Shown: in pieces, positions 1 to 64,000 of the stretch
How the letters are laid out: the number at the start of each line of letters is the position of its first letter
How positions within the stretch are numbered: the stretch's first letter is position 1
Source: a virus
Lineage: Duplodnaviria; Heunggongvirae; Uroviricota; Caudoviricetes; Demerecviridae
Length of the DNA stretch: 64,000 nt
IMG/VR virus record: IMGVR_UViG_2974640449_000001
Location: 64,242 to 128,241 of that record
Direction: 5' to 3' (one strand)
The notes under the pieces: model-generated
Database searches by the model: none
What the model was told of the DNA's origin: nothing
Seen by the model: the letters and a program-made list of their open reading frames with translations, nothing else
Program-made: the position numbers and the translations under genes

Positions 1-1
1 T

Positions 2-355
2 AAAATTGACTTTGAAGCTCAGTTTATTCCTTACAGCTCAGGCGGGCATATCTGTTATGGTGAGTTCCCTAACATGCGCCATAATATCGAAGCCCTTGAA
101 AATGTGTGGGACTATGCTTACAGCAAAGTACCTTACTATGGGACTAATACTCCGATAGACGAGTGCTACGAATGCGGATTCAAAGGTGAATTTAACTGTA
201 CAAGTAAAGGGTTTGAATGCCCTAACTGTGGCAACCACGACCCTGATAAATGCTCCGTTACTAGACGTGTGTGCGGTTACTTAGGTAATCCTGGTACTCG
301 TCCTTTTAACGCTGGCAAACAGTCAGAAATGACTAAACGTGTAAAACATCTTTAA
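2..355 (+). CDS. nrdD: anaerobic ribonucleoside-triphosphate reductase NrdD, C-terminal fragment; the 5' end lies upstream of the window
   Basis: ORF open to the window edge in frame 2. C-terminal CxxC...CxxC zinc ribbon (ECYECG...CPNCG) and glycyl-radical motif TRRVCGYLG, then a hairpin terminator. Confidence 0.85.
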   Translation, partial: KIDFEAQFIPYSSGGHICYGEFPNMRHNIEALENVWDYAYSKVPYYGTNTPIDECYECGFKGEFNCTSKGFECPNCGNHDPDKCSVTRRVCGYLGNPGTRPFNAGKQSEMTKRVKHL

Positions 356-378
356 GAGGGCGAATGCCCTCTTTTTAA
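355..378 (+). terminator. rho-independent terminator after nrdD
   Basis: AGAGGGC-gaat-GCCCTCT followed by TTTTT. Confidence 0.7.
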
Positions 379-393
379 CCCTAGGAGAAAAGT

Positions 394-606
394 ATGAAAC
401 TATTTATGGCATCTTGGTGCAAATACTGCCAACCAGTAAAAGAACTAATAAAAGAAAAGAATCTGGATGTGCAGCTAGTGGATATTGACCACTCATTCGA
501 ATTAGCTACTAAGCATCGAATTACACAAATTCCTGCTTTACTAAAAGACGATAATACTGTTATGTTTGAATCTAAAGATATTATGGCGTACCTGGAGGCT
601 CTATAA
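394..606 (+). CDS. nrdH: glutaredoxin-like protein (NrdH/Grx type)
   Basis: 70 aa with N-terminal MASWCKYCQ CxxC thioredoxin-fold motif. RBS AGGAGA. Sits inside the RNR locus. Confidence 0.7.
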   Translation: MKLFMASWCKYCQPVKELIKEKNLDVQLVDIDHSFELATKHRITQIPALLKDDNTVMFESKDIMAYLEAL

Positions 607-1598
607 TGGCGGTTCGTTGTCAAACATTTAAAGAAGCCTATACCTTCGATTATCCAGAAGCTGTCGCATTCGCAGACGCTCAAAACTCCGTAATTTGGTT
701 CCACCACGAAATCAACGTAGAAAAAGACATTCAAGACATTCGAGTAAATATGACACCTGCTGAAGCACATGGTGTTATCACTACTCTAAAACTGTTTACA
801 CTGTATGAGCTAGTTCTAGGTAACGAATACTGGGGTGGACGCTTTAAACGCATGTTCCCTCGTCATGATTTCCGTCAAATGGGTAACTCATTCTCATTCG
901 CTGAGCTTAATATACATGCACCTTTCTACAATAAAATCAACGAAGCACTGATGCTTAATACTGATGAGTTCTATACCAGTTACGTAGATGATCCTATCCT
1001 GAAATCTCGTATGGAATTTGTAGAGTCATTAGTATGTGATCCTGATGATTTAGTATCTGTAGGTGCATTTAGTATGATTGAAGGTGCTGTGCTATACAGT
1101 GCATTCGCGTACCTAAAACACTTCCAAGCTCAAGGTAAGAACAAGATTCTAAACGTAGTACGTGGTATTAACTTCTCAGTACGTGATGAAAACCTACACT
1201 GTGAAGGTGGAGCTTGGGCATTCAACACTCTACGCAGAGAGTTGGAAAAAGACGGCGAGCTAACCACATCTCAGTTTAGAAAAGTATCACGACGCCTACA
1301 GGATGCAGGTCGTCAAGTATACGAGCATGAATCACGCATTATTGATATGATGTTTGAAATGGGAGAGATTGAAGGTTTCCATGCAGAAGACCTTAAAACT
1401 TTCGTAAAATCACGTATCAACCTATGTCTAGGGCATCTAAGAATTGCTCCAATTTTTGAAATTGGTGAAAACCCTATTGCAGCTTGGTTCTATGACAATA
1501 TTAACGCATTGAAGTTCCATGACTTCTTTACAGGTACAGGTTCAGAATATAACCGTGATTGGGATGAATCACGACTAAGATGGAAGGTGAAAGTATAA
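606..1598 (+). CDS. nrdB: class I ribonucleotide reductase small (R2) subunit
   Basis: Matches E. coli NrdB blocks: [12 protein letters not shown] ~ [36 protein letters not shown] ~ [37 protein letters not shown] ~ WAFSETIHSRSY (E, H, Y conserved), RDENLHCEG ~ RDEALH. The first metal-site residue is Glu, not Asp. Confidence 0.8.
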   Translation: [330 protein letters not shown]

Positions 1599-3295
1599 TG
1601 GCAAGTATTTACGATAAATTAGGTGCAGAACGAAAAGAAGGTCAAGCAAAAGGTCAAATTCCTCAATGGATGACTACTGCGGGCTACCAGCTACTAAAAC
1701 AGAAGTATCTTTCAGAAGGCGAAACTGTATTAGGTAGATACATCGCTATTGCTAAAACCGCAGCAAAACATATGCCAACACACCAGGATATTTGGGAGAA
1801 TCGCTTTTTCGAACTATTCTGGAAAGGCTGGCTTGCGGCATCAACACCTGTACTAGCAAATATGGGTACTAATAAAGGCATGCCTGTTAGTTGTTCAGGT
1901 GGTTACATTGACGACTCTATTCATGGATTTTATGACACCTTACATGAAACAGCAATGCTAACTAAAAATGGTTTTGGTACTTCTGGCTATCTTGGTGACA
2001 TTCGTCCTCGTGGTTCTAGCATCTCCATTGGTGGTACGGCCGCAGGTGTTATGCCTGTAATTGAAGATTACGTTCAATGTATGCGAGACGTAGCTCAAGG
2101 TGCTACACGTCGTGGTGCTTGGGCTGGTTATCTACCAATGGATCATGGTGACTTCTATGAAGTTGTTACCCACTTAAAGAACTATCCTGACGACTTAAAC
2201 TTAGGCTGGAATATTTCAGATGAGTTTGTCAGAAAACTAGAAGCAGGTAACGAAGACGCTATCGACAGATTGGCTAAGTCTCTACATACTAAGCTTATTA
2301 CAGGTAAAGGCTACTACTTCTTCCCTGATAAAGTTAATCGTCAGTCACCTCAAATGTACAAAGACTTAGGTTTGGATGTACGTGCAAGTAACCTATGTAC
2401 TGAAATTAACTTATTCAGTGACCCAGACCACACATTTACATGCGTACTAAGCTCAATGAACTTGGCACGTTACGATGAGTGGAAAGACACTGATGCAGTA
2501 TTTAACGCTACAGTGTTCCTAGACTGTGTGGCAGAAGAGTTCATTGAACAAGCACGATATATACCTGGTCTAGAAAAAGCGGTACGCTTTACAGAAAAAT
2601 CTCGTGCGTTAGGTTTAGGTGGCTTAGGTTTTCATACATACTTACAAGATAATATGATTGCTTTCGAGTCTTTTGAGGCACACATGAAGAACCTAGAAAT
2701 CTTCACCCATATATCCAATGAAGCACTAAGAGCTTCTAAGTGGATGGCTGAGGATATGGGAGAGCCTGAGTGGTGTAAGGGTTACGGAGTACGTAATACT
2801 CATCGTCTAGCAGTTGCTCCAAATACATCTAGTGCATTGATCTGTGGTGGCGTATCTCAAGGTATCGAACCAATCCCAGGCAACAGCTATGTACAACCAA
2901 GTGCTGCTGGTGAGTTGACTCGATTGAACCCATCCTTCTTGAAATTCTGTAGAGAAAAGGGTGTAGAAGTAGATAGAGAGCTTATCAAATCTATTAACGA
3001 TAAACTAGGTTCAGTACAGCATTTAGATTGGCTATCAGACCATGAAAAACTAGTATTTAAAACAGCTTATGAGATTGATCAAATGGCAATTATTCGACTA
3101 GCAGCAGCTCGTCAGCCTAGAATTTGCCAAGGTCAGTCATTGAACCTATTCTTTGCCGCAGATGAAGATGAAGAATACATTCTAGAGGTACACCAAGAAG
3201 CATTTACCAATGAGAACATTAAGCAGCTATACTACATGCGTACTATGGCAGGTGTTCAAGCATCAAAAGGTGAGTGTGTAGCTTGCGAGGGCTAA
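1598..3295 (+). CDS. nrdA: class I ribonucleotide reductase large (R1) subunit, short form without ATP cone
   Basis: Motifs VSCSGG..DDS, GGTAAGVMPV, QGATRRGAWAGYLPMDHGD, active-site SNLCTEINL, C-terminal YY...CVACEG. Start chosen at the TAATG overlap with the nrdB stop (the ORF track opens at 1580). Confidence 0.85.
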   Translation: MASIYDKLGAERKEGQAKGQIPQWMTTAGYQLLKQKYLSEGETVLGRYIAIAKTAAKHMPTHQDIWENRFFELFWKGWLAASTPVLANMGTNKGMPVSCSGGYIDDSIHGFYDTLHETAMLTKNGFGTSGYLGDIRPRGSSISIGGTAAGVMPVIEDYVQCMRDVAQGATRRGAWAGYLPMDHGDFYEVVTHLKNYPDDLNLGWNISDEFVRKLEAGNEDAIDRLAKSLHTKLITGKGYYFFPDKVNRQSPQMYKDLGLDVRASNLCTEINLFSDPDHTFTCVLSSMNLARYDEWKDTDAVFNATVFLDCVAEEFIEQARYIPGLEKAVRFTEKSRALGLGGLGFHTYLQDNMIAFESFEAHMKNLEIFTHISNEALRASKWMAEDMGEPEWCKGYGVRNTHRLAVAPNTSSALICGGVSQGIEPIPGNSYVQPSAAGELTRLNPSFLKFCREKGVEVDRELIKSINDKLGSVQHLDWLSDHEKLVFKTAYEIDQMAIIRLAAARQPRICQGQSLNLFFAADEDEEYILEVHQEAFTNENIKQLYYMRTMAGVQASKGECVACEG

Positions 3296-3296
3296 T

Positions 3297-3770
3297 ATGA
3301 ATTATATGAATTACTACCCAACAGACGTAGTAAACGGAGAGGGGACGCGTTGCGTCCTCTTTGTGTCTGGATGCTCACATGGATGCAATGGCTGCTATAA
3401 TGAAGCGGCCTGGAATCCAAATAGTGGGCATAAGTTTACTAAAGAAATGGAAGACCAGATCATCCAGGATTTACAAGATACTCGTATCAAACGCAGAGGT
3501 CTGACACTATCTGGAGGCGACCCGCTTCATAAGCGTAATTTTGCGTCGGTTTTGCGCTTGTGTAAGAGAGTTAGAAAGGAATGTCCAACTAAAGATATTT
3601 GGCTGTACACAGGATATACTCTAGAGCAAGTAAAAGAGGGTCGGTTTTGTGCTATACTAGACTATATAGATGTGCTTGTTGATGGTAAATTCGAAAAAGA
3701 TCTGTATGACGCAGGGCTTAAATTCCGTGGTAGTAGTAACCAAAATATCATTTACTTAGGGAAGGCGTAA
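3297..3770 (+). CDS. nrdG: anaerobic RNR activating protein (radical SAM)
   Basis: CVLFVSGCSHGCNGCYN CxxxCxxC cluster motif; about 157 aa. Completes nrdD/nrdG. Confidence 0.85.
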   Translation: MNYMNYYPTDVVNGEGTRCVLFVSGCSHGCNGCYNEAAWNPNSGHKFTKEMEDQIIQDLQDTRIKRRGLTLSGGDPLHKRNFASVLRLCKRVRKECPTKDIWLYTGYTLEQVKEGRFCAILDYIDVLVDGKFEKDLYDAGLKFRGSSNQNIIYLGKA

Positions 3771-3797
3771 GCCCTCCCTTATTATTCGAAAATTCAT

Positions 3798-3826
3798 TTG
3801 CTTTTGTGAGTGAATTTCCGTATAAT
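3798..3826 (+). promoter_or_regulatory. early promoter TTGCTT-17-TATAAT
   Basis: aTTTGCTTttgtgagtgaatttccgTATAATtatctcataaattgaaaatggagatt. Confidence 0.55.
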
Positions 3827-3857
3827 TATCTCATAAATTGAAAATGGAGATTAAATT

Positions 3858-4253
3858 ATGTTTTTAGATTACCAATTCTGCGAGAACAACCAGATATTGA
3901 TTGAGAAAATGTATCACATGAGTTCTCTTTTTACCGGACTAATGGATAGTGAAGTAGACGACCTTAATCGTGACCTTGACGGTGCTCAAAATCAGTTAGT
4001 GATTACTGACAAAACTAAGCAACTGGCTGACATACTAGACGAATGTTACGAAAATAACATGGCTAATGACGATATTTTATCTCGTCTGTACTCAGCAGGA
4101 TTTAACCGTGGTTGTGTATTTGAGCTATCAATTACTAACCCTAGCGGTATTGGTCGCTACCTGCTATATGTATACGTAGAATCTGAGCTAGAGCTGAGAG
4201 CGTATGCAGAAGAACTAGCAGCCAAGGTATGGAGCAAGCATGAAGAAAATTAA
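3858..4253 (+). CDS. hypothetical protein
   Basis: Early promoter and conserved leader upstream (3798-3857). 131-aa ORF with RBS GGAGAT. Confidence 0.5.
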   Translation: MFLDYQFCENNQILIEKMYHMSSLFTGLMDSEVDDLNRDLDGAQNQLVITDKTKQLADILDECYENNMANDDILSRLYSAGFNRGCVFELSITNPSGIGRYLLYVYVESELELRAYAEELAAKVWSKHEEN

Positions 4254-4698
4254 CAGTTTCCGAGGGGAGTATGCGTTTCTCTCTAATATGTTTGAAGTGG
4301 TAATTGAACATGACGGCATTACTTATCCTTCTAGTGAGAACATGTATCAAGCGTTCAAAGCAGAAGAAAGACGAGAACGTAAACTGATTGCTAAGTTACC
4401 TCCAAACCAATCAAAGAACTACTGGAAATTTAATCCAGTTAAAAACCAGTTATTCCATTGTAATAAACTAGTTTACATGGAGAAATGTTTACGAGCTAAG
4501 TTTGCTGACCCACACCTAGCACACTTACTACTAGCAACCGGCGACGCAGAACTAATTGAAGGTAACTGGTGGGGCGATGGTTTCTGGGGAGTCTCGGATA
4601 AAACGGGTCACGGCCATAACCACCTAGGTAAGTTACTAATGAAGCTTCGGGAGGAGATTCGTGAAAGTATTGAAGGAAAACCTACTAAAGAATCCTAA
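4240..4698 (+). CDS. NADAR (YbiA/DUF1768) domain protein, N-glycosidase / ADP-ribosyl hydrolase family
   Basis: FRGEYAFLSNMF...YPSSENMYQAFKA, CLRAKFADPHLAHLLLATGDAELIE, NWWGDG...GHNHLGKLLMKLREEI align with E. coli YbiA blocks. Confidence 0.8.
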   Translation: MKKINSFRGEYAFLSNMFEVVIEHDGITYPSSENMYQAFKAEERRERKLIAKLPPNQSKNYWKFNPVKNQLFHCNKLVYMEKCLRAKFADPHLAHLLLATGDAELIEGNWWGDGFWGVSDKTGHGHNHLGKLLMKLREEIRESIEGKPTKES

Positions 4699-4891
4699 AT
4701 TAAAGTGTGGGGTAGGCTTGCGAACTGCCACACCTGATGAAGTAGCAGAAATGAAAAAGTGGCTAGATTTTCATGGTATTCAATATGTGCATCAAACCAC
4801 TCATCTAAAAACAGGCAATCCTTTACCTTACAATGGCTTGCTTATTATCAATATCATAGGAACTAAAAAGAATGCTAAAAATTTATACTGA
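4661..4891 (+). CDS. hypothetical protein (76 aa)
   Basis: ORF only; overlaps its neighbours. Confidence 0.3.
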   Translation: MKVLKENLLKNPKLKCGVGLRTATPDEVAEMKKWLDFHGIQYVHQTTHLKTGNPLPYNGLLIINIIGTKKNAKNLY

Positions 4892-5330
4892 CGGAGCTTG
4901 CCGTGGCAACCCAGGCGTAGGTGCTTGGGCTTTCGCTGTTTTCGAGGGCTGGGCTAAGAAAGGTACTAAAAGCGCAGCTATGCCACACACTACAAACAAT
5001 GAGGCTGAACTTACAGCCATTGTAAAAGCGTTAGAGTGGGCTATTCGTGCTAACCTATCTCAAGTAGAGATTCTTACAGACTCTAACTACGCATGTCAAG
5101 GTTATAAGACGTGGATGCACGGTTGGGTAAAGAAAGGCTGGGTGACTGCGGGAGGTACTCCAGTCAAGAATCTAGAACTTTGGAAGACTCTATATAATAT
5201 TTCTCAAAAAATTGATGTAACCATGACAAAAGTCAAAGGTCACTCTGGTGATGAAGGTAACGAGCTAGCAGATACTCTATGTAATTGTGCAATTGATGAG
5301 TATGAGCTACAGACAGTGGTGATGAAATAG
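4872..5330 (+). CDS. rnhA: ribonuclease HI
   Basis: MLKIYTDGACRGNPG, NNEAELTA, ILTDSNY, HSGDEGNELADTL: RNase H DEDD residues in the canonical order. Confidence 0.8.
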   Translation: MLKIYTDGACRGNPGVGAWAFAVFEGWAKKGTKSAAMPHTTNNEAELTAIVKALEWAIRANLSQVEILTDSNYACQGYKTWMHGWVKKGWVTAGGTPVKNLELWKTLYNISQKIDVTMTKVKGHSGDEGNELADTLCNCAIDEYELQTVVMK

Positions 5331-5339
5331 GAGTTAGTT

Positions 5340-5678
5340 ATGCAAAAGTATCCTAAAGGCACACTAGTGGAGATTGTCAAACATGAGTGGCGGCAAGACC
5401 TTATTGGTAAGCAGTTCGCTGTAGAAGACACCCAGGTAGGAAACCTAATAGTGGGTAAGGCAAGTACTCAAAGAGTGTTAACCAACGTATTAATGTACAG
5501 AACACCATTCATGTCAGCTCGTCCTAGCGGTAACAATAGAAATATATGGCTTACCGAGGAGTATTTAAGACCTGTACGTGGCGACTACCCGGAAGACGAG
5601 GGCTTCGAGTTTGATGAATCTAAGCTTGTATGGACGCCTACAGTAATTGTAGAAGACGGGGAGGCACTAGTAGTATGA
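5340..5678 (+). CDS. hypothetical protein
   Basis: 112-aa ORF, RBS GGAG. Confidence 0.5.
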   Translation: MQKYPKGTLVEIVKHEWRQDLIGKQFAVEDTQVGNLIVGKASTQRVLTNVLMYRTPFMSARPSGNNRNIWLTEEYLRPVRGDYPEDEGFEFDESKLVWTPTVIVEDGEALVV

Positions 5679-5855
5679 GTCCTTTCGTTTGGAACATCAA
5701 TCTCCTAATTTTCTGGCGTTTAGCATGGCTAGAAAAGCAGTCTGGAAAAGTGGTTATGGATGGGTGGGGTAATATAGGTAGACTATATTACCGTAAACAA
5801 ACCGACCCTGTAGGTTTCTACATCAAGCCTTTAGGCAAGAAAATTAAAAACCTAA

Positions 5856-5884
5856 TTGCTAAAGACTGAAAAACAACGTATAAT
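5856..5884 (+). promoter_or_regulatory. early promoter TTGCTA-17-TATAAT with full conserved leader
   Basis: aaTTGCTAaagactgaaaaacaacgTATAATagttccataaagttgagaaacggagatt. Confidence 0.65.
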
Positions 5885-5916
5885 AGTTCCATAAAGTTGA
5901 GAAACGGAGATTAAAA

Positions 5917-6123
5917 ATGATTTTACCAGAAGATATTCAACCTAAAACCCACTATACCGTATACATCGCTAAAGTGCCTTTCGGTGAGTTTCAGAAAGGC
6001 GACCCTGTGTTTGTGTACAAAACAATCGAAGGTCTAGGTGATTTAAAGGTACACAAAGGCGTCCCTATTGATGGTGACAAAGTTCATTACTTCTTTGACC
6101 ATGAACTAGATTTGGAGCAGTAA
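5917..6123 (+). CDS. hypothetical protein
   Basis: Promoter and leader at 5856-5916; 68 aa. Confidence 0.5.
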   Translation: MILPEDIQPKTHYTVYIAKVPFGEFQKGDPVFVYKTIEGLGDLKVHKGVPIDGDKVHYFFDHELDLEQ

Positions 6124-6125
6124 TT

Positions 6126-6392
6126 ATGATAAGCATGAATAAAGAGCCTGTTGTAGCCACTGGTTTTGAAGCAGTCGTCTGTAAGACCTGGGAAGGCTGG
6201 GATATGGTTGACACATGTTATCTCTATTTTGAGCAGGTAGTATTAACTGCACCATATGCAACAATGCTAGGTGTTAAAGAGATACCTTTTGTTGAATTTG
6301 ATCTAAACAACATGGTTGTACACTTTTTCTTAACCGATGAAGAAAACGCTAAACCAATCACCAAGAAATTACAACTTAGCGTATTAGATTAA
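6126..6392 (+). CDS. hypothetical protein
   Basis: 88-aa ORF, translationally coupled. Confidence 0.5.
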   Translation: MISMNKEPVVATGFEAVVCKTWEGWDMVDTCYLYFEQVVLTAPYATMLGVKEIPFVEFDLNNMVVHFFLTDEENAKPITKKLQLSVLD

Positions 6393-6400
6393 AAATCTAA

Positions 6401-6429
6401 TTGCTAAACATCGAAAAATTTAATATAAT
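6401..6429 (+). promoter_or_regulatory. early promoter TTGCTA-17-TATAAT
   Basis: aaTTGCTAaacatcgaaaaatttaaTATAATattcccatagtttgaaaac. Confidence 0.6.
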
Positions 6430-6467
6430 ATTCCCATAGTTTGAAAACAAAGAAAGGAAAAATCAAT

Positions 6468-6743
6468 ATGACTGAACAAAAAGTAACTCTAAAACCTGTA
6501 GCTGGCGACGCTCTTCTAATCGGTAAATACCAGTCAGGTGTAGACCGTAAGGGTAAACCTGTGTTCCGTTCAATGCCAAAAGGCAAAGAACCTTCAACTA
6601 TCGTGGAAGCGGTGTTTGAAGATGGTCGTGTTCGCTCTAAAGAAGGCGATGTATTTGAAGTTCGCCTGAACAAACGCCCAACAGTCATTAAGACTAAGCA
6701 AGGTGAAAAAGCACTACCTGCTCAATGGATTACTGTAGCGTAA
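6468..6743 (+). CDS. hypothetical protein
   Basis: Promoter 6401-6429. Start moved to ATG 6468 behind RBS AAAGGAAA. Confidence 0.5.
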   Translation: MTEQKVTLKPVAGDALLIGKYQSGVDRKGKPVFRSMPKGKEPSTIVEAVFEDGRVRSKEGDVFEVRLNKRPTVIKTKQGEKALPAQWITVA

Positions 6744-6910
6744 TGGCTAAAGTGCTTGTTGATGAGTCCCTACTCTGGGACTTAATTCACTCAAATATAC
6801 TACTTATGCACCTAGAAAACGAAGGTGTAGATAACTGGAGTGGTTATTACCATCCAGAAGACATTGATGAACAAACTGATAAATTATTGAAGGAAATTAA
6901 GCATGGCTAA
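6725..6910 (+). CDS. hypothetical protein (61 aa)
   Basis: ORF only. Confidence 0.35.
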   Translation: MDYCSVMAKVLVDESLLWDLIHSNILLMHLENEGVDNWSGYYHPEDIDEQTDKLLKEIKHG

Positions 6911-7163
6911 ACAACTAACTTCTGCTCAAAAAGCTGCTCGTCGTACTCACAAAGTTGCACAAACAGCTAAGAACAAGGCTGCTAAACGTGCTCGTCACGC
7001 TAAGGCACACCCTAATGACGCTCAAGTAGCTAAGGGTAAGTTCACTGAGCGTAAAGCCCCTCGTGTGAAAGGTAACTTTCGTAAGGTAAATAAAGCTTAC
7101 CGTGATGAAGCAGGTCACGTATTACCTGCTCCTAGCTTTGCTCCCATTGCAAAAGCTAAGTAA
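6903..7163 (+). CDS. highly basic Lys/Ala-rich protein (histone H1-like, putative nucleic-acid binding)
   Basis: 86 aa, about 30% K/R/A. Confidence 0.5.
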   Translation: MAKQLTSAQKAARRTHKVAQTAKNKAAKRARHAKAHPNDAQVAKGKFTERKAPRVKGNFRKVNKAYRDEAGHVLPAPSFAPIAKAK

Positions 7164-7305
7164 ATGGTTAGCAGGCTAAAACCTGCTGCTCCACCTGGTA
7201 TACGATACATTCCGGCTAGCTGCTGGAGTGTATCCACAGCAGCTAACTTAAACAAGAAAATGCAGATAAGGTATAAAGCAGAAAGATTCTATGTGAGGTA
7301 TAGAA

Positions 7306-8247
7306 ATGAACAACTTCGTAGCAAAACATTGCCGAACGTTTAACAAGGCAACTGTCCAACGTGACAGAACTAAATATCATCGTCCTAGCTCTAAGAGCCT
7401 AATGGATGAGTGGTTTGAAGACGAAAATGACGGGTTCGAGCACCCAGGAATGGTCGAGCCAAAGGAGCTTGAGACTCCTTCTATAAGCGGTAGCGTTTAT
7501 AAAAGAAGTTTCACTAACAAACAGGAGATAACTATGGAGCAAACTATTGCCCTACAGCAAGAAATTCATAACAAGTTATATGGTAACGTAGACCCTGACT
7601 TACTAGAAGTAAGTCCAGTGAGCCATAACCACTTAAACTGGGTTTTTGACCTAGAAACATATGCGACTTGTCAGAATGCCATCGTACCTGAGCTTTCAGC
7701 CGTAGCGTTCGATATTCTTTCAGGCGAAGTTTTTCATGAAGCCACGTTCCATCTTGATGTAGACTCTCAAGTTGCTCTGGGGCGCGAAGTTTCAGCGTCT
7801 ACGCTATCATTTTGGCTAATGCAGTCAGAAGAAGCTCGTATGAAAATGTTGCTCGCCGACCCTGAACACTGTCGCAATAACGGCCTACCAATGCCACTGC
7901 AAATTAGTGGAGCTATGGCACAACTGAGCCATATGATTAAAATAGTGTCAAAGACCTGGGCAGAGCAAACCGGTCTCAGCAAGGAACCTCTAGTATGGGG
8001 TAACGGTATTACTTTTGATTTAGGTAAGACTATCTCGTTGTTCGAAACAGCTCAAGTTCCATTGCCTTGGCAATTCTGGGCAGAGCGCGATGCTCGCACA
8101 TTAATGGACTTAGCCCCAGGCATCAAGAAAGCGTTCGGTAAGGACTTCCGTGGTGTACCTCATTACGGTCTTGACGACTGTAAACACGAGCTGCGTTACT
8201 TATCAGCTACTTACATTAAAATCTGGGAAATGAGCAAAGAAAGTTAA
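7306..8247 (+). CDS. DnaQ-like 3'-5' exonuclease (DEDDh family)
   Basis: WVFDLETY exo I motif and HYGLDDCKHELRY exo III (H..D) motif. Confidence 0.6.
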   Translation: MNNFVAKHCRTFNKATVQRDRTKYHRPSSKSLMDEWFEDENDGFEHPGMVEPKELETPSISGSVYKRSFTNKQEITMEQTIALQQEIHNKLYGNVDPDLLEVSPVSHNHLNWVFDLETYATCQNAIVPELSAVAFDILSGEVFHEATFHLDVDSQVALGREVSASTLSFWLMQSEEARMKMLLADPEHCRNNGLPMPLQISGAMAQLSHMIKIVSKTWAEQTGLSKEPLVWGNGITFDLGKTISLFETAQVPLPWQFWAERDARTLMDLAPGIKKAFGKDFRGVPHYGLDDCKHELRYLSATYIKIWEMSKES

Positions 8248-8255
8248 AAACTTAA

Positions 8256-8284
8256 TTGCTCAAACACTAAAAACTTTATATAAT
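8256..8284 (+). promoter_or_regulatory. early promoter TTGCTC-17-TATAAT
   Basis: aaTTGCTCaaacactaaaaactttaTATAATatattcctaaattgagaaaac. Confidence 0.6.
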
Positions 8285-8322
8285 ATATTCCTAAATTGAG
8301 AAAACAGAAGAAGGAAAACAAA

Positions 8323-8517
8323 ATGGCTAAACGCTCTAAACTGATTGGTATTAAAATGTCTGACCGCACTCGTAAAATGGCAGGTGAATTTGGTATCAAA
8401 CAACTCGAAAGTCGCCGTGCTGGTCTAGCAAAAATCCTAGGCTTGCTTGCAAAAGGTACTCGCGTATCAAATCATCCTCGTGCGGTTGAATACACAGCGG
8501 CTCAATTCGGTCTTTAA
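8323..8517 (+). CDS. hypothetical protein
   Basis: Promoter 8256-8284. Start at ATG 8323 behind AAGGAAAA. Confidence 0.45.
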   Translation: MAKRSKLIGIKMSDRTRKMAGEFGIKQLESRRAGLAKILGLLAKGTRVSNHPRAVEYTAAQFGL

Positions 8518-8519
8518 TT

Positions 8520-8747
8520 ATGGGTGAGTTACCAGAGTGGTTTGAACGTCTGCTAGAAGAGCAGCGTTCTCTTAAAGAAAAGATAGACAAATTGCAGGCT
8601 AATCTGTGTGCACCAGCGGATGTACCTAGGGGGCATCTAGAGTCTTATAGACTGCGCACATTACTGCTAACAGAGCAGCTATCTCATATGCGTGCATATG
8701 AAAACCTACTAAATATTCGAATCAACCTCTACAGAGAAGGTAAATAA
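8520..8747 (+). CDS. hypothetical protein
   Basis: 75-aa ORF. Confidence 0.45.
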   Translation: MGELPEWFERLLEEQRSLKEKIDKLQANLCAPADVPRGHLESYRLRTLLLTEQLSHMRAYENLLNIRINLYREGK

Positions 8748-8749
8748 GT

Positions 8750-8992
8750 ATGAATGGTAAACAAGCAAAAATTCTTCGTCGCATCGCTCGTGGTCTTGAA
8801 GTAGTTAACGGTGGCGAACTAGTAGAAGTTCACGGTACAAAACGTGTACGTACTTCGGCTAACGGTGGTAAAATCCAAACAGTTACAATGGCTCACCGTA
8901 AAGGTAGCTTCCGTAACGTGTTAAAACAAATCAAGCGTGACAAAATCGCACCTTTCAATCCTAGCGAAAACAATCATGCACTAGTAGCATAA
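8750..8992 (+). CDS. hypothetical protein
   Basis: 80-aa ORF. Confidence 0.45.
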   Translation: MNGKQAKILRRIARGLEVVNGGELVEVHGTKRVRTSANGGKIQTVTMAHRKGSFRNVLKQIKRDKIAPFNPSENNHALVA

Positions 8993-9028
8993 TCTCTCAT
9001 AGCAGAGAGCACAAAAATTAAAAATTGA

Positions 9029-9058
9029 ATTGCTCTCTGCTAAACTTCTTGATATAAT
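9029..9058 (+). promoter_or_regulatory. early promoter TTGCTC-18-TATAAT (no ORF immediately downstream; hairpin gaagaaaacctcttc follows)
   Basis: aaTTGCTCtctgctaaacttcttgaTATAATgattatctac. Confidence 0.5.
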
Positions 9059-9127
9059 GATTATCTACTTTGAAGAAAACCTCTTCATCAAATTTGAAAG
9101 CATTTGGTACTTAAATTAAAAATTGTC

Positions 9128-9156
9128 TTGCTAAGTGCTTTGAAACTTGATATAAT
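9128..9156 (+). promoter_or_regulatory. early promoter TTGCTA-17-TATAAT with leader
   Basis: cTTGCTAagtgctttgaaacttgaTATAATagttccataaattgataaggaattgaag. Confidence 0.6.
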
Positions 9157-9186
9157 AGTTCCATAAATTGATAAGGAATTGAAGAT

Positions 9187-9342
9187 ATGAAAAAACGTGG
9201 TAAAATTCAAAAGATTGCAATGTTCGCTCTTGGTTACGGCTCTAGTATCCCTATGGCGAGTAAGAAATCTGGTTTAGGTTTACGTCGTACTAAGACTCTA
9301 GCTAAACATATTGCTGAAAACGGTTTTCGTATTCGAGACTAA
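9187..9342 (+). CDS. small basic protein (51 aa); not in the supplied ORF track
   Basis: Promoter 9128-9156 plus leader; RBS GGAATTGAAG; sequence MKKRGKIQKIAMFALGYGSS... Confidence 0.35.
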   Translation: MKKRGKIQKIAMFALGYGSSIPMASKKSGLGLRRTKTLAKHIAENGFRIRD

Positions 9343-9347
9343 ATAAT

Positions 9348-9424
9348 TGCGAGAATGGAGAAATGGCGTCTTGCGAGGTTCATATCCTCGATAACGGGTG
9401 GTTCGAATCCACCGCTCGCATCCA
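9348..9424 (+). tRNA. tRNA-Met/Ile2 (anticodon CAT)
   Basis: Anticodon arm CGAGG-TTCATAT-CCTCG, T arm GGTGG-TTCGAAT-CCACC, 3' CCA encoded. D arm is irregular. Confidence 0.6.
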
Positions 9425-9430
9425 AATTAT

Positions 9431-9507
9431 GCGCGTGTAGCTCAGTTGGTTAGAGCATCTGACTTTTAATCAGGTGGTCGAAGGTTCGAGTCCTTCTACG
9501 CGCACCA
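9431..9507 (+). tRNA. tRNA-Lys (TTT)
   Basis: GCGCGTG acceptor, TAGCTCAGTTGGTTAGAGC D arm, loop CTTTTAA, T arm TTCGAGT, CCA. Confidence 0.8.
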
Positions 9508-9513
9508 TACAAT

Positions 9514-9590
9514 TCTCGGGCAGACCATCTGGTTGAGTCACTACCCTTTCAAGGTAGGATTAGCGGGTTCAATTCCCGTCCCGAGAACCA
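9514..9590 (+). tRNA. tRNA-Glu (TTC)
   Basis: Acceptor TCTCGGG/CCCGAGA, anticodon arm CTACC-CTTTCAA-GGTAG, T arm GCGGG-TTCAATT-CCCGT, CCA. Confidence 0.65.
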
Positions 9591-9596
9591 AATTAC

Positions 9597-9673
9597 GGGG
9601 AATTAGCTCTAATTGGGAGAGCATCTGCTTTGCACGCAGGGGGTTATCGGTTCGAATCCGTTATTCTCCACCA
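9597..9673 (+). tRNA. tRNA-Ala (TGC)
   Basis: GGGGAAT acceptor, loop TTTGCAC, TTCGAAT T loop, CCA. Confidence 0.8.
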
Positions 9674-9679
9674 AATTAT

Positions 9680-9756
9680 AGAGGCTTGGCTGAGTTGGTT
9701 ATAGCGACTCCTTCATGCGGAGTAAGACGGGGGTTCAAGTCCCTCAGCCTCTACCA
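9680..9756 (+). tRNA. tRNA-Met (CAT)
   Basis: Acceptor AGAGGCT/AGCCTCT, anticodon arm ACTCC-TTCATGC-GGAGT, TTCAAGT T loop, CCA. Confidence 0.7.
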
Positions 9757-9764
9757 AGAACAAT

Positions 9765-9854
9765 GGTTGAATGCGACGAATTGGTAAGTCAGCGGATTGT
9801 AAATCCGTAGTCACCGAAAGGGGCATCTAGGTTCAAGTCCTAGTTCAACCACCA
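9765..9854 (+). tRNA. tRNA-Tyr (GTA), type II
   Basis: GGTTGAA acceptor, loop TTGTAAA, long variable arm, T arm CTAGG-TTCAAGT-CCTAG, CCA. Confidence 0.75.
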
Positions 9855-9860
9855 AATTTT

Positions 9861-9936
9861 GGGGAATTAACTCAGTGGTTAGAGTGGCGTCCTGTTAAGT
9901 CGCTGGTCGGTGGTTCGAGTCCACCATTCCCCGCCA
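9861..9936 (+). tRNA. tRNA-Asn (GTT)
   Basis: GGGGAAT acceptor, loop CTGTTAA, T arm GGTGG-TTCGAGT-CCACC, CCA. Confidence 0.8.
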
Positions 9937-9943
9937 AATTAAT

Positions 9944-10021
9944 GCGACTGTGGTCTAGTGGTTTAGGATACCTCCCTGTCACGGAGTGTGGTCGTGGGTT
10001 CAAATCCCATCAGTCGCGCCA
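9944..10021 (+). tRNA. tRNA-Asp (GTC)
   Basis: GCGACTG acceptor, loop CCTGTCA, TTCAAAT T loop, CCA. Confidence 0.8.
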
Positions 10022-10027
10022 AATTAT

Positions 10028-10104
10028 CTCTCCTTAGCTCAGTCTGGTAGAGCGTCCCGTTTGGGGCGGGAAGGTCAAACGTTCGAATCGTTTAGGGGAG
10101 ACCA
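10028..10104 (+). tRNA. tRNA-Pro (TGG)
   Basis: TAGCTCAGTCTGGTAGAGC D arm, loop TTTGGGG, T arm AAACG-TTCGAAT-CGTTT, CCA. Confidence 0.75.
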
Positions 10105-10404
10105 AATGAAGAAACAGTATCCTTGCTCAAATGGATACTCACTGAGGGACGAGCAATCCCAATATGTGCGGGCTGTCTAGCATATGCAGCTTTCGGTTGA
10201 AGCCACATGTTTAGTAATGCGAACCCATTAGCTGAGGCTTGGGAGCTCGCCCCTTACTCGGTTAAGTCCAAGAACCGCTGTGGAATATGTAAAGTCGTGA
10301 TTCCTTCGGGATAGCGCCTTCGGAAGTTATCTTCTGACTGCTAGCAAGTCCATAGCTATAAACCGTGACGAAAGGCAGCTCACGGGGCAGTGCAAAAGAT
10401 AATT
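10105..10404 (+). ncRNA. candidate structured non-coding RNA inside the tRNA block (about 300 nt)
   Basis: No ORF and no cloverleaf. Multiple hairpins: AGTATCC...GGATACT, TTCG tetraloops (gcagctttcggttgaagc, ccttcgggatagcgccttcggaag). Flanked by tRNA-Pro and tRNA-Leu. Confidence 0.35.
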
Positions 10405-10408
10405 TAAT

Positions 10409-10495
10409 GCAGGAGTGGCGTAATTGGTAGCCGCGCTGGATTTAGATTCCAGTGGTCTTAGTACCGTGAGGGTTCAAGTCCCTCCTCCTGTACCA
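10409..10495 (+). tRNA. tRNA-Leu (TAG), type II
   Basis: GCAGGAG acceptor, loop ATTTAGA, long variable arm, T arm GAGGG-TTCAAGT-CCCTC, CCA. Confidence 0.8.
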
Positions 10496-10568
10496 AACAA
10501 TGCGGGAACCAGAGTTAATAATTGCAGTTGTTAAGCAGCGATAGCTAACTCTCCCGCGCCAAATAAAT

Positions 10569-10662
10569 GGAAGGGCAATCCGATGGTTGGCGACGGAACT
10601 GGTCTTGAAAACCAGCGAGTGCTAATAGCGCCTTGAGAGTTCGATCCTCTCTCCTTCCGCCA
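10569..10662 (+). tRNA. tRNA-Ser (TGA), type II
   Basis: GGAAGGG acceptor, loop CTTGAAA, long variable arm, T arm GAGAG-TTCGATC-CTCTC, CCA. Confidence 0.7.
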
Positions 10663-10669
10663 AATTAAT

Positions 10670-10756
10670 GCGTACTGAAGACTGAGCGGTCGGTCACTAG
10701 CCTTCCAAGCTAGCGCCCTTAATCGGGATAGGGTTCGACTCCCTCTGTACGCTCCA
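10670..10756 (+). tRNA. non-canonical type II tRNA-like gene, anticodon TCC (Gly reading) with a long variable arm
   Basis: Perfect anticodon arm CTAGC-CTTCCAA-GCTAG, T arm AGGG-TTCGACT-CCCT, acceptor GCGTACT/TGTACGC with a T-T mismatch, variable arm CCC-ttaatc-GGG, CCA. Confidence 0.5.
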
Positions 10757-10774
10757 AATTACTTAAAAATGGAA

Positions 10775-10803
10775 TTGCTTAAAACGTTAAATCAACGTAT
10801 AAT
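10775..10803 (+). promoter_or_regulatory. early promoter (TTGCTT-17-TATAAT) with conserved leader fused directly to tRNA-Thr
   Basis: ggaaTTGCTTaaaacgttaaatcaacgTATAATagttccataaagttgagaaac. Confidence 0.6.
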
Positions 10804-10827
10804 AGTTCCATAAAGTTGAGAAACAAA

Positions 10828-10903
10828 GCTTCTTTAGCTCAGTTGGGAGAGCAGCTCACTTGTAATGAGCAGGTCGTCCGTTCGAATCGGACAAGGAGCA
10901 CCA
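10828..10903 (+). tRNA. tRNA-Thr (TGT)
   Basis: GCTTCTT acceptor, loop CTTGTAA, T arm GTCCG-TTCGAAT-CGGAC, CCA. Confidence 0.8.
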
Positions 10904-10922
10904 CTTTACTACGGAGAAGATT

Positions 10923-11105
10923 ATGATTTATTTCAAAAATAAAGCAGGAAAACTTGGTGTAGTATCTTTCGATGATGCAGAATACGAACTCCAAGCCGTA
11001 CAAAACCCAAAAGAGTTACACAAAGATGTAACCGTAGCTGTAAGAGGACTTCCTAAAGACTGTCTTCCGGCAGAAAAGACTGCGTTCTTAACTGTAGTCA
11101 AATAA
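10923..11105 (+). CDS. hypothetical protein (60 aa)
   Basis: RBS GGAGAAGATTATG; lies between two tRNAs. Confidence 0.4.
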   Translation: MIYFKNKAGKLGVVSFDDAEYELQAVQNPKELHKDVTVAVRGLPKDCLPAEKTAFLTVVK

Positions 11106-11112
11106 GAATAAT

Positions 11113-11189
11113 AGGGGATTAGCTTAGCTGGCCGAAAGCAACGGACTTTGAATTCGTGACCGCAGGTTCGAATCCTGCATCCCCCGCCA
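11113..11189 (+). tRNA. tRNA-Gln (TTG)
   Basis: D arm GCTT-AGCTGGCCGA-AAGC, anticodon arm ACGGA-CTTTGAA-TTCGT, T arm GCAGG-TTCGAAT-CCTGC, CCA. Position 1-72 is an A-C mismatch. Confidence 0.7.
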
Positions 11190-11498
11190 TCTTTTGGGTA
11201 CTAAGCGTAACATATAACTATGTAGTGAAAGTAGCTTGTTACAATCCTAGGTGAATGCGCTAATACACTCTAGACCCAAATACAATACGGAGAGTCACTA
11301 CCGTACTAATCAAAAGTGTGAGCTTGAAAATTACTCTATTGTGAACGTGCTATGCTTCATCGGAAGCCTCTAACGACGGATGTACTTACCGCTGCATTTG
11401 CAAGTAACCAGTTTCATTGTATCATAAAGCCTCCAAGTAGTGGTTATGACCGAGAATAAGCCTAATAACGAGGTCGGGTATAGAGGATAAAATATTTC
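11190..11498 (+). ncRNA. candidate non-coding / structured RNA region in the tRNA block (about 300 nt, no ORF, no tRNA)
   Basis: ORF-free; sits between tRNA-Gln and tRNA-Val. Confidence 0.25.
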
Positions 11499-11574
11499 AC
11501 TCCCTTAGCTCAGTGTGTAGAGCACCTCCCTTACAAGGAGGGGGTCGTTGGTTCGAATCCAGCAGGGAGTACCA
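11499..11574 (+). tRNA. tRNA-Val (TAC)
   Basis: TAGCTCAGTGTGTAGAGC D arm, anticodon arm CCTCC-CTTACAA-GGAGG, TTCGAAT T loop, CCA. Confidence 0.75.
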
Positions 11575-11745
11575 TTTCATTTGCATTCTCATGTTATATA
11601 ACGTCTCAGGTCGTGCTGAGGTTATAGAAGCACCCTATACAGAGTAGTGACTGTGGGGAAGAGCTGTGTGCGGACAACACTAGGAAGCATGGGGTTTGAT
11701 AGAGAGTGTCATTGAAATGGTAACACAATAACAAAGGATGAAGAT

Positions 11746-12153
11746 ATGCAACTCGATGAAATGCAAGCTAAATTGTTAGAAGTACGTAAGGCTCGTAACG
11801 CCGTAGGTAAATCTGTTATGCAGTCTCTTATCGCAGACTTCGACAAGCAGGCTCGTACTGGTAAAGAAGTTGACGGTATGGCTCTTATCAAGAAATACTT
11901 AGCTAATGCTAATAGCAACTATGACCTAGAAGTACAGCGAGGCAACACTGCAAAAGCCGAAGAAACATATGGTAAAGAAATTGAGTTCCTAGAATCTCTA
12001 CTACCAAAGCAGCTAACCCAAGCAGAGCTTCGTAACATTATCGAAACTGGTAACTTTGCCAATATCGGTGAAGTAATGAAATTCTTACGCTTCAATTACC
12101 AAGGTCGTTATGACGGTAAAGCAGCGTCAGCTATTGCTAAGGAAGTTCTATGA
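11746..12153 (+). CDS. GatB/YqeY-domain protein
   Basis: 135 aa with the YqeY-like layout (LLEVRKARN...EFLESLLPKQLTQAELRNIIE...GEVMKFL...GRYDGKAASAIAKEVL), embedded among tRNA genes. Confidence 0.55.
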   Translation: MQLDEMQAKLLEVRKARNAVGKSVMQSLIADFDKQARTGKEVDGMALIKKYLANANSNYDLEVQRGNTAKAEETYGKEIEFLESLLPKQLTQAELRNIIETGNFANIGEVMKFLRFNYQGRYDGKAASAIAKEVL

Positions 12154-12380
12154 ACGAAGTAGAATTAAAAGTACGACAAGACCTTATCGACTCGGAGCTT
12201 AAATCTATCTCTGACAGCACAAAGGTACTGATGAGTCGTAAGAGAAAGCTAGAAAGTGAAAAAGCACGGTTGCAGGCAATCCAACAAACAGCGTGTGACC
12301 ACCCACGAGAAGCACGCGATTTCGTTATGGTTAATAATGAACCCGAATACTTCTGTACATTGTGTGGTAAAGATTTTTAA
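12150..12380 (+). CDS. hypothetical protein with C-terminal CxxC...CxxC zinc ribbon
   Basis: 76 aa; ACDHP...CTLCGK. Confidence 0.45.
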   Translation: MNEVELKVRQDLIDSELKSISDSTKVLMSRKRKLESEKARLQAIQQTACDHPREARDFVMVNNEPEYFCTLCGKDF

Positions 12381-12388
12381 TTAACAAT

Positions 12389-12464
12389 ATTGGGTAGCAT
12401 AATGGTATGCGGCAGGTCTCCAAAACCTTGCATGGAGAGGGTTCGATTCCCTCACCCTTTGCCA
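12389..12464 (+). tRNA. putative tRNA-Trp (CCA), atypical
   Basis: D arm GCAT-AATGGT-ATGC, anticodon loop CTCCAAA, T arm GAGGG-TTCGATT-CCCTC, CCA. Acceptor ATTGGGT/ACCCTTT has two T-T mismatches and the anticodon stem has a bulge. Confidence 0.45.
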
Positions 12465-12480
12465 AAAATAAAGAGGAAAT

Positions 12481-12768
12481 ATGGACGCAGCTAAAAGAAA
12501 ACGCGAAAGAGAAAAGCGTGATCTGGGCATGGCTCCATCTACTGCCAGAGATAGGCTAATGAAAAAGTTAGTATTCTCTCATATACAGTCCAGAGGTATA
12601 GTATGCCACCACTGTGGTAAAGAAATGACAGTAGACACTTTCTCCATAGAGCATATTAAGCCTTGGAGAGGTGAACCGAATGCAGCAGAACTGTACTTCG
12701 ACCTAGATAATGTAACATATAGTCATCGTTCTTGTAACTACAAATTTACCAGACAAAATGGCTACTAA
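12481..12768 (+). CDS. HNH endonuclease
   Basis: CHHCGK...EHIKPW...N...HRSCN: the HNH C..C / EH / N / H..C motif set. Confidence 0.7.
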   Translation: MDAAKRKREREKRDLGMAPSTARDRLMKKLVFSHIQSRGIVCHHCGKEMTVDTFSIEHIKPWRGEPNAAELYFDLDNVTYSHRSCNYKFTRQNGY

Positions 12769-12774
12769 AACAAT

Positions 12775-12850
12775 ACTTCCGTAGCTCAGTTGGTAGAGCG
12801 TTCGACCGATAATCGAAGGGTCACTGGTTCAAGTCCAGTCGGGAGTACCA
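12775..12850 (+). tRNA. tRNA-Ile (GAT)
   Basis: TAGCTCAGTTGGTAGAGC D arm, anticodon arm TTCGA-CCGATAA-TCGAA, T arm ACTGG-TTCAAGT-CCAGT, CCA. Confidence 0.75.
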
Positions 12851-12868
12851 ATTTAAATAAGGGCTAGT

Positions 12869-13039
12869 ATGAAACTATCAATGATTTCACCTCATACCGA
12901 GATTAGAGTACATCGCTACTCTAAGCAGCAAGGAGAGTTGCGCAATAAGCTCAAAAAGTGGAAGAAACAAGGAAAAGTAATACTAGTCAAAACGACAGCG
13001 ACAGAGTTCATCTACAAAAAATACTGTCGCTGGTTATAG
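12869..13039 (+). CDS. small basic protein (56 aa); not in ORF track
   Basis: RBS AAGGGCTAGTATG; MKLSMISPHTEIRVHRYSKQQGELRNKLKKWKKQGKV... Confidence 0.3.
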   Translation: MKLSMISPHTEIRVHRYSKQQGELRNKLKKWKKQGKVILVKTTATEFIYKKYCRWL

Positions 13040-13114
13040 TCCCTTTAGCTCAGTGGTTAGAGCGTCCGGCTCATAACCGGAGGGTCACTGGTTCAAGTCC
13101 AGTAAGGGGCACCA
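13039..13114 (+). tRNA. tRNA-Met (CAT), third CAT tRNA
   Basis: TAGCTCAGTGGTTAGAGC D arm, anticodon arm CCGGC-TCATAAC-region with CAT, T arm ACTGG-TTCAAGT-CCAGT, CCA. Confidence 0.7.
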
Positions 13115-13243
13115 TATTGCAATAGCACAACCCCGTGCTTGGGCGGTGTTCACTCAAGAATCGTAGTCAGTGAACTAAGTAATAAAAACTAGGGGATCGT
13201 AGCATCCGCCCACCAATTATTATAATTATCATGGAGATACTAT

Positions 13244-13420
13244 ATGAAAACAGCTAATCTACTAAAGTTCGCAGCAGAAAAACCATTCGTAGTTAACCGC
13301 CACAAGCGTTCTCAAGAAAAACTACGCTCTCAATGCCAACGTCTTGTTAAATCAGGTCGTCTAGTAGAAGTTGAAAAGACACATGACCAAGTCATGTATC
13401 GTACTCCAGTAACAGAATAA
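13244..13420 (+). CDS. small basic protein (58 aa); not in ORF track
   Basis: RBS ATGGAGATAC; MKTANLLKFAAEKPFVVNRHKRSQEKLRSQCQRLVKSGRLVEV... Confidence 0.3.
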   Translation: MKTANLLKFAAEKPFVVNRHKRSQEKLRSQCQRLVKSGRLVEVEKTHDQVMYRTPVTE

Positions 13421-13421
13421 A

Positions 13422-13497
13422 GCGGGAATAGCTCAGCAGGTAGAGCACTTGGTTGAAGACCTTGGTGTCGCTGGTTCAACTCCAGCTTCCCGCACCA
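13422..13497 (+). tRNA. tRNA-Phe (GAA), weak anticodon stem
   Basis: GCGGGAA/TTCCCGC acceptor, TAGCTCAGCAGGTAGAGC D arm, loop TTGAAGA, T arm GCTGG-TTCAACT-CCAGC, CCA. Confidence 0.65.
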
Positions 13498-13505
13498 CTA
13501 ACAAT

Positions 13506-13583
13506 ACACGACTAGCTCAATTGGATAGTAGCAGCACCCTACGAAGGTGAAGGTTCGGGGTTCGAGTCCCTGGTCGTGTGCCA
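13506..13583 (+). tRNA. tRNA-Arg (ACG)
   Basis: ACACGAC/GTCGTGT acceptor, TAGCTCAATTGGATAG D arm, loop CTACGAA, TTCGAGT T loop, CCA. Confidence 0.7.
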
Positions 13584-13603
13584 ATTTAAAGAGAGAAGAT
13601 ATT

Positions 13604-13888
13604 ATGGCAATCCCCTCAGCAAAAGAATTAACTCAACGTATTGCACTAGATAATGCAGGTAAAGCTCTAGAAGCTGAAAAGGCTCTAGAAGTGGCGTTTA
13701 AGCGAGTAGAATCTATTCCTAGAAATGGAGTCTTCGATATAAGCGTTGGATTAGGTAGTACACATAAAGCTGTTATGGAAGAGCTTTTGCGTAAAGCTGG
13801 ATACCACTTAATATCTATTCACTTCTCTACGTGGCGTAACGAACCTTCAGCACAGATTCGTTTACAAATACCACCACAAGCAGAATAA
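13604..13888 (+). CDS. hypothetical protein (94 aa)
   Basis: Track ORF 13547 overlaps tRNA-Arg. Start moved to ATG 13604 behind RBS AGAGAGAAGAT. Confidence 0.45.
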   Translation: MAIPSAKELTQRIALDNAGKALEAEKALEVAFKRVESIPRNGVFDISVGLGSTHKAVMEELLRKAGYHLISIHFSTWRNEPSAQIRLQIPPQAE

Positions 13889-13890
13889 TT

Positions 13891-13980
13891 GGAGAGATGC
13901 CCGAACTGGTTAAGGGAGCTCCCTGCTAAGGAGTCGGCTGCTAACACGGTCTGTGGGTTCAACTCCCACTCTCTCCGCCA
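13891..13980 (+). tRNA. tRNA-Ser (GCT), type II
   Basis: GGAGAGA/TCTCTCC acceptor, loop CTGCTAA, long variable arm, T arm GTGGG-TTCAACT-CCCAC, CCA. Confidence 0.8.
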
Positions 13981-14109
13981 ATTAATATCCTAGTAACCGC
14001 TAGGGAGTCCACGAGAACTCATAAGGATGCTCGAAGATGCTTTATTATTATAACGATTTTTCTCGAATAGAAACTGTAACTCCTGTTACGGTCACACTAG
14101 GAGAGAAAC

Positions 14110-14313
14110 ATGGATCGAAGACATAAACTAAGAGTAAACTGGCATCGACGTCTTAAAGACGATGAAATTGCAATTGAGAATGGTTTTACCACACGCTTGT
14201 TCAAGCAAACCGAAGTCTATATGTACGACTTATCTTGGTGGGATTACCCACGCAGAACACTTGAGCGTAGTTGGAAAAACCAATCTAAAAAACGTAAACA
14301 ATGGGAACGCTAG
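14110..14313 (+). CDS. hypothetical protein (67 aa, basic)
   Basis: RBS GGAGAGAAACATG. Confidence 0.35.
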   Translation: MDRRHKLRVNWHRRLKDDEIAIENGFTTRLFKQTEVYMYDLSWWDYPRRTLERSWKNQSKKRKQWER

Positions 14314-14341
14314 ACGTTCCCATTTATTTTGAGGAAAAATT

Positions 14342-14722
14342 ATGAGATGGTTTTTTAATAAAGAAAAAACAGAACAAAAAGAAGAGCCTAACGTACCCAT
14401 GCTTGAAAAATATGCTACATCTCTTCCAAGGAAAGAAGACTTATCAGCATACCAGGAGGAGCTCTATCAATACTTCAAAAAAGTAGTAGATACTACTCTG
14501 AGGGAGGCGATAAATAATCACATTAAACCTAAGGATACCTTTCCTTTAAGTATACCAAGGGATAGCTTAAACGTACCTACTGAGGTGTTTAGTTACGTTA
14601 TTCCTAGGCTTCTAAAAGAGAAGGGGTATTCAGTTACACGCTATAGCGAGACAATTACTTTTCCACATGGCGTGTGCCACGAGTACCTACTATTATTAAA
14701 TGAAACAACTTCTCAGGAGTAA
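14342..14722 (+). CDS. hypothetical protein
   Basis: 126-aa ORF, RBS GAGGAAAAATTATG. Confidence 0.45.
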   Translation: MRWFFNKEKTEQKEEPNVPMLEKYATSLPRKEDLSAYQEELYQYFKKVVDTTLREAINNHIKPKDTFPLSIPRDSLNVPTEVFSYVIPRLLKEKGYSVTRYSETITFPHGVCHEYLLLLNETTSQE

Positions 14723-14724
14723 AT

Positions 14725-15273
14725 ATGAAACATCAAATCTATCTAGCAGGTGACATGCTAAACCGTGGTGCTCAACTTCAACGAGCAGAAGAAAAACGTG
14801 ACTTACTTAATCTAGGTTATGACTTATACGTGCCTCAAGATAATAAAGAGATTAATGATAAAGAAAATCTCAACTCGAATGATGGTCTAGCAGAAAAAAT
14901 TGTTCGTGCAGATACTAATGGCATTATGCAGTCTGACATAGTGGTTATGGAAGCCCGTGAAGCAGCATTGGGTACTTGTATTGAACTTGGTCAGATTAAA
15001 GGTATGAAAGACGTCGCTAAAACAGTCTTGTCTATGCTAGAGTCTGGTTGCTCTCTTAAAGAAGTAATTCATAATATGGAGCAAATTCGTGATAAGCTTG
15101 TTCTAGTTCACAACTCAGATATTCGCCGAGCAGGTAATCCTACCGAAACAGGCGATCGTCGCTCTTATGCTCCTCACCAGTACATGTATGGCGTAGTGCT
15201 TGATGTTACTAACGGGCACGGCTACTATGATTGGGGTGAAATTACATACATTCTAGATAAGGACAACGCATAA
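14725..15273 (+). CDS. nucleoside 2-deoxyribosyltransferase-like protein (Ndt/DNPH1 family)
   Basis: N-terminal MKHQIYLAGDML motif typical of the family; 182 aa. Confidence 0.45.
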   Translation: MKHQIYLAGDMLNRGAQLQRAEEKRDLLNLGYDLYVPQDNKEINDKENLNSNDGLAEKIVRADTNGIMQSDIVVMEAREAALGTCIELGQIKGMKDVAKTVLSMLESGCSLKEVIHNMEQIRDKLVLVHNSDIRRAGNPTETGDRRSYAPHQYMYGVVLDVTNGHGYYDWGEITYILDKDNA

Positions 15274-15899
15274 TGTTAGAGAAGATTTGGTCAGCATTAG
15301 CAGTCCTATTAGTAATGGCTGCTTGTCTTATTTCGGGGGCGGATTTATTCGTATCTGCCTTATCTTTAGTGGGTATTCTATTTGTACTTGGAGTTTCCTT
15401 CAAGCACCCTGAATCCCAATTGCTAGGAGCAGTCTTCTGTGCATTCCTAGCATTTGCCTCCTTTGGGGCTGGCTTTTACGCTAATGCCTTAGTTAATGGA
15501 GCTTTTTTACTTCCTGCATCTATATTTGGTTACTTTTATTGGAAACGCCGAACGGGCGCAGGGAATCTTGAGCGGAGTCTCACTTCAGAACAGTTTGGAA
15601 AAGTGGCAGCCATTATTGCGGTTGCAACTATCATAACGTTCTACTTTACTATAGGAGCTGGCGGAGCACTTCCTTTTATGGATGCACTGACTGCGGTAAT
15701 GCCAGTGGCAGCCACCCTATTAATGATTGGAGCTTATCGTGACCAATGGCTATTATGGATACCTTTCAATGCAATCCAAGCCTTTATGTGGTTCTCGGCA
15801 GCCTCTTTACAACCCGCAGTATTAGCTGTGTTTGTATTAAAAATGGTCTTTCTAGTCAACTCAGTGATTGGATACTATCAATGGAGAAAGGGGGCGTAA
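15273..15899 (+). CDS. multi-pass membrane protein, PnuC-like nicotinamide riboside/NMN transporter candidate
   Basis: 208 aa, about 6-7 hydrophobic helices with Trp-rich segments (FGYFYWKRR, WLLWIPFNAIQAFMWF). Confidence 0.45.
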   Translation: MLEKIWSALAVLLVMAACLISGADLFVSALSLVGILFVLGVSFKHPESQLLGAVFCAFLAFASFGAGFYANALVNGAFLLPASIFGYFYWKRRTGAGNLERSLTSEQFGKVAAIIAVATIITFYFTIGAGGALPFMDALTAVMPVAATLLMIGAYRDQWLLWIPFNAIQAFMWFSAASLQPAVLAVFVLKMVFLVNSVIGYYQWRKGA

Positions 15900-15921
15900 G
15901 CCTCCTTCTTAAAAGTTTTAT

Positions 15922-15950
15922 TTGCTAAACTCTCTTATTTAACGTATAAT
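15922..15950 (+). promoter_or_regulatory. early promoter TTGCTA-17-TATAAT
   Basis: tTTGCTAaactctcttatttaacgTATAATtattacataaatt. Confidence 0.55.
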
Positions 15951-15981
15951 TATTACATAAATTAATGAGAGAGGTTATCAA

Positions 15982-16242
15982 ATGATTGACACTTGGGAAT
16001 GGGCAGAAGTTGCCGCACATATTTTAGGTCTTCCAGAAGAAACTGATGAAGAAGTAGTTGAACGAGAACTCCTCCAAGAGTTCGGTCTAGACTTGGAATG
16101 TTTTGGCAACATTGCCGATAAGCTCCTTGGCATGACCGTGCCTGTTGAAACAGCTCTAGGTGGCTCTATTGTACAAGCATTTGTTAAATTCGAAGACACC
16201 CATGTAAGAGCACTAGCTAAGAAGGATTTCAAACGTGATTAA
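15982..16242 (+). CDS. hypothetical acidic protein (86 aa)
   Basis: ORF behind promoter 15922. Confidence 0.45.
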   Translation: MIDTWEWAEVAAHILGLPEETDEEVVERELLQEFGLDLECFGNIADKLLGMTVPVETALGGSIVQAFVKFEDTHVRALAKKDFKRD

Positions 16243-16382
16243 ACTATCTTTACAACAAGCAGAAACTATGCTAGCTCTTCTTAATGACATTGAAGAAGAG
16301 AAAGGCAATCTACTTCCCCAAGAAGAAGAATTACAAGCCTATCTTGACGCAGCAATTGATGCTGAAAAAGATAAAAACTGAA

Positions 16383-16411
16383 TTGCTAAACTGCTTTAAA
16401 GTCTGTATAAT
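16383..16411 (+). promoter_or_regulatory. early promoter TTGCTA-17-TATAAT with leader, upstream of tRNA-Cys/His
   Basis: aaTTGCTAaactgctttaaagtctgTATAATagttccataaagttga. Confidence 0.6.
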
Positions 16412-16437
16412 AGTTCCATAAAGTTGATTAAACAAAT

Positions 16438-16514
16438 GGGTTGTATGCTGAAGTGGACGAAGCGCGGGATTGCAAACCCCGTCTTACTCGGTTCGAGTCC
16501 GAGACTTCCCTCCA
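16438..16514 (+). tRNA. putative tRNA-Cys (GCA), atypical
   Basis: Anticodon arm CGGGA-TTGCAAA-CCCCG, T arm CTCGG-TTCGAGT-CCGAG, CCA. Acceptor GGGTTGT/ACTTCCC has two T-T mismatches. Confidence 0.45.
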
Positions 16515-16520
16515 AACAAT

Positions 16521-16598
16521 GGTGTTAGTAGCTCAAATGGATAGAGCCCCTGCTTGTGACGCAGGAGGTTGCGGGATCGTACCCCGTCTAACACCCCA
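16521..16598 (+). tRNA. tRNA-His (GTG) with an encoded G-1
   Basis: G-1 paired to C73, TAGCTCAAATGGATAGAGC D arm, anticodon arm CCTGC-TTGTGAC-GCAGG, CCA. Confidence 0.8.
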
Positions 16599-16606
16599 AA
16601 TTTAAG

Positions 16607-16810
16607 GTGATAGTAGTGATTAAGAAAATCATTCGTCGTAATAAACAAAAATTTACTGCAATCTTCAAAGAAGGTCGCAGAATGTTCCCGAAAGGTGAGT
16701 TCAACAATGTAACTTACCTAGGACAGTCCAACGGTATGAATCTATTTCGTGCTGATGAAGGCTTTGCTTACAAAGGCATGACTTTCTGTAACGAAGCGAC
16801 TTGGTCTTAA
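16607..16810 (+). CDS. hypothetical protein (67 aa), GTG start
   Basis: ORF between tRNA-His and tRNA-Arg; RBS AAGG. Confidence 0.35.
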   Translation: MIVVIKKIIRRNKQKFTAIFKEGRRMFPKGEFNNVTYLGQSNGMNLFRADEGFAYKGMTFCNEATWS

Positions 16811-16820
16811 ACAAATTAAT

Positions 16821-16897
16821 GCGCCCTTAGCTCAGCTGGATAGAGCACGTCCCTTCTAAGGATGTGGTCGTAGGTTCGAATCCTACAGGGCGTGCCA
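16821..16897 (+). tRNA. tRNA-Arg (TCT)
   Basis: GCGCCCT/AGGGCGT acceptor, TAGCTCAGCTGGATAGAGC D arm, loop CTTCTAA, T arm GTAGG-TTCGAAT-CCTAC, CCA. Confidence 0.8.
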
Positions 16898-16916
16898 TTT
16901 TCTATTGGAGAAGATA

Positions 16917-17081
16917 ATGTTCACACTAGGCGTAATATGGCTTATTTTTCAAGGTATAACTTGTACTGCTCTAGCTGATTGTAAAAGTGAAGACATGTGT
17001 AATAAAATTATGTGGATGCCAACGATAGTACGTTGGATTATCTTTACTGTCCCGTCCTTAGTCGTATGGGCTAATAAATAA
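16917..17081 (+). CDS. small membrane protein (54 aa); not in ORF track
   Basis: RBS ATTGGAGAAGATAATG; MFTLGVIWLIFQGITCTALADC... Confidence 0.3.
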   Translation: MFTLGVIWLIFQGITCTALADCKSEDMCNKIMWMPTIVRWIIFTVPSLVVWANK

Positions 17082-17092
17082 CGGAGAAGATT

Positions 17093-17422
17093 ATGTTTAC
17101 TAGAGAACAAAAATACGTTGTAATATCTCTTAGAGATATTCGTGAAGGACTAGATGAAGGTCAAAAAATGGCTTTAGCTGGTCTACTATCAAAGATGGAA
17201 AACCATCGTAAAGCTCGTGGCAGAGAGCCAATTGAAGCAGTAGTTATTGACAAAAACACTCTAGGTGAACTACCGTATGAGGACGGTTTCAAAATTGTTG
17301 AATCAGCAGTACATGCAAAACATCAACGAAACTGCGAACATACATATAAACGTGACATTGCAGTTATGGGTGGTCTAGACGTACTAACCTGTACCAAATG
17401 TGGTCACGTAGAACTTGAATAA
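17093..17422 (+). CDS. hypothetical protein with C-terminal zinc ribbon (C..H..C..C)
   Basis: 109 aa; RBS GGAGAAGATTATG. Confidence 0.45.
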   Translation: MFTREQKYVVISLRDIREGLDEGQKMALAGLLSKMENHRKARGREPIEAVVIDKNTLGELPYEDGFKIVESAVHAKHQRNCEHTYKRDIAVMGGLDVLTCTKCGHVELE

Positions 17423-17427
17423 ACAAC

Positions 17428-17514
17428 GCTGGCGTGGTGGAATTGGTAATACACGTGGGGCTTAAAACCCCATGCCCTAGAGGATTGAGAGTTCGAGTCT
17501 CTCCGCCAGTACCA
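17428..17514 (+). tRNA. tRNA-Leu (TAA), type II
   Basis: GCTGGCG/CGCCAGT acceptor, anticodon arm TGGGG-CTTAAAA-CCCCA, long variable arm, T arm GAGAG-TTCGAGT-CTCTC, CCA. Confidence 0.75.
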
Positions 17515-17532
17515 AATTCCTAAAAACTTGAA

Positions 17533-17561
17533 TTGCGAAGTAGGTCAATCTCAAGTATAAT
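17533..17561 (+). promoter_or_regulatory. early promoter TTGCGA-17-TATAAT
   Basis: aaTTGCGAagtaggtcaatctcaagTATAATatatacataaattgaag. Confidence 0.5.
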
Positions 17562-17591
17562 ATATACATAAATTGAAGAAGGAAACAGAAT

Positions 17592-18218
17592 ATGCAAATT
17601 ACAGTAACTAAAGCACTTACTGAAATCAAAAAACTAGACAAACAAATCGCTAAACATACCCAACGTGGTCAGTTTATCCTAACCGCAACTCGCGGTCGTG
17701 TAGCAGGTTTCGCTTCTGTTGAAGAAGCTGGCAAAACTGTTAAGAGTAACTTTGACAAAATTCAAGCTCTGATGAAGCGTCGCGCTAACATCAAGGCAAA
17801 AGTTACAGCATCTAACGCTGCGACTAAGCTAACAATCGCTGGTAGCGAAATGACAGTAGCGGAAGCAATTGAACGCAAAGACTCAATCGAGATGGAAGAA
17901 AACCTTCTTCAAGTAATGAAGAACCAGTTCAACCAAGCTGTTAATAAACAGGTTCGTCACGAATCTCAAGTTCAAGACGAAATCGACCGTAAGGTTGAGC
18001 AAGTCTTCGGTAACGCTAAGAAAATCGACACTAACGATGGTACTTACAAGGCTATCCGTGAGCAAGTCGAAGCAGCTAACAAGTTTGAGCTTGTTGACAC
18101 TAACAAGCTAGCGGATCAAATCGAGCAGTTGGAAGACCGCATCGACGACTTCCGTGCTAACGTTGACGTAGAGTTGTCCGTTTCTAACGCGACTACCAAC
18201 ATCGAAATCGACGATTAA
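17592..18218 (+). CDS. hypothetical acidic coiled-coil protein
   Basis: 208 aa, strong RBS GAAGGAAACAGAATATG. Confidence 0.5.
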   Translation: MQITVTKALTEIKKLDKQIAKHTQRGQFILTATRGRVAGFASVEEAGKTVKSNFDKIQALMKRRANIKAKVTASNAATKLTIAGSEMTVAEAIERKDSIEMEENLLQVMKNQFNQAVNKQVRHESQVQDEIDRKVEQVFGNAKKIDTNDGTYKAIREQVEAANKFELVDTNKLADQIEQLEDRIDDFRANVDVELSVSNATTNIEIDD

Positions 18219-18536
18219 TAAATTTTCTAGGGGTTGGTGAAAAGAAGTAACTAGCTCACTCTTCCAAAGCGGTAGGGAGTATAAACAATACCGCTTACCA
18301 AACTAACTAATCGACATAGTATGATAAATGTTTTCGGGCTTTGCCGCTCTAAATCATTTCCTTAGTAAAAGTTCAGCTTTTAGCGTTCAAGATTTAAGTG
18401 TTAGTTTTTAAGTTTTAAGTATTACGCCTTACACGCTTATGCTTTATACGCTTATCAAATCCCTGAGTAGTTTAGTGAGTGATGAGGCTATTGACTCCAT
18501 TCTTTGTACAGGGCTGCCAATTCCTAGAACCCATTC

Positions 18537-18567
18537 AGCCCCTTAGCTATCAGCGAGGGGCTTTTTC
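18537..18567 (+). terminator. rho-independent terminator
   Basis: AGCCCCT-tagctatcagcg-AGGGGCT followed by TTTTT. Confidence 0.6.
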
Positions 18568-18581
18568 GTAGGTGTCAATTT

Positions 18582-18848
18582 ATGACAAAAATTATTAATA
18601 TAAAGAATGAAGATTGTGATGTGTATATCGGTAGAGGCTCTCCATTAGGTAATCCCTTTTCTCGTGCCACATTTGGGAGATTAAAAGCAATCGAACTGTA
18701 TCATGAACATTACTTACCAGCCATGAGAAAGCAAGGAAGAATTACGGACGATTACTTACGTTCTCTAAAAGGTAAAAGACTAGGATGCCATTGCAAGCCA
18801 CAACCTTGTCATGGAGATAAGCTAGTAGAGATTATAAATAATGTTTAA
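18582..18848 (+). CDS. conserved Cys/His protein (DUF4326-like: YIGRG..GNPF...CHC..C.GD)
   Basis: 88 aa; DVYIGRGSPLGNPF and CHCKPQPCHGD. Confidence 0.5.
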   Translation: MTKIINIKNEDCDVYIGRGSPLGNPFSRATFGRLKAIELYHEHYLPAMRKQGRITDDYLRSLKGKRLGCHCKPQPCHGDKLVEIINNV

Positions 18849-19212
18849 CCCATACGTAATCATTGGTGTACTTTCTGTATCGCTAGCTGGCGCAGGGTAT
18901 TTTGGGTATTACCAAACCAAACAGTTAGGTGCAGCCGAGGTAAAGCTAGACGCTGCCAATCTAGAAATTAAGAATAAAGAAGCTACCATTACACAGCTTC
19001 AAATCGAAAATGGAAAAATTATTGAAAAAGCTCAATGGTATCAGGCTGATGTTCAGCGTGTACAGCTTGAGAAAGATAAAATAAAAGAAAAAGCCATTAA
19101 AGACTTAGGTAGGGTCGAGAAGATCGCTAAAAGAAAGTCAAAATTATATGAAAAATTAATTAATAAAGATTATAAGAATACACAACGTCAATTGGAGGAG
19201 CTAACTCAATGA
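18841..19212 (+). CDS. putative i-spanin (N-terminal TM helix plus periplasmic coiled coil)
   Basis: MFNPYVIIGVLSVSLAGAGYFGYY TM segment, then an E/K/Q-rich coiled coil; 123 aa. Confidence 0.45.
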   Translation: MFNPYVIIGVLSVSLAGAGYFGYYQTKQLGAAEVKLDAANLEIKNKEATITQLQIENGKIIEKAQWYQADVQRVQLEKDKIKEKAIKDLGRVEKIAKRKSKLYEKLINKDYKNTQRQLEELTQ

Positions 19213-19499
19213 GATATTTAGCTACTCTTCTATTGCTAGTTGGCTGCGTATCTGTAGAACCAAAACCTGATGATGTTGCTCTACAGACATATAAACCTAC
19301 CAAACCATCACCAGTACAAACCTATAATGTAGACTGGAAGGTAGATGCTAATGGTAATGTGTATCTTTCTAGTGAAGACGGTGTTAAAGTAAATGCCGAA
19401 AGAAAAGATACTCTAAGATATATTAAAGACATGCAAAATCTTGTATGTTACTACGAAGACTCATACTCATTCTGTAAGGAGAATATTAATGAAAAATAA
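19209..19499 (+). CDS. putative o-spanin lipoprotein
   Basis: Signal peptide with lipobox LLLVGC; 96 aa; translationally coupled to the preceding TM/coiled-coil gene. Confidence 0.45.
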   Translation: MRYLATLLLLVGCVSVEPKPDDVALQTYKPTKPSPVQTYNVDWKVDANGNVYLSSEDGVKVNAERKDTLRYIKDMQNLVCYYEDSYSFCKENINEK

Positions 19500-20136
19500 A
19501 TGCACCGCTGGCTTTGCTCGTTCAGGAAAAGATACTTTTGCAGGATTTCTAGCAGATAAGCTAAACATGGATACATATGCTCTAGCACAACCTATTAAAG
19601 ACATTATGTGCGCTCTATTTGGTTGGGGTGACGAGCATCGTGACGGTTCTTATAAAGAAATAGAAATGCTATATTCAATCTCCCCAGAAACCCTTGATCA
19701 AGCTGGTATTCTATATAACCAATATGGATTAGACAACTATGAAGCATTCCATGACTGCTGGGATAAACTTGTAATTCTCTTCGGTATAGAAATCAGAGAA
19801 GATGATCTAGGTTACTGTGTAATAAGTCCTAGACGTGCATTCCAACTATTTGGTACAGAGTGGGGCAGAACCATCCATGATGATATTTGGCTAGAGATTG
19901 CTCCTAAAGAAAATACTATAATTACTGATGTTCGTTTCGACAATGAAGCTAAATATTTCAATGCGCTAGGTGCTGAAATAATTCATATTGAACGTCCTGG
20001 ATTCAGACCAGTAACAAACGGACATGCTAGTGAAGCTGGTGTATCCTACGAGCTTGTAGACTTCTTTATTGTTAATGATAAAGGACTAAAAGAGTTACAA
20101 GAAGCTGCCAATGAAGTAGCTAAGGCAGTGAAATAA
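19489..20136 (+). CDS. dnk: deoxynucleoside monophosphate kinase
   Basis: GFARSGKDT P-loop resembles T4 gp1 (VKRSGKDT). Start at ATG 19489 behind AAGGAGA. Confidence 0.65.
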   Translation: MKNKCTAGFARSGKDTFAGFLADKLNMDTYALAQPIKDIMCALFGWGDEHRDGSYKEIEMLYSISPETLDQAGILYNQYGLDNYEAFHDCWDKLVILFGIEIREDDLGYCVISPRRAFQLFGTEWGRTIHDDIWLEIAPKENTIITDVRFDNEAKYFNALGAEIIHIERPGFRPVTNGHASEAGVSYELVDFFIVNDKGLKELQEAANEVAKAVK

Positions 20137-20144
20137 ATAAGTTT

Positions 20145-20176
20145 AAGCCCTTGCAGAGATGCAGGGGCTTTTTTGT
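20145..20176 (+). terminator. rho-independent terminator
   Basis: AAGCCCTTGCA-gaga-TGCAGGGGCTT followed by TTTTTT. Confidence 0.7.
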
Positions 20177-20220
20177 ATCTGAATAAAATGATCTTCATGT
20201 AACATCTATTAAACATTTCT

Positions 20221-20249
20221 TTACATTTTTGTAAAATTCTCCTATAATA
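20221..20249 (+). promoter_or_regulatory. sigma70-like promoter TTACAT-17-TATAAT
   Basis: tTTACATttttgtaaaattctccTATAATattaac. Confidence 0.45.
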
Positions 20250-20291
20250 TTAACAAATGTTGAACAAATATTTATAAGGAGAAAGAAATAA

Positions 20292-20627
20292 ATGGCATAT
20301 CAAATTTTTACAAGTGACAAGAAAGGTATTGGGGAGATCATCGAACTACCTATCTCCCCAGAGTACGCTCACTGTTTTGCAGGAGTTCGATACTTCGATT
20401 CTAACGATAATCAAATAGTTCCTACATCTGGCTCAGTAAATATTAAAGCCAGACACCTAACTAATAATAACTATGATGACGTAGTTAATGCGGATCTAGA
20501 TGCATCAGAAGCAGGGGCGGAAGCAGAGTGGGGTGGTAATGTTACCTCAGTAAAAGCAACACCTTCTAGTCTTGCCGGAACAGATCTTGCTACATATCAA
20601 GTAGTAGTTGTTCAAAACTTAAGTTAA
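20292..20627 (+). CDS. hypothetical protein (111 aa)
   Basis: RBS AAGGAGAAAGAAATAAATG; first gene of the operon holding the two large proteins. Confidence 0.45.
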   Translation: MAYQIFTSDKKGIGEIIELPISPEYAHCFAGVRYFDSNDNQIVPTSGSVNIKARHLTNNNYDDVVNADLDASEAGAEAEWGGNVTSVKATPSSLAGTDLATYQVVVVQNLS

Positions 20628-20637
20628 GGAGAATAAT

Positions 20638-23151
20638 ATGGGATTTGGCCCAGCCTATGGTACTGGTAGGGGCGGTGGAGCAGTAGACATCTTTACTAAA
20701 AAGGATGGGAACCCTGCCATTTTCGCCAATACTGGTGCTAGAGACACATACTTTACAACAAACCCTGATGAATTAGCTAAAGTAAAATCATCAGGTAATG
20801 CAGTAGCAATAGGTACTACTGATCAAATAACAGCTGCCTATGTATATAAAAATAATGCATGGCAAGCAATTGCAACCAACTTCAAGGGCGACAAAGGTGC
20901 TCCAGGTGCTCCAGGAGATGGGATTGATTACAGTCACCTAGAGGACAATCAATTACCTAAGTGGGATTCAAAAGCAAAAATGTTTGTTAGCTCAGGCATA
21001 CTTTCCCAAGAAGATGGTGAAATAAGAATGGCACCTAACTCCTTGACCTTTGGGCACCACAAAATGTCCTCTGCTATAGCAGATGTTACCTTCACTAACC
21101 TAGGCACAAACGAAAACTACTCGTTTGTTTATCAGACAATGAACCCTGGCGATAAGGATGCTTACATACGTGAAATAGATAGCAATATAGAAGAGATCGT
21201 AAGGGTACCTGTGGGGACAGATGATGTTGTGAACCCATCAAATACAGTTACAGTAGATGTTGATGAAATATTCCTAGGCGGTACTTTTATACTATCACAA
21301 GATACACAAGATGTGTTAATGGAGGTATATAATTTTGATAATCCTACTCAACTTATTTGGAGAGATAACTTAGGTGATATGCCTTCAGGAGAAAACACAG
21401 TTACCTTCGATACACCATTTAAATGTAGAGCTGGTTTTAAGTATATTATCCACCTACTAAGTAAGGCAGGTGACTTAGTAGCAAAAGGTTCCGGTAGCTC
21501 TTTCAGTTGGAAGATCAACCGTGCGAAAATGTACATTAAAAAAGTTGCCTCTCAAGATTGGGTAAATGAACAGCCGTTTATTGATGACGTTACTTTAACC
21601 GGTAACATGTTTACCTTTACTATGGCGAATGGGGCAACTAAATCTGTTACTTTACCTCCAGCTACAGGTGGTGTCGCATCACCTTACGACTTTACTAGCT
21701 TTAATTCTGATAAAACTCCTGTTCTATCAGAGGTTGCGAATAGTACCCCAGTATACCACTTTAATGGTCTAGCAGATTCTACCTTTACGTTACCATCTAC
21801 GGACATTTTACCGCCTAATAAAAACATCGCCCTACTAATTAGAAATGCAAGCCCCAATAACTCTTCCCTAAGTGTAGTGTCTAGTGGGACTGATTTTATA
21901 GATAGAGCAAACATTCGTACACTAAATATACCGCAAGGTATGCTGGCCATGTTTATAAGTGATTATACTAGAGACCTATGGCACATGGTACCTCTTGATT
22001 CAGCTAGTAGTGGACAGAATCTAAATACTAATCAAATAGTTAAGAGCATACAACCAACAGCAAGTGGTAATGGTCTAGTTACTACATACTACGACGACAC
22101 AAGTATAACTACCACATTCGATCCTTGGGTTTCGGATATTAATAAACTTAACGACGCTGTAGATACGCTACAAAGACAACTTAAATCTAAGACTAGATAC
22201 TATGTGTATAAGGGAAGTAACACCCCACCACCAGATATCCCAACTGGAGCTAGGGGCGGGTACTACTTTACCTTTACAGGTACTTCAGCTGATGTAGTAT
22301 TACCAGCACCAAGCAGAACAGCGGCAATAGCTGATGGTACAATCCTGTTTGTTGATAACAACAGTACAAGCTATAAAGTGACTGTAACAACCTCAGGGTC
22401 TGATACTATTGCAGGTGGTACCAAGGTAGATCTACCAGCTGAATCAGCAGCCTGGTACGTTCGTAACGGAAATAACTGGCAAGAACTGTACTCAGGTTAC
22501 TTACCAGAATCGCATAAAAAGCTAATAGACGAGATAAAAACTCTAATATCAGCAAGTAATACTTTTATGCGAGATGTTGGTGTACAAGGTGATGATCCTA
22601 ACGCAGGTAAAGTAGAGTGTACAGAACTAGAGTTTCATAAGTGTAAGGTAACTCAAGATACCACAGTGCCTACTAAAGGTATTGTTAAGTTTGAAGGTAC
22701 TACGTTTGTAAACCCAGACGGTTCAAAAATAACCACAGATGTTATTAAATTGGTAGGGATGGAATTGGTTGATCCATTAGATGGTACACCACCTAAACTA
22801 TTACTACATGGTAGTGGTAACTTACCTACGCCACACCCAACTAGTGGTTACGGTTTCTTTAGTGATTCTGCATCTACACCTGATACTGTTAACTTAAATA
22901 GTCTTCCAGTATTTAGAAATGGTAGAGTAAGTATACATAAAGATACAACTGATCCACAATACGCATATATCCTACTACCACCAGGTGAAGGTACTGATGC
23001 TGACCGAATTGGTGAGCTAGGTGGACTTCCTTCTTACTGGGCTAAGAGTGAGAAAATCTATAATATTGGTGGCGTATCAAGAACATATACAGTGTTCCGT
23101 TCCCCTTATCCATTTAAGGAGCAGGATGTAACACTAATAATTTACCATTAA
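20638..23151 (+). CDS. large (837 aa) Ser/Thr/Gly/Asn-rich protein with collagen-like GDKGAPGAPGDG segment; putative fibre / host-interaction protein
   Basis: RBS TAAGGAGAATAATATG; Gly-X-Y triplets at aa 84-95; beta-rich, low-complexity composition typical of tail fibres. Confidence 0.55.
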   Translation: MGFGPAYGTGRGGGAVDIFTKKDGNPAIFANTGARDTYFTTNPDELAKVKSSGNAVAIGTTDQITAAYVYKNNAWQAIATNFKGDKGAPGAPGDGIDYSHLEDNQLPKWDSKAKMFVSSGILSQEDGEIRMAPNSLTFGHHKMSSAIADVTFTNLGTNENYSFVYQTMNPGDKDAYIREIDSNIEEIVRVPVGTDDVVNPSNTVTVDVDEIFLGGTFILSQDTQDVLMEVYNFDNPTQLIWRDNLGDMPSGENTVTFDTPFKCRAGFKYIIHLLSKAGDLVAKGSGSSFSWKINRAKMYIKKVASQDWVNEQPFIDDVTLTGNMFTFTMANGATKSVTLPPATGGVASPYDFTSFNSDKTPVLSEVANSTPVYHFNGLADSTFTLPSTDILPPNKNIALLIRNASPNNSSLSVVSSGTDFIDRANIRTLNIPQGMLAMFISDYTRDLWHMVPLDSASSGQNLNTNQIVKSIQPTASGNGLVTTYYDDTSITTTFDPWVSDINKLNDAVDTLQRQLKSKTRYYVYKGSNTPPPDIPTGARGGYYFTFTGTSADVVLPAPSRTAAIADGTILFVDNNSTSYKVTVTTSGSDTIAGGTKVDLPAESAAWYVRNGNNWQELYSGYLPESHKKLIDEIKTLISASNTFMRDVGVQGDDPNAGKVECTELEFHKCKVTQDTTVPTKGIVKFEGTTFVNPDGSKITTDVIKLVGMELVDPLDGTPPKLLLHGSGNLPTPHPTSGYGFFSDSASTPDTVNLNSLPVFRNGRVSIHKDTTDPQYAYILLPPGEGTDADRIGELGGLPSYWAKSEKIYNIGGVSRTYTVFRSPYPFKEQDVTLIIYH

Positions 23152-23164
23152 GGAGTGAGTAAAT

Positions 23165-25729
23165 ATGACAAAAATAACAGTTGGTACTCCAGTTACAGCA
23201 CCTCTTACACCAGGTCGTGATGATACCAATGTTTGGCCAACACATTTAGCCAAGTATGGTGCTGGTGGTCTGGAAGTAGTAGAAACTACCAGCGATAGAG
23301 ACGCCATTTCTGATGAAAGAAAGGTAGACAAAGCTGTACTAGTACGTTCAGATGATGGAGGGCTACCTGCCCTCTATGAATGGTCTTCAGGTGGCTGGAA
23401 TAAAGTAGATATCGGAGATTTCTCCGGTATGACAATCACAGATGGAGCTAATGTCTTCAATGACATATTAGAAATAAAACTAGCTAATATAACAGCTAAT
23501 CAGTATCCAAACGACTCAGTTGACTCTGTGACACTAACAGCACAAGGTTCTCTAGATTGGGCTACAATGGGTGATCCTTCCTCTGGTAGTAGAGCAACAT
23601 CAGTATTAGTAGAGCCGCCTCTACAAACATACCCAGACCCAGATAATACAGGGGTTACTCGTCTCAGAGTGAAGGAAGGTTCCTATGAGCCTATGAAAGC
23701 TCCAGGATACTTAGCTTATGTCGACTTCCCTGAAAAAGTCATTGGTAAGCTGGGCTACCATACTCTAGGTCACTATGATAGTGCTATTTGGCCTACTGAT
23801 GTTGTAGTATCAGGTGGTGGCCTAATCCCGACTATAGCAAACAAAAAATATATCGGATTGCAAGAGTATGACGGGAAAGATCCTAGTAAGACAGGTGGCA
23901 CAGACTTTTTAGTAGCTTTCCGAGTTGCTTTTAAGGGTCACGCTGTAAACGCAGGTAAAATTAAAGCTTACCTAGCTAAGCAACCTGCACCTGGTACTTC
24001 CGCTTCCGCTGATTACCTAAGAGATGTAAACGGTGAGTTACTAGTTCGAGAAGTTAACTATAAAACCGGAGATGAGTACGGTTATATAGAGGTACTTGGT
24101 ATTGTTAATGCCAAAGGCCTTACTAACATGTCTATGCATGTAGAGCATAACTTCAGCGACAGTTTACTTATCGAGGAACGAGCTGTAGGTTTGTCCGGTG
24201 TAATGGTACAAGCCCTAGAATCTACATCTAAAACCGGTGCTGCTCTAATGCAGTATGAAGTAGATACTAAGCAAAACATCGAGTTTAATAAGATCTATTA
24301 TGGTGATAGTATTATGGATTTCAACTGGGAAGCTACTCATGGCCTACCAATGGAAGAAATCCAAGCGGGCGTAGGAGCAAACCTTCCGGATGGTTTCCAC
24401 TTTAAAAACCTGTCAAACATTCACATCGGTAGTGAAAATGGCCACATCTATATACATGATGCTGGTACAGTGTGTGACTTCAGTCTAGGTAAAATCTTTA
24501 ATGCCTTCGATACTAGAGCACTGCACGGTAAAGAAATCAACGTTAAAGCTACGATTATAGACAAAGATGCACCATTTACTATCGGCGTAGTTAAATGGAC
24601 AGGAAAACCAGATCAATACACTAATAACATTTTCTCTAGCAGAAACAATGCGGCAGTAGTATTTGACTCTGGTTGGGAACTAGTAGGTTCATTATTCTTC
24701 CCTTCGGATGCTGTAACAGGTGACCATACCCTAACTAAGAAGTTTACAGTACCTTCGGATGCTAAGAACTTTGCGGTTATTATTTACCCTGGTGTACCTA
24801 ATTCTCCACTTACACTGAAAATTAAAGACTTCGATGTTGATGTGGTTAACCCTTTCTATGGATACGAAATGTATGTGGCCGGAAAGCTTAATGAACTACA
24901 CCTAGAAGAAGACACTGAGTTTGCTCATTTCAGTCAAGCTAATGAGAATTATGTATCTCTTCGCTATACAATAGGTAAGTCAGCAGACGGTGACCCAATG
25001 CCTGTAGGTGTTTTGAGAAAGGGTAAAGCTGATATTACATTAGACCCATCAATTAATAAAATTGTTGGTTCAGCTGCTACAAGTGGTGAAGGTGGTCTTA
25101 AGTTCGGAAAAGATGGTAAAGCTATTGTTAATACCACTTTATGGATTCACTCAGAGCAACCTGACAAAACCTCATCAGATGTTACGTTCTGGTATGAGCT
25201 GGTTAACTCTAATGGTATAGCTACTAAAATTGTACCGTCAGAAACTACCTTTAAGGTTAGTGGTAATTCTTCAGGGGATTACTCAATGAAAGAGTTTTCA
25301 CTTGATGTAATAACTGGCGATAGAATCATTCTTAAAGCTTCTGCTGATAAGGATGACGGTGCATTTATTCAATCCAATTCACCTGCCCATCCGCTGGTTG
25401 ATATTGAGATTAGAATTGATGAGCTAACAGCCTTTGCTAATGACGATCCATTTACAGGTATAGAGCTAGATCAATTTGATAAAGTATATACCGGAGTACT
25501 TACAGCTACTAAGTATGTATCACATACTGACTCAGCTACATTCCGTATTGAAGTACCAGATGATATGAATGTATCAGTACTAGAAGCTATTAAGAAGCTT
25601 GATGATGGTACAGTAACAACAGTGAAAAGCCTAGATTGGTCTTACAACTTGAAATCCCAAATGCTAACAGTATATTTTGGTGAAGTTGTAGAAGAATGTG
25701 CGATTACTCTAGGTATTTATACAGCATAA
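23165..25729 (+). CDS. large (854 aa) putative fibre / host-interaction protein
   Basis: RBS TAAGGAGTGAGTAAATATG; S/T/G/N/D-rich repetitive beta-type composition; co-operonic with the 837-aa protein. Confidence 0.55.
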   Translation: MTKITVGTPVTAPLTPGRDDTNVWPTHLAKYGAGGLEVVETTSDRDAISDERKVDKAVLVRSDDGGLPALYEWSSGGWNKVDIGDFSGMTITDGANVFNDILEIKLANITANQYPNDSVDSVTLTAQGSLDWATMGDPSSGSRATSVLVEPPLQTYPDPDNTGVTRLRVKEGSYEPMKAPGYLAYVDFPEKVIGKLGYHTLGHYDSAIWPTDVVVSGGGLIPTIANKKYIGLQEYDGKDPSKTGGTDFLVAFRVAFKGHAVNAGKIKAYLAKQPAPGTSASADYLRDVNGELLVREVNYKTGDEYGYIEVLGIVNAKGLTNMSMHVEHNFSDSLLIEERAVGLSGVMVQALESTSKTGAALMQYEVDTKQNIEFNKIYYGDSIMDFNWEATHGLPMEEIQAGVGANLPDGFHFKNLSNIHIGSENGHIYIHDAGTVCDFSLGKIFNAFDTRALHGKEINVKATIIDKDAPFTIGVVKWTGKPDQYTNNIFSSRNNAAVVFDSGWELVGSLFFPSDAVTGDHTLTKKFTVPSDAKNFAVIIYPGVPNSPLTLKIKDFDVDVVNPFYGYEMYVAGKLNELHLEEDTEFAHFSQANENYVSLRYTIGKSADGDPMPVGVLRKGKADITLDPSINKIVGSAATSGEGGLKFGKDGKAIVNTTLWIHSEQPDKTSSDVTFWYELVNSNGIATKIVPSETTFKVSGNSSGDYSMKEFSLDVITGDRIILKASADKDDGAFIQSNSPAHPLVDIEIRIDELTAFANDDPFTGIELDQFDKVYTGVLTATKYVSHTDSATFRIEVPDDMNVSVLEAIKKLDDGTVTTVKSLDWSYNLKSQMLTVYFGEVVEECAITLGIYTA

Positions 25730-25786
25730 TATAGGGGCAATACAGCCCCTCTAACAGAGGGTATAACCCTATTATAGGTAAAAACT

Positions 25787-26257
25787 ATGAATAAACTAAA
25801 ACTACTAACGTTAGCAGTACTAGCCTCAGTAGGTATGAGCGGAGCAGCTCTAGCAAATACAGTTAACGCTGACTTCTCTACAAGCCTACAAAGCTACTGT
25901 ACTATTGGTCAAACCTCCCCAGGTATTATGCACCTAGATGGTACAGCACTTACTACAGATACTCCTGCACAACTTGTTGTAAACAACAACGATGCCGGTG
26001 TTTACCAAGTAAGTATTAATGCTCCTGCTGACTTTACAAATAAACCAAATAGCTATGCAGGTACTACATCGTTTACCTCAGCATTTGGTCTACAAGGTCA
26101 AAACCCTACAGATAGCCCTGTTGCTAATGGTGCAACTCATGCGCTAGCTAACAGTGGTACTGATAATATGAGTGTATCTATCTTTGGTACCTCTACAACT
26201 GACTTTACAGCAGGTAACTACTCAGCGGTAGTTGTAGCATCATGCGTAGCTCAGTAA
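25787..26257 (+). CDS. Sec-secreted protein (fimbrial-subunit-like; Cys near both termini)
   Basis: Signal peptide MNKLKLLTLAVLASVGMSGAALA; 156 aa, T/S/N-rich. Confidence 0.5.
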   Translation: MNKLKLLTLAVLASVGMSGAALANTVNADFSTSLQSYCTIGQTSPGIMHLDGTALTTDTPAQLVVNNNDAGVYQVSINAPADFTNKPNSYAGTTSFTSAFGLQGQNPTDSPVANGATHALANSGTDNMSVSIFGTSTTDFTAGNYSAVVVASCVAQ

Positions 26258-26649
26258 TACTACTAAGCCTATTAATCTCAGGGTGGGCAAATGCGCTCAC
26301 CCTATCACCAATGTATAAAGATGACTTGGTGTATCAGGATTTATATATGGCTAAGTTCAAATTAGAGAATAATGGAGCAACTCTACAAGAATATGACGTA
26401 TCATTGCATAAAGAATCCCCAGAAGGCGAAATACTATATACTTCCGAGGATGTTCTTGGTGGAGATGGCTACAAGTCTTTAAGTGTTCCTATTTACGATA
26501 TAAAACCAGATAAGTTACAAAAGTATTATATATGTGTAACAGAAAAACCTAAGGAGAATCAGAAATGGGGTGTAGTTGGAAGAGCTTGTGCAAAAGTGCG
26601 GTTATATTGGCCACAATCACAGCTACGTCAGTTAGCGCAGCAGGATTAA
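26242..26649 (+). CDS. Sec-secreted protein
   Basis: Signal peptide MRSSVILLSLLISGWANA; 135 aa. Confidence 0.45.
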   Translation: MRSSVILLSLLISGWANALTLSPMYKDDLVYQDLYMAKFKLENNGATLQEYDVSLHKESPEGEILYTSEDVLGGDGYKSLSVPIYDIKPDKLQKYYICVTEKPKENQKWGVVGRACAKVRLYWPQSQLRQLAQQD

Positions 26650-26942
26650 TCCCTAGCCCAGAGCTACCTTACGGAAATGATTCTATACGTACTCCAGACG
26701 GTTTCCAATGCTCTAGTGCCATAGCTCCTTCTGCCTACATGGACGCTGGTGTGTATCAAGAAGACGACAATAGTAAGTATGGGGACCCAGATAGAGGAGT
26801 ATACGTACGAATAATGGTACCTTTATATAGCGGTACCAAAAGGCTTGATTGTAGCCAGCTTTACAAACAAGCATTAAGGGAGAGACAGCGTGAGCAAGCT
26901 CTCAACGATATTAAATACAACGTGTTTAAGTCTAATAATTAG
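26565..26942 (+). CDS. secreted protein (signal peptide, AXA site VSAAG)
   Basis: 125 aa; overlaps the upstream ORF by 85 nt in another frame, so the start is uncertain. Confidence 0.4.
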   Translation: MGCSWKSLCKSAVILATITATSVSAAGLIPSPELPYGNDSIRTPDGFQCSSAIAPSAYMDAGVYQEDDNSKYGDPDRGVYVRIMVPLYSGTKRLDCSQLYKQALRERQREQALNDIKYNVFKSNN

Positions 26943-27093
26943 TGGTTGCACATTCAACTTTACTATAGACACGGATTATGCATCACAAAGAGATCATGGT
27001 GGACCAATTGAAGAAGAAGTCACAACTCATAACAAAACTGAGACAGATCCTAATGTCGACGCGAACATAGAAGTTCCTGGGGCAGCCTTATGA
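26890..27093 (+). CDS. small lipoprotein (67 aa)
   Basis: Lipobox LIISGC after a hydrophobic leader. Comparable in size to the T5 Llp superinfection-exclusion lipoprotein, which is an inference. Confidence 0.45.
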   Translation: MSKLSTILNTTCLSLIISGCTFNFTIDTDYASQRDHGGPIEEEVTTHNKTETDPNVDANIEVPGAAL

Positions 27094-27299
27094 GATTATC
27101 ACCAGATGTGGAAAGAATCCTAGAGGCTATCAACACTATAAAAGGTGGAGCGAGTATTGTTCCCGAGGACATAGACTCTGCAGTAAGTCACGTACTATCA
27201 GGCTTACCTAAAAATGCTCGTATGGAGTGCATAGGTATGCGGCCTGAACAGAAGCGTGCATTTTTACTAGGGTATGCAGCATGTCTGCGCTTTCATTAA
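27090..27299 (+). CDS. hypothetical protein (69 aa)
   Basis: ORF, translationally coupled. Confidence 0.4.
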   Translation: MRLSPDVERILEAINTIKGGASIVPEDIDSAVSHVLSGLPKNARMECIGMRPEQKRAFLLGYAACLRFH

Positions 27300-27387
27300 T
27301 AGTGGCAGCTACCTGTACTAGTTTTATACTAGACTGGAGCATACCAAAATCATTAGCAATATTATTTATTACTATATTATTTATATA

Positions 27388-27416
27388 AGCCGAGGTCAAA
27401 AGCCTCGGCTTTTTAT
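27388..27416 (+). terminator. rho-independent terminator
   Basis: AGCCGAGG-tcaaaa-GCCTCGGCT followed by TTTTTATTT. Confidence 0.75.
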
Positions 27417-27474
27417 TTGTTACATGCATATAACACTTTTGCACACAAGTTCTTAACATCTCCACGAAATGTCT

Positions 27475-27502
27475 TGAAATTGAGACATTTATATTATATA
27501 CT
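27475..27502 (+). promoter_or_regulatory. sigma70-like promoter TTGAAA-16-TATACT upstream of the lysis genes
   Basis: cTTGAAAttgagacatttatatTATATACT, then RBS GGAGGTG. Confidence 0.4.
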
Positions 27503-27523
27503 AACAATTGGAGGTGTTTATCT

Positions 27524-28195
27524 ATGAACAAAATGAATCTTTTAGCCTCTCTATACGCTTTATTGCAGGACATAAAAGATCCAAAAACTCTGTTAATGAG
27601 AGTAATTTCTATTTTTATTCTCTTGGTTAGCTACCTAATAGTAACCAATCAGAGCACCTTCTTTGACTTTGCCAAAAACTTTTCTAGAACTACCGTTGTA
27701 GAGCAAGTGCAAGCTGAAAGAGTAGCGCAGTATCCTAGGGTTGCCAAGGAAAAAGCTTCAATGCTATATGTGCAAGCTAACTCGGATGCTGTGTTCATTG
27801 CGGAATACACACCTAAGTTTATAAATAACTACCAAGATATTATAGCTTGGGAAGGTAGAATAAACGTTGATCCGTCCAAACTAAGGAAGGCAGTTATTGA
27901 CAAGGCAAGTACGACCTATCAAAATCATTTGGTGGGTCGTAATGAATCAATACTGTTTGAAAATAAACTACCATTACGCGGGGCATTTGTAACTAATGGA
28001 CTAGAATATCAATCTCTAGGCATTAAATATATGTACACTTGCCCTATATTTAACCAGGCAAATAGCTACTCTGGTTACATTGGTATAGCTTGGGCGGAAA
28101 AACCTTTTGAAGATAAAAATGAAAAGGCTCTATTGGAAGCATATCTAGAAAGGGTATGTAATCCACAAGCAAGGGCACTTGGGAGATCAAAGTAA
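27524..28195 (+). CDS. putative holin (single N-terminal TM, T5 holin-like size)
   Basis: 223 aa, TM segment VISIFILLVSYLIVT, immediately upstream of and overlapping the endolysin gene. Confidence 0.5.
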   Translation: MNKMNLLASLYALLQDIKDPKTLLMRVISIFILLVSYLIVTNQSTFFDFAKNFSRTTVVEQVQAERVAQYPRVAKEKASMLYVQANSDAVFIAEYTPKFINNYQDIIAWEGRINVDPSKLRKAVIDKASTTYQNHLVGRNESILFENKLPLRGAFVTNGLEYQSLGIKYMYTCPIFNQANSYSGYIGIAWAEKPFEDKNEKALLEAYLERVCNPQARALGRSK

Positions 28196-28586
28196 TATGG
28201 GATGGTCATTACCTTTCGGAAAATTATGGACTGGGTTCAGTCGTAAAGAGTTCGCATGTAAATGCGGATGTGGGTATGATACTGTAGATGCGGAACTACT
28301 ACAAGTACTGAAGAGACTTAAAAAGCACTTTGGTAATAAGCTAGTGTTTATTGATAGTGGTTGTCGTTGTGTACAGCATAATAAAAAAGTGGGAGGAGCA
28401 GCTAAGTCTCAACACTTATTCGGTAGGGCAGCCGATGTACGTGTTTCTGGCGTATTCCCTGATATGGTAGCAGAGTATTTAATGGAAACTTATCCAGGTA
28501 AATACGGTATTGGACGCTACCGTTCATTCACTCACATTGATACAAGAAAAGTAGAAGCACGTTGGGACAACCGTGCTAAACTGTAA
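28179..28586 (+). CDS. endolysin, peptidase M15 family (L-alanyl-D-glutamate peptidase type)
   Basis: SGCRCVQHNKKVGG...SQHLFGRAADVRV...FTHID: H-x-D...H zinc-peptidase motif; 135 aa, like the T5 Lys protein. Confidence 0.75.
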   Translation: MGDQSNMGWSLPFGKLWTGFSRKEFACKCGCGYDTVDAELLQVLKRLKKHFGNKLVFIDSGCRCVQHNKKVGGAAKSQHLFGRAADVRVSGVFPDMVAEYLMETYPGKYGIGRYRSFTHIDTRKVEARWDNRAKL

Positions 28587-28590
28587 ATTT

Positions 28591-28617
28591 ATGGGAGCTT
28601 CGGCTCCCATTTTTATT
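28591..28617 (+). terminator. rho-independent terminator
   Basis: ATGGGAGC-ttcg-GCTCCCAT followed by TTTTTATTT. Confidence 0.75.
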
Positions 28618-28624
28618 TCTTGAA

Positions 28625-28653
28625 TTGTCAAACATAAAAAATTTTCATATAAT
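28625..28653 (+). promoter_or_regulatory. early promoter TTGTCA-17-TATAAT
   Basis: aaTTGTCAaacataaaaaattttcaTATAATatataaag. Confidence 0.55.
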
Positions 28654-28677
28654 ATATAAAGAAATTAAGGAGAGCTT

Positions 28678-29139
28678 ATGAAGATTGAAAAATTAGAACA
28701 CCTACTAGCAACAGCCGAACAGTGGGCAAAAGACCTACATGCTGGTCAAAAATACGCTTTCGACGACGATTACTTCGAGGCACACATCAAAGAAGTAGAG
28801 AAAACAGTAATTGAGCTTACTCGTAGCTCTTCGTTTACACGAACAGAACGCTATTTAGCACGTATTGTGGCTTTGTTGCACGATATTATTGAAGATACAG
28901 ATTGTACACTAGCAGATGTACAGCGTACTTTTGGGACTCGTATTGCTCAGTGTGTTCTCAACCTAACTAAAGTGTCGAAAGAGTCTTGGGAGGCTCAGTG
29001 GTCTCGCGCTACTCGTGACCCAATCTCTCTGGTAGTTAAGAAAGCGGCTATGATGGTAAACCTTCGCACCTCTCTAGCTAACAGCCGCATTAACTTAATT
29101 GAAAAATACACAACTGGGTTACGTTATTTATCTTTATAA
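28678..29139 (+). CDS. small HD-domain hydrolase, (p)ppGpp hydrolase (RelA/SpoT HD, Mesh1/SAH-like)
   Basis: WAKDLHAGQKY...HI and LARIVALLHDIIEDT...FG..IA match the SpoT HD signature AALLHDVIEDT; 153 aa. Confidence 0.6.
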   Translation: MKIEKLEHLLATAEQWAKDLHAGQKYAFDDDYFEAHIKEVEKTVIELTRSSSFTRTERYLARIVALLHDIIEDTDCTLADVQRTFGTRIAQCVLNLTKVSKESWEAQWSRATRDPISLVVKKAAMMVNLRTSLANSRINLIEKYTTGLRYLSL

Positions 29140-29168
29140 TTGCTAAACGCTGTTAAAAAGCGTATAAT
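29139..29168 (+). promoter_or_regulatory. early promoter TTGCTA-18-TATAAT with conserved leader
   Basis: aaTTGCTAaacgctgttaaaaagcgTATAATagttacataaagtt. Confidence 0.6.
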
Positions 29169-29195
29169 AGTTACATAAAGTTAGGAGATTGTCTT

Positions 29196-30236
29196 TTGAA
29201 TATTTTTGTATTAGACCTAGACCCCAAGATGGCTGCGCAGTATCACTGTGATAAGCATGTAATCTCTCAGATGAAAGAGGGAGTGCAGATGCTTACTACA
29301 GCTCTAATTTATTGGGGTAATAAAGTTCCGTTAAATAAATCTGGCGACCCATATAAGAAAGCTCACGAAAATCATCCCTGTACGGTATGGGCTAGACAAG
29401 GTTTGTCCAACTATCAGTGGTTATGGGACTTAGTATATGCGCTTGTTGAAGAAGCAGAGTATCGTTTTGGTAATACTTACCATATTGCAAGTATTATGCG
29501 TGATGGATCATTACCTCGTACTCCAGAGTTCCATCCAGTACCCGACTTACGTACACCTTTTGCTAATGCTACAGCAGATTGGCTTAAATCTGCTGATACT
29601 TGGGATGATAAGTCCACCTTTGCTACGTTAACAGCTATTGACATTTATCGTCTCTACTACATTGTAGATAAGATGCACATGACAGCAGTTGAGATGGGTG
29701 AGCAAAACATCCATTGGCAGTCTAAGCACACGCTAGGCGAAGAATTTACAGATTACTCTATTTGGACTAAACGTGGAGCACCGGAATTTATGGGCGACAG
29801 ATTTTACCGACAACAATGCGATTACTTTGGTATTAAAGCTACCGACCTTATCTTAATGGGTCGTTTCCCAGATTCCGAAGAATCTAAGAAGCTAAAAGCT
29901 AAGATGTATCGTAAACTTGGTAAAAAGTCCACTGGTACGGTTGCGTCTGCTAAAGCTAAGAAAACTACTAAAGCGGATGTTCTAGTAGATATTCGTGAGC
30001 TTATGGGTCATGAAGGTATGGACTGTTTACTTAAACTAACCTTACCAGACTTACAAAAAGTTAAGCTAGCTCTAATAGCTATGCACGAAAATCAGGTAGA
30101 GTACCCTGATATGCCAACAGGCAGAGTCAAAGCCCCATACGCGGCAGCAGTTAAGCAATTATTTAATTGTGATGCCGACTTTAATAAACTAACCTTAGCG
30201 GGACTTAAAGAATTACTTGAGCACTTCGGTGCTTAA
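29196..30236 (+). CDS. conserved hypothetical protein (N-terminus MNIFVLDLDPKMAAQYHCDKHV resembles the TIGR02328-like phage family)
   Basis: 346-aa ORF with TTG start behind GGAGATTG. Confidence 0.45.
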   Translation: MNIFVLDLDPKMAAQYHCDKHVISQMKEGVQMLTTALIYWGNKVPLNKSGDPYKKAHENHPCTVWARQGLSNYQWLWDLVYALVEEAEYRFGNTYHIASIMRDGSLPRTPEFHPVPDLRTPFANATADWLKSADTWDDKSTFATLTAIDIYRLYYIVDKMHMTAVEMGEQNIHWQSKHTLGEEFTDYSIWTKRGAPEFMGDRFYRQQCDYFGIKATDLILMGRFPDSEESKKLKAKMYRKLGKKSTGTVASAKAKKTTKADVLVDIRELMGHEGMDCLLKLTLPDLQKVKLALIAMHENQVEYPDMPTGRVKAPYAAAVKQLFNCDADFNKLTLAGLKELLEHFGA

Positions 30237-30253
30237 TTAATTAAAACTTGACT

Positions 30254-30281
30254 TGCTTAACTGACTTAATTTTTATATAAT
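30254..30281 (+). promoter_or_regulatory. early promoter TTGCTT-16-TATAAT
   Basis: acTTGCTTaactgacttaatttttaTATAATatacgcatagtttgaaaggagatt. Confidence 0.55.
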
Positions 30282-30308
30282 ATACGCATAGTTTGAAAGG
30301 AGATTAGC

Positions 30309-30611
30309 ATGGCTAAAGAAGAATTTGAAAAAGCAGCAAATGATTACGACAAACCTGAGCTTGTATATGCAGTAGGTTTGATGCTAAATCTTCATGATAT
30401 GCCTCATGAAGTAAATAAGCTATCTAAGAAAGCCCTATGGCGTATTTTTGACGGTAGCAAAGAACGTGGCAATGCTTTTGCAAACCTAGAAGACGATAAG
30501 CGTCGTCTAGAACGTGAAGTACTAGAGCTTCGCACTCGCGCAGAAATTGCTGAAAAGAAAGTTAAGAAAATGGAGAGCAACCGTGGTAAACGTACCAAAG
30601 CACGTAAATAA
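30309..30611 (+). CDS. hypothetical charged coiled-coil protein (100 aa)
   Basis: RBS AAGGAGATTAGCATG. Confidence 0.45.
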   Translation: MAKEEFEKAANDYDKPELVYAVGLMLNLHDMPHEVNKLSKKALWRIFDGSKERGNAFANLEDDKRRLEREVLELRTRAEIAEKKVKKMESNRGKRTKARK

Positions 30612-30783
30612 TACTCTACCTCCAGTAGACTTGTTTATCTATGTTAAAGTTGGCGACGAGTTTATTCGTTGTAAACGTAAGACATGGGCTACCTCTCACC
30701 ATCCGAATCACTTTGAGGTGTTCGAAGAAGATGGTACACCACATTTAGTTAAAATGGAGAAATCACAATGGTTCTATCCGTAA
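30547..30783 (+). CDS. hypothetical protein (78 aa); start uncertain
   Basis: Overlaps the upstream ORF by 65 nt. Confidence 0.3.
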   Translation: MLKRKLRKWRATVVNVPKHVNNTLPPVDLFIYVKVGDEFIRCKRKTWATSHHPNHFEVFEEDGTPHLVKMEKSQWFYP

Positions 30784-30968
30784 AACAACAAGACCGCTTC
30801 TGGTTATTTACCTCATTCCTAGTAGTGTTTGCATACTGTTTAAATGCTGTAAACACAGGAGAAATCGGTGCAGCTTATCAAATGACCACATTTGCGTGGG
30901 GATTTTGGGACTTCTTCCGCTGTATTGGTGACTATGAGTATGACGTTAAGGGGATTTCGTGTCAGTAG
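30768..30968 (+). CDS. small membrane protein (66 aa)
   Basis: Hydrophobic core FWLFTSFLVVFAYCL. Confidence 0.35.
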   Translation: MVLSVKQQDRFWLFTSFLVVFAYCLNAVNTGEIGAAYQMTTFAWGFWDFFRCIGDYEYDVKGISCQ

Positions 30969-31330
30969 AATTAAAAGAATTTTTAGAAGAAAAAATTAAG
31001 CCAACGTATCACGCAGAAGATAAGTCATTTCCTGCACACATTCAGGAAGAATATCTGACTAAGGAAGGTTGGCTAGATAAACACTACATATGCAAAAGCC
31101 TAAAACTGCATATGTCAACTGCTACTTTTCGTAAAGTAGTTAAGCAAATTTTTGGTGAATCCCAATTCACAATACTTCCAACGGAAACCGAACTAACAAA
31201 AGAAGAGTTCCTAGAACATTATGAGTTCGAGAAATTCCCATTTGGTCGTGGCTGGGTTGGATACATGTACGGATTAACCGGTAAGGTAGCAAGACGTGAA
31301 GATATACTTGGGTGGATTTGCAGTAATTAG
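30959..31330 (+). CDS. hypothetical protein (123 aa)
   Basis: ORF. Confidence 0.45.
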   Translation: MSVELKEFLEEKIKPTYHAEDKSFPAHIQEEYLTKEGWLDKHYICKSLKLHMSTATFRKVVKQIFGESQFTILPTETELTKEEFLEHYEFEKFPFGRGWVGYMYGLTGKVARREDILGWICSN

Positions 31331-31547
31331 TTTTTGTGTGGCGAGCTTCTTCGCAGGAGCTTACGTACAGAAACTTCGTCTAGAAGCAGTAGAAAAACCA
31401 TTTCCGCTACGAGCGATTCAAGCTACATGTACTAAGACAAATGACTGTACTATATATTTGTACCAAAACATTCCAGAGGTACAATCAGTAGCTTCTGGTA
31501 AAGACCAAACGCCTAGAAAGGCGAAAACCGTAATAGTAAGGAATTAG
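31296..31547 (+). CDS. hypothetical membrane-anchored protein (83 aa)
   Basis: N-terminal hydrophobic segment. Confidence 0.35.
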   Translation: MKIYLGGFAVISFCVASFFAGAYVQKLRLEAVEKPFPLRAIQATCTKTNDCTIYLYQNIPEVQSVASGKDQTPRKAKTVIVRN

Positions 31548-31548
31548 T

Positions 31549-31872
31549 ATGAAAGTTGTAGTACCACAAGACCCTATTGATAGTTTAATGACACAACAGG
31601 ACTTTATCAAGAAAGTCGAAGAATGCGTTAATTCAGAGAATTTACGACTAATTGGTATTGCACTTTATAACATTACTAATATCAATGCCCAAGCAGGGGT
31701 ACATATATTGAATGCAATTTCAATGTTAAAGCCTATCGCTATTGCAGACCCAGCGTTAGCCCAAGCTATTTCTGGTGAGTTAAATAAAGCGACGGCTTGC
31801 TTAACTAATTTGACTAACCATTTTGAAATAGAAAAGGCAATGGGAGAGAAACTCCATGCAACAAAACATTAA
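31549..31872 (+). CDS. hypothetical protein (107 aa)
   Basis: ORF, coupled. Confidence 0.45.
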   Translation: MKVVVPQDPIDSLMTQQDFIKKVEECVNSENLRLIGIALYNITNINAQAGVHILNAISMLKPIAIADPALAQAISGELNKATACLTNLTNHFEIEKAMGEKLHATKH

Positions 31873-32077
31873 AGTACCAGAAATTAATAAGTTCCTAGAC
31901 GATACACACCCAGGTAACTTAGAAAGACTGAGAGCACGGTTGGCACAGGGAAAATGGCATTGGATGTTCCCAGATACTTGGGAAAATAATAAAACTAATA
32001 GAAACGTCCTATTTCATGCCATTAACGCTAAGCTGATGCCTAAGCCAACTTTTGGTTTCGGGAGTACCCGAAAATGA
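31856..32077 (+). CDS. hypothetical protein (73 aa)
   Basis: ORF. Confidence 0.4.
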   Translation: MQQNIKVPEINKFLDDTHPGNLERLRARLAQGKWHWMFPDTWENNKTNRNVLFHAINAKLMPKPTFGFGSTRK

Positions 32078-32238
32078 GTTGGATAGGTATTACGGCTATT
32101 GTAGGTGTTTTGGTAGTCTTTGCCTCACTAATAGCCGCATATTGTAGAGGGTATAAAGAAGGCTATCGGGATGGTGAAGTATCAGGGCATATATTAAGCT
32201 CACTGGACTCACTAGATCCAGAGGGGGAGATGAAATGA
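32074..32238 (+). CDS. small membrane protein (54 aa); not in ORF track
   Basis: MSWIGITAIVGVLVVFASLIAAY...; coupled ATGA. Confidence 0.3.
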   Translation: MSWIGITAIVGVLVVFASLIAAYCRGYKEGYRDGEVSGHILSSLDSLDPEGEMK

Positions 32239-32546
32239 AAGGCTCAATGAAGTTAAAGTTTGATTTGGGATGGGTGTTTTCCGTAATGCTTTGTATTAGC
32301 CTTGTCATTTTCGGCGCTGCTAGATTAAGTTTTGCAATGGAAGCACAGGAGCGGTTAGCCACATCTTGTCAACTGTTTGAAGAAAGCCTATATGACGCTC
32401 TAGATAAAGACCCTGGTGATAAACGTGGGTTAGTTACAAAACAGTGCTTAAATGAATATAAAAAGTCTACCTTAGCTATTGCTATGGACACAGACAAGTG
32501 GTCTTTTCAAGAAGTTTACGCTGATGCGCTAAGAACTTTAAAATAA
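32235..32546 (+). CDS. signal-anchored hypothetical protein (103 aa)
   Basis: N-terminal hydrophobic helix. Confidence 0.45.
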   Translation: MKGSMKLKFDLGWVFSVMLCISLVIFGAARLSFAMEAQERLATSCQLFEESLYDALDKDPGDKRGLVTKQCLNEYKKSTLAIAMDTDKWSFQEVYADALRTLK

Positions 32547-32548
32547 CA

Positions 32549-32578
32549 ATTGCTAAACAGCGTTAAATTCTCTATAAT
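32549..32578 (+). promoter_or_regulatory. early promoter TTGCTA-18-TATAAT
   Basis: aaTTGCTAaacagcgttaaattctcTATAATatacatataaattaaagagaagga. Confidence 0.55.
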
Positions 32579-32610
32579 ATACATATAAATTAAAGAGAAG
32601 GAAGATTAAA

Positions 32611-33831
32611 ATGTTAAATAAACGAATGGAGGGTAAGTTACTCTCCCAAGAGCTGGCGTTTGGGATAACGAAGAATGTCCCAAAAGCACGGGCTGTTATC
32701 GGCAGTATAAATATTGCTGAAATCTTTGAAAAGTCTCGTGGTATTATCAGTATCCCAAGCAACTTCAAAGATTATTTTTCTTGGGCTAATGGGAAGCCTT
32801 CTAAACACGGATTTAACTTTGAAGCTCGCTTCGACTTCTGGGCTGAATCTAAGAAAGGTATGGAAGGGGTAGCGTTTATTACTTGTGGTGGACGTTTAAT
32901 TTTCCCACTGTACCGTGACGATGATACTGTACGCGGTGTGGATTTAGACTCCGGTTGTATTACGGCACAAGATATTACTAACCTAATGCCTCTATTCCCT
33001 AGAGCAGTATTGGCAACTATGACTGGCAGTGAACGAGCAGCGTTCAATGACTTTCAAGACCATATCGCTAGTCTTTGTGACATGCGTACACGTTGGCTAG
33101 AAGGTAAAGAAAAACCAATTAGCGGAGGTCGTCTAGACCCCGACTATGAAGGCAGTATTACTCCTGCTGCGGCAGAGGCAATTGCAGAATTAGAGGAACC
33201 ATCATTGGCATCTTCATCTTGGAGCATGGTAGGTCGTCGTGGTATGGGGAATAGTCCTTTTACTGTCAAAAGAGACAAGCGACCAAACCCATGGGAACTA
33301 ACAAACACACCAGAAGGTAATGTATTCATTACCAAAGAAATGCTTGAAAAAGCAGCCTCAACAACTATTTCAAACGAAACTATTCTAAAAGGTAAAGAAG
33401 ATATGACTAAAGCAACTCAAGTAAAAGCAGGCATGATTAACGTAAACAAAGAAGCTCTAAAACAAGTAGGTTACTTGAACGCGGGTCGTGCTTCAAACAA
33501 ACTAATCAAAGAATCTATCCGCCCACTGTTGAACGCTATGTTCAAACCGACTTTCATGCAGAAAATCGCAATGAAGCTTTTCAAAATGGAAAACCCAGTG
33601 GATGTTGCACTAAAATCAGGTATGTCTGATTTGCTATGTGCTCAAATGGTTCAAGCGATTGTTGAAATCAAAGGTGTTGATAACCCATACGTTCGTGAAG
33701 TAACTCAAGCTGGTATCACCCAGGCAGGTTACGAGCTATCAAAAGCTATTCCTTTTGAAGAAGCTATCGACAAAGTGGTTGCTAACCTAGAAAAAGGTGC
33801 TGAAGGCATCGTGGCAAAAATCTCAAAATAA
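32611..33831 (+). CDS. hypothetical protein (406 aa)
   Basis: Strong RBS AGAGAAGGAAG; no recognisable motif. Confidence 0.55.
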   Translation: MLNKRMEGKLLSQELAFGITKNVPKARAVIGSINIAEIFEKSRGIISIPSNFKDYFSWANGKPSKHGFNFEARFDFWAESKKGMEGVAFITCGGRLIFPLYRDDDTVRGVDLDSGCITAQDITNLMPLFPRAVLATMTGSERAAFNDFQDHIASLCDMRTRWLEGKEKPISGGRLDPDYEGSITPAAAEAIAELEEPSLASSSWSMVGRRGMGNSPFTVKRDKRPNPWELTNTPEGNVFITKEMLEKAASTTISNETILKGKEDMTKATQVKAGMINVNKEALKQVGYLNAGRASNKLIKESIRPLLNAMFKPTFMQKIAMKLFKMENPVDVALKSGMSDLLCAQMVQAIVEIKGVDNPYVREVTQAGITQAGYELSKAIPFEEAIDKVVANLEKGAEGIVAKISK

Positions 33832-33834
33832 CAG

Positions 33835-33864
33835 TTGCTATAGCGGGTGAAAACCCGCTATAAT
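33835..33864 (+). promoter_or_regulatory. early promoter TTGCTA-18-TATAAT with a hairpin in the spacer
   Basis: gTTGCTAtagcgggtgaaaacccgcTATAATaatcacataaattga. Confidence 0.55.
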
Positions 33865-33903
33865 AATCACATAAATTGATAAAACAACCAAAGGAAATAC
33901 TTA

Positions 33904-35253
33904 ATGATCAAACTATCGGGTAAGACAATTGCAGGACTTGTAGCGGGAACCTTAGCTCTAGGTACCTTATTTATCGGTACGTTCTCACTAGACGACGGTG
34001 AGTTTGCAGCAGTACGACAGGCAGGTGGTGACGTAACAGTTTACACAGAACCAGGCCTACATTGGCGTACCCCGTTTATCACCTCTAAAAATGAATACAC
34101 AGAAGTATCTACAGTGTGTTTCGATCAACGTGAAGACGACTCCGCAAGCCTAGACAAAGATATGTATTCTGTAACCTTCAGCGACACATATAAAGTAGGT
34201 CTTAACATCTGTTTTCGTCTACAGATGCCAGCAGACCCAGAAAAGATCGAGTACATTAACGGCATTGCAAAAGGTAAATACAATTTACTACGCAATACCT
34301 ATGCAGCCAGCCTTACAGACCTAATGGCTTACACGGCTAATCAGTTTACTGGTGAAGACTTCATGCAGGGTGGTTTCAACGAGTTTAAAAATCGACTATC
34401 AGATCAGGCACGAAACGGTCTATACCTCACAAAACGAGTACCAGTAGAAGTTACTCGCCAAGCCGCTAACGCCGGTGTAGAGGTTGACTCTAAGCAGATA
34501 TCTAAAGGTCAATCTATTATTTATAAAGCTGAAATTCAGCGAGACCCTGAAACTAACGAGCCGTTACGTCAGGAATCTCAACTAGCAACGCTTGGCGTTA
34601 AAATTGTTCAGATTTCTATCACAGGAGACCCAGTACCGGAAAAAGACCTGCAAGATTTCATGCAGAAGAAAAAAGACCGTATTCGCGAACGCGCTTCAAT
34701 TAAAGAAGAGCAAGAAACTGAACGTCAAAAAGCGATTACAGAGCAGTTAAAAGGTGATCGTGAACGTATCCAAGCTAAACAAAAAATGCTTCGTGAAAAA
34801 GATGCAGCCGAAATCGGTGCTGCTAAAGAAATCGCTCTAGCTAAAGCTGCTGCTCAACGAGAAACAGTTGAACGACAAAAAGTAGCCGACCTAGCTAAGA
34901 TCGACAAACAACGTGAACTAGACATTGCTAAAGCCAACGAAGGCATCCAGAAAGCAAACTCTATGGCAGCTAAATATGAAGCTCTAGCCATTAAAGAGAA
35001 GGGTTTAGCAGAAGCAGTAGTTACTAAAGCTAAGTACGATGCGCTAGCTAAGAATAAGGAAGTTTACCTAGCAGAAGTACAGCGTGACATTGCTAAGACT
35101 ATGTACGACAACCTACGTAACTTCAAGGTAGAAATGCCACAAAACTACGTTAACGGTTCAGGTGGTACTCAAATGCAGTCAAACTTAGATGTTATCACAG
35201 GCTTTGGTGCTCTAGGTATGATGGAAAAGTCTCAAAACCTATCAGATAAGTAA
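33904..35253 (+). CDS. SPFH/band-7 (HflK/C-stomatin-flotillin-like) membrane protein
   Basis: N-terminal TM GLVAGTLALGTLFIG, SPFH-like core, then about 200 aa of E/K/A/Q-rich coiled coil (KEEQETERQKAITEQLKGDRERIQAKQK...). Confidence 0.6.
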   Translation: MIKLSGKTIAGLVAGTLALGTLFIGTFSLDDGEFAAVRQAGGDVTVYTEPGLHWRTPFITSKNEYTEVSTVCFDQREDDSASLDKDMYSVTFSDTYKVGLNICFRLQMPADPEKIEYINGIAKGKYNLLRNTYAASLTDLMAYTANQFTGEDFMQGGFNEFKNRLSDQARNGLYLTKRVPVEVTRQAANAGVEVDSKQISKGQSIIYKAEIQRDPETNEPLRQESQLATLGVKIVQISITGDPVPEKDLQDFMQKKKDRIRERASIKEEQETERQKAITEQLKGDRERIQAKQKMLREKDAAEIGAAKEIALAKAAAQRETVERQKVADLAKIDKQRELDIAKANEGIQKANSMAAKYEALAIKEKGLAEAVVTKAKYDALAKNKEVYLAEVQRDIAKTMYDNLRNFKVEMPQNYVNGSGGTQMQSNLDVITGFGALGMMEKSQNLSDK

Positions 35254-35267
35254 CAATTAACTACATT

Positions 35268-35291
35268 AGCCACCTTCGGGTGGCTTTTTTC
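35268..35291 (+). terminator. rho-independent terminator
   Basis: GCCACC-ttcg-GGTGGC followed by TTTTTT. Confidence 0.75.
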
Positions 35292-35322
35292 GTATATGCA
35301 CACGTAACACTTGGAGGATTCT

Positions 35323-35721
35323 ATGAATTGGCGGCGAGGCGCGGGTAAAATCTGCGTTGGTGTATGTTACTTCGGTATTTGGACTTATTTTTCAGTAGTA
35401 GCGTCCCTTGTGCTGTATTATACTAAGTCCGCAGTTTTATTTGCAGCTACTATATTAATTATGTCAATAGCATTCTTTGGTATGATAGATAAAATAAACC
35501 GCAAGACAAAACTAATATATGCAGAAATGAAAAAACAAGAAATATTACAGGCATTGCAGGATGATTCTAACTGGACTGTAGTTTCTAGGAAATTGAGAGA
35601 TTTTCTTACGGATGAAATGTACAATAAACCTATAAGAACTATAGAAGGGCTACAATTTAAGACATGGTACGTTAATAGAATGCGCGGAATTGTTATAGGA
35701 GAAAGAATATGGCGAATATAG
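35323..35721 (+). CDS. membrane protein (132 aa, two TM helices)
   Basis: Start at ATG 35323 behind GGAGGATTCT. Confidence 0.45.
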   Translation: MNWRRGAGKICVGVCYFGIWTYFSVVASLVLYYTKSAVLFAATILIMSIAFFGMIDKINRKTKLIYAEMKKQEILQALQDDSNWTVVSRKLRDFLTDEMYNKPIRTIEGLQFKTWYVNRMRGIVIGERIWRI

Positions 35722-36104
35722 ATCAATTTGCTAAAAAGTTTAGCATGTTGTCAGATGAAGAAAAACAAGCTTTGCTAGACGTGGTAAAACTTGATAAAAT
35801 AAAGGCTGAATTTGAAGAACACAAAAAATCACTTTCAAAGTTAGGCTATCACATTACTTCTCATAATCCAACATACGAATATGTGAATTTTGCAAAGAAT
35901 ATACTGGAAGATAAGCCAACACTTCACCTTAAACTCACTCGAAACGACTTAGGTGAGTGGCGATGTGAAATATCGCATATGATAGGGCTAGTTAAAGTCA
36001 CTTCTGGTGAATTTTGCTATCCTCATAATAATTTTTCGAGAATATTTGAGAAGCAAGTTATAAATGTTGCTATGGCAACCTTACATCTTCAACCAGGGAG
36101 ATAA
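35709..36104 (+). CDS. hypothetical protein (131 aa)
   Basis: ORF, coupled. Confidence 0.45.
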   Translation: MANIDQFAKKFSMLSDEEKQALLDVVKLDKIKAEFEEHKKSLSKLGYHITSHNPTYEYVNFAKNILEDKPTLHLKLTRNDLGEWRCEISHMIGLVKVTSGEFCYPHNNFSRIFEKQVINVAMATLHLQPGR

Positions 36105-36106
36105 TA

Positions 36107-36217
36107 TATGAAAGAAAGGTTACTTTGGGGTTGTACTCTAGGAGTTATAGGTTTTGTTTTTACTACTAGCCTACCTGTAACAGTGATTTGTTTTATTATA
36201 GGAGTATTACTACCATG
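36107..36217 (+). CDS. tiny membrane peptide (36 aa); not in ORF track
   Basis: RBS GGGAGATAATATATG; MKERLLWGCTLGVIGFVFTTSLPVTVICFIIGVLLP; ATGA coupling to the next gene. Confidence 0.25.
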
Positions 36218-36955
36218 AGCGTAATTGATATTACAGATAGACGAAATATTTACTTTGTAGGGGACTTGCATGGGGACTGGAAAGCTCTCAAGTTCTTCTT
36301 AGACCAAGTACAGTTTAACTACAGGGATATTATTATTTCTGTAGGAGATTTAATAGACCGTGGAGAACAAAACCTAGATGTGCTAAACTTCTTTTTGTTT
36401 ACTGAGAATGCTTTGGCGGTTCGTGGAAACCATGAAGATATGGCTATCCAAGGTTTGTTACACGGAGAAAACAACCAAGCAGCGAGCTGGATTATGAATG
36501 GCGGCGGGTGGATGATGGACTACCCACAGGCTATGATTGAAGGTATTCTGCGAAAAGTAGAGCAGGAGTTCCCTCTTGTTCTAACATTAAGATACGAAAA
36601 CACTAAATTTGGAGTAACACATGCAGAAGCACCAACAGAAGTCTGGGACGACTATGTTCAACGAGCTGGTAAATACTTCCCTGACGACAATCGAGCAGTT
36701 TGGGGACGTGACGCTATTAAAGGTCGTAGATTTTCTAAAATACGTGGGGTTGACTACACTATTCATGGGCACTCTGTTCGTGACAGTGTTACTAGCTTTG
36801 GGAATCAAATGTGGATTGATACTGGTTCAGTATTTGATGGCGGCGATAGAAAATACGGACTCACAATAATGGAATGGGATAATGGTGGTTGGGTAAATCA
36901 CCGCATTATCCGAAACCACTTTGAACCAGGTGGGCTAGAACATTTGATTCTTTAA
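36215..36955 (+). CDS. Ser/Thr protein phosphatase (PPP-family calcineurin-like metallophosphoesterase)
   Basis: GDLHGDW, GDLIDRG, GNHE motifs. Confidence 0.7.
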   Translation: MSVIDITDRRNIYFVGDLHGDWKALKFFLDQVQFNYRDIIISVGDLIDRGEQNLDVLNFFLFTENALAVRGNHEDMAIQGLLHGENNQAASWIMNGGGWMMDYPQAMIEGILRKVEQEFPLVLTLRYENTKFGVTHAEAPTEVWDDYVQRAGKYFPDDNRAVWGRDAIKGRRFSKIRGVDYTIHGHSVRDSVTSFGNQMWIDTGSVFDGGDRKYGLTIMEWDNGGWVNHRIIRNHFEPGGLEHLIL

Positions 36956-36984
36956 TTGCTAAAGAACGTTAAAAACCGTATAAT
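36956..36984 (+). promoter_or_regulatory. early promoter TTGCTA-17-TATAAT with conserved leader
   Basis: aaTTGCTAaagaacgttaaaaaccgTATAATagttacataaagttgagaaacggagat. Confidence 0.65.
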
Positions 36985-37017
36985 AGTTACATAAAGTTGA
37001 GAAACGGAGATAGTCTT

Positions 37018-37281
37018 ATGGCAGATTTTTGGGACAAACACCTTACAAAAGAGCAGCAGTACGAAATCGTAGATTCAGTTGCAGGTACTTGTGATACAGG
37101 TTGTAATGCTGAATACTGGCAAAAAGAGTTTGGCTTCAGCAATGAAGTTCGTGACGAGTTAAACTGGGATTTTCCTAGTCTAGCTGCTAAATTCGAGCTA
37201 TTCCGCTGTGAAGATTGCATGTGGTGGGGTGACATGGGTGAAGTTGGTGACTGTAATGAATGTGGTGGAGAGTTAGTATGA
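37018..37281 (+). CDS. Cys-rich zinc-ribbon protein (87 aa)
   Basis: CDTGC...CEDC...CNEC. Confidence 0.45.
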   Translation: MADFWDKHLTKEQQYEIVDSVAGTCDTGCNAEYWQKEFGFSNEVRDELNWDFPSLAAKFELFRCEDCMWWGDMGEVGDCNECGGELV

Positions 37282-38204
37282 AATTCAACGTACAAGATTT
37301 GATTGACCGTGGCTTGGTTAAAGCTAAAGAATATGATAATGGACTAAAAGTATTGAAGTACGACCGCTCGGTATTCTTCAAAAACTTGTGGCATCTAGAC
37401 GAACGCTTGCTTGAGTGTCGTGGTCGCGTGGTTGATGCTGACTGGAATGTGATTATTAATCCATTCAAAAAAGTATTCAACTATGGTGAAAACGGTACTG
37501 GTAACGAGCTACGAAAAGACTGTCTGTACCGTGAAGTACACAAGCTCAATGGTTTCCTGGGTTGTGTTACTCGTTCCTCAGAGTATGGTATGTTGTACTC
37601 TACTACTGGTACACTAGACTCAGAGTATGCGCAGATGGTTAAAGATATGTTTCTAGAGCATACTCGTCACATTGATGAAATTCATCCAGATTTCACACTG
37701 ATGTTCGAAGTATGTCACCAAGACGACCCACATATTGTACCAGAGCAGGTAGGTATCTACTTGATCGGTTGCCGCCATACTGGTGAGGGCGAAGAATGCG
37801 AAGAAGAGCAGTTTACAGAGAAAGAGCTAGATAAACTTGCACGTCATTTCGGTTGGCGTCGTCCAGAGCATCGTCTAGATACTCTGGAAAATATCCTAGC
37901 ACGAGCTAAGGCATCTAAAACAGAAGGTGTTATGGTGTGTTCAGCACTTAACGACGAGCACTTGTTTAAGTACAAGACTCCACACTACCTGTCCAAGAAA
38001 CTACTTATGCGTCTAGGTAAAGCCCGTGTAGAACAGCTGTTTGACAATCCAGAACAGTTTAAAAAGAGCTTAAAGGATGAGGAGTTCTTCGGTTTTGTAG
38101 ATTACGTGGCTCGGTACATCGGTCGAGATATGTGGAAAACACTAAAAGACCAAGAGCGTCGTGAACTGATTGAGTGCTGGTTCGACAAAAACAACGCTTT
38201 TTAA
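37278..38204 (+). CDS. RNA ligase 1 (T4 Rnl1-like tRNA ligase)
   Basis: LLECRGRVVD ~ T4 Rnl1 ALECRGIMF; VHKLNGFLG in the position of the Rnl1 motif-I lysine block (TKEDGSL). Confidence 0.65.
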   Translation: MKFNVQDLIDRGLVKAKEYDNGLKVLKYDRSVFFKNLWHLDERLLECRGRVVDADWNVIINPFKKVFNYGENGTGNELRKDCLYREVHKLNGFLGCVTRSSEYGMLYSTTGTLDSEYAQMVKDMFLEHTRHIDEIHPDFTLMFEVCHQDDPHIVPEQVGIYLIGCRHTGEGEECEEEQFTEKELDKLARHFGWRRPEHRLDTLENILARAKASKTEGVMVCSALNDEHLFKYKTPHYLSKKLLMRLGKARVEQLFDNPEQFKKSLKDEEFFGFVDYVARYIGRDMWKTLKDQERRELIECWFDKNNAF

Positions 38205-38205
38205 A

Positions 38206-38234
38206 TTGCCAAAGCAAGGAAGCTTTGATATAAT
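38206..38234 (+). promoter_or_regulatory. early promoter TTGCCA-17-TATAAT
   Basis: aaTTGCCAaagcaaggaagctttgaTATAATatctgtagaaattgaggagatt. Confidence 0.5.
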
Positions 38235-38259
38235 ATCTGTAGAAATTGAGGAGATTGTT

Positions 38260-38523
38260 ATGATTATTTCTAAGTATGATGTAGTCGTGAGTTTTGGTAC
38301 AAGTAGTTACTGCGATGTAACTATGTGCCAAAGTGATTTTTGTCAGATTAAGGACGAACTTGTAGAGAGACTAGGAGAGTTTGGTGGAGAGATCTGTGTA
38401 ACACTTACCACTATCTCTTTCACTATCTCAGGTGTTGAAGACGCTGCATACGCCGAAGAGCTAGAAACTAAGCTAGCTGATATTGGTGAATACTTACTTG
38501 AATGTTTATGGGAGCAAGAATAA
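38260..38523 (+). CDS. hypothetical protein (87 aa)
   Basis: RBS GAGGAGATTGTTATG. Confidence 0.4.
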   Translation: MIISKYDVVVSFGTSSYCDVTMCQSDFCQIKDELVERLGEFGGEICVTLTTISFTISGVEDAAYAEELETKLADIGEYLLECLWEQE

Positions 38524-38927
38524 TGAAAAAACTATATTTGATTCGTGGTGTGTCTGGTTCTGGCAAAACTACTCTAGCTAAGTCAATGGAACAAGGTATG
38601 CGATACTCTCGTGCTGTTGCTGCTGACGATTACTTCATGTTTGAAGGTAAGTATCTATTTGATGTTAACAAGCTACATGCAGCGCATCAATGGTGTCAAG
38701 ACCAAGTTGACGGTCTTATGATTTGTGAGATGCACCACATTATTGTGCATAACACCTTCACTACAGAAAAAGAAATGAAGCCGTACTTTGACTTAGCGGA
38801 GAAATACGGCTATGAAGTAACCACCCTAGTGGTTGAGAACCGTCACGGCAATGATTCAGTACACGATGTGCCAGAAGAAACATTAACACGCCAACGTCAA
38901 CGCCTACGTGCCAACATCCGTCTATAA
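38523..38927 (+). CDS. P-loop polynucleotide 5'-kinase-like protein (Pnk kinase-domain homolog)
   Basis: MKKLYLIRGVSGSGKTTLAK Walker A motif; 134 aa; sits between the RNA ligase and a phosphoesterase. Confidence 0.55.
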   Translation: MKKLYLIRGVSGSGKTTLAKSMEQGMRYSRAVAADDYFMFEGKYLFDVNKLHAAHQWCQDQVDGLMICEMHHIIVHNTFTTEKEMKPYFDLAEKYGYEVTTLVVENRHGNDSVHDVPEETLTRQRQRLRANIRL

Positions 38928-38936
38928 GGAGAAGAT

Positions 38937-39500
38937 ATGCGTCTACAGTTCGGAGCAAAACTAAACCCAGATGTGAATTACTTTATCACGTCTGACCTAC
39001 ACTTCTTTCATACTAACATCATGAAGTTCTGTCCAAAAACACGTCCTTGGGCTGAACGCGATGAAATGAATGAAGCACTTATTGCACATTGGAACTCTAT
39101 TGTGGGTGAAGATGATGTAGTCTTCCACATTGGAGACTTTTCATTCGCAGGGATGGATAAAACTCAGGGTATCCTAGACCGATTGAATGGTACAATTATC
39201 TTTGTAATGGGCAACCATGATAAGACCATTCGAAATCAGTTGAAGTCTCACAACAAGTTCGAATATCTCGAAGTTACTTATAATAAAATCAAAATTTGTA
39301 TGTTCCACTATGCGATGCGTGTTTGGAATCAACAACATCGTGGAGCAGTTCACTTTTATGGGCACTCCCATGGGTCACTACCAGGTACTGGACGTTCTAT
39401 GGATGTAGGCTTCGATGCTCACGGTAAAATCCTGCCTCTAGATTGGGCAGTAAAACAAATGCTTAAAATTGAAAACACTGAAACAGAGGATCACCACTAA
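38937..39500 (+). CDS. calcineurin-like metallophosphoesterase (putative 2',3'-phosphatase partner of the kinase)
   Basis: DLHFFH, GDF, GNHD, GHSH motifs; 187 aa. Confidence 0.6.
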   Translation: MRLQFGAKLNPDVNYFITSDLHFFHTNIMKFCPKTRPWAERDEMNEALIAHWNSIVGEDDVVFHIGDFSFAGMDKTQGILDRLNGTIIFVMGNHDKTIRNQLKSHNKFEYLEVTYNKIKICMFHYAMRVWNQQHRGAVHFYGHSHGSLPGTGRSMDVGFDAHGKILPLDWAVKQMLKIENTETEDHH

Positions 39501-40078
39501 TGAAAAAGTTTCTAGTATTACTTGCTGCTACCCTATCTTTTAACGCATTTGCAGGTAGCTGTGCACAATCAGTTAATAACATTAGTGGCTTGGATAAAGC
39601 CACTAAACAACAAATGATAATTCAGTGTGAGCAGGCAAAGCTTGACACTATCACACAAATACCAGGGGAAGTATCTGACGCTACCGTTGAAAAGATGGAT
39701 AAATGGTCAGAAATCTCCTTAAAGTTTGCTAAAGCTATCGGTGTAGCTGCACGTGAAGTAGGGGTAGCTACTAATGAGTTCTTGCAGACACCCGCAGGTA
39801 AGTTCACTGCCGCAATTATACTATGGAAGGTATTAAGTATATCGCAATGGACTATGTTCTTCTTAATTACTGGTGTAACTACTATTGTAGTTCGTAGTTT
39901 CATACGTCTTATGCGATTGTCCCACTATGAAGAACGCGAGACAAAGTTCTTTGGCAGGCGTAAGCAGCCAATTTACAGCACCTGGCGTGACTTAGGAGAT
40001 ACCCAAGCATTCTTTGTTGTATGTGGTTATGCTGTAATAATTATAGTATTCTTAGTTGCAGGGATTAATATATTATGA
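39500..40078 (+). CDS. secreted / membrane protein (signal peptide plus 2 C-terminal TM helices)
   Basis: MKKFLVLLAATLSFNAFA signal peptide; hydrophobic segments. Confidence 0.5.
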   Translation: MKKFLVLLAATLSFNAFAGSCAQSVNNISGLDKATKQQMIIQCEQAKLDTITQIPGEVSDATVEKMDKWSEISLKFAKAIGVAAREVGVATNEFLQTPAGKFTAAIILWKVLSISQWTMFFLITGVTTIVVRSFIRLMRLSHYEERETKFFGRRKQPIYSTWRDLGDTQAFFVVCGYAVIIIVFLVAGINIL

Positions 40079-40500
40079 TTAAATATGTAATAACATTGGT
40101 ATGCCTAGTATTAACGCTAGGCTTTTCTTTCGATGCTGCTGCGGATGACAGCATCTACCTAGGTGGCTTCTCATACCATTTTGAGGACGACCGAAATAAC
40201 ATTAACCCGTTGCTATTCTATCAAAAAGATGGTTACGTAGGAGGCTATTTTTATAATAGCTTTGAAAATCATAGCCTATTACTAGGAAAAGACTTTAGTA
40301 TACACAGGGATGGTATTACTATTGGAGTAGTACCTAGTATTATCTATGGGTATGAGAAGAAACAAACATTGGCTGCGTGTACAGGTAAAATATGTCTGGG
40401 AGCGTTGCCATACATAAAATTCGATTATGATGAGCATTGGAGTCCTGCGGTTATAGTAGGCGGTACATTCTTTACTGCTATCGTAGAGTATAAATTTTAA
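40075..40500 (+). CDS. small outer-membrane beta-barrel-like protein (Ail/Lom/PagP-sized)
   Basis: Signal peptide; alternating aromatic/hydrophobic pattern; C-terminal ...VEYKF ends in Phe, typical of an OMP sorting signal. Confidence 0.4.
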   Translation: MIKYVITLVCLVLTLGFSFDAAADDSIYLGGFSYHFEDDRNNINPLLFYQKDGYVGGYFYNSFENHSLLLGKDFSIHRDGITIGVVPSIIYGYEKKQTLAACTGKICLGALPYIKFDYDEHWSPAVIVGGTFFTAIVEYKF

Positions 40501-40506
40501 ATCTTA

Positions 40507-40537
40507 GGTTGCTTCGGCAACCTTTTTTACGTATAAT
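40507..40537 (+). promoter_or_regulatory. terminator hairpin GGTTGCTTCGGCAACC-T6 whose loop supplies the -35 (TTGCTT) of an early promoter (TATAAT at 40532)
   Basis: aGGTTGCTTCGGCAACCttttttacgTATAATatatacataaattaaagagaagga. Confidence 0.6.
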
Positions 40538-40567
40538 ATATACATAAATTAAAGAGAAGGAAACAAC

Positions 40568-41437
40568 ATGTCAAATATTAGCATTATGTGTAATGGTTCT
40601 AAATCTTACGAACTACAAGTAGGCTTCACTAAGTTCTCAGATGGAGCAGAAACCTGTACTATTCGCAAGACTAATGTAGACCTTACACAATCAACCTTTG
40701 TATGCGTGTCAGTTAAGTTTAAAGACGTTACTCGTGATATTGTACGTCTACTTCTGGTAAAAGACGCACTAGACCAAATGCGTGCTGAAACCTGTATCAA
40801 CTGGAAACGTATCGCCCTAAATATGCCATACATCCCTAACGCCCGCGCTGACCGTAAGTTTGGTTTCGGTATGCCGATGCCAATGAAAGTCTTTGCTAAC
40901 CTTATCAATGCAATGGACTTCGATGAAGTAATGGTAGAAGACCCTCACTCAGATGTTAGTGTAGCATTAATCAATAATGCTACTGTACTAGACCAAGCAT
41001 CCTTGGTTAGCATGATGGAGCCTCATATTAATCGCTATATGCCAGAGTTTACTTTGTGTGCTCCAGACCTTGGTGCTGCTAAGAAAATCTTTGATGTAGC
41101 GTTTGCTCTAGAAAAACGAGACTGGATTCAGGGTCTAAAAATCCGTGATGTACTTACTGGCGACATTGTTAAGTGTGACCTAGTGCAAGATGAAGTGCCT
41201 GAAAATGTGTTAATTGTAGACGATATTTCAGATGGTGGAGCTTCATTCAAGTTCTTGGCTAAGAAACTAAAAGAGCGTGGAGCTAAGAAAGTAGGTCTAT
41301 ATGTTACTCATGGTATCTTCTCTAAAGGGCTAGACCCAATCCGTGAAGATATTGACTATGTATTCATTCATAACTTTATTGGTGGTTATATCAATGAAGC
41401 TAATGTACTAGCATTCAACGAAGGTAAAGATGTATGA
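40568..41437 (+). CDS. ribose-phosphate pyrophosphokinase (Prs)-like protein; candidate ADPR-pyrophosphate synthetase (NARP1 Adps-like)
   Basis: PRPP-type nucleotide-binding loop VLIVDDISDGGAS; 289 aa; adjacent to the macro and NAMPT-like genes. Confidence 0.65.
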   Translation: MSNISIMCNGSKSYELQVGFTKFSDGAETCTIRKTNVDLTQSTFVCVSVKFKDVTRDIVRLLLVKDALDQMRAETCINWKRIALNMPYIPNARADRKFGFGMPMPMKVFANLINAMDFDEVMVEDPHSDVSVALINNATVLDQASLVSMMEPHINRYMPEFTLCAPDLGAAKKIFDVAFALEKRDWIQGLKIRDVLTGDIVKCDLVQDEVPENVLIVDDISDGGASFKFLAKKLKERGAKKVGLYVTHGIFSKGLDPIREDIDYVFIHNFIGGYINEANVLAFNEGKDV

Positions 41438-41910
41438 TTAAAGTAGTAAAAGGTGATATGGTCAAACACCTACAATCAAAAGACCATCTAGATGCATACG
41501 CTCACCAGTGTAACTGTTTTTGTAGAATGGGGAGAGGCATTGCGCCTCTTCTAGCTAAAGCAGTTCCTGGTCTTAGACAGGCAGACGATATGACTGTGCC
41601 TGGGGATAAATCTAAGTTGGGTAGTGTGTCTTTAGCTGCACATCCCAACGGTGCAGTAGTATTCAATGTATATGGACAATATCATTGGCACGCTCATAAA
41701 GTAGCCCCAGGTAGAAATACTGACTACGATGCGCTAGAGAAAGGGCTGTGGAGAGTGTTAGCGGATATGCTAAAAGACGACATGAAAACGTTGGGTTTAC
41801 CTCTGATTGGTTGCGGTCTAGCAGGGGGTGATTGGGATAATGTAGTGCTCCCAATGATTCACAAAGTATTTGATAATTCAGGCGTTGACGTAACTATTTT
41901 TAAATTGTAA
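41434..41910 (+). CDS. macro-domain protein (ADP-ribose binding / hydrolase fold)
   Basis: AHQCNCFCRMGRGIA ~ macro NAANxxLxGGGGVxxAI; PLIGCGLAGGDW ~ macro FPAISTGIYG. Confidence 0.6.
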   Translation: MIKVVKGDMVKHLQSKDHLDAYAHQCNCFCRMGRGIAPLLAKAVPGLRQADDMTVPGDKSKLGSVSLAAHPNGAVVFNVYGQYHWHAHKVAPGRNTDYDALEKGLWRVLADMLKDDMKTLGLPLIGCGLAGGDWDNVVLPMIHKVFDNSGVDVTIFKL

Positions 41911-41920
41911 TTGCTTAACT

Positions 41921-41949
41921 AGCTAAATTTACGTATAATATATTCATAA
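41921..41949 (+). promoter_or_regulatory. early promoter TTGCTT-17-TATAAT
   Basis: aaTTGCTTaactagctaaatttacgTATAATatattcataaattaaagagaagga. Confidence 0.55.
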
Positions 41950-41971
41950 ATTAAAGAGAAGGAAATAATCT

Positions 41972-43582
41972 ATGTCATACAACATCCCTTACCTAGCAGC
42001 ACTTATCACTGACGGCTACAAAGTATTCCACCCGTTTGCTTACCGCCTAGGCACTACTCATGTATACAGTAACGGTACTGCCCGTTTTAATAAACACTCG
42101 AACGTACCAAATAACGCTGAAATCGTTCACTTTGGTATCCAAATGGCTCTACAGAAGCTAAACACATTGTGGAACGAGAACTTCTTCAAACACCCTAAAG
42201 AAGCAGTTCTAGCAGAATACCAACGTGTTATCTCTGGCTACCTAGGCAAGAAAATTAGCGTAGACCATATTGCTAAACTACACGATGTTGGTTATCTGCC
42301 AATCGAAGTTAAGTCACTACCCGAAGGTTCTCTTGTACCTTACGGTGTGCCACCATACACTATTCATAACACTGTGGAAGGTCTAGGTTGGGTGACTAAC
42401 TTGCTAGAAACTCCATTCAGTGCTGAATATTGGCCAGCAGTAACATCTGCAACTACTGCGTTTGCTTACCGCTCTCGCTTTGAACAAGTACCTGCACTAC
42501 GTGCTGGCGGCATGATTAAGTTCATGGGTCACGACTTCTCTGCTCGTGGACTATGGGGTATGTTTGCACCAGAGCAGAATGGTCACTTGACTTCATTCGT
42601 CGGTACAGACTCTATGGTATCAGGTCTAGCAATGGAACAATACTATGATGCTCGTATCGACAAAGAGCTAGTAATGGCTTCTGTTGATGCTACAGAACAC
42701 TCAGTAATGTGTTCATACGAAACAGAGAACGAGCTAGAATCATTGATTCACTTGATTAGCAACGTTACTCCAAACGGTATTATCTCTATCGTTTCGGACA
42801 CATGGGACTTCTGGCAGTTGGTAACTCAATACCTACCACAAATTAAAGACCTAATCATGTCTCGTGATGGTACAGTGGTTATTCGCCCAGACTCAGGCGA
42901 CCCAGTTGAAATCTTGTGTGGTTTGGAAAAACACCCTTACTTCTACGATACTATCGACGAAGCATACGCTAAACTTGACGGCTTCTTTGAAGTAGAAGGT
43001 AAAGTTGTAGATATTGCAGGACAGTGGCGTCGTGCGTCTATCAATCTAGATGGACGTGTTGGTTTTGGTAAACCAATTCCAGAGCACGAAGTGAAAGGTC
43101 TAGTAGAATGTCTATGGGATACCTTCGGTGGTACAGAAGTTGATGGTCTACGTCTACTAGATTCACACATTGGAGCTATCTACGGTGACTCTATTACTCT
43201 AGAACGTCAAGACCAAATTATTAATCGTTTGATTGCTAAAGGTTTCGTTCCTAGCGTAGTCCTTGGTATTGGTTCGTTCACATACCAGTACGTTACTCGT
43301 GATACTCACGGCTTTGCTATTAAAGCTACTGACATTCAAGTTGGTGAAGGCAATCACATTGCTATTAGCAAAGACCCTAAAACTGACCAGAGCAAAAAGT
43401 CTGCTAAAGGCTTGCTGATGGTCGTAAAAGACGGCGATAGCTACCGTCTAGTGGCAGACGTTACTCCAGAGCAGGAAGCTTCTGACGAAAACTGCCTAAA
43501 AACTATCTTCAAAGACGGTGAGTTCGTTAAACGTACCTCACTTGCTGAAATCCGTGCTCGAATTGACTCGCATTTCGAATAA
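41972..43582 (+). CDS. nadV: nicotinamide phosphoribosyltransferase (NAMPT/NadV) family protein; candidate Namat of a NAD+ reconstitution pathway
   Basis: N-terminal ALITDGYKVFHPFAY ~ NAMPT LLATDSYKVTHYKQY; 536 aa. Confidence 0.8.
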   Translation: MSYNIPYLAALITDGYKVFHPFAYRLGTTHVYSNGTARFNKHSNVPNNAEIVHFGIQMALQKLNTLWNENFFKHPKEAVLAEYQRVISGYLGKKISVDHIAKLHDVGYLPIEVKSLPEGSLVPYGVPPYTIHNTVEGLGWVTNLLETPFSAEYWPAVTSATTAFAYRSRFEQVPALRAGGMIKFMGHDFSARGLWGMFAPEQNGHLTSFVGTDSMVSGLAMEQYYDARIDKELVMASVDATEHSVMCSYETENELESLIHLISNVTPNGIISIVSDTWDFWQLVTQYLPQIKDLIMSRDGTVVIRPDSGDPVEILCGLEKHPYFYDTIDEAYAKLDGFFEVEGKVVDIAGQWRRASINLDGRVGFGKPIPEHEVKGLVECLWDTFGGTEVDGLRLLDSHIGAIYGDSITLERQDQIINRLIAKGFVPSVVLGIGSFTYQYVTRDTHGFAIKATDIQVGEGNHIAISKDPKTDQSKKSAKGLLMVVKDGDSYRLVADVTPEQEASDENCLKTIFKDGEFVKRTSLAEIRARIDSHFE

Positions 43583-43603
43583 TAAATTAAAGTAAATAAA
43601 AGA

Positions 43604-43628
43604 AAAGGCTACCTAGGTAGCCTTTTAT
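43604..43628 (+). terminator. rho-independent terminator
   Basis: AAAGGCTACC-tag-GTAGCCTTTT. Confidence 0.7.
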
Positions 43629-43645
43629 ATTCGTGGGAGAATATA

Positions 43646-44293
43646 TTGATAGAATTATTAGATTTTCATGGTAGCGACAACGCTATTGCTAACAGTGCTC
43701 GTGTTAGTTTTGCTGATTTTGGTGTCTGGAATGAAATTCCAGAGAATTACTCCGTGGAGCGACGGAATAAACTAATCAAGTACCTAGCCAACCATAAACA
43801 TTTAACCCCATTCAGACACACTTCACTAAGTATTCGCTGTAAAGCACCTATTTTTATCGCACGGCAGTTAGGTAAACACCAAGCAGGTTTATCTTGGAAT
43901 GAAGTATCTAGACGTTATGTAAAATCTAATGTAGAGTTCTTTATTCCTGAAAAATGGAGAGCAGCACCTGAAGGTAGTATAAAGCAGGGGAGCGCAGGTA
44001 CACACCCAGATAATGATAATATTAAGCTAGGCTATGATCACTTTATCGAGCATTGTGAGGAGTTCTATAATAGACTTCTCTCCGATGGAGTGGCTCCAGA
44101 AATGGCTAGAATGGTTCTCCCTCAATCTATGATGACAGAATGGGTATGGACGGGTAATCTACTTGCGATGGCTCACATTTATAAGGAACGAAGTGCTCCT
44201 GGAGCGCAGGAAGAAGTGAGAGAGTTCGCTAAAGAATTAGACTCAGTTATAAGACCACTCTTTCCAATTTCTTGGTCTGCTTTAGTAGATTAA
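43646..44293 (+). CDS. thyX: flavin-dependent thymidylate synthase
   Basis: RHTSLSIRCKAPIFIARQLGKH ~ ThyX RHR..S...Q.xR signature; TTG start behind GGGAGA. Confidence 0.65.
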   Translation: MIELLDFHGSDNAIANSARVSFADFGVWNEIPENYSVERRNKLIKYLANHKHLTPFRHTSLSIRCKAPIFIARQLGKHQAGLSWNEVSRRYVKSNVEFFIPEKWRAAPEGSIKQGSAGTHPDNDNIKLGYDHFIEHCEEFYNRLLSDGVAPEMARMVLPQSMMTEWVWTGNLLAMAHIYKERSAPGAQEEVREFAKELDSVIRPLFPISWSALVD

Positions 44294-44305
44294 TTAAAAT
44301 TAGGC

Positions 44306-44334
44306 TTGCTTCGGCAAGCCTTTTAACGTATAAT
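44306..44334 (+). promoter_or_regulatory. terminator hairpin GGCTTGCTTCGGCAAGCC providing the -35 of an early promoter with full leader
   Basis: GGCTTGCTTCGGCAAGCCttttaacgTATAATagttacataaagttgagaaacggagattg. Confidence 0.65.
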
Positions 44335-44366
44335 AGTTACATAAAGTTGAGAAACGGAGATTGAAT

Positions 44367-44567
44367 ATGTATTTAATGAGTGTTACTGCCTACTTCGCCA
44401 CTACTTTCTTCAAGTATGGTTTTCTAGCTACCACCACTGAAACCTTTCCTACAAAGGAGCAGTGTGAGGCTGCTAAGTCTCAAGTAGTTTACCAGATTCG
44501 CCAAAGCACCAAAGGCGACATAGATAAACTTAACGCATCTTGTACTTATATTGGAGACGAGAAATGA
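44367..44567 (+). CDS. hypothetical protein (66 aa)
   Basis: ATG 6 nt after GGAGATTGAAT. Confidence 0.4.
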   Translation: MYLMSVTAYFATTFFKYGFLATTTETFPTKEQCEAAKSQVVYQIRQSTKGDIDKLNASCTYIGDEK

Positions 44568-44818
44568 CAGATTTGATTGAAAAACGTTTACGTGCTGAAC
44601 TAGGTAAGGCTGTACATGCTTTTGGGGCTGGCGTTGATAAAATTGAGCGCCTTAATAAAATCCAAGCCGAAGGCACAGACGGGCTAAAGGTAACAAAGAA
44701 GGCATATAAAGCTATCCGAGAGCTAGAAGACGCCTGGCTAGCTAAAAGTGCGTTACAGGGCGAGCTAAATCGTTGTGAACGTAACCTAAAGAACTACCTA
44801 TTTGAAAAATACATGTAA
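44564..44818 (+). CDS. hypothetical coiled-coil protein (84 aa)
   Basis: ATGA coupling. Confidence 0.4.
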   Translation: MTDLIEKRLRAELGKAVHAFGAGVDKIERLNKIQAEGTDGLKVTKKAYKAIRELEDAWLAKSALQGELNRCERNLKNYLFEKYM

Positions 44819-44827
44819 GGTGAAGAT

Positions 44828-45196
44828 ATGAAGGCATTTGAAGTAAACCTACAAACTGAGCCAGTAATCGTATTCTGCGACCCAGAAAAAGCACAGCAAT
44901 TTTTCATTGACGACAATGCTAAAGATGCTTGGCGTAATTACTTTTGGGGCTGCGACGATTTAGGAGATTTAGCAGAGAACCTTGCTAAAATGTTCTACCA
45001 CCAAAAGGACTGCCTAGGCGACCCGTTTATTGAAGGTTTTGGCGTAGCTAAGTTCAACACCACCAAGAAAGTGTGGGAAATTGAAGATTCACATTTCGGT
45101 AAGATTATTATCGAGATGGAAGACATAGACCACCATTGGGATGTGCAAGACGTTAGCAAAAACCTTAATAAAGAACTTGCTCGTTTGGTAAAATAA
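44828..45196 (+). CDS. hypothetical acidic protein (122 aa)
   Basis: RBS AAGGTGAAGATATG. Confidence 0.45.
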   Translation: MKAFEVNLQTEPVIVFCDPEKAQQFFIDDNAKDAWRNYFWGCDDLGDLAENLAKMFYHQKDCLGDPFIEGFGVAKFNTTKKVWEIEDSHFGKIIIEMEDIDHHWDVQDVSKNLNKELARLVK

Positions 45197-45205
45197 ACGT
45201 ATAAT
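45177..45205 (+). promoter_or_regulatory. early promoter TTGCTC-17-TATAAT with full conserved leader
   Basis: cTTGCTCgtttggtaaaataaacgTATAATagttacataaagttgagagacggagattg. Confidence 0.6.
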
Positions 45206-45236
45206 AGTTACATAAAGTTGAGAGACGGAGATTGTC

Positions 45237-45755
45237 ATGGAAAATACAGAAAAGAAAGTGTGGGTTTACAGAGTTGGTAGCGGTCGTCTATGGCATATGC
45301 CTAGTCCTTCTAGTTTTCACCTAATGGACAAAGGCGAGCCAATGACCCACGAAGATGCTCAGGAGCGTTTATGGGAAGAACGTGAGACTCATGCCGATGG
45401 ACATGAAGAATATGAAATGTGCATGGAATGTCAAGGCGACGGTTGCGAAAACTGTGACGACGAAGGTGGTTGGTACGAAGATTGGTCTGAAACAGTAGAG
45501 CGTACTACATATTGCTACCTAGAAGAATACGACCCTGAAGTACATTACGTAGTTAAGTCTAACTTCCCTGAACACCTATTATGGAAGGCTCGTGAAGTAG
45601 AAAAACAACACCAACGTCAAGCTGATATGCTAGACAGCAAGATAGAAGAATTACAAAAGCAACTCTACGAAGCTAAAGTAAAGCGTGGTGAAGTAGGCTA
45701 TCAACTTGCAGCGGCTAAACTAAATCGTAAAGAAACAGAGGATAAATACGCATGA
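45237..45755 (+). CDS. acidic protein with CxxC..C..CxxC metal-binding cluster (172 aa)
   Basis: CMECQGDGCENCDDEGG. Confidence 0.45.
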   Translation: MENTEKKVWVYRVGSGRLWHMPSPSSFHLMDKGEPMTHEDAQERLWEERETHADGHEEYEMCMECQGDGCENCDDEGGWYEDWSETVERTTYCYLEEYDPEVHYVVKSNFPEHLLWKAREVEKQHQRQADMLDSKIEELQKQLYEAKVKRGEVGYQLAAAKLNRKETEDKYA

Positions 45756-46129
45756 TTGTTAAAGACACATTAAAACTTCAACTAGCTAGCCTAATCGACT
45801 TTGCTAACGTGTTGGGCTTCTACCTAACACAAAACGAGCGTGGTCACAAATTCTTTGAAGATAAGCGTGGCTTTAAAGTATCAATGAATCATATGATTGG
45901 CTACCATAACGGTAATGTTAGAGGCTGTCATACTTTCCATACATTCCAAGATGTTGCTCGCTCTCTGTCTAATATCTTGTGTACTGAGTTCACAGCTAAC
46001 CAAGTTGAAGTAGCATACAACAGCCGTCGTTGCTACACATTTAAATACCGTTATAATAAAAAGACAGCTAAATTTATTGGTTCACAATATGATAACGTTG
46101 TCAAACTACTACCAGGAGTAACTCTATGA
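45752..46129 (+). CDS. hypothetical protein, paralog of 47556-47951
   Basis: About 45% identity over 120 aa with the 47556 ORF (ASLIDFANVLGFYLTQNERGHKFF vs LSLVAFANSLGFYMVQNERGLRFF). Confidence 0.5.
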   Translation: MIVKDTLKLQLASLIDFANVLGFYLTQNERGHKFFEDKRGFKVSMNHMIGYHNGNVRGCHTFHTFQDVARSLSNILCTEFTANQVEVAYNSRRCYTFKYRYNKKTAKFIGSQYDNVVKLLPGVTL

Positions 46130-46323
46130 GAATGTTAATGCTACCTCTATGCTTAATTGCAGGTCTATTTATTGGTGAGCTTATCAAGGGCAACATCAAC
46201 AGTACCGAATATTGGCAAGACTATACTTGTGAAGAGCTAGCAGAAGTACCTGAGTCTGGGTATCCTCAAGAAGCAAAAGACAAAGCACTAGAAGTTTTTA
46301 ACACCAAATGCGCAATTAAGTAA
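46126..46323 (+). CDS. small membrane protein (65 aa)
   Basis: MRMLMLPLCLIAGLFIG TM segment. Confidence 0.4.
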   Translation: MRMLMLPLCLIAGLFIGELIKGNINSTEYWQDYTCEELAEVPESGYPQEAKDKALEVFNTKCAIK

Positions 46324-46336
46324 GAGAGAAGATATA

Positions 46337-47323
46337 ATGGAAGCAATTAAATACCCAAGCACCGGTCAATTCCGTAACGCAGCTAAATTCCTACAACATA
46401 ACACTCCGGCAGGTTCTCTAGTGCCTATGGTTGGTACTGTTAAAATCCACGGTACTAACGGTAGTATGGTTATGCTAGAAGATGGTACTATCCACTTCCA
46501 GTCTAAGAGCCGTGTACTAGATACCCACAATGATAACTCTGGCTTCTGTAACTACATGCTAGAACAGCCTGTAGAAGAACTATTTGAGAAGTTCATTGCT
46601 CAGTACAAAAAATATTACGGCAAGCACCCAGCATTCCCTATCGAAATCGCAGGTGAATGGGCAGGTAAAGGTATCCAAAAAGGTGTGGCTGTCAGTGAAG
46701 TAGATAAGTTCTTCACTATCTTCGGATTCCGTGTTGGTTGCGAAGTAGATAATGGCGGTAAGCTAATTGGTTGGCTAACTAACCACAAGTTCAACGATGT
46801 GAGCCTACACGAAAGTCGTATCTACAACGCTTACGACTTCGGTTGCTACCGAATCACTATCAACACTGCAATGCCTCAATTGGCAACTGAGCGTCTTCAA
46901 GAGCTTACCCTAGAAGTAGAGAAGGAGTGTCCGGTAGGTAAATACTTCGGTATTGAAGGTGTTGGTGAAGGTATCGTATGGACTCCGGTTGACGATGCAC
47001 TAGCAGACAACCCAGGTGGCTGGTTCAAGGTTAAAGGTCAGAAGCACAGCGTTAGCAAAGTCAGCAAACTAGCGTCTGTAGACCCTGAAAAACTACGCAA
47101 CATCCAAGAGTTCGTGGATTACGCTGTAACTGAAAACCGTCTAGAACAAGGTCTACAGGAAGTGGGTCTGGACATGAAACTAACTGGAAAGTTCATCGGT
47201 TGGGTTAACAAAGATATTTACAAAGAAGAAAAGGATGTTCTGGAAGCTAATGGCTTGACTATGAAGGAAGTTGGCAACCTACTAAGTCAAAAAGCTCGTG
47301 AATTTTACTTCTCTAAGATGTAA
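46337..47323 (+). CDS. RNA ligase 2 family (T4 Rnl2-like) nucleotidyltransferase
   Basis: Motif I VKIHGTNGSM matches Rnl2 EKIHGTNFSL; 328 aa. Confidence 0.65.
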   Translation: MEAIKYPSTGQFRNAAKFLQHNTPAGSLVPMVGTVKIHGTNGSMVMLEDGTIHFQSKSRVLDTHNDNSGFCNYMLEQPVEELFEKFIAQYKKYYGKHPAFPIEIAGEWAGKGIQKGVAVSEVDKFFTIFGFRVGCEVDNGGKLIGWLTNHKFNDVSLHESRIYNAYDFGCYRITINTAMPQLATERLQELTLEVEKECPVGKYFGIEGVGEGIVWTPVDDALADNPGGWFKVKGQKHSVSKVSKLASVDPEKLRNIQEFVDYAVTENRLEQGLQEVGLDMKLTGKFIGWVNKDIYKEEKDVLEANGLTMKEVGNLLSQKAREFYFSKM

Positions 47324-47340
47324 TTAAGATAAAAACGGGG

Positions 47341-47369
47341 TTGCTAAAACAGCCCCGTTCAAGTATAAT
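47341..47369 (+). promoter_or_regulatory. hairpin (ACGGGGTTGCTAAAACAGCCCCGT) overlapping the -35 of an early promoter with leader
   Basis: ggggTTGCTAaaacagccccgttcaagTATAATagttacataaagttgagaaac. Confidence 0.6.
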
Positions 47370-47555
47370 AGTTACATAAAGTTGAGAAACGCACGAAAGA
47401 TTATGAAAAAGCTTTTCTAACCTGCGACGGTCAGGTCAAGTGGCTTCAACGACGAGAGAAAGAACTCCAGAAAGAGTTGAAGCAAGTAAAAACACAATTA
47501 GGTCTTGCAGTACACGCTAGAGCGGCTGCCAAACTAAAACTAAGAGAGAATAAAG

Positions 47556-47951
47556 ATGATTAAAGATACACTATTTATTCAAGAACTAAGTCTAGTTGCT
47601 TTTGCTAACTCACTAGGCTTCTACATGGTACAGAACGAACGTGGTCTACGTTTCTTCGCAGACGCTCGTGACGTGAAAGTTTCATTCGACCGCATGATTG
47701 AATGGCACAACGGTGTGGTTCGTGGTCGTGGTTTCTGGTGTATGTCACTAGCTAACATCTCTGAGTGGATTTCTCAAGTAGCGTGTCGTCGCATCACAAA
47801 AGAAGAGCTAGCAAAAGCTTATGATGAGCGTCTTGTGTGCGAGATCAAGTACAAATACAGCAAGAAGAAAGCTCGTTGGGTTAAACAATACGACACTGAC
47901 AACATCATCAAATACACTGAACGTGGTCGTGCTAACTACGGCATTAAGTAA
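47556..47951 (+). CDS. hypothetical protein, paralog of 45752-46129
   Basis: See the paralog; 131 aa. Confidence 0.5.
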   Translation: MIKDTLFIQELSLVAFANSLGFYMVQNERGLRFFADARDVKVSFDRMIEWHNGVVRGRGFWCMSLANISEWISQVACRRITKEELAKAYDERLVCEIKYKYSKKKARWVKQYDTDNIIKYTERGRANYGIK

Positions 47952-47963
47952 AGGAGAAACATT

Positions 47964-48236
47964 ATGAATAAAACCTACAAACTACCTATTACGTTAACAC
48001 TACTAGTTTGTTGTATAATGATGTTGTTAGGCATCGCAATCCCTACAATAGCAGGGCATTTGACTTTCTTAACTGGTGTTATAGGAACAGCCTTATGTAT
48101 GGTCGCTTTTATACTTAATAGTATCTTTGGTAGTATACAAGCTTTTAGGTTAGAGCAAAAGAATAATGCTATATTCTTGGAATCCTTGTCGATTAATATA
48201 GCTAGAATTCAAGGGGCGATGGAGAGTACGAAATAA
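47964..48236 (+). CDS. membrane protein (90 aa, 2 TM)
   Basis: LPITLTLLVCCIMMLLGIAIPTIAG. Confidence 0.45.
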   Translation: MNKTYKLPITLTLLVCCIMMLLGIAIPTIAGHLTFLTGVIGTALCMVAFILNSIFGSIQAFRLEQKNNAIFLESLSINIARIQGAMESTK

Positions 48237-48249
48237 TTAAAATAAAGGG

Positions 48250-48278
48250 TTGCTTCGGCAGCCCTTTTCGCGTATAAT
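48250..48278 (+). promoter_or_regulatory. terminator hairpin GGGTTGCTTCGGCAGCCC providing the -35 of an early promoter with leader
   Basis: GGGTTGCTTCGGCAGCCCttttcgcgTATAATagttacataaagttgagaaag. Confidence 0.65.
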
Positions 48279-48311
48279 AGTTACATAAAGTTGAGAAAGA
48301 GAGAAAAGCTT

Positions 48312-48593
48312 ATGTCAAACATCCAACAGATTTTTCGTGTTCAAATGATGCTAGGTAACAAAGGTCAAGAAGACTTTAAAACGTTCTACAGCAACTTTGA
48401 AAAGGATTCTCAATATTCTGCTGGACGCCATGAGTTCTACATCGAGTATATGGGTAATGAGTGGTGGATTGATACTTTCTCAAGACACCTATGCTGTGTA
48501 ACTGAGTTCGATACTATTGAAGCTGCACAAAAAGCAGAACAAGAAGGCTTTGAAATCCTAGCGTCATACGGTTACTGGAAGGAAGAAGAATAA
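48312..48593 (+). CDS. hypothetical protein (93 aa)
   Basis: Start moved to ATG 48312. Confidence 0.45.
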   Translation: MSNIQQIFRVQMMLGNKGQEDFKTFYSNFEKDSQYSAGRHEFYIEYMGNEWWIDTFSRHLCCVTEFDTIEAAQKAEQEGFEILASYGYWKEEE

Positions 48594-48877
48594 TGAAGAT
48601 TAAAGAACTATGGCAAGTAAAGTGTGTTAATGGCTGGACTTATGTAGGTGATTGGAGATATTGGGGTGACCCTGAAGGTATGATTCTAGTTACTTTTAGA
48701 CGTAGCCAGCTTCAAGAGCTTCTATCGTGTTTGACTAGACGTTGCAAAACAGACAACTTCAAATACCTATATGGTAGCAATCTAGTTAATATACGTAGCG
48801 AAGAACATAACTCTAACATCTACTGCCACGAAGCGTACATCCCATCTATTATTAAAACACTGGAGAATTTACGATGA
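48593..48877 (+). CDS. hypothetical protein (94 aa)
   Basis: ATGA coupling. Confidence 0.45.
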   Translation: MKIKELWQVKCVNGWTYVGDWRYWGDPEGMILVTFRRSQLQELLSCLTRRCKTDNFKYLYGSNLVNIRSEEHNSNIYCHEAYIPSIIKTLENLR

Positions 48878-49026
48878 AAAAGAAAATCATAGAGCTACTG
48901 GAGAGCATTATCAAAAATCAGTTGGAAATTATTAATAATCAGAAAAAGATTAAAGCAGCTATAGCGGATTTAAGCGTGGAAAGATACAGTCAGAAAAGAA
49001 ACGATTGTATGAGTGGTTGGGATTGA
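48874..49026 (+). CDS. small coiled peptide (50 aa), paralog of the minus-strand ORF 56558-56695
   Basis: MKKKIIELLESIIKNQLEIINNQKKI vs MKKIIELLQLVVNNQKLILENQRVI. Confidence 0.35.
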   Translation: MKKKIIELLESIIKNQLEIINNQKKIKAAIADLSVERYSQKRNDCMSGWD

Positions 49027-49042
49027 TTTTTCATTTCTTGAT

Positions 49043-49071
49043 TTGTCAAAACATCGAAATCTTTATATAAT
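49043..49071 (+). promoter_or_regulatory. early promoter TTGTCA-17-TATAAT with leader
   Basis: atTTGTCAaaacatcgaaatctttaTATAATatatacataaattgaaacggagattg. Confidence 0.6.
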
Positions 49072-49101
49072 ATATACATAAATTGAAACGGAGATTGTCT
49101 T

Positions 49102-49659
49102 ATGAAATTTGATATGTACTGTGATTGGGCACCATTTGGTATTGGCGTAGTTGTTGTTGAAGAAGGTCGTGGTGTTTACTTTAACCGCTACGAGACTCAG
49201 TGGACTAACCAAAGCAACTCATGCCAAGGTGAACTAGAAGCCATCAACATCTGTCTTGATATTATTGATGAGCTAGGGTTACAGAACGTTACGATTCATA
49301 CAGACCATGAGCCGTTGACTCAATCATTAGAGCGTGGAACTATCCCACAATGTAAAAAGACTAGAAAGAAAGCTTCTCGTGCTAACAAGGTTGCTTTATA
49401 CACTAAAACCATTAATCGTATCAAAGAAGGCAACATTAATGTAGAGCATTGTAAAGCGCACTCTGGTCATGTTTACAGCAACGCTGCTGATGTACTTACT
49501 CGTAAAAATACAGAAGCTCACCCAGAATGGATGGATAGACTACGTGCTAACAATAAATTCCACCAAGCGGCTAAGAAAGTGACTAAACCAAATCCTACCC
49601 TTTGGGACGTTGTTCAAGCTTGGTTCATCAACCTAACTTACGGAGCAGTAGCATGTTAA
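49102..49659 (+). CDS. RNase H-like fold protein (second RNase H-type gene)
   Basis: YCDWAP..G.GVVV...., ...QGELEAI...., TIHTDHE..., HCKAHSGHVYSNAADVL: D/E/D/H...D order as in RNase HI. Confidence 0.45.
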   Translation: MKFDMYCDWAPFGIGVVVVEEGRGVYFNRYETQWTNQSNSCQGELEAINICLDIIDELGLQNVTIHTDHEPLTQSLERGTIPQCKKTRKKASRANKVALYTKTINRIKEGNINVEHCKAHSGHVYSNAADVLTRKNTEAHPEWMDRLRANNKFHQAAKKVTKPNPTLWDVVQAWFINLTYGAVAC

Positions 49660-49811
49660 AAGATATTCCGGCAGATGTATGGAAAGTAGCAGCAGTGAGT
49701 ATTCCTATTCTTATGGGTCTTGGAGCACCATTCTTACTTGCAGTAGTCAACGTAGCTATTTGTATTTACAGTGCTAAAACAGCACCATTACTGGAGGTGT
49801 TTAAAAAATGA
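49653..49811 (+). CDS. small membrane protein (52 aa)
   Basis: Start at ATG 49653 overlapping the upstream stop; VSIPILMGLGAPFLLAVVNVAICIY. Confidence 0.35.
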   Translation: MLKDIPADVWKVAAVSIPILMGLGAPFLLAVVNVAICIYSAKTAPLLEVFKK

Positions 49812-50434
49812 AACTAGAATACACTTTTACACCAAAATTTAAAAATAAAGTTCGAGAGCTAAGAAACCAGCTTCGAGAACGTCGTGCAGAGTATGAAGCA
49901 CTGCTTGACAGCTTCTATCAAGAAGCAAACAAACACAAAATCGAGATGTATTCTCTAGCTAGAAACTTCTTAACTAATAGCATGGAAATTAATAAACAGC
50001 GACCAGTTAAATGGGGGTTGTTTAATCTACAAACTCGTTTTGAAACATACACTATTAAGGACTTTGACAAAGAAAAGGCAATCGAGTCAGTTAAACCACA
50101 TAAAGTAAGAGAAATCACCAAAGATGCTTTTATTATTGACTTAGTGTGGGATGCACCTGACTTAGAGCGTTTTAATATTCCTGGTGTATGTAAAGTAGAC
50201 GAGAACATGAGCTATGCAGTAGCAAGAGCTAGCAATAGATATAGTGAGTGGTACGAGAACCACAGACAGATTGCTGTTAGTATCTCTAACATTCCACCAA
50301 CATATCGTCTAGTACCAGAAGTTAGCCAAGCTCAGATTGACCAACTTACAAAAATCCTAGAATGTAACGCTGATAAGCTTATTTTCGAAGAAAAGGAAAT
50401 CAGAGCGTTAATCCGACTAGGTTTAAAACTTTAG
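49808..50434 (+). CDS. hypothetical protein (208 aa)
   Basis: ORF, coupled. Confidence 0.5.
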   Translation: MKLEYTFTPKFKNKVRELRNQLRERRAEYEALLDSFYQEANKHKIEMYSLARNFLTNSMEINKQRPVKWGLFNLQTRFETYTIKDFDKEKAIESVKPHKVREITKDAFIIDLVWDAPDLERFNIPGVCKVDENMSYAVARASNRYSEWYENHRQIAVSISNIPPTYRLVPEVSQAQIDQLTKILECNADKLIFEEKEIRALIRLGLKL

Positions 50435-50463
50435 TTGCTTAGGTTTGTAAATTCTTATATAAT
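50435..50463 (+). promoter_or_regulatory. early promoter TTGCTT-17-TATAAT with leader
   Basis: agTTGCTTaggtttgtaaattcttaTATAATatatgtataaattgaaacggagatag. Confidence 0.6.
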
Positions 50464-50494
50464 ATATGTATAAATTGAAACGGAGATAGTCTTT

Positions 50495-51034
50495 ATGAAA
50501 AACTTGTGTGATAACCTACGTGACCTTACAACTAAATCTATCAACGACCTAGAAGTAGTTCTAGCACGTTGTGAGAAAGAAAACCCTGTAATCATTAAGC
50601 TGCTAAATCTACCTTCACAAGTCTTGTATAACTTAACAAAGACTTACAAGAATGACCTAAACAGCGTGTGGGGCTTAGTTCATTCTCTACGACATGCTTT
50701 TGTAGACGACGGTGACTGGTCTATCGTTCGTAAAGTTAACAAAGACATTCTAGAAATGCGGGCACGATTGGGGCTAGATACTGAAAATGACATTCCATAT
50801 ACTTACAGTATCGAGCCAGGTGACTGGACTATGAATGATGGTGTGGAAGCCATTATCCTATTCGAAGAAGATTGGGATGCACTAATTGATACTTACATGC
50901 TTCATATTAATTACTACAACGATAACCGTGAAGCTGTAGATAACCATAGTGAAGTGGAAAATAAAAAGTATTGGGAGCTGTTACGAAAATCTGATGAACT
51001 ATACGAAAGCTGGTTCAAAGAACGATTAAACTAA
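50495..51034 (+). CDS. hypothetical protein (179 aa)
   Basis: ORF behind the promoter. Confidence 0.5.
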   Translation: MKNLCDNLRDLTTKSINDLEVVLARCEKENPVIIKLLNLPSQVLYNLTKTYKNDLNSVWGLVHSLRHAFVDDGDWSIVRKVNKDILEMRARLGLDTENDIPYTYSIEPGDWTMNDGVEAIILFEEDWDALIDTYMLHINYYNDNREAVDNHSEVENKKYWELLRKSDELYESWFKERLN

Positions 51035-51063
51035 TTGCTTAACTAACTAAATTCTTATATAAT
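51035..51063 (+). promoter_or_regulatory. early promoter TTGCTT-17-TATAAT with leader; near-identical copy at 51710-51738
   Basis: aaTTGCTTaactaactaaattcttaTATAATatatacataaattgaaacggagatag. Confidence 0.65.
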
Positions 51064-51094
51064 ATATACATAAATTGAAACGGAGATAGTCTTT

Positions 51095-51439
51095 ATGAGA
51101 AAGTACCTTTATGTAGTTCGTATGGATGGTGACATTTGCGGTATCGAGCAACACGACCTTGTAGCGTTCGAAACTGATACTCCTGCAAAACTTACTCAGT
51201 TTTACCAGATTATCCATGAAATGGCTAGCGACCATGTTTCTCAATACATCGACGAAGATGAGTACGAAGAAGAAACTGGCACTGAGATGGAAGTGGACTC
51301 TGAAATCTTCCACTACACACCTGAGCAATGGGGTGATTGGTACACTTGTGCAGAAGGATTGTGGCACGTTAAAGAAGGCTTCCACAACATTGAGCAAGAC
51401 GAAAATGGTTACTGGTATGTTGTAGAGGGAGATAAGTAA
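51095..51439 (+). CDS. hypothetical acidic protein (114 aa)
   Basis: ORF. Confidence 0.45.
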   Translation: MRKYLYVVRMDGDICGIEQHDLVAFETDTPAKLTQFYQIIHEMASDHVSQYIDEDEYEEETGTEMEVDSEIFHYTPEQWGDWYTCAEGLWHVKEGFHNIEQDENGYWYVVEGDK

Positions 51440-51699
51440 TGGCAGAGAAGCGTAAATATGGCTTGCTTGTTAGGGGTGGCAATACACACCAGAAGCTAGC
51501 CTTCACTACTTCAGCAAGCAGTGCAGAAGAAGCACTAAAGGGTTTCACTAGATACTACCAATACAAGCTAGGCGTTAATCCCGACAAGATGGAGACATTC
51601 TTTGTAGTGCCTATTATCGACGGTCAACTAGATTTCTATAGTACTGACTCTAATGGCTGGGATATTAACGACAAGTTCTATCCTGCATGTAACAAATAA
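51439..51699 (+). CDS. hypothetical protein (86 aa)
   Basis: ATGA coupling. Confidence 0.45.
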   Translation: MAEKRKYGLLVRGGNTHQKLAFTTSASSAEEALKGFTRYYQYKLGVNPDKMETFFVVPIIDGQLDFYSTDSNGWDINDKFYPACNK

Positions 51700-51709
51700 A
51701 AATCTAGAA

Positions 51710-51738
51710 TTGCTTAACTAACTAAATTCTTATATAAT
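51710..51738 (+). promoter_or_regulatory. early promoter, duplicate of 51035
   Basis: The 48-bp block ttgcttaactaactaaattcttatataatatatacataaattgaaacggagatagtct is repeated. Confidence 0.65.
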
Positions 51739-51767
51739 ATATACATAAATTGAAACGGAGATAGTCT

Positions 51768-52268
51768 ATGAAAATGAAATGTTACGATTGCGAAGCTGTT
51801 TTTGATGCTGCTGAATACTGCCCTGAGTGTGGCTCAAATGGTTGTCATGAAACTATTGAAGAACCAAAGACTGCTATCTTTGCTGAAATGCAGGCACTAG
51901 AAGGTCAGATATTATGCCTAGCAGGTGACTACATCAAGGCTCTTACTGACAAAAGTATTCCACTAGAGCAGCGTTGGCAAGCTTATGTAGATGCTCCTAA
52001 GTGCATCCACAAACATGATGAATATGTGTATAACGGCTACGATGATTTCTGTCAGAAAGTGTGGGGCGAGTCTATGATGTCTAGATTCTACGATGGTCAG
52101 CGTTACCAACAGTTTGATTGTGTGGACTCTATTCTAGATATCCTTATCTACCACATTGAAGATGAGCTAGGGGTGGACGAAAAAGACGTTGAAGACCACG
52201 AGCTACTTGTTGAGTTCCGTGAGCTAGTTCTTAAATGTCGTGTTGAAACTTGTGTGTGGGATTGGTAA
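51768..52268 (+). CDS. hypothetical protein with N-terminal CxxC...CxxC zinc ribbon (166 aa)
   Basis: MKMKCYDCEAVFDAAEYCPECG. Confidence 0.45.
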   Translation: MKMKCYDCEAVFDAAEYCPECGSNGCHETIEEPKTAIFAEMQALEGQILCLAGDYIKALTDKSIPLEQRWQAYVDAPKCIHKHDEYVYNGYDDFCQKVWGESMMSRFYDGQRYQQFDCVDSILDILIYHIEDELGVDEKDVEDHELLVEFRELVLKCRVETCVWDW

Positions 52269-52269
52269 T

Positions 52270-52500
52270 ATGTGGGTATCCGTTTACGAATTTGTAGCAA
52301 TGGTTGAAGCAACTAACTCGCTGTTTTGTTTAAGACAGCGAACTACACGATTAGAGCCCGCAGCATTAGCTAAACAATGCCAGCGAGACGTTTATGGAGT
52401 GTACCATAACAAAGAACATAATTGCACAAGTCTAGAAGAACGTACAGTGATGGCTGTAATGGATAAGGTACTAGAAGATGCGAAAAGTAATATTTCTTGA
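52270..52500 (+). CDS. hypothetical protein (76 aa)
   Basis: Start moved to ATG 52270 just after the upstream stop. Confidence 0.3.
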   Translation: MWVSVYEFVAMVEATNSLFCLRQRTTRLEPAALAKQCQRDVYGVYHNKEHNCTSLEERTVMAVMDKVLEDAKSNIS

Positions 52501-52957
52501 TTTCGACGGTGTTATTAACGCCCAGACAGGTGAGTGGAAGACTACAGAAGTTCCTGACTATTTAGGCTACTGCCCTCACAACCCAAAACTTATACAAACA
52601 CTAAATATCTTGATAGAACGTTCACAAGCTGATTTAGTTATCTCAAGTACTTGGCGTCTTGGTACAGACGTTACTACATTACAGCAAGTTTGTACTGCGC
52701 TTGGTATTAAAGGCAAAGTCATTGGTAAGACTGACTCACTAGGCAAGTGGACAGTACGTGGCAATGAGATTGACAAATACATCGACGAGCACAAAGAGCA
52801 GTTAGGCTACGATTACTCATGGAATTACAAGTCATACGTTATTTTGGACGACGACTCGGACATGCTTCTGCCGCAAGCGGCTAACTTTGTCCGAATTGAT
52901 AATGAAGTGGGTATTACACTAAAAGACGTTGAAAAGGCTATGCAGGTGTTATCATGA
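52478..52957 (+). CDS. HAD-superfamily phosphatase (T4 Pnk phosphatase-domain-like DxDG motif)
   Basis: VIFLDFDGVIN motif I; VILDDD motif near the C-terminus; 159 aa. Confidence 0.5.
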   Translation: MRKVIFLDFDGVINAQTGEWKTTEVPDYLGYCPHNPKLIQTLNILIERSQADLVISSTWRLGTDVTTLQQVCTALGIKGKVIGKTDSLGKWTVRGNEIDKYIDEHKEQLGYDYSWNYKSYVILDDDSDMLLPQAANFVRIDNEVGITLKDVEKAMQVLS

Positions 52958-53214
52958 CAGACGTAGCTGACCGGTATAGAGTTAAGAAGATTCTAGACCG
53001 AATTAGAATGAAGTACGAGACGGAACTCGTATCTGACCATGAAGGATTTAGAGAATTACACATTTACTGTTGCAAGACACGTTGTAACAGAGTAAACATC
53101 ACCGTTTGGAAGCGTGACCAGACATTTGGGATTTTCGGTGATGATGACAGTCCACAGGGCAAAGAAAGCATTCCTCTTGACAAGCTAGAGGATTTATTGG
53201 AGATTATCTTATGA
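52954..53214 (+). CDS. hypothetical protein (86 aa)
   Basis: ORF, coupled. Confidence 0.4.
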   Translation: MTDVADRYRVKKILDRIRMKYETELVSDHEGFRELHIYCCKTRCNRVNITVWKRDQTFGIFGDDDSPQGKESIPLDKLEDLLEIIL

Positions 53215-53450
53215 AATCTAAGTTTTGGTTAACTATTGCATCATTCCTAGCACCTTTTACTGCTCAAGCTAATATTGACATTCGAGAGCACGAGCTTTGG
53301 TGTGTTAAGATTCAAGATGTTATGTATAACGTTGAGATTGTAGAAATAAAAGGTGAGTTGGTACGAGTCAAGTACATTGACGGCTTGATTGGTATGACTA
53401 ACAAGAAGGATGTTAAATGGTTAACAAAACTGTCCTCAGACTTCATCTAA
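53211..53450 (+). CDS. secreted small protein (79 aa, signal peptide)
   Basis: MKSKFWLTIASFLAPFTAQA. Confidence 0.4.
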   Translation: MKSKFWLTIASFLAPFTAQANIDIREHELWCVKIQDVMYNVEIVEIKGELVRVKYIDGLIGMTNKKDVKWLTKLSSDFI

Positions 53451-53536
53451 GAGTATTGCGATGGTTACGTAAGATTGCCATCGACACTGAAGACCAAGTA
53501 GCTATCGAGAAAGAGATAGCAGATGTATTAAGAAAG

Positions 53537-53562
53537 ATAGCCTCCTAGTGAGGCTATTTTTG
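53537..53562 (+). terminator. rho-independent terminator
   Basis: ATAGCCTC-ctagt-GAGGCTAT followed by TTTTTG. Confidence 0.7.
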
Positions 53563-53587
53563 TATGTGCACATCTAATAAAAATTGT

Positions 53588-53616
53588 GTTGCTCTCGTGG
53601 TATAAATCCCTTATAA
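53588..53616 (+). promoter_or_regulatory. early promoter TTGCTC-17-TATAAT
   Basis: gTTGCTCtcgtggtataaatcccTTATAATatacaggaagaaggag. Confidence 0.5.
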
Positions 53617-53639
53617 TATACAGGAAGAAGGAGAAAACT

Positions 53640-54872
53640 ATGACTAAACTATTAACTAAGGTACAAAAAGAACGACTACATTGGCTATACAATTTGGCGG
53701 AGACATATGACGTTAACGACAAACACATCCCTATCCCAGACTTATCAGAAGAGTCTCATAAGCTGCTAGCAGCTACAGTACTAGCACCCTCTAAAAATGC
53801 ACCTACCCGTTGGAGTATTGATTGGGCACAGCTTGGACTTTCAGGGGCAGATACCAAAGGTATTTGGATTTACTTACAGAAAGAAATAGACAACATTCAC
53901 ACGACGACTAAATTACACAGAAAACGCTCGTTCAAACCTTTCCCACATATGTTCGACCCTCTAGAACCAGAGATGCTAGAATACATAAATAAAGAAGAAA
54001 CTGATGCGCAGAATGTCTATAATATTTTCTTAGCAACACAAAAAATAGTGCATAGAACAGCTATTAGACAGCAAGACGATGCAGAGAGAAACTCGGCAGC
54101 CGTTACACAAATTAAGAAACTAATCACTAAACTTAACCCTGACGTTTCAGAGTGTGGAGCATTGATTGAGCACCTAACTCAGTCCATTAAGAACAAAACA
54201 AAACGTTATAGTATGCTAGTCCCTGCACCTGATTATATTGTAAGTGCCGCTACTGCACTGTATAATAAATACCACAAAGCTATGCCAGTTCCTAGAGTAA
54301 GTGTTAAAGAGAATATACATATACTTGCAGAGCTAGCTACACTAGGATATTTGGTCGGTCCGGTATATAAACACTTTATATCAGACGATGCTTATGAGTT
54401 TCGTTTTGAGCATGTGGGTAATGCCGCATTCTGGAGGGATGAGATTCAGAATGATAAGACATTGCTATCCAGTGTGGTGGGTATGCGCTTAATGCCGTTC
54501 GCATTTGAGGCTAACAGATGTATGAACAACAAGGGTTGCACACCCTCCCTAGAATATAGTAAGGAAGCCAAAATCCAAGCGTTTGATTCTCCTACAGGTC
54601 AAAGTAAGTATGGTATCACACTAGAAGAGTACATGGATTACTGCATGTCCACGTGGTCTGAGCACAAAGATATTATAGTACCAATGATTCAAAGACCTAA
54701 GCCTTGGTATATCTCACAGAGAGCTCCTAGAACTAAGCATGAATGGAACTACTCTGCAATTGCTTTGGATATTAAGCATGAGACTGGCACCCTTATCAAC
54801 CCAGATACTTTAAGATTGCTAAGAAACCATATGTTCGAGAAAACCCCACAGGAGTGGCTAAGTGAAATTTAA
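53640..54872 (+). CDS. hypothetical protein (410 aa)
   Basis: RBS GAAGGAGAAAACTATG; no recognisable motif. Confidence 0.5.
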   Translation: MTKLLTKVQKERLHWLYNLAETYDVNDKHIPIPDLSEESHKLLAATVLAPSKNAPTRWSIDWAQLGLSGADTKGIWIYLQKEIDNIHTTTKLHRKRSFKPFPHMFDPLEPEMLEYINKEETDAQNVYNIFLATQKIVHRTAIRQQDDAERNSAAVTQIKKLITKLNPDVSECGALIEHLTQSIKNKTKRYSMLVPAPDYIVSAATALYNKYHKAMPVPRVSVKENIHILAELATLGYLVGPVYKHFISDDAYEFRFEHVGNAAFWRDEIQNDKTLLSSVVGMRLMPFAFEANRCMNNKGCTPSLEYSKEAKIQAFDSPTGQSKYGITLEEYMDYCMSTWSEHKDIIVPMIQRPKPWYISQRAPRTKHEWNYSAIALDIKHETGTLINPDTLRLLRNHMFEKTPQEWLSEI

Positions 54873-55224
54873 ATACCTAGGGGATACTTATACTATCCCC
54901 GAATCCACCTATAATTTTTGTAAACAAAGAAATCTAGTGCGCAAGCTTTTCAGTGATGCAATACCAACAAACCCAGACTATAGCGCGAAGCGCTATCATC
55001 TTCAAATAGTATCATATTACGAAGACTCTGATGACCTGCGCTGGTGTGTTATATACTCTCAAAATAAAAACTACTATAAGAGATTCACTGATACAGTACG
55101 ACATTTCAGTATCCCTAATCTAACTAAGAAACAATGTCAGTATCTAAAAACCAAGCTAGAGAAGCTACCTGATTTTAGACAAGCAATTACATTAGCCAAG
55201 GAGGAAATAAAAGTATTTTCATAA
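54862..55224 (+). CDS. hypothetical protein (120 aa)
   Basis: ORF; last + strand gene before the repeat region. Confidence 0.45.
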   Translation: MKFKYLGDTYTIPESTYNFCKQRNLVRKLFSDAIPTNPDYSAKRYHLQIVSYYEDSDDLRWCVIYSQNKNYYKRFTDTVRHFSIPNLTKKQCQYLKTKLEKLPDFRQAITLAKEEIKVFS

Positions 55225-55228
55225 AATT

Positions 55229-55258
55229 CTTGACAGTGAAACAAAAATCCCTTATAAT
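55229..55258 (+). promoter_or_regulatory. consensus promoter TTGACA-18-TATAAT with no downstream ORF
   Basis: tcTTGACAgtgaaacaaaaatcccTTATAATataactgtactctagag. Confidence 0.55.
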
Positions 55259-55264
55259 ATAACT

Positions 55265-55400
55265 GTACTCTAGAGATATTTCTAGCAGTGCGAGGCTCAG
55301 GACAACCTTTTCCAGTCTTGATACTGGGAGTGTGGGTGTCCTGGGTAAGATGCCTCGCAGCTGGGAAAGTTATGGGGGAGTATTAACTGAAGAAAACTGA
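55265..55400 (+). ncRNA. candidate small structured RNA transcribed from promoter 55229
   Basis: No ORF. Nested complementary segments GCGAGGC/GCCTCGC, CAGGACAAC/GTGTCCTG, CCAGTCTTGATACTGG. Confidence 0.35.
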
Positions 55401-55499
55401 TATTATAGATGAACAGAATACGCCCCGCATCCCTCTAGCTCTACTCTAGTATCAACTTATTTAATCCCTAGCTTCTTATGATGTTAGGGATTTTGTCAT

Positions 55500-56020
55500 T
55501 TTAGCACCTATAATATTATCTCTAGAATTTGCACCTATAATATTATCTCTAGAATTTGCACCTATGATTTGGCTTGTTATGATGCGAAGCATTGAGTCTA
55601 GCCATGATTCCCCATGTCAATTCTAAAGCATAGGAATTGCACCTAATTGTATAGGTTATTTCGATAATAGTAAAAGACGGATTGACACCGGTTCAAGGAG
55701 CGACCCCCGTAATTGTCAATTGGTTTTTTCAAAAATCTGCCCCAAACGCCCCAAAACTTTATTTTCCTCCATAAAACCCACCAAATAGCACCAAAATCTC
55801 CATATATCTCTAGAATTCGCACCTATCTCATATCCCTAGCACCTATCAATTTTGCACCTATCAATTTTGCACCTACCCCAATAGCGGCATGTTTTGTGCG
55901 CAGCACGAGTCTAGCCGCAAACCCCCATGTCAATTTTGCACCTATAGAATTTGCACCTATAGAATTTGCACCTACATGTATCACTTTTGCACCAATCGGA
56001 TTTGCACCCGCAGGCGCAGA
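55500..56020 (+). repeat. iteron-like array: about 13 copies of a TTTGCACCTAT(a/c) core, including 28-bp and 19-bp tandem units, plus two copies of a GAGTCTAGCC...CCCATGTCAATT block
   Basis: ttTGCACCTATaatattatctctagaa x2.5 at 55500-55575; GCACCTATcaatttt x2 at 55840-55880; tttGCACCTATagaa x2 then variants at 55925-56015. Confidence 0.75.
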
Positions 56021-56086
56021 GGATTAGAGATTACTAATAAAGTATGCCCTAAATTAGGGTTCACTACATTAGGGATTTCTAATAGA

Positions 56087-56170
56087 CGTCTGGATGGCTA
56101 TACGTCCAGATGGCTAGAAGTCTAGAAGTCCAGATGGCTATACGTCCAGATGGCTAGAAGTCCGTATGCC
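56087..56170 (+). repeat. tandem direct repeats (about 22-bp unit tacgtccagatggctagaagtc, 3 or more copies)
   Basis: cgtctggatggctatacgtccagatggctagaagtctagaagtccagatggctatacgtccagatggctagaagtccg. Confidence 0.7.
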
Positions 56171-56199
56171 ATACCGTATAAAATATGGCACGATTTTTG

Positions 56200-56320
56200 C
56201 TTATTAAAAAGTTATCCACAACTGTATATTTATACATGGCTCTAAAACGCTCTATACAGAGTTATCCACAACCTTATCCACCGCAAAACTACTGTATATT
56301 TATACAGTGCTTTTCAGGTA
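56200..56320 (+). promoter_or_regulatory. DnaA-box cluster (TTATCCACA x2, TTATCCACC) interleaved with CTGTATAtttATACAG palindromes; putative replication-origin element
   Basis: DnaA boxes at 56212-56220, 56262-56270 and 56274-56282; palindromes at 56222-56238 and 56291-56308. Confidence 0.55.
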
Positions 56321-56557
56321 GCAGATTATTCCGAATACCGTTTAAAGCTCTTGTAAGCCTCGCTAACAGCATCCTAGCGTTGTAGCAATACCCTAGCAAG
56401 GGGTAAGCCCTAAACAGCCCACACGTAGTACATGCAAGAACCATGCCAACCTGCCTGACGGGCGCGCCGAAATGATAACTATTCTCATTTGCCCGTATAC
56501 AGTACGCCATACGGTAAAAGGTCAAACAAAACGGCGTACCGTGACGCCGTAACAGTT

Positions 56558-56695
56558 TTAATTTTTTAGTCGCTCTACTACCCAATCGCAGCGGCGGTCT
56601 AACTTATCTAATTTTTCGTCAATAACTCGCTGATTCTCTAGTATCAGCTTTTGATTGTTAACGACTAGCTGCAACAGCTCTATAATCTTTTTCAT
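56558..56695 (-). CDS. small coiled peptide (45 aa), paralog of 48874-49026; not in ORF track
   Basis: ATGA-coupled to the upstream minus-strand gene; MKKIIELLQLVVNNQKLILENQRVIDEKLDKLDRRCDWVVERLKN. Confidence 0.3.
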   Translation of the reverse strand: MKKIIELLQLVVNNQKLILENQRVIDEKLDKLDRRCDWVVERLKN

Positions 56696-56916
56696 CGCGG
56701 CTCAAAATCTTTTACTATTTCTAGAAATTCACGGATAGTAATTCCATCGCATCGTATTTCTTCATCCGAGTGTTGAGTATGGCGTACTGTAAACTTGTCG
56801 TATTCTACTTGCTCAATTTCTGAGACTAGCACACCTTTATAGTATAAACCACGTTTTTTGTGTGGCTCATAAACTTGTTGCAAGAATGATACTAACATTT
56901 CACTAGGTCTTAACAT
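56692..56916 (-). CDS. hypothetical protein (74 aa)
   Basis: Minus-strand ORF in a translationally coupled chain. Confidence 0.45.
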   Translation of the reverse strand: MLRPSEMLVSFLQQVYEPHKKRGLYYKGVLVSEIEQVEYDKFTVRHTQHSDEEIRCDGITIREFLEIVKDFEPR

Positions 56917-57158
56917 TAGTCTATCCCCTGTTCACTGATAAACTCACCTATAGCAAACATGCGCTCGCTATCGTTCGGGTAAGCGTCTGAATCAGCCATT
57001 TCAACAATAATAGCTAAATTAGATAAGCCTTGTTTAGCGATTACTAAATCACGGAGCATGTTTTGAGTTACTACGTCTAGCGGATTATGTATCAAACGTG
57101 TATTGAGCATATGCTCAATACGTGCTAGTGCTTCCTGACTTTGTTTTATAGTAGCCAT
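56916..57158 (-). CDS. hypothetical acidic protein (80 aa)
   Basis: Coupled ATGA overlaps on both sides. Confidence 0.45.
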   Translation of the reverse strand: MATIKQSQEALARIEHMLNTRLIHNPLDVVTQNMLRDLVIAKQGLSNLAIIVEMADSDAYPNDSERMFAIGEFISEQGID

Positions 57159-57352
57159 TACCAGGTAGCCTCCAATTGATAAAGCTTCTCAATTACATCG
57201 AATTGCTCGCCTTGCTCATTTTGCCAAACTTGCCCAAATTCGGTGTTTTCTACGTGCTTCATTGCCATAGGTATTGTGTAATATTGCATTTCCCCCATAA
57301 ATGCAATATTACACATCCAGACTTGCCCTAGGGTTTCGACATGTACTTTCAT
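57158..57352 (-). CDS. hypothetical acidic protein (64 aa)
   Basis: Coupled. Confidence 0.4.
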   Translation of the reverse strand: MKVHVETLGQVWMCNIAFMGEMQYYTIPMAMKHVENTEFGQVWQNEQGEQFDVIEKLYQLEATW

Positions 57353-57520
57353 TTTTTAGCCTCCATTAGCTCGCCTAATGAGATTACTATAACCATTGCT
57401 AGAAATGCTCCAGTCATTTTTCAATCACCAAAATTTTGTTATAGTCCATACGTACAGTAAAAAACGGCTTGCCGTTTCTAACCGCCCACAATAGGGCGGT
57501 AGCGTAGTTGTCAAACTCCA

Positions 57521-57841
57521 TTAGACTTTTAACCAACCATTAACAAACGTTGCGCCTTCATAAATAGAACGCCATGTTAATAAATCAGCTCTAGCGTATT
57601 GAAAAAGCATACCGCCATTAGTTGCGCCCTTAGCAAAAGCAATGGCATATGTCAATACTTTTGCTTTTAAAATTTCTTCGACTGACTCAAACAAACTAAT
57701 ATGGGTTGTCAGGTCAAAATGATACTCTTTGTTTGACAAAAAGCATTGCGCCATTTCCATGCGCTTGCTGATAGAAGTGTCAGCATTCAATTGGTAAGCC
57801 GTGCTTACTACTGGAGTAGTTAGATATTGTTTGTATTCCAT
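57521..57841 (-). CDS. hypothetical protein (106 aa)
   Basis: Minus-strand ORF; RBS present. Confidence 0.45.
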   Translation of the reverse strand: MEYKQYLTTPVVSTAYQLNADTSISKRMEMAQCFLSNKEYHFDLTTHISLFESVEEILKAKVLTYAIAFAKGATNGGMLFQYARADLLTWRSIYEGATFVNGWLKV

Positions 57842-57900
57842 TTTGTTGCCCTCGCTTTCTAGCGGTAGTTAGTGGGGACTTTCGTCCCCCCGTTGATTAA

Positions 57901-58284
57901 TTAGTGCGCCATAATGCAATCAGGGTTTTCCCCGATTACCGTATATTCTTCAATCGCACGCTTACCAACACTTTCCCAAGATTGGTCATTTTTTGTTTTA
58001 TTAGCTACACCGTGTAGGTAATAGCCGTTACCAGTATCACGCTCTAATGAGAATGGTTTACCCATATCAAAAGCATTATTATAAAAGTGATGTTCCCAAG
58101 TACCTTCGACATCAAACCAGCGCCACATATAATGCTCGAACATAGCTTTCATTTTGTCTAGTGCTAGCTGACATTCAACCTCGCTGATAATATCAGCCTC
58201 AAAACCGTTGCGAATAATGGCAACGGCTTTATTCCAACCTAGTGAATCAATGGTATCAGACAAGACAAGAAAATCAATTTTCAT
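57901..58284 (-). CDS. hypothetical protein (127 aa)
   Basis: Start moved to the ATG at 58284 behind RBS GAGAGG (track start 58332). Confidence 0.45.
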   Translation of the reverse strand: MKIDFLVLSDTIDSLGWNKAVAIIRNGFEADIISEVECQLALDKMKAMFEHYMWRWFDVEGTWEHHFYNNAFDMGKPFSLERDTGNGYYLHGVANKTKNDQSWESVGKRAIEEYTVIGENPDCIMAH

Positions 58285-58392
58285 GGTAAAACCTCTCGCC
58301 AAAATCGGTGGCGGTATCCGTTTAGGCATCAATTGCCTAGGTCTTTATAATACTAAAACCTAGGCAGGATGTAAAGTGATTTAGCTCACATT

Positions 58393-58728
58393 TTACGATG
58401 TATAGTGAAAATCTACTTGGTCTATACCAATTTCACGCCATACCATAGAACTTGTTTCAAGTCCATAGTTATCTAGCATATCTGATAAATTGGCTAGTTC
58501 GTCTAGGTCGCAATAGCCCTCGATACCCATATCAGAGTTATAGAACATCATACCGTAGGCAGGATGAATCATAACGGCTAACTGAGAATCGTTATCAATA
58601 TACCATATGGTATTTTCAGGGTCTTCATTAAATGCGTTCCCGTCTTCCTTAGTAACAAGGATTATTGAGTCTAGACTCAATAGTGTTGGTGTTTCGGTAC
58701 AGTTAAAAGCCATTATTTCAATCTCCAA
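58393..58728 (-). CDS. hypothetical strongly acidic protein (111 aa)
   Basis: RBS TTGGAGATTGAAATAATG on the minus strand; D/E-rich. Confidence 0.45.
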   Translation of the reverse strand: MEIEIMAFNCTETPTLLSLDSIILVTKEDGNAFNEDPENTIWYIDNDSQLAVMIHPAYGMMFYNSDMGIEGYCDLDELANLSDMLDNYGLETSSMVWREIGIDQVDFHYTS

Positions 58729-59049
58729 TACGGGTAAAAACCTACCGCCATAGCGGTAATAAACATTACTGATTCAAACATACTATGCCTACCTTGTCAA
58801 ATAGTTTTTTCATGGTAGAAGCCGAGGCGATAAACTCGCCAGTGTCGATACTTACACACCACCAAATTACATCAAAGAAAATACGATACATTTTACCGCC
58901 TCCGTTGTTTGGGTAGGTCTATATTTACTCATATTCTAGCCCACTTGTCTAATAACATTTAGTTATATAAAACGATTCTGGCAACGCCAGGCGTTATAAG
59001 CGCTGTAAGCCATTCTGAGAGGTTCTAACAAAAAGCCTTACTTTAATAT

Positions 59050-59180
59050 GTCTAGGTTGTGGATAACCGCTCACAATGGATTCTAGGGGCAGGAAACGCC
59101 ATTCTATATCGGATAAGCTGTGATTTAGGGTAGATAACTTCCATTTTCCTGTTGATAAGTTGTGGATATACAGTAGATAA
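59050..59180 (+). promoter_or_regulatory. second DnaA-box cluster in inverted orientation (TGTGGATAA, TGTGGATAT, GATAAG variants)
   Basis: 59058-59066 TGTGGATAA is the reverse complement of TTATCCACA; 59161-59169 TGTGGATAT; ggataagctgtg at 59111. Confidence 0.5.
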
Positions 59181-59424
59181 CCAGTATTATTAGAGATTGC
59201 TAATGTGAATAAGTCTGTTGATAAAAAGTTGGCACGAAAATTTCCATAGAACAAAGTCAAATAAAAATTCGCTATATAATATAAACAAAAATTCTTTGAC
59301 AAATAAAAATCCTTCGTTCTAGTTCTATTCACAAAAGTGCATGAATATGCAGTTTTTAGGGCAAAAGTGCATAAACCATTTAGTAATGCAATGGTATGGC
59401 TAAGGGCTAAAATCGCTTAGAATC

Positions 59425-59470
59425 GCATACAGAGCGTTTTAAAGGTATGTATAAATATACAGTAGTTTTT
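59425..59470 (+). repeat. inverted copy (about 85% identity) of the 56216-56310 palindrome/DnaA element
   Basis: The reverse complement aaaactactgtatatttatacatacctttaaaacgctctgtatgc aligns with 56216-56258 and 56283-56308. Confidence 0.55.
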
Positions 59471-59749
59471 AAGTTGGCATGATTTTTGAGGGTATGACAA
59501 AGTTCACATTTTATATATACAAGTTTGACTTTTCATTCTAGCTATGGTAGACGCGCGCCCGTTTCCTTATATTTATAGGGCAAAAATACCTGATAGGCAA
59601 AACCTATCAATCTAGTGTTTTTTAAAGATTTAAACGATTAGACTAATTTTCTCAATTCGCTATTATATACCCATACCAACGAGACAGGGCAGCAACAAAA
59701 CCCTATCAAGTTGAGTATAGAAAGACTGAAAAGTTTTTCAAAAAAGTAG

Positions 59750-59778
59750 TTGACAAGCCAAACGGCTTTTGAGATACT
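59750..59778 (+). promoter_or_regulatory. promoter TTGACA-17-GATACT upstream of the pre-early-like genes
   Basis: gTTGACAagccaaacggcttttgaGATACTactaacg; followed at 59858-59890 by the perfect inverted repeat GTTAACCGA..TCGGTTAAC. Confidence 0.4.
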
Positions 59779-59942
59779 ACTAACGTTCCCAAGGGAACAC
59801 GCTCTTTAACAATTTGGAATATGTGATTTGACCCATTGCTTACTGGACTGTTTAACGAGTGTTAACCGTTAACCGATTCATAACGAGTCGGTTAACTGAG
59901 AAACACTCTCATTTAAACTAACCTATTAAGAGGAAAAATATC

Positions 59943-60386
59943 ATGGCTAAGAAATGGACAGAAGAATCAGCAGCAAAAGCGGCAGAACTTTACAATGCTA
60001 AACTAGAAGCAGACGGTAAAGAAGCAGCAGCGCACAACGATTTTCTAGATGAAATCGCTAAACACGAAGAAGTTCAAGCGGTATCAGGTAAAGCAGTGCG
60101 CTCAAAACTTACTGTTATGGGTATCTATCAGAAACCGGACGCAGTTGCAAGTGTTGCGAAAACTAATACAGTGCGAAAAGAGCATTATGTACGTGCTCTA
60201 GCTCATACGCTAGGCTTAGATGTTGATGATTTGGACAGCCTTAAAAACGCTAAAATGTCAGCCCTAGAAGCTGTTTCGACTGCAATCGGTATTACTGACG
60301 TTATGACAGCAAGTGCAAAAGACTACAAACCAGATTTAGAAAAGGTTTGTGAAGCATTCGAAAATGCTCGCGGTCTAGACATTTAA
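59943..60386 (+). CDS. hypothetical protein (147 aa), pre-early-type
   Basis: RBS GAGGAAAAATATCATG. Confidence 0.5.
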   Translation: MAKKWTEESAAKAAELYNAKLEADGKEAAAHNDFLDEIAKHEEVQAVSGKAVRSKLTVMGIYQKPDAVASVAKTNTVRKEHYVRALAHTLGLDVDDLDSLKNAKMSALEAVSTAIGITDVMTASAKDYKPDLEKVCEAFENARGLDI

Positions 60387-60399
60387 CCGTCTAATAAAT

Positions 60400-60480
60400 T
60401 GGGGTAGCAATACCCCAATTTACAGTGTAAATTGCTTATCAGTTTACACTGTAAATTAAACCCGTAAATGGAGATATAAT
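60400..60480 (+). promoter_or_regulatory. hairpin (GGGGTAGCAATACCCC) plus 13-bp inverted-repeat operator (TTTACAGTGTAAAT / ATTTACACTGTAAA) and GGAGAT RBS
   Basis: ggggtagcaataccccaaTTTACAGTGTAAATtgcttatcagTTTACACTGTAAATtaaacccgtaaatggagatataatcATG; a second copy is at 60868-60955. Confidence 0.55.
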
Positions 60481-60481
60481 C

Positions 60482-60853
60482 ATGTCACAACAAACTCAAA
60501 TCATTGCATTAGGTTCACTTCTAGAAGCAGGTAACGCAAAATCAGAGCTACAACAAAAAGTTGCTAAACTAATTAACGTGCGTTTTGGTTGGCGTAAAAA
60601 CGACCGTATTTCTAGCAATACGTTACAAGCTGTTATCAATTTGATTGAAACATACGGTGGCAAAAAGCTGTTTCTAGAAAGCGAGCTAGATTCATTAGTA
60701 TATGCTAATAAAGCGGCTAAACTGACAGTATTCAGCCTACTATGTGAGGCGTTAAAAATCACTGATGTAACAGAGCGTAAAAATATTATGTCTATTGTTA
60801 CTAGTGGCGGGGAGCGCGAATTTCCGGTTCAAGTTCTAAAAGCATTCTGTTAG
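60482..60853 (+). CDS. hypothetical protein (123 aa)
   Basis: RBS ATGGAGATATAATCATG. Confidence 0.5.
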   Translation: MSQQTQIIALGSLLEAGNAKSELQQKVAKLINVRFGWRKNDRISSNTLQAVINLIETYGGKKLFLESELDSLVYANKAAKLTVFSLLCEALKITDVTERKNIMSIVTSGGEREFPVQVLKAFC

Positions 60854-60867
60854 TCAGGTATAAATTA

Positions 60868-60955
60868 GGGTAGCAATACCCTAATTTACAGTGTAAATTT
60901 ACCCAAGTTTACACTGTAAATTTCAAACCAACCCCATAGTGGAGATATACACAAA
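60868..60955 (+). promoter_or_regulatory. second copy of the hairpin plus palindromic operator
   Basis: gggtagcaataccctaaTTTACAGTGTAAATttacccaagTTTACACTGTAAATttcaaaccaaccccatagtggagatatacacaaATG. Confidence 0.55.
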
Positions 60956-62610
60956 TGACTAAACAACTAGTAGAAAACAAAGCTCAAATCCTTAAACTTG
61001 CAAAAGGCGAAAACTTTTGGGGCAAACGCCTAGACTCAAAACGTCGTGAGGTTGCAATTTCAATCCGTGAAGCTCTTAAACTAGATATTCATTCTAGCGA
61101 TTTGGTTGATTTTCTGGACGATAACAAACCAGTTAAAAAGACGCAGCAAAAATCACACGCTCAACAGGCAAGTGCAGACATTGAGCCAACTTTTGCAGGT
61201 AGTTTGCAGGGGCGTGATTATGAAAATCTAGACGATGGTTTATATATCATCACGGCAGCGCAAAACAATACTAAACCACATCCAGTATTAAATACATTGC
61301 TCTCAATGGCTAAATCATTGGATGCTGAATTTGGTATCATGCCGATTAAATACACAACTACGTTGCAAGGCTTGGAGCGTAAAAAGCCTAGTTTTCACGC
61401 AGACGTTAAAAAGCATCTGCTAGATAATGTCGATACATGGTTGGGTGGCGAAGGTAACGTGCTACTTGCTAACAGTGCTCAAATTCTACCGACTGCAAAA
61501 CAACCTATCAATGCAGCCGAAAAGCTTAATACAGGCGAGTCAATGACTATCGTTGCATCGCCTCGACGCCAAACAAAAACCCTACCTCGCCAGAAAAACG
61601 GTGCGCATCGTTGGGTTTATACAACGTCCGTTTGTACTCTTAAACACTACACTGATAGTCGTGCAGGGGCAGAGGCAGAAGCTGAGCATTGTTTCGGTGG
61701 TATCTTGATTCAAGTCACTAACGGCATGGTAAATCACCGCCGCCTAGTAGCTGACGAAAACGGCGTTATTGTTGATAATGGTTCGGTGTACTTCCCTGAT
61801 GGTACAATCAAAGCTTACAACGATGTATTTGATAATCAGCCCGTTATTGTGCTAGGTGATTTACACTGCGAAAAAATGTGCGACGACTCATTTCAACGTG
61901 CTACAGATTGGGCATTCGCTAACAATCCTCGCCTAATTGTGGTACACGATGCGCTAGATTTTATGAGCCGTAACCATCATAACCGTGAAGATTGGACATT
62001 CTTGTATCAAATGCAAGACCGTGCAGTAATCGAAGATTTAACCGATGTTATCAATCACTTGAATGCGCTTGCTGACATTGCGCCAGTATTTATTGTTGAA
62101 TCAAATCATGATTTAGCCCTAGATTCTTGGCTACGTGATAATAAATTCGACGTACGCAAAGACCCGAAAAACGCCCGTACTTATCACGCTCTAATGCTTG
62201 CTTACATTGAAGCTATGGATAACGGCACTTTTGACGACCTAGCGAAAATGGATTTAGCGTTTGCAGCCCTAGCCGATAAGCTACCAGAACTAAACCCAAA
62301 TATTGAGTTTGGCAAGCTGGATAATCAAAAACTAGCTTATGGTTATGATATTTCAATGCACGGTCACGTTGGTACAGGTGGGGCGAGAGGTAGCGCAGTA
62401 TCATTTAAGAAAATGCGCATTAAAACAATTACAGCTCATACCCATTCACCTTTTGAAGATAACAACAATATTGTTGTCGGTGTAACTGGTTCGATGGAAA
62501 TGGGCTACAACAAAGGCGGTACAACTTGGGACAGAGCAAACGCTATTGTTTATCCTAACTCAACTTGTCAGCTTATCCCGATGTATCTAATCGGTGAACA
62601 ACAATACTAA
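60955..62610 (+). CDS. A1-like pre-early protein (551 aa) with metallophosphoesterase-type motifs
   Basis: VVLGDLHCE, VVHDALD, GHVGTGG, HTHSP; size and position (next to the dmp-like gene) match T5 A1 (556 aa), which is an inference. Confidence 0.5.
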   Translation: MTKQLVENKAQILKLAKGENFWGKRLDSKRREVAISIREALKLDIHSSDLVDFLDDNKPVKKTQQKSHAQQASADIEPTFAGSLQGRDYENLDDGLYIITAAQNNTKPHPVLNTLLSMAKSLDAEFGIMPIKYTTTLQGLERKKPSFHADVKKHLLDNVDTWLGGEGNVLLANSAQILPTAKQPINAAEKLNTGESMTIVASPRRQTKTLPRQKNGAHRWVYTTSVCTLKHYTDSRAGAEAEAEHCFGGILIQVTNGMVNHRRLVADENGVIVDNGSVYFPDGTIKAYNDVFDNQPVIVLGDLHCEKMCDDSFQRATDWAFANNPRLIVVHDALDFMSRNHHNREDWTFLYQMQDRAVIEDLTDVINHLNALADIAPVFIVESNHDLALDSWLRDNKFDVRKDPKNARTYHALMLAYIEAMDNGTFDDLAKMDLAFAALADKLPELNPNIEFGKLDNQKLAYGYDISMHGHVGTGGARGSAVSFKKMRIKTITAHTHSPFEDNNNIVVGVTGSMEMGYNKGGTTWDRANAIVYPNSTCQLIPMYLIGEQQY

Positions 62611-62676
62611 TTAGTGTTTTATTAATAGGCATTCTAGCGAGTGCCTATTGTTGAACCCACTAATGGAGATAGACAA

Positions 62677-63180
62677 ATGTCAATTGAAGCAGTATTAACT
62701 CAAAAAGCAGAAGCTAAACAAGAAGCCAAAAAACAAAAAGCTATCTATCAAGAAGCTAAACACAAGCACAGCATAGCAGCTAGTAAAGCGTTATTTACAG
62801 AAGCCGATAAAGAGCTAATAGCCGAGCAGGTTAACACGCTTAAAAGTTTTGGTACTACGCCTCTTATGTCATGGGGGGACTTATCAAAACATGGCAATAT
62901 TCTAAAATATCTCAAGCTGTTTGATATTGACAAGGACGTGAAATTATTTGCTACGTCTATCCTTTGTGACGACGACTTGAAAAAAGCTATTACTGAATAC
63001 GACACGGCAAAAGAAATTTACTGCAAAGCATTGCGTGAATTAATGTTGTCTAAAGCTACACTTCTAAATGCTTTGATTCAGAATAAATTGTTTGGTTTCT
63101 TACGTGTCAGTACCAAGAAGTTAGCAAAAGCGGCAGCAGATATGCGCAAGCATTCAGAACGCTACAACACACAATACTAA
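62677..63180 (+). CDS. hypothetical pre-early protein (167 aa)
   Basis: Hairpin AATAGGCA-ttctagcgag-TGCCTATT then RBS AATGGAGATAGACAAATG. Confidence 0.45.
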   Translation: MSIEAVLTQKAEAKQEAKKQKAIYQEAKHKHSIAASKALFTEADKELIAEQVNTLKSFGTTPLMSWGDLSKHGNILKYLKLFDIDKDVKLFATSILCDDDLKKAITEYDTAKEIYCKALRELMLSKATLLNALIQNKLFGFLRVSTKKLAKAAADMRKHSERYNTQY

Positions 63181-63260
63181 TCCTACGCCATACGGCTCGA
63201 CGGGCGCAAATGTGACGCCCGTCACACTTTACAAATTACCCAATTATGGAGATTAAACCA

Positions 63261-63899
63261 ATGACTAAAGCATATGTATTCGACCTAGACGGCACAACTA
63301 TCGACAGCTTTCACCGTGTTGCGCCATGCCTAGACAGCAACGGCAACCTAAACCTAGATAAGTATATCAAAGAGGCTTGCACACCTGAGAAAGTCGCAAA
63401 TGATACACTCTTACCACTTGCCGGATATATGCAGCAGCTTATTAAGGATGGTCAAATAGTAATCATTCTCACCGCCCGTTACATGCTTAATCATGATTAT
63501 GTTTACCTACGCAAGAATCAATTGAGAACGCCTATCATTTGCAGCCGTGACCAATTGAGCCGTGTATTTGGTGAAGGTAATGCAGCCCGTATCAGTGCAA
63601 TGTCAGATGCGCCATATAAGCGCCAGTGGTTCGAGCATTTATTTGCTAGTATGCCACACGTTACAGAGTGGTCATTCTTTGACGACCATGATGGTATATT
63701 AGAAATGGCTAATTCATTAAAAGGTGTTACAGCTACGGATGCTAAACTCATGAATGAGCTGTTACAAATGCAATGGGCTGATATTTACCGCCAAGGCGAA
63801 CAAGACACCGCCGAGTTGATTCAAGACCTAATTGCTGAATGTTCAACTCAAGATGTGATTTGCAAGCCTGAATGGATTGATGAGCTTTTAGCTCAATAA
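63261..63899 (+). CDS. dmp: HAD-family 5'-deoxyribonucleotidase-like protein (Dmp-like)
   Basis: MTKAYVFDLDGTTID HAD motif I; hairpin GACGGGCG..CGCCCGTC plus RBS TATGGAGATTAAACCAATG upstream. Confidence 0.55.
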   Translation: MTKAYVFDLDGTTIDSFHRVAPCLDSNGNLNLDKYIKEACTPEKVANDTLLPLAGYMQQLIKDGQIVIILTARYMLNHDYVYLRKNQLRTPIICSRDQLSRVFGEGNAARISAMSDAPYKRQWFEHLFASMPHVTEWSFFDDHDGILEMANSLKGVTATDAKLMNELLQMQWADIYRQGEQDTAELIQDLIAECSTQDVICKPEWIDELLAQ

Positions 63900-63925
63900 A
63901 TAAAGAAAAGCTGTACAAATAAGAA

Positions 63926-63950
63926 TGGCTCTCAATTGAGAGCCATTATC
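63926..63950 (+). terminator. hairpin terminator
   Basis: ATGGCTCTCAATTGAGAGCCAT followed by T-rich sequence. Confidence 0.5.
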
Positions 63951-64000
63951 ATCTAGGGGGCGGTAATGAGACTAGTTCTCATTTGCATATAGGGGTACAC

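Follow-up and report, generated by a model that had tools for sequence, protein, structure and literature searches.

The region at 55229-59940 of the 64-kb stretch analysed here (the window) is probably part of the 8.3-kb terminal repeat of Vibrio phage Ceto, namely the inner half of its right copy, together with 470 bp of unique DNA. Judged by homology, it is the mirror image of regions R1/R2 and R3 in the left terminal repeat of phage T5. A sequence-only reading had interpreted it as a candidate replication origin or as a boundary of the T5 first-step-transfer type; the latter interpretation is supported, the former is not.

Terminal repeat and gene content

The window matches the last 64 kb of the Ceto record (MG649966) at 100%, and the same genes are annotated at both ends of that record. 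Exact record comparison showed that window positions 55700-64000 correspond to record positions 1-8301 with 0 mismatches, which defines a direct terminal repeat of 8,301 bp. Window position 55700 equals record position 1, the physical genome end, and the inner border of the repeat is located at 55699/55700 (...GGTTCAAGGA / GCGACCCCCG..., 55690-55709). Since the two repeat copies of the record are identical by construction, the border in Ceto rests on the analysis of the depositors and on the relative VF16, for which PhageTerm gave a border at precisely this base. Conservation in the inner-block alignment is highest in the border block, whose sequence is invariant in five Vibrio phages. The proposed first-step-transfer boundary has a stronger basis than was assumed, given the homology to R1/R2 and R3 and a border inside the region; this boundary is internal, at neither end of the region.

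The repeats noted earlier are real and far above chance, but the accompanying statements on coding content, repeat period, box count and phage specificity did not hold. Instead of 4.7 kb of low-coding DNA, we found two non-coding stretches of about 1.3 kb (55225-56557) and about 1.05 kb (58892-59942). Between them (56558-58891) are nine small protein-coding genes of unknown function on the minus strand, each a full-length match to a PHROG family. Their transcription leads away from the dmp end, they take the place that ORF011-017 have in T5, and an intrinsic terminator-like hairpin (56531-56550, minus strand) closes the block.

Unique flank and iteron array

Within the region, the unique DNA adjoining the repeat holds four iterons and a promoter-to-terminator unit with a small-RNA candidate. 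A perfect sigma70-type promoter (TTGACA-17-TATAAT, 12/12 matches, 55230-55258, plus strand) directly follows the last early gene. The candidate structured RNA of about 235 nt (55265-55503, plus strand) folds at -81 kcal/mol (z = -4.2; 0/200 shuffles fold equally well) and has at its 3' end a terminator-like hairpin (55463-55492) and a T run. Rfam and tRNA searches with this candidate gave no match; it contains blocks conserved in relatives, with weak covariation.

Across the 64-kb window the iteron TTGCACCTA is present eight times without mismatch, always on the plus strand and at 55529-55974. Allowing at most one mismatch yields 13 copies (55502-55995), in agreement with the about 13 previously counted at 55500-56020, and the pattern T[TAC]GCACC yields 14 (55502-56002) at spacings of 15, 20-21, 27, 31, 69, 81, and 149 bp. 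Four iterons of the TTGCACCTA type (55502-55645, plus strand; three at 27-bp spacing and one further copy) are outside the terminal repeat, and ten (55786-56010, plus strand), including two 15-bp-spaced triplets, are within it. The corresponding inside/outside numbers are 6/3 in T5 and 7/3 in Sw2, and in Ceto, T5, Sw2, and VF16 alike the border falls into the largest gap of the array. The array is one-directional, and the dmp-side end of the repeat is devoid of iterons. Two copies of the unit GAGTCTAGCC...CCCCATGTCAATT (repeat family D10, 83% identity; 55594-55622, plus strand, and 55907-55935) sit on either side of the border.

Inner non-coding block

The inner block combines the ten iterons with a tandem array of 8-bp units and with DnaA boxes accompanied by CTGT-N8-ACAG palindromes. 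Its innermost iteron, TCGGATTTGCACCC (55996-56009), equals the T5 DRD repeat. The adjoining GCGCAGAGG (56014-56022), which is kept in relatives, is the counterpart of the mapped 7.9% nick site of T5 (CCCTGCGC, reverse complement GCGCAGGG), which adjoins DRD1; we infer that nicking occurs at GCGCAGAGG in Ceto. The following segment (56023-56083; repeat families D5 and D8) is invariant in relatives and consists of the palindrome CCCTAAATTAGGG and two ATTAG-N6-CTAAT motifs (56023-56038 and 56068-56083), a third copy of which is found in the outer block (59189-59204).

Repeat and motif scoring identified ten 8-bp units with the consensus AGANGKCY (56084-56163). A tandem repeat is indeed present (56083-56170), but with a period of 8 bp (also 16 and 40) and not of 22 bp, as had been proposed for 56087-56170. 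The array agrees with the MetJ met-box AGACGTCT at 62/80 positions; its best five-unit run scored 32/40, compared with a maximum of 24/40 over 20 window shuffles. The apparent resemblance of this Vibrio-phage array to met-boxes is a new lead.

The DnaA/palindrome module (56209-56313, plus strand) is homologous to T5 IRD'. It contains DnaA boxes at 56212, 56262, and 56274, with 3 bp between the second and the third, and SOS-box-type palindromes at 56220-56239 and 56290-56309. At 18-19 of 20 positions the conserved palindrome agrees with the LexA SOS-box consensus, which is a further new lead. Exact copies of the DnaA box TTATCCACA exist at only three positions of the 64-kb window, 56212(+), 56262(+), and 59058(-), whereas 56274(+) and 59150, 59161, 59204, and 59216 (all -) deviate by one mismatch. 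Three consensus boxes had been reported for 56200-56320; the cluster exists, with two exact boxes and a one-mismatch box.

A sigma54-type -24/-12 motif, TGGCACGATTTTTGC (56186-56200, plus strand), is also found in relatives, with a variable N4 spacer. Motif and T5 comparison further revealed a segment (56434-56492) made up of a minus-strand sigma54-type motif (56448-56434), the GC box ACGGGCGCGC (56458-56467), and, at 56470-56492, a sequence similar to the T5 DRC repeat (AAATGATAACTATTCTCATTTGC). The clustering of sigma54-type motifs in both non-coding blocks is an additional new lead.

Outer non-coding block

The outer DnaA-box cluster (59058-59224) consists of the exact box at 59058 and the pairs 59150/59161 (2-bp gap) and 59204/59216 (3-bp gap); the latter, TGTGAATAAGTCTGTTGATAA, is like T5 9358-9378. 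All boxes are on the minus strand, which bears out the mirror-image cluster described for 59050-59180. Likewise, the inverted copy of the palindrome block, estimated earlier at about 85% identity (59425-59470), was recovered as a 48-nt match of 81% (56209-56256 versus 59428-59475) and a second one of 29 nt and 90% (56285-56313 versus 59441-59469). The outer arm (59428-59475) has an SOS-box-type palindrome (59445-59464) with the left half-site ATGT. The shared GC-rich boxes noted at 56455 and, inverted, at 59550 are present at 56458-56467 and 59553-59562; they are out of register with the large inverted repeat, as the coordinate sums differ. The outer GC box TATGGTAGACGCGCGCCCGTTTCCTT (59543-59568) is conserved in relatives and homologous to T5 5127-5152 in repeat region R1.

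The A2-A1-dmp operon has a pre-early sigma70 promoter (TTGACA, 17 nt, TG-extended GATACT; 59750-59778, plus strand) that is invariant in five Vibrio phages. The A2 leader with hairpins (59861-59942, plus strand) contains TGAGAAACACTCTCATTTAA (59897-59916), whose resemblance to T5 inverted repeat C is borderline (31.6 bits). Downstream, the expected A1-like and Dmp-like genes with hairpin cassettes were found: A2, A1, and Dmp are 42%, 31%, and 42% identical to the T5 proteins, and their leaders contain hairpins. A2 matched the PHROG "DNA binding protein" and A1 the PHROG "DNA transfer protein".

Comparison with T5 and other relatives

Contrary to the earlier view that the sequence is not that of T5 and that its repeat families are phage-specific, several elements are homologous to T5. 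In a search for which 30 shuffles gave at most 31.6 bits, the DnaA pair plus palindrome matched T5 over 52 nt (79%, 42.6 bits), in the corresponding block and orientation, and the GC box was identical at 24/26 positions (36.3 bits, above all 30 shuffles). The elements of T5 are ordered dmp-A1-A2, promoters plus IRC/IRD, other-strand ORFs, IRD'/IRC', DRC, nick, and DRD x9, the last straddling the terminal-repeat border at 10139. Read from 64000 downward, Ceto has the same order, as have JSF12, a Klebsiella phage, and Sw2; in five Vibrio phages the non-coding blocks are conserved despite differing ORF content. The outer block (58892-59942) corresponds to T5 R1/R2, having the pre-early promoter region by A2, a DnaA cluster, a palindrome, and a GC box. 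The counterpart of R3, which holds the presumed injection stop signal iss (Heusterspreute 1987, Wang 2005, as cited in bioRxiv 10.1101/866236), is the inner block (55500-56557).

Ceto and T5 share the position in a long terminal repeat with dmp-A1-A2 outermost, variable other-strand ORFs parting two non-coding blocks, and DnaA-box modules in opposite orientation, including 3-bp-gap pairs. Pairing at a 3-bp gap is described for T5-like phages by Davison (bioRxiv 10.1101/866236), whose set of 25 phages is without any Vibrio phage. Also common to both are the identical palindrome TACTGTATATTTATACAG, the GC box, a GCGCAG nick-type site beside the innermost direct repeat, and a one-directional array with the core ATTTGCAC across the repeat border; the reverse complement of T5 DRD, GTCGGATTTGCACA, matches the Ceto iteron TCGGATTTGCACCC. 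In contrast to T5, Ceto infects Vibrio and belongs to the subfamily Ermolyevavirinae, and its terminal repeat measures 8.3 kb instead of 10.1 kb. Two differences weigh against the T5-type reading: the inverted repeat is smaller and less perfect (48 nt at 81%) than that of T5, which is 131 bp with a fixed 52-bp spacer, and the order of DnaA boxes and palindrome in the outer block departs from a strict mirror image. The IRC-like sequence is located in the A2 leader. Moreover, the prevailing form of the Ceto iteron is AATTTGCACCTAT, spaced at 15 or 27 bp, the 8-bp tandem array stands where T5 has DRC repeats, and exact sigma54-type motifs are present.

Alternative explanations

The inner block might mainly serve packaging and end processing, its iterons, 41-nt units, and nick-like site forming a pac/cos-like site for terminase and repeat duplication, with the entry pause encoded elsewhere. 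This is unlikely, even though the iteron array encloses the border in four phages from two subfamilies, the border sequence is invariant in five Vibrio phages, and the one-directional array is absent from the other end of the repeat. Short-repeat arrays (SRL/SRR) flank the terminal repetition of T7, and pac sites such as SPP1 pacL/pacR have repeated terminase-binding boxes. Ceto resembles both in having short direct repeats beside or on either side of the genome-end cut, but differs in phage family, repeat sequence, and repeat length; to our knowledge, terminase binding has been shown for no T5-like phage. Also in favour of a packaging function, PMC8541194 describes the way in which long terminal repeats arise as unknown. 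Such a function, however, leaves the second DnaA/palindrome module, which lies 3 kb away beside A2 in the opposite orientation, unaccounted for, and the first-step DNA of T5 ends at about 9618, beside these elements.

Purely transcriptional control is distinctly improbable. In this case the DnaA, LexA-type, met-box-like, and sigma54-type sites would act as operators and promoters, setting the timing of pre-early transcription or producing non-coding RNAs, and would play no part in DNA entry or end formation. The outer block does lie between divergent operons and has a conserved sigma70 promoter, the inner module has two exact sigma54-type motifs directed towards it from either side, and 55230-55503 is a promoter-to-terminator RNA unit. 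Yet the inner module is downstream of the terminator of the operon with no ORF to control, the iterons straddle the genome end, and all T5 gene classes are reported as sigma70-transcribed (PMC7472727).

A replication origin, at which DnaA on the box clusters would open the AT-rich DNA next to them or the iterons would be bound by a Rep-type protein, is a less likely reading and one to which we give very little credence. The eight DnaA boxes with at most one mismatch in two clusters, among them all three exact boxes of the 64-kb window, would fit such a function, as would the 14 direct repeats and a 25%-GC stretch (59200-59299) abutting the outer cluster, the sole origin-like feature. The chromosomal DnaA-box clusters oriC and datA, the latter a titration locus, similarly have clustered TTATCCACA consensus boxes, some closely paired; those of Ceto, however, are inverted duplicates 3 kb apart on the first-entering DNA of a virulent phage, without an initiator gene or a shown unwinding element. 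No replication-initiator or other replication gene is adjacent; next to these elements are A2/A1/dmp and the small genes of unknown function. The iterons, units of 11-15 bp, follow each other at irregular intervals of 15-149 bp without helical phasing, whereas Rep sites are phased and 17-22 bp long, and the array surrounds the physical genome end. The repeat analysis reported no repeated AT-rich 13-mers, and in GC skew, a check suggested earlier, the change coincides with the switch of the coding strand. Davison calls the T5 arrangement "reminiscent of oriC", but the same preprint places the T5 origins near the genome centre, outside the homologous region, and the replication genes outside the first-step DNA (bioRxiv 10.1101/866236).

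That collapsed or chimeric terminal repeats created these repeats during assembly is hardly conceivable: the identity of the two copies would be expected from duplication by the depositors, but the same elements occur in the same order in independently sequenced phages (USA, Korea, Japan, Bangladesh) and in T5.

Proposed mechanism

Taken as a whole, the explanation that fits best, and that we consider reasonably likely, is the inner half of a terminal repeat homologous to that of T5 and operating as follows. By homology with T5, the dmp-side DNA end (window position 64000) would enter the cell first, the outer block would drive expression of A2-A1-dmp and of the small genes by host sigma70 RNA polymerase, and DNA entry would pause at the inner block until A1 and A2 act. 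Host DnaA and probably LexA, both already present, may bind the two oppositely oriented modules of DnaA boxes and SOS-type palindromes, and the complex so built could hold the entering DNA. It counts against this proposal that no model explains why a protein bound to DNA that has already entered stops further entry. The 14 one-directional iterons flanking the border may be a recognition array for the genome-end cut during packaging; if ejection begins with the dmp end in Ceto as in T5, the end cut there would be the one to enter the capsid first. Two-step injection has been demonstrated only in T5 and BF23, and on the evidence of its sequence the Ceto region is a new member of the known T5 injection-stop/terminal-repeat region.

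Terminal repeat, iterons and border

The DNA at 55229-59940 is a 100% match (megablast) to Vibrio phage Ceto (MG649966.1, 128,241 bp), which is assigned to the Demerecviridae, Ermolyevavirinae; the window makes up the final 64,000 bp of the Ceto record. Both ends of the Ceto record bear an identical gene set, and a comparison of record positions 1-8301 with window positions 55700-64000 gave no mismatch over 8,301 bases. The stretch 55700-64000 is a direct terminal repeat, whose inner border (55699/55700) falls within the region studied here. For phage VF16, the border was determined independently with PhageTerm and lies at the identical base (...GGTTCAAGGA/GCGACCCCCG..., the slash marking the border). 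As the T5-type class requires, the genome is one of the Demerecviridae, its direct terminal repeat is long, and dmp, A1, and A2 lie at the outer end. Note that, relative to the conserved border sequence, the records of many related phages (Quinn, Chester, ABurr, and further Vibrio harveyi phages) start at positions that vary by up to about 450 bp; the Quinn record begins about 280 bp inside the border sequence. These deposits may therefore be inconsistent in where they place the terminal-repeat borders.

The iterons seen in the sequence-only reading were recovered: all eight exact copies of TTGCACCTA in the 64 kb lie on the + strand at 55529-55974, and 13 copies are found if at most one mismatch is allowed. 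The units are 11-15 bp long with spacings of 15-149 bp. Counted as T[TAC]GCACC, there are 14 copies, four outside and ten inside the terminal repeat; the array, which is the counterpart of direct repeat D (DRD) of T5, overruns the repeat border into unique DNA. In the Salmonella phage Sw2, whose repeat was determined by PhageTerm, seven iterons lie inside the border and three outside. In T5, Sw2, and Ceto alike, the border thus sits in the widest gap of the iteron array. At the dmp-side end, a search for iterons found none. A terminase-type (pac/cos-like) feature is present, namely repeated motifs at the position where the end-forming cut falls. The putative small terminase is encoded by the gene upstream of the large terminase (CETO_19).

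The iteron core ATTTGCAC is common to Ceto and T5 and flanks the repeat border in both. More specifically, the core of the T5 DRD (reverse complement GTCGGATTTGCACA) recurs in the Ceto iteron, and the innermost Ceto iteron TCGGATTTGCACCC differs little from the reverse complement of the T5 DRD and does not vary among five Vibrio phages. The correspondence extends to the GCGCAG-type nick site: in T5 it is located beside DRD1 (reverse complement GCGCAGGG), and its Ceto counterpart GCGCAGAGG adjoins the innermost iteron.

Coding content and a candidate small RNA

The region had been described as low-coding, which does not apply to 56558-58891: nine small ORFs on the minus strand occupy this stretch, and every one matches a PHROG over its full length. 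Two blocks are non-coding: the outer block (about 58892-59942) adjoins A2, the inner block (about 55500-56557) lies at the repeat's inner end, and the opposite-strand ORFs separate them. The same two-block layout was found in VF16, Quinn, Hades, pVp-1, and JSF12. A search of the small ORFs for DNA-binding domains, ribbon-helix-helix or other, found none. A1, A2, and Dmp were not recognized by Pfam; their identity was therefore set by blastp against T5 and by PHROGs. The identity to the T5 proteins is 42% for A2, 31% for A1, and 42% for Dmp. The hairpin plus ribosome-binding site cassette noticed at the first inspection of the sequence turned out to be a long hairpin (cagtgtaaa...tttacactg) common to the leaders of gp217 and A1 (60390-60481 and 60860-60954), where it is placed just upstream of the ribosome-binding site.

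Two ORFs across the repeat blocks, 55713-56027(+) and 58994-59332(-), were judged probable non-genes: neither PHROG nor Pfam has a matching family, and the relatives lack these annotations. A third one, 56289-56444(-), is a less clear case: it matches a 51-aa PHROG, yet it shares sequence with the conserved palindrome, and four relatives have no such annotation. The Ceto record lists these three ORFs and 55823-55984(-) as hypothetical proteins, but they coincide in position with the iterons, the DnaA cluster, and the palindrome; in Quinn, Hades, VF16, and pVp-1, none of the four is annotated. They are probably not genes, and we flag several "hypothetical proteins" in these records as probable non-genes over regulatory DNA.

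The unique DNA that separates the last early gene from the first iteron holds, at 55230-55503, a perfect sigma70 promoter and, downstream of it, a putative transcript of about 235 nt, which is predicted to be strongly structured (-81 kcal/mol, z = -4.2) and ends with a terminator hairpin. This candidate small RNA contains blocks conserved in five Vibrio phages (GGGGGAGTATTAAC..., ...GAACAGAATACGCCCCG). Scans of 54.5-60.5 kb for tRNAs and with Rfam gave no hit above threshold, and the candidate itself has no Rfam match; across five sequences, its covariation was weak. Predicted transcription starts for the whole region lie near 55265(+), 56212(+), 56422(-), and 59785(+).

Comparison with T5 and conservation

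Read from the end inward, the annotated left terminal repeat of T5 consists of dmp-A1-A2 (minus strand), promoters with the inverted repeats C and D, and ORF011-017 (plus strand); these are followed by palindrome D with the inverted repeats D' and C', four copies of direct repeat C with palindromes, and the 7.9% nick. Innermost are the nine copies of direct repeat D, straddling the repeat border at 10139. Synteny is preserved: from 64000 downward, the elements of Ceto follow the same order. Homology at the nucleotide level was assessed with a sensitive blastn search, using 30 shuffles as a control, the best of which reached 31.6 bits. Ceto 56258-56308, comprising a DnaA pair and the adjacent palindrome, matched T5 9382-9331 (52 nt, 79%, 42.6 bits); block and orientation correspond. 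A GC box of the outer block matched T5 5127-5152 in 24 of 26 positions (36.3 bits). Minor common strings include TGTGAATAAGTCTGTTGATAA and a sequence resembling inverted repeat C, which in Ceto sits in the A2 leader. Given these homologies and the counterparts of iterons and nick site, the repeats are not, as was remarked earlier, peculiar to this phage.

The two DnaA-box clusters proposed from the sequence were confirmed. Exact boxes occur in the window at 56212, 56262, and 59058 only, and five more have one mismatch. The pairs 56262/56274 and 59204/59216 are separated by gaps of 3 bp. Likewise, the palindrome arms inverted between the two blocks are real, with lengths of 48 and 29 nt; the inverted repeat common to both blocks bears DnaA boxes, some of them paired 3 bp apart. 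Repeats internal to the inner module lie 50 and 70 bp apart in Ceto, which lacks the 131-bp IRD'-spacer-IRC' unit with a constant 52-bp spacer known from T5 (Davison). The GC boxes exist as well; however, they are out of register and were rejected as part of the large inverted repeat, even though the outer one is homologous to R1 of T5.

Two further motifs were observed. ATTAG-N6-CTAAT occurs at 56023-56038, 56068-56083, and 59189-59204, i.e. in the inner and the outer block, in the same orientation and invariant in relatives. AATGAGA-N5-TCTCATTTGC is located at 63965-63987, about 10-35 bp from the outer genome end, and has kin at 56470-56492 in the inner block and at 59897-59916 in the A2 leader; this palindrome family resembles the inverted repeat C and the direct repeat C of T5.

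Alignments of Ceto, pVp-1, VF16, Quinn, and Hades showed long invariant stretches in both blocks, which comprise the border, the DnaA boxes, the outer palindrome, and the A2 promoter; between the blocks, the genes vary from phage to phage. The order iterons, DnaA boxes (+), palindrome, ORFs, palindrome, GC box, A2 also holds for a Klebsiella phage and for JSF12, a distant phage of V. cholerae, and Sw2 has the same element types. The region is real, conserved cis-acting DNA and a newly found, divergent representative of the T5 terminal-repeat/injection-stop class.

Resemblances to binding sites of host proteins

Several elements resemble the binding sites of host proteins, and on the basis of their sequence we regard them as resemblances only. 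The LexA box CTGT-N8-ACAG with an AT-rich spacer is valid for gamma-Proteobacteria including Vibrio (PMC3323433). The palindrome at 56290-56309 agrees with this consensus in 18 of 20 positions (0.00 matches expected by chance), the T5 copy in 19 of 20; the copies at 56220 and 59445 have one damaged half-site each. A promoter scan found no promoter at the LexA-type palindrome. The part that is invariant across the phages is TGTATAWWTATACA; the outer C/G (C3 or G18) is lost in several copies, and Hades has no perfect LexA-type site. This conservation pattern leaves room for a possible binder other than LexA.

The tandem repeats of the inner block, which had been assigned a period of 22 bp, have a real period of 8 bp. 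A MetJ operator consists of two or more tandem 8-bp met-boxes similar to AGACGTCT (PMC3413123). Ten units of the array gave 62 of 80 matches to AGACGTCT; the best run of five units reached 32/40, the shuffle maximum being 24/40. VF16, pVp-1, Quinn, and JSF12 also have arrays at this position, T5 and the Klebsiella phage do not. ORF and promoter scans revealed no met gene or promoter at the array. An alternative binder could be a phage ribbon-helix-helix protein, none of which was detected.

Exact matches to the sigma54-type motif TGGCAYG-N4-TTGC (GG-N10-GC spacing) are found in the 64 kb at 56186-56200(+) and 56448-56434(-) only, facing each other across the inner DnaA/palindrome module. Near-matches are located in the outer block at 59230-59244(+) and 59475-59489(+). 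The motifs are kept in the Vibrio relatives with a free spacer, whereas T5 has degenerate ones only; no ORF lies downstream of the exact motifs. Fur boxes are not enriched in Ceto (7 hits versus 4.0 expected). The terminal repeats of the enterobacterial T5-like phages show an enrichment of Fur-box-like sequences, which agree with GATAATGATAATCATTATC in 15-18 of 19 positions. In T5 there are 10 hits versus 0.8 expected, and the direct repeats C (DRC) of the injection-stop region are among them. Examples are 9574-9639 and 228-252 in T5 (locus L003) and 2430-2454 and 11376-11400 in the Klebsiella phage (locus L012). In both phages, Fur-box-like repeats occupy the position of the 8-bp array of Ceto. 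A literature search found no paper tying T5-like phages to LexA/SOS boxes or MetJ.

Function and mechanism

Owing to the DnaA boxes and iterons, the region had also been considered as a replication origin, which is unlikely. A 25%-GC stretch adjoins the outer DnaA cluster, and for this reason a small probability is kept; repeated AT-rich units of the 13-mer type were not found there. Phased 17-22-bp iterons beside an initiator (rep) gene are absent in Ceto, the profile matches of neighbouring ORFs indicate no adjacent initiator gene, and the change in GC skew tracks the coding strand. The T5 regions have likewise been argued not to be an origin, because origins were mapped near the genome centre (Davison, preprint, 10.1101/866236).

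An injection-stop region is the reading that we favour. The T5 regions hold about eight DnaA or DnaA-like boxes, with pairs 3 bp apart, and it was proposed that membrane-bound DnaA halts DNA entry (Davison, 10.1101/866236); that study included no Vibrio phage and did not mention LexA. A pause of entry until A1 and A2 are made was demonstrated for T5 and BF23 only (Davison, 10.1101/866236), and the BF23 paper notes a lack of experiments on what these sites do. By analogy with T5, the dmp end of Ceto would enter the cell first, the outer block would drive pre-early gene expression, and DNA entry would pause at the inner block, awaiting the action of A1 and A2. We further suggest that resident host proteins (DnaA, probably LexA) may bind both modules and that the iterons may mark the end-forming cut at the first-packaged end.

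A more general model, to which we give little credence at present, is that the T5-like injection-stop region serves as a landing pad for resident host DNA-binding proteins, with the ATTTGCAC iterons marking the first-packaged genome end. Its universal core would be paired DnaA boxes plus a near-consensus LexA box, occurring twice in inverse orientation. Lineage-specific arrays would be added: in Vibrio phages, met-boxes of the MetJ type and closed-complex sites for sigma54; in T5 and Klebsiella phages, Fur-like boxes. The bound proteins would stall or anchor the entering DNA without new protein synthesis, and A1/A2 would release it.

What arrests T5 DNA at 8% entry has been an open question since the 1960s, and DnaA boxes are the sole current proposal. 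The Ceto region provides a comparative handle on this question: A1, A2, and Dmp are only 31-42% identical to those of T5 and the architecture is kept, which narrows the T5 repeats to a few elements that survived divergence. These are the DnaA pairs together with the TACTGTATATTTATACAG palindrome beside them, the GC box, the GCGCAG site, and the ATTTGCAC iterons around the border. The host factors named by the model, LexA, DnaA, MetJ, sigma54, and Fur, are removable genetically.

Follow-up and report, generated by a model that had tools for sequence, protein, structure and literature searches.

A predicted structured non-coding RNA gene beside the inner end of the terminal repeat in Vibrio phage Ceto, with an architectural equivalent in T5-like phages

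The right genome end of Ceto and a predicted transcription unit

The DNA analysed here (64 kb, referred to as the window) is the last 64 kb, that is, the right end of the genome of Vibrio phage Ceto (MG649966, Demerecviridae, T5-like), and positions in the record are obtained by adding 64241 to the positions in the window. All the evidence that we present is computational. Positions 55700 to 64000 are identical (0 mismatches) to positions 1-8301 of the record and correspond to the right copy of a direct terminal repeat of 8301 bp, for whose boundary we relied on the deposited record. In another Vibrio phage, VF16, the repeat end derived with PhageTerm falls on the very same nucleotide. A motif (..GGTTCAAGGA|GCGACCCCCG.., 55660-55723) spans this inner boundary, and in the form AAGGA|GCGACCCCCG it was present in all the 22 Vibrio phage loci that we compared (see below). 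The boundary is located within a non-coding stretch (55225-56557) that separates two convergent gene sets and in which LexA-box-like palindromes were also observed. Eleven iterons of the TTTGCACCTA type, all of them in the same orientation, straddle the boundary, with four in unique DNA (55501-55645, + strand, at 55501, 55528, 55555, and 55636) and seven inside the repeat (55816-55995). The latter, together with several DnaA boxes (one at 56212 and two paired, 3 nt apart, at 56262 and 56274), make up a counterpart of the T5 Repeat Region 3 (55816-56282, + strand), and an inverted cluster of DnaA boxes is found ca. 2.9 kb further in (59058-59224). A sub-threshold match to the Rfam family YenS was also detected within the iterons (55955-56119), outside of the RNA described here.

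The similarity to T5 extends to several features. Each of the two phages has, next to the inner limit of its terminal repeat, an extended untranslated region that reaches into unique DNA (by 475 bp in Ceto and by an annotated 270 bp in T5), and repeats in the same orientation, with the core GGATTTGCAC / TTTGCACCTA, straddle the repeat end, the T5 DRD repeat (TCGGATTTGCACA) having the same core as the Ceto iteron. The DnaA boxes are also paired 3 nt apart, with the second, inverted cluster about 2.9 kb away. In T5, Repeat Region 3 has been assigned as the injection-stop region and the origins of replication are reported to map near the centre of the genome (Davison, bioRxiv 10.1101/866236). The original prediction had placed the RNA at the junction between the early genes and an iteron field. 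The iterons are indeed there, but an origin was not what we identified at this place; the predicted RNA borders the Ceto counterpart of Repeat Region 3 on its outer side.

In the unique DNA on the other side of the iterons, the gene gp203 ends with a stop codon at 55224, and 6 nt later begins a sigma-70 promoter (55230-55258, + strand) made up of a -35 box TTGACA (55230-55235), a spacer of 17 nt and a -10 box TATAAT (55253-55258). It matches the sigma-70 consensus at 12 out of 12 positions, and nowhere else in the 64-kb window is the match perfect. When up to one mismatch was allowed, five sites appeared in the window, all on the + strand, vs. 0.68 expected, and none of 100 shuffles reached five. 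A consensus promoter starting at 55229 with a spacer of 18 nt had been described here; the promoter itself was confirmed, while its spacer turned out to be 17 nt long and its start to be at 55230. It had also been described as orphan, and this it genuinely is. From the -10 hexamer to the boundary of the terminal repeat (55700) there are 442 bp. The two proteins encoded directly upstream belong to no Pfam family and their PHROGs are all of unknown function.

The transcript predicted from this promoter is a non-coding RNA of ca. 230 nt (55265-55494, + strand), delimited by promoter, fold and terminator. Its start was placed 6-8 nt past the -10 hexamer and its end at the U-run that follows the terminator hairpin, both being predicted positions. 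The gene belongs to the unique DNA, with 205 bp between the end of its terminator and the inner boundary of the repeat. The nested complementary segments from which a structured RNA was first proposed were all found in the sequence, and folding agrees with the proposal: a fold of -47.3 kcal/mol (z = -4.9) was obtained for the initial 109 nt of the putative transcript, and one of -81 kcal/mol (z = -4.0) for the 236 nt between 55265 and 55500, a value that none of 200 shuffles equalled. At the 3' end there is an intrinsic-terminator-like hairpin (AATCCCTAGC...GTTAGGGATT followed by UUUU, 55463-55494, + strand) with a predicted energy of -15.6 kcal/mol (z = -5.3). Among the relatives we found six different variants of this terminator, all of which fold and end in UUUU, and the stem co-varies between CCCTAG/CTAGGG and CTCTAG/CTAGAG. 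The U-tail has only 4 nt and some read-through may occur. The RNA had been thought to be about 140 nt long and to end near 55400, but with its own terminator it is considerably longer, and the shorter interval misses most of the best-conserved part (55368-55447).

The absence of start codon and ribosome binding site, also part of the original prediction, holds with one minor exception. The sole open reading frame on the + strand within the RNA has 32 codons and begins with GTG (55288-55386); no Shine-Dalgarno-like sequence is visible by eye upstream of this GTG, the frame is interrupted in relatives, and the sequence that follows the promoter is non-coding. We considered that it might code for a small peptide or be part of a type I toxin-antitoxin system, and rejected this, as no open reading frame is common to the two classes of Vibrio phages described below. 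An Rfam scan, envisaged from the beginning as a check, did not place the RNA in any known family. With the Rfam 15 covariance models in sensitive mode (families covered include 6S, pRNA, Qrr, SRP, tmRNA, and Y RNA-like) there was no match up to E = 10 for 55229-55500, and none up to E = 5 for the RNA in seven relatives and T5. A tRNA/tmRNA scan found none at the RNA.

This arrangement bears on one of the roles initially put forward, an origin primer or activator transcript that would open or prime the DNA beside the iterons and DnaA boxes. The strong promoter is directed at the 11 iterons of equal orientation and at the paired DnaA boxes, and the RNA contains a G-run, a feature that aids R-loop formation in other systems. 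Precedents are found in ColE1 RNA II, the R-loop origins of T4 (oriF/oriG), the T7 primary origin and the activation of the lambda ori, and the first three share several traits with Ceto, namely the strength of the promoter, a G-run in an RNA that folds, and repeats and DnaA boxes next to it. However, in contrast to transcript-primed origins, the intrinsic terminator of Ceto stands between the RNA and the iterons, and we recognised no gene for a replication initiator next to the RNA, neither of the two upstream proteins belonging to a known family. Besides, the iterons straddle the terminase cut site, and the matching layout of repeats and DnaA boxes in T5 is assigned to the injection-stop region, its origins being reported near the genome centre (bioRxiv 10.1101/866236). 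We regard this role as very improbable, and it is the least supported of the three that were proposed at first.

Conservation and pairing among Vibrio phages

By blastn, related DNA was found in the records of 52 T5-like Vibrio phages, from which we examined 22 loci containing 15 distinct RNA sequences. All 22 keep the promoter (sigma-70-type, with a 17-nt spacer and at the equivalent position), the long hairpin that we refer to as the rod, the conserved 3' module and the terminator, irrespective of which gene is found upstream. The RNA varies in length from 225 to 313 nt, and the terminator is located 147-205 nt before the motif at the repeat boundary. The RNA is absent from the annotation of every genome record examined, so that the family as a whole is unannotated in them. 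A search for homologues in IMG/VR and metagenomes provided only chance matches or the already known cultured phages.

The loci fall into two classes. The first (Ceto, Luma, Direpillow8, Hades, Thalassa, pVp-1, and KIT04) has homologues of gp202 and gp203 upstream, a TTGACA-17-TATAAT promoter and an RNA of 225-240 nt. The second (PVo5, River4, Chloris, Dax, Athena, Pontus, VPT02, VPG01, VF16, and others) has a different upstream gene, a promoter with TTGAAA, TTGATA or TTTACA followed after 17 nt by TACAAT with a TGn extended -10, and an RNA of 295-313 nt with two additional 5' hairpins. In the Dax-type phages a separate terminator (GGGAGACAACATGTCTCCCTTTT) is found between the upstream gene and the promoter of the RNA, which indicates that the RNA is an independent transcription unit there. 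This is relevant to the simplest alternative, namely that we are dealing with a passive 3' UTR and terminator of the early operon, which would stabilise the mRNAs and insulate the boundary, the promoter match being functionless. The stop codon of gp203 (55224) and the promoter (55230) have no terminator between them in Ceto, and transcripts of the operon should therefore reach the shared terminator. However, a promoter with the 17-nt spacing has been kept in the 22 loci in two sequence versions, and is also found in the T5 group, the Dax-type phages end the operon before it, and the perfect 12/12 promoter of Ceto is unique in the window. We consider a purely passive 3' UTR most improbable.

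The rod is a long and imperfect hairpin (55275-55371, + strand), recognised by its fold, by a strand asymmetry and by an arm-swap test. Its core is the pairing of GCGAGGC (55290-55296) with GCCTCGC (55352-55358), within which CAGGACAAC (55298-55306) is paired with GTGTCCTG (55336-55343), and the apex is CCAGTCTTGATACTGG (55312-55327). In Ceto there are eight G-U pairs on the + strand and none in the antisense, and the + strand folds with 8.6 kcal/mol more stability than its reverse complement; the fold in the sense orientation was the more stable one in 17 of 19 rods. The G-U pairs and this bias in stability favour an RNA hairpin transcribed from the + strand. The arms themselves had no match of more than 12 nt, derived or antisense, in the rest of the Ceto DNA.

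A long rod was found at the same position in every Vibrio homologue, with arms whose sequences cannot be aligned, and this is the reason why MAFFT and RNAalifold applied to the whole RNAs did not recover it. The rods were assessed instead by folds of each sequence, by the arm-swap test and by sub-alignments, the alignments of the rods being partial. When arms were swapped, those that match gave a mean of -36.6 kcal/mol vs. -23.7 kcal/mol for arms coming from different phages, and the matching pair was the best in all the comparisons between distant lineages. In the basal helix 92.9% of the cells are paired, vs. 81% in shuffled controls (0 of 500) and 20-49% with the partner slid, although the shuffle controls, here and in the T5 group below, overstate the significance because the sequences compared are phylogenetically related. 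Two columns of this helix contain changes from G-C to A-U or U-A, and in the 5' hairpin P1 a U-A pair is swapped to A-U, with five sequences each way. There are few independent lineages behind these compensatory changes of the Vibrio group, and as evidence they appear only moderately strong. Still, as the original prediction would lead one to expect, the promoter, structure and terminator are kept in the relatives with compensatory changes, and in this respect the prediction has survived in silico. The rod appears to drift in sequence, or to be swapped, from one phage to another, while the pairing is maintained.

The opposite situation is found in the 3' module (55368-55447, + strand), which is the best-conserved stretch among the relatives. 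It consists of GGGGG (55374-55378), an A-rich loop (GAAGAAAAC), a near-invariant segment (GATGAACAGAATACGCCCCGC, 55408-55428) and the first CTCTAG repeats, and the sequence GAUGAACAG within it is predicted to be mostly unpaired. The only consensus pairs of the module, GGGG with CCCC, are invariant and, since they never vary, they are uninformative about structure, either for or against. Given this lack of covariation, the conservation could reflect a site at the DNA level belonging to the adjacent module of the repeat boundary. A covariance model of the 3' module (R1) found a single match in the window, with 74.7 bits, that is, no paralogue elsewhere in it. The possibility that the GGGGG of the RNA pairs with the CCCCC of the boundary motif was discarded, as it does not hold in relatives. 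We also discarded a host origin for the conserved segment, whose 52 matches among bacterial genomes (596 Gb searched) are about the number calculated for chance, none of them being in Vibrio. The best antisense target of the segment in the window (-30.5 kcal/mol) was inside the range obtained with shuffled queries.

An equivalent architecture in the T5 group

ORF018 is the last of the early genes of T5, and beyond it lies a promoter (TTGACA-17-TATCAT with a TG extension) directed at the LTR, and the 357 nt after it fold at -91.3 kcal/mol (z = -4.45), with a rod of ca. 150 nt dominating the structure. We compared 28 distinct sequences of the T5 group (T5, DT571/2, Ace, Stitch, Lindwurm, and 23 usable IMG/VR loci), that include coliphages and relatives infecting Salmonella, and found the same order of parts in every one of them. 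First comes a promoter of the sigma-70 type, with a TTGACA-like -35 and the extended -10 TGTTATAAT (TGTTATCAT in T5), and then a small 5' hairpin, a phage-specific rod, GGGGG, an A/U-rich stretch, a conserved AAGATGATACACnTGTTGCC and CTAGG, the DRD iterons, and finally the end of the LTR. In the five named phages, as in Ceto, a strong sigma-70-type promoter precedes a small hairpin, after which come the long rod, the GGGGG and a segment that is conserved.

The pairing predicted for the T5 group displays clear covariation. As many as 13 of 48 pairs have changed on both sides (8.1 in the shuffled controls and 0-3 with the partner slid), 24 cells change vs. 9.9, and the covariation score is 0.234 vs. 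0.114, with none of 500 shuffles reaching it. Even among near-identical T5-type sequences there are three compensatory double changes.

There are also differences between both groups. No intrinsic terminator is obvious in the T5 group, and the Vibrio covariance model R1 finds nothing in T5, leaving a homology in sequence between the Vibrio and T5 RNAs with no statistical support. They do have some motifs in common, CTCATGA...GGGGGnTCTTAT / CTATTTAC and AGATGA(A/T)ACA...GCC..GC..CTAG. We consider the RNAs of the two groups to be equivalent in their predicted architecture and only possibly homologous. The conserved module of T5 had no match in E. coli. The stretch between the first-step-transfer genes and the early genes of T5 has been referred to as a "noncoding region" (PMC10644984), and neither a promoter nor an RNA is mentioned there in the description by Davison, in the T5 record or in the other records of the T5 group that we examined. 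Our full-text searches of the literature found no paper describing an RNA or a promoter at this place.

Possible roles of the RNA

We think it very probable that this is a real RNA gene, its promoter, terminator, non-coding nature, conservation and compensatory pairing having been established in silico. The strong promoter, the stable and protected body, the terminator (in the Vibrio group) and the selection for pairing in the sense orientation together suggest an RNA that acts as a molecule. The reading that we favour, with a probability of about 0.5, is that of a stand-alone, stable and structured early non-coding RNA of ca. 230 nt that acts as RNA. Its timing, action in trans and any partner are aspects that we infer, and we put the chance of a function in trans, be it that of a riboregulator or of a protein-binding RNA, somewhat below even. 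Among the roles suggested at first, a regulatory sRNA or a decoy is plausible.

According to this favoured reading, the host sigma-70 RNA polymerase would initiate at the consensus promoter directly past the last early gene, and would copy the long rod hairpin next and then the 3' module, with its GGGGG, A-rich loop and GAUGAACAGAAUACGCCCCGC. Transcription would end at the hairpin with UUUU, 7 nt short of the iteron array that flanks the repeat boundary and whose first iteron starts at 55501. If Ceto behaves like T5 and its repeat end leads the entry of the DNA into the cell, the RNA gene would be the first of the complete transcription units to arrive with the second-step DNA, and its product would be expected as soon as the early phase begins. 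The rod might then be a stabilising or protein-binding scaffold, and the conserved and largely unpaired 3' segment a recognition surface for a conserved partner, for which proteins (of the host or of the phage) and other nucleic acids are candidates.

Such an RNA would be similar to the sRNA genes of bacteria and prophages, in which a promoter of the sigma-70 type and an intrinsic terminator likewise enclose a structured, non-coding body, and which are also found at the 3' end of operons. An A-rich stretch and a conserved segment predicted to be unpaired are present in the Ceto RNA as well. On the other hand, the RNAs of the Vibrio phages are longer than the typical sRNA and are dominated by a rod of ca. 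90-130 nt, and the Ceto RNA has no target found in the window, belongs to no Rfam family and ends in only four U. A tail of 4 nt is short for a classical Hfq-dependent sRNA. Regarding other features of the Hfq type, the A-rich GAAGAAAAC is present and no target rises above the background of shuffled sequences.

The main rival explanation, which we consider possible but rather unlikely, is that what is conserved here is a part of the genome end acting in cis. What would matter then is transcription directed at the repeat boundary, or the RNA while it is being made, or simply the inverted repeat, and it would serve for the recognition or processing of concatemer junctions, the duplication of the terminal repeat, the initiation of packaging at the cut site between the iterons, or the restart of second-step transfer. 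Several observations point in this direction. The distance to the boundary motif is confined to 147-205 nt in the 22 Vibrio loci whatever the upstream gene, and the position relative to the repeat ends of T5 and Stitch is equivalent. The terminator abuts the iterons, which in turn flank the cut site on both sides, and the 3' module is conserved in sequence and devoid of covariation, as a DNA site would be. However, genomes of T5-like phages are broadly syntenic, which makes a fixed position weak evidence. Moreover, in the Vibrio group a terminator precedes the iterons, the consensus sigma-70 promoter suggests activity that would be early rather than late, and the G-U pairs and the greater stability of the sense strand of the rod are better explained by a hairpin of RNA than by one of DNA or by a cruciform.

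There are precedents for a cis-acting role in the T7 and T3 phages, with the phiOR promoter, the pause at the concatemer junction and the hairpin at the T7 junction. Packaging in T7 and T3 depends on transcription. Like phiOR, the Ceto promoter lies within unique DNA and points to a direct terminal repeat that is a few hundred bp away; it is not needed for the expression of any protein, and in both cases an inverted repeat is found beside the junction. The differences are that the Ceto promoter is one for the host sigma-70 polymerase instead of a phage polymerase, that a hairpin terminator, 205 bp before the junction, takes the place of the class II pause site, and that the repeat has 8.3 kb vs. 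160 bp. Also, a DNA hairpin containing the terminal repeat is reported for T7 infection (PMC4281155, citing Chung and Hinkle 1990), whereas the G-U pairs in Ceto argue for a hairpin of RNA.

A more specific version combines RNA and genome end. The RNA, or its synthesis by the host polymerase, would be a working part of the genome-end machinery of T5-type phages, needed for the recognition or cutting of concatemers, the duplication of the 8-10 kb repeat or the restart of second-step transfer, and the phage-specific rod might act as the determinant of specificity. We regard this version as unlikely. One comparison would be with the pRNA of phi29, also a structured phage RNA (120-230 nt) made by the host polymerase from a strong early promoter and encoded beside the genome end where packaging is thought to begin. 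However, the Ceto RNA does not match the pRNA model of Rfam, the phages belong to different families, concatemers are cut by terminase in Ceto while the phi29 genome is protein-primed, and nothing ties the Ceto RNA to the portal.

T5 has been a model phage for some 70 years. The analysis suggests that in this family the structure of an RNA with its own promoter is under selection in the branch of the coliphages and Salmonella phages as well as in that of the Vibrio phages. This RNA may bear on the stop and restart of T5 injection, on the cutting and duplication of long terminal repeats, and on the launching of the early programme. It is also a candidate new RNA family for Rfam, and its annotation would help to correct spurious CDS calls in the region. 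If it were an ordinary riboregulator it would represent a modest addition. A link to the genome end, if true, would instead make it a novel type of RNA cofactor, one that takes part in genome maturation in a phage that uses terminase, comparable in spirit to the pRNA of phi29 or to phiOR and the junction pause of T7, and unrelated to either.

A counterpart RNA in T5 and its relatives

An unannotated promoter followed by a long-rod RNA is also present in T5 and its relatives, where it separates the last early gene from the end of the long terminal repeat (LTR). In T5 this unit is on the minus strand at about 10400-10800 of AY587007 (locus L027), and in the relatives it is found at loci L155-L158 and L159-L185. 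Across these loci the rod shows clear compensatory base-pair changes, and its basal stem (GGGGCGATGATTATTACA / GTAATACTCACGCGCCCC) is conserved while the apical part is swapped in a cassette-like manner.

Besides the promoter of the Ceto RNA, four other predicted near-consensus (11/12) sigma-70 promoters were found in the window, at 20220, 28625, 38206 and 49043, all on the plus strand and likely to be early promoters. The window also contains a cluster of 25 tRNA genes (9348-17514, plus strand), as is usual for T5-like phages.

The terminal repeat and its DnaA boxes

The Ceto genome has a direct terminal repeat of 8301 bp, the right copy of which (window 55700-64000) is identical to positions 1-8301 of the record. 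Its boundary motif, AAGGA|GCGACCCCCG, is kept in all 22 of the Vibrio T5-like loci examined, and falls at the same point as the end of the repeat that PhageTerm gave for phage VF16.

DnaA boxes occur in two clusters (56212-56282 and 59058-59224), oppositely oriented and some 2.9 kb apart. The boxes at 56262 and 56274 form a pair with a 3-nt gap, and this layout mirrors the IRD'/IRC' and IRC/IRD arrangement of T5. Adjoining the boxes, inside the terminal repeat, there are three palindromes resembling LexA boxes (TACTGTATATTTATACAGTG; 56221-56236, 56290-56309 and 59445-59464), against 0.15 matches expected.

Iterons straddling the repeat boundary

Eleven TTTGCACCTA iterons, all on the plus strand (55501-55995), straddle the boundary, with four outside the repeat and seven inside. 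The GenBank CDS gp204 (55713-56027) has a frame that runs across them, giving a translation of the type ...INFAPINFAP..., and is probably not a real gene; the same holds for its left-end copy, gp1. Further into the repeat there is an 8-bp-periodic block (TAGAAGTC / CAGATGGC / TATACGTC; 56083-56178). Both the iterons and the start of this block are overlapped by a sub-threshold Rfam match to YenS (55955-56119), which scores 23.9 bits where the gathering score is 80 and is probably spurious.

By eye, CTAG appeared unusually dense in both the Vibrio and the T5 groups (window 55225-56000; positions 1300-1750 of the T5 locus L027), mostly within CTCTAG, TCTAGA or CCTAGG, in the 3' region of the RNA, in the stems of the terminators and in the iteron units. 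This tetranucleotide may be a protein-binding half-site.

The DRD repeat of T5, TCGGATTTGCACA, has the same core as the Ceto iterons and likewise straddles the LTR end. The iterons are candidate binding sites for a terminase or another end-recognition protein.

Follow-up and report, generated by a model that had tools for sequence, protein, structure and literature searches.

A short block of small genes in the genome of a T5-like phage runs against the direction of its neighbours and is bracketed by inverted repeats, which raises the question of what this block encodes and what the repeats are for. In an earlier sequence-only reading, it was suggested to be a first-entry anti-defence module of mostly acidic proteins, and the repeats were thought to make inversion conceivable. 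The window, namely the whole stretch of 64,000 nucleotides that was analysed, was found to match record positions 64242-128241 of Vibrio phage Ceto (MG649966.1, Demerecviridae) at 100% identity and represents the right 64 kb of that genome. All annotated genes and tRNAs in the window are located on the + strand except gp205-gp215, and the GC skew is negative solely across 55-59 kb, in agreement with the claim that this is the only leftward-transcribed stretch in 64 kb. The flagged minus-strand segment lies wholly within the 8,301-bp terminal repeat of Ceto, the main landmarks of which are given below.

55504-56178, no strand: untranslated direct-repeat field, analogous to T5 Repeat Region 3 (injection-stop region, iss)
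55700-64000, no strand: right copy of the direct terminal repeat, 8,301 bp, 0 mismatches against record positions 1-8301
59943-63899, + strand: the other putative pre-early operon, toward the terminus, with A2 (59943-60386), gp217, A1 (60955-62610), gp219 and dmp (63261-63899)

The right terminal-repeat copy of Ceto corresponds to the left terminal repeat of T5 (the first-step-transfer DNA), with dmp adjoining the physical terminus. The gene order A2, A1, dmp toward the terminus is that of a T5-type first-step-transfer region, and the identities of the Ceto A2 and A1 products to the T5 proteins are 42% and 31%, respectively. The distance from the dmp stop to the record end is 101 bp in Ceto versus 124 bp in T5 and 102 bp in VF16, and the terminal repeats of T5 and of VF16, whose termini were predicted with PhageTerm according to the VF16 record, display the same geometry. 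This position-for-position match, with the cassette inside the terminal repeat between A2 and the injection-stop repeats, supports the pre-early, first-entry placement suggested before. Since the layout and the bracketing repeats mirror the T5 first-step-transfer region, pre-early status is regarded as well supported, and the segment would constitute, beside A2-A1-dmp, a second pre-early operon adjoining the injection-stop signal of this T5-like phage.

The minus-strand block, running from 58891 to 56558, is composed of nine real genes, which are listed in the order of transcription.

58766-58891, - strand: gp214, 41 aa, hydrophobic (GRAVY 0.62); core family, opens the operon
58393-58713, - strand: gp213, 106 aa, pI 4.05, net charge -18; core family, extreme acidity retained in relatives
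57901-58284, - strand: gp212, 127 aa, pI 4.9; variable slot between gp211 and gp213
57521-57841, - strand: gp211, 106 aa, near neutral; most conserved among the larger core proteins
57414-57521, - strand: gp210, 35 aa; core micro-protein under very strong purifying selection
57158-57352, - strand: gp209, 64 aa, pI 4.5; core family
56916-57158, - strand: gp208, 80 aa, pI 4.6; variable, Ceto and Quinn only
56692-56916, - strand: gp207, 74 aa, pI 5.6; found in pVp-1, VF16 and Gary, dN/dS 0.06-0.28
56558-56695, - strand: gp206, 45 aa, pI 9.0; variable member, diverged paralog of gp190 (48874-49026, + strand)

All seven ORFs recognised earlier were recovered in place, although one start had been misplaced and gp210 and gp214 had been overlooked; because these two are also real, the unit contains nine genes. 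The start of gp213 was reset from the TTG at 58728 to the ATG at 58713, which has a GGAG ribosome-binding site and agrees with homologs beginning MAFNC, and good ribosome-binding sites are present for most of the nine genes. The description of the block as a coupled chain holds for four overlapping junctions (TAATG three times and ATGA once), whereas the other four are gapped by about 50-110 nt. Conservation in related phages was evident for seven of the nine genes (gp207 and gp209-gp214), the orthologs of which in four relatives gave dN/dS values of 0-0.46 and an excess of third-position changes, indicative of purifying selection. No ortholog of gp206 was found in the four relatives fetched, and that of gp208 was found in phage Quinn only. 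The products gp209, gp210, gp211, gp213 and gp214 represent core families of the Vibrio T5-like phages, which occur in 57-61 Vibrio phage records, without exception within the terminal repeat, and were found in none but Vibrio phages; the remaining four families are variable and swapped between lineages, the gene content of the operon being mosaic among relatives. The amino-acid identity of gp210 to its pVp-1 and VF16 orthologs is 100%, all nucleotide changes being synonymous, and the constraint on the conserved core, notably on gp210 and gp211 (dN/dS 0.12 or below), looks more like that of an essential function than of a typical accessory gene. The proposed paralogy between gp206 and the + strand peptide at 48874-49026 was reproduced as the top non-self ORF match in the window, with 14/32 identities and a Smith-Waterman score of 64, above every one of 2000 shuffles (25 +/- 5, maximum 51). 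The annotated CDS "gp215", with in-frame stops in four relatives and a dN/dS of about 1, is judged from the sequence not to be a gene and to have been annotated over a non-coding DnaA-box block; altogether, three annotated CDSs are considered probably not genes.

The cassette is flanked by eight DnaA or DnaA-like boxes in inverted orientation, some of them paired 3 bp apart, together with a common palindrome.

56205-56313, + strand: left inverted-repeat block, which aligns with its T5 counterpart IRD'-spacer-IRC'
59058-59224, - strand: cluster of five DnaA/DnaA-like boxes (59058, 59150, 59161, 59204 and 59216)
59428-59475, no strand: right inverted-repeat arm, holding the palindrome TGTATAAATATACA (59448-59461)

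The flanking inverted repeat noticed earlier is significant, the arms 56209-56256 and 59428-59475 (48 nt, 81% complementary) being matched at 39/48 positions versus 29.6 +/- 0.8 (maximum 32) across 40 shuffles, and a second inverted pair is formed by 56285-56313 and 59441-59469 (29 nt, 90% complementary). The left block harbors + strand DnaA boxes at 56212, 56262 and 56274, with 3 bp between the latter two, as well as two copies of the palindrome TGTATATTTATACA, at 56223 and 56293, while the block at 59058-59224 is nearly invariant, non-coding and analogous to T5 Repeat Region 2. The same arrangement of boxes and palindromes was detected in pVp-1, VF16, Gary, Hades, two metagenome contigs and T5, and conservation is higher in the non-coding blocks than in the genes. 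Outside the left block, the untranslated field consists of 27-bp repeats at 55504-55565, which lie beyond the terminal repeat, 15-bp GCACCTAT repeats at 55805-56011 and 8/16-bp periodic repeats at 56083-56178; T5 Repeat Region 3 likewise extends past the terminal-repeat boundary (Davison 2020). An Rfam scan of 55000-60500 returned sub-threshold hits only.

Candidate transcription signals were recognised at both ends of the operon.

56531-56550, - strand: intrinsic-terminator-like hairpin followed by a T run, beginning 8 nt 3' of the gp206 stop
59714-59778, both strands: back-to-back promoter-like sites between A2 and the minus-strand operon

The hairpin is the probable end of the operon. The + strand promoter-like site, TTGACA-17-(TG)GATACT at 59750-59778, is invariant in five phages save for one spacer position and would serve the A2 operon, and a - strand candidate, TTGAAA-16-TATACT, is located at 59741-59714. 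A further promoter-like site that fits the consensus lies at 55230. No convincing sigma-70 promoter was found directly upstream of gp214. This negative result counts against the explanation favoured below, as do the positional nature of the correspondence with T5 and the essential-like constraint on the conserved core.

Three other explanations of the block deserve consideration. Genes bracketed by a significant inverted repeat might be invertible or recombination-prone, in the manner of a phase-variable or shufflon-like switch, and the unrelated opposite-direction ORFs that occupy the interval in the Types 2 and 3 T5-like lineages (Davison) fit with such behaviour. Nevertheless, the arms are of small size and match at only 81%, and no recombinase was found by Pfam among the nine cassette proteins and the adjacent non-coding ORF 58994-59332, with neither invertase nor integrase detected in the cassette; the neighbours, judged by annotation, are labelled A2, A1, dmp or hypothetical. 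Moreover, the orientation of the cassette relative to A2 is constant throughout, as seen in all 30 relatives listed, in four genomes that were fetched and in two contigs from metagenomes. Because the orientation is the same in every relative examined and no recombinase was detected in the cassette, inversion is not supported and appears exceedingly improbable; the repeats, which are known and conserved T5-like DnaA-box/palindrome elements, are best interpreted by analogy as cis elements instead of recombination sites, to which DnaA would bind. A closer association with these elements is implied if the core genes gp209, gp210, gp211, gp213 and gp214 formed the machinery for the pause and restart of DNA transfer, or for pre-early shut-off, along with A1/A2 and the DnaA-box elements. 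The confinement of the core to the terminal repeat in all of its Vibrio phage records, the very strong constraint on gp210 and gp211 and the direct adjacency of the genes to the cis elements point in this direction, yet T5 requires A1 and A2 only, its entire analogous operon being deletable, and the core families are restricted to Vibrio phages, in contrast to the cis elements, which T5 also possesses. Such a core role is considered rather unlikely.

The remaining explanation is that of an anti-defence module, in which the acidic products, gp213 foremost, would be DNA mimics inhibiting restriction-modification, BREX or similar systems from the moment of DNA entry. The acidity emphasised in the sequence-only reading is extreme in gp213, which falls in the 2nd percentile among the small ORFs of the window, and moderate in gp208, gp209 and gp212 (pI 4.5-4.9); the charge is close to neutral in gp207 and gp211, and gp206 is a basic protein. 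Several features of gp213 would suit a mimic: its net charge of -13 to -18 is kept in all five phages compared even though identity drops to 45%, its dN/dS of 0.25-0.46 is the highest in the operon, so that it evolves faster than the neighbouring genes, it is second in the order of transcription, and unrelated yet likewise acidic proteins fill the slots around it. Insensitivity to restriction has also been credited to first-step-transfer functions of T5 and BF23, although the gene responsible was never identified. On the other hand, a pI below 5 is shared by 23% of the small ORFs in the remainder of the window, and no cassette protein matched a known anti-defence family. No Pfam family, among which Ocr and ArdA are included, was reached at the curated threshold by the nine cassette proteins or ORF 58994-59332, NCBIfam and PADLOC gave sub-threshold noise only, the PHROGs matched by the cassette proteins are function-unknown families, and the gp211, gp212 and gp213 profiles met nothing meaningful among PDB sequences. 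An exhaustive profile search with gp213 yielded five real small clusters among 1.84 billion representatives, none of them annotated, and a match to a repetitive 1302-aa protein proved spurious. The predicted structure of gp213 (pLDDT 75) is alpha/beta and resembles none of the known DNA mimics, and that of gp211 is a helical bundle predicted with confidence, for which no specific fold match was obtained; neither of the two models matches a known anti-defence fold. A papain-like cysteine hydrolase was also contemplated for gp213 and dropped because the catalytic residues (a Cys-His-Asp/Asn triad) are not conserved. On balance, an anti-defence module of DNA mimics is unlikely, albeit slightly less so than the core role above. 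The further proposal that the gp213 family is a new kind of DNA mimic or another defence inhibitor, and the interval between the DnaA-box repeats a swap-in site for counter-defence genes, is about as unlikely as that core role. If it were correct, swap-in counter-defence genes would be expressed while the remaining genome is still outside the cell, and gp213 would provide a Vibrio counterpart to the T5 first-step-transfer restriction-insensitivity function. The gp213 family as such is small, conserved, very acidic, relatively fast-evolving and restricted to Vibrio T5-like phages.

The explanation favoured as a whole, which appears likely, is that of a T5-like second pre-early operon with accessory products, in which the repeats serve as cis elements. 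By analogy with T5, one of the only two phages (along with BF23) in which two-step DNA transfer was verified, we infer that the dmp end of the Ceto genome would enter the cell first and that transfer would pause at the repeat field around 55500-56300. Host RNA polymerase would then transcribe two divergent units from the injected DNA of roughly 7.7 kb, namely A2-A1-dmp and the nine-gene unit gp214 to gp206, transcription of the latter being terminated shortly ahead of the injection-stop repeats. Its products would be accessory host-takeover or counter-defence proteins, and the flanking repeats, with their paired DnaA boxes and CTGTATAAATATACAG palindrome, are the counterparts in Vibrio phages of T5 IRC-spacer-IRD and IRD'-spacer-IRC'. 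What the sequence itself demonstrates is the position of the unit, the reality of its genes, their conservation and the homology of the cis elements.

This layout is already known from T5, and the Ceto cassette is not a new kind of system. Its value lies in the comparison, in which the T5 DnaA-box/palindrome elements were kept almost to the letter in a distant, Vibrio-infecting subfamily, while A1 and A2 have diverged to 31-42% identity and the bracketed genes were wholly replaced. The retention of the elements amid such drift and replacement therefore furnishes independent comparative support for the repeats as functional cis elements of two-step injection. In addition, five conserved orphan proteins are named as targets, among them an extremely acidic protein and a peptide of 35 residues.

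Among the known systems, Ocr (T7 gp0.3) and ArdA resemble the cassette in being small, very acidic (an acidity found in gp213) and encoded on first-entering DNA, but the cassette proteins show no sequence or profile similarity to them, nor do the gp213 and gp211 models in fold, and the alpha/beta model of gp213 differs from the Ocr fold, which is all-helical. The T5 011-017 operon resembles the block in arrangement. Both operons lie within a long terminal repeat, are divergent from A2-A1-dmp and run toward iss, encode mostly small proteins of largely unknown function, vary strongly in gene content between relatives and stop shortly before an untranslated repeat field that overruns the repeat boundary. 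In T5 and BF23, as in Ceto, the second transcription unit has a variable content, is read from the other strand and is placed between two repeat regions. The essential genes of the T5 pre-early region are A1 and A2 only; under laboratory conditions T5 can do without genes 011-017, three of which have toxic effects on the host. T5.015, an Ung-dependent nickase, exemplifies a pre-early accessory function that takes over a host enzyme, and the Ceto cassette occupies the analogous operon position, although a homolog of T5.015 is absent.

No gene families are in common: when all cassette proteins were compared by tblastn with the left terminal repeat of T5, 0 hits were obtained, and the PHROG families of T5.011-017 all differ from those of the Ceto proteins. 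An apparent link of T5.012 to Hades gp6 and Ceto gp212 (BLASTP, E about 1e-3 in a tiny database) was discarded at an hhalign probability of 5.9%. As neither a common PHROG family nor a supported similarity connects the two sets of proteins, the correspondence of the operons is positional only. Ceto has nine genes of 35-127 aa and a terminal repeat of 8.3 kb, whereas T5 has seven genes, one of 336 aa, and a repeat of 10.2 kb.

Inverted repeats with DnaA boxes were first reported in T5 in 1987 and subsequently confirmed by the T5 genome sequence, and 25 T5-like phages, a set that includes no Vibrio phages, were found to carry eight boxes, with 3 bp between the members of a pair, and to have a variable coding region on the opposite strand in the interval that the repeats enclose (Davison 2020). 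A role in the injection stop was proposed for T5 IRC-spacer-IRD and IRD'-spacer-IRC'. The Ceto A2-side palindrome (59448) is separated by about 230-390 bp from the DnaA cluster (59058-59224), in contrast to the single 131-bp unit of T5, and the palindrome is present twice in the iss-side block of Ceto, unlike in T5. Nonetheless, Ceto possesses the identical CTGTATAAATATACAG palindrome core and the same TGTGGATAACTT motif, likewise eight boxes in total with pairs 3 bp apart, about 50 bp between box groups, and elements oppositely oriented at the two ends of the cassette.

By megablast, 55000-60500 was found to be 100% identical to Vibrio phage Ceto (MG649966.1; Demerecviridae, Ermolyevavirinae, Cetovirus), and the window corresponds to positions 64242-128241 of that record, the right half of the genome, which reaches the physical end. 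The Ceto record carries direct terminal repeats, and window 55700-64000 matches record positions 1-8301 with zero mismatches; therefore, the flagged minus-strand segment lies inside the terminal repeat. The observation of a minus-strand cassette with inverted repeats, made in the sequence-only reading, is real. Its claim that this is the sole leftward-transcribed stretch in 64 kb was borne out by the annotation, in which only gp205-gp215 occupy the minus strand and all remaining CDSs and tRNAs the plus strand, and by a negative GC skew confined to 55-59 kb.

The layout is the mirror image of that recorded for coliphage T5.

Features of the T5 record (NC_005859)
Left terminal repeat: dmp, A1 and A2, transcribed toward the terminus
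5938-6489: divergent promoters
Beyond the divergent promoters, opposite strand: T5.011-T5.017
9140-10149: "injection stop signal (iss)"
10219: end of the terminal repeat

The Ceto cassette sits where T5 has T5.011-017, and the repeat field 55500-56320 where it has the iss, exceeding the terminal-repeat boundary by ~200 bp, just as Repeat Region 3 of T5 overruns its own. The dmp stop is 101 bp from the right terminus in Ceto, 124 bp from the terminus in T5 and 102 bp in VF16; the VF16 record gives its termini as PhageTerm predictions. The Ceto A1 and A2 proteins are 31% and 42% identical to those of T5; no genes common to the Ceto cassette and T5 were detectable. Judged from this position-by-position parallel, the segment appears to be a T5-type first-step-transfer region, and the pre-early placement proposed earlier is well supported.

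All seven ORFs of the sequence-only reading were recovered, but two genes, gp210 (35 aa) and gp214 (41 aa), had been overlooked. For the first of the seven, gp213, a better start is the ATG at 58713, which is preceded by a GGAG ribosome-binding site; its homologs open with MAFNC. Both overlooked genes are kept in four other phages (dN/dS 0-0.23), and changes are enriched at third codon positions in gp207, gp209, gp210, gp211, gp212, gp213 and gp214, whose dN/dS is 0-0.46. The constraint on gp210 (57414-57521, minus strand) seems unusually strong for so small a phage ORF, its 35 residues being 100% identical in pVp-1 and VF16 with synonymous changes only (4 and 7). The supposed ATGA/TGATG-coupled chain holds for four overlapping junctions (TAATG three times, ATGA once), but the other four are separated by ~50-110 nt. 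A terminator-like hairpin with a T run (56550-56531) starts 8 nt 3' of the gp206 stop, and the predicted transcription unit comprises nine genes, gp214 to gp206 (58891 to 56558). A promoter-like site, TTTACA-17-TATTAT (58347-58375, minus strand), lies upstream of gp212, and a terminator-like hairpin (58742-58759, minus strand) follows gp214; therefore, the operon may be internally punctuated rather than one simple transcript. Three annotated CDSs are doubtful.

Annotated CDSs that are probably no genes
55713-56027, plus strand: gp204, translated 15-bp GCACCTAT repeats
56289-56444, minus strand: gp205, without codon-position bias
58994-59332, minus strand: gp215, overlying the DnaA-box cluster

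In each of four relatives, gp215 is interrupted by two in-frame stops, and its dN/dS is ~0.7-1.15; yet at the nucleotide level it is 84-89% identical, as much as or more than most of the genes around it when phages of equal divergence are compared, which points to conserved non-coding DNA.

The inverted arms, 56209-56256 and 59428-59475, are 48 nt long and 81% complementary, forming the top inverted pair of the 6-kb region; their 39/48 matches compare with 29.6 +/- 0.8 (maximum 32) in shuffles, so that the flanking repeats are genuine. The three perfect TTATCCACA boxes in the 64 kb all fall in the cassette-flanking region, and eight DnaA boxes are found with one mismatch allowed, several of them paired with 2-3 bp between.

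Repeat-associated elements in the window
56212, 56262 and 56274, plus strand: DnaA boxes (one mismatch allowed)
59058, 59150, 59161, 59204 and 59216, minus strand: DnaA boxes (one mismatch allowed)
56223, 56293 and 59448: palindrome TGTATAWWTATACA

This arrangement recurs in pVp-1, VF16, Gary and T5, whereas Hades has the inverted DnaA boxes with the palindrome on the A2 side only; two metagenome contigs also carry it, one of which stops short of the expected iss-side palindrome position. Direct alignment of the Ceto iss-side block with T5 IRD'-spacer-IRC' revealed a common CTGTATAAATATACAGTAG, a DnaA pair and a terminal TGTGGATAACTT. Across five Vibrio phages of four genera, the DnaA cluster, the palindrome block and the A2 promoter (TTGACA-17-TGAGATACT) are nearly invariant and more conserved than the genes they flank. 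VF16 has a ~330 bp insertion upstream of A2 (7491-7826 of its sequence); within it are VF16_005, a short annotated CDS, and a duplicate of the conserved promoter block of A2.

A series of about twelve 8-bp units (TAGAAGTC / CAGATGGC / TATACGTC) borders the left inverted-repeat block on its outer side (56083-56178), where the T5 analogy would put the transfer stop point. The 64 kb contain a single sigma-70 promoter of perfect consensus (TTGACA-17-TATAAT, 55230-55258, plus strand), which lies just after gp203, ~440 bp outside the terminal repeat, is directed at the iss-like repeats in antisense to the cassette and is kept in pVp-1 (position 3667); speculatively, it might interfere with pre-early transcription after the remaining genome has entered.

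The suggestion that the repeats allow the segment to invert found no support. The cassette-to-A2 interval is collinear, in a single place and on one strand, in 30 of the 30 listed relatives, the cassette diverges from A2 in all four genomes fetched and in two independent contigs from metagenomes, and no recombinase domain was detected in the cassette proteins or the adjacent ORF 58994-59332. What varies is gene content. The gp209, gp210, gp211, gp213 and gp214 families occur in all five phages compared, gp207 in four and gp212 in two, besides a weakly linked protein of Hades; no gp206 ortholog was found in the four fetched relatives, gp208 is common only to Ceto and phage Quinn, and other phages have unrelated genes in the variable slots. 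Two contigs from uncultured relatives (L011 3455-6924, with an extra 262-aa gene, and L009 5814-8327) share the A2 / DnaA-box / cassette / inverted DnaA-box layout but differ in cassette content, which confirms that the interval between the DnaA-box repeats is a gene-swap site.

The description of the proteins as mostly acidic was only partly upheld. gp213 is an outlier (pI 4.05, net charge -18 over 106 residues, 2nd percentile among the window's small ORFs) and gp208, gp209 and gp212 have pI values of 4.5-4.9, but gp207 and gp211 are near neutral and gp206 and gp210 slightly basic; since a pI below 5 is also seen in ~23% of the window's other small ORFs, the enrichment is mild. In 5/5 phages, however, the net charge of the gp213 family stays between -13 and -18, at identities down to 45%. 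The proposed paralogy of gp206 with the plus-strand peptide gp190 (48874-49026) was substantiated by 14/32 common N-terminal residues and a Smith-Waterman score of 64 versus 25 +/- 5 in 2000 shuffles, gp190 being its top non-self match among all window ORFs.

Homologs of gp211 and gp213 occur in 57 and 61 phage records, every one from Vibrio, and large protein databases added just a handful of further clusters. For each cassette protein, the sole match is a PHROG family of unknown function; no match reached threshold in Pfam, NCBIfam or PADLOC, and PDB sequence searches with gp211, gp212 and gp213 gave no meaningful one. The gp211 model is a confident helical bundle (pLDDT 87.6, pTM 0.80) with generic matches only, and Ocr, ArdA, Ugi and other known DNA mimics were absent from the hits. 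The DNA-mimic role suggested in the sequence-only reading is a hypothetical one. The best candidate for a direct inhibitor is gp213, on account of its acidity, its comparatively fast evolution and its place near the start of the operon; for a conserved core role, the candidates are gp210 and gp211.

Given the homology of the region to T5 as a whole, Ceto DNA transfer may be proposed to run as follows: the dmp end would enter the cell first, transfer would halt at the repeat field, both divergent operons would be expressed by host RNA polymerase from the injected ~7.7 kb, and the nine small proteins would act during the pause. Every one of T5 genes 011-017 is dispensable in the laboratory, 011, 013 and 015 are toxic to E. 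coli, 015 nicks DNA by hijacking Ung, and the authors of that work suggested that some may be of consequence only where the host has defence systems. On this analogy, the genes of the Ceto cassette may be read as accessory ones for host takeover or counter-defence.

The same two "inversely oriented transcriptional units" were described in the first-step-transfer region of BF23. In T5 and 24 relatives, Davison (bioRxiv 10.1101/866236) found that the divergent promoter region holds IRC-spacer-IRD, the inverted form of IRD'-spacer-IRC' in the iss, the two together comprising eight boxes, DnaA or near-DnaA, that are paired at a spacing of 3 bp, with a highly variable coding region on the opposite strand between them. 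The Ceto inverted repeats are thus a known, conserved cis element of T5-like phages. That data set was without Vibrio phages, so the Ceto elements extend a known pattern rather than establish a new one, and the main added value is that the DnaA-box/palindrome elements are deeply conserved across host genera.
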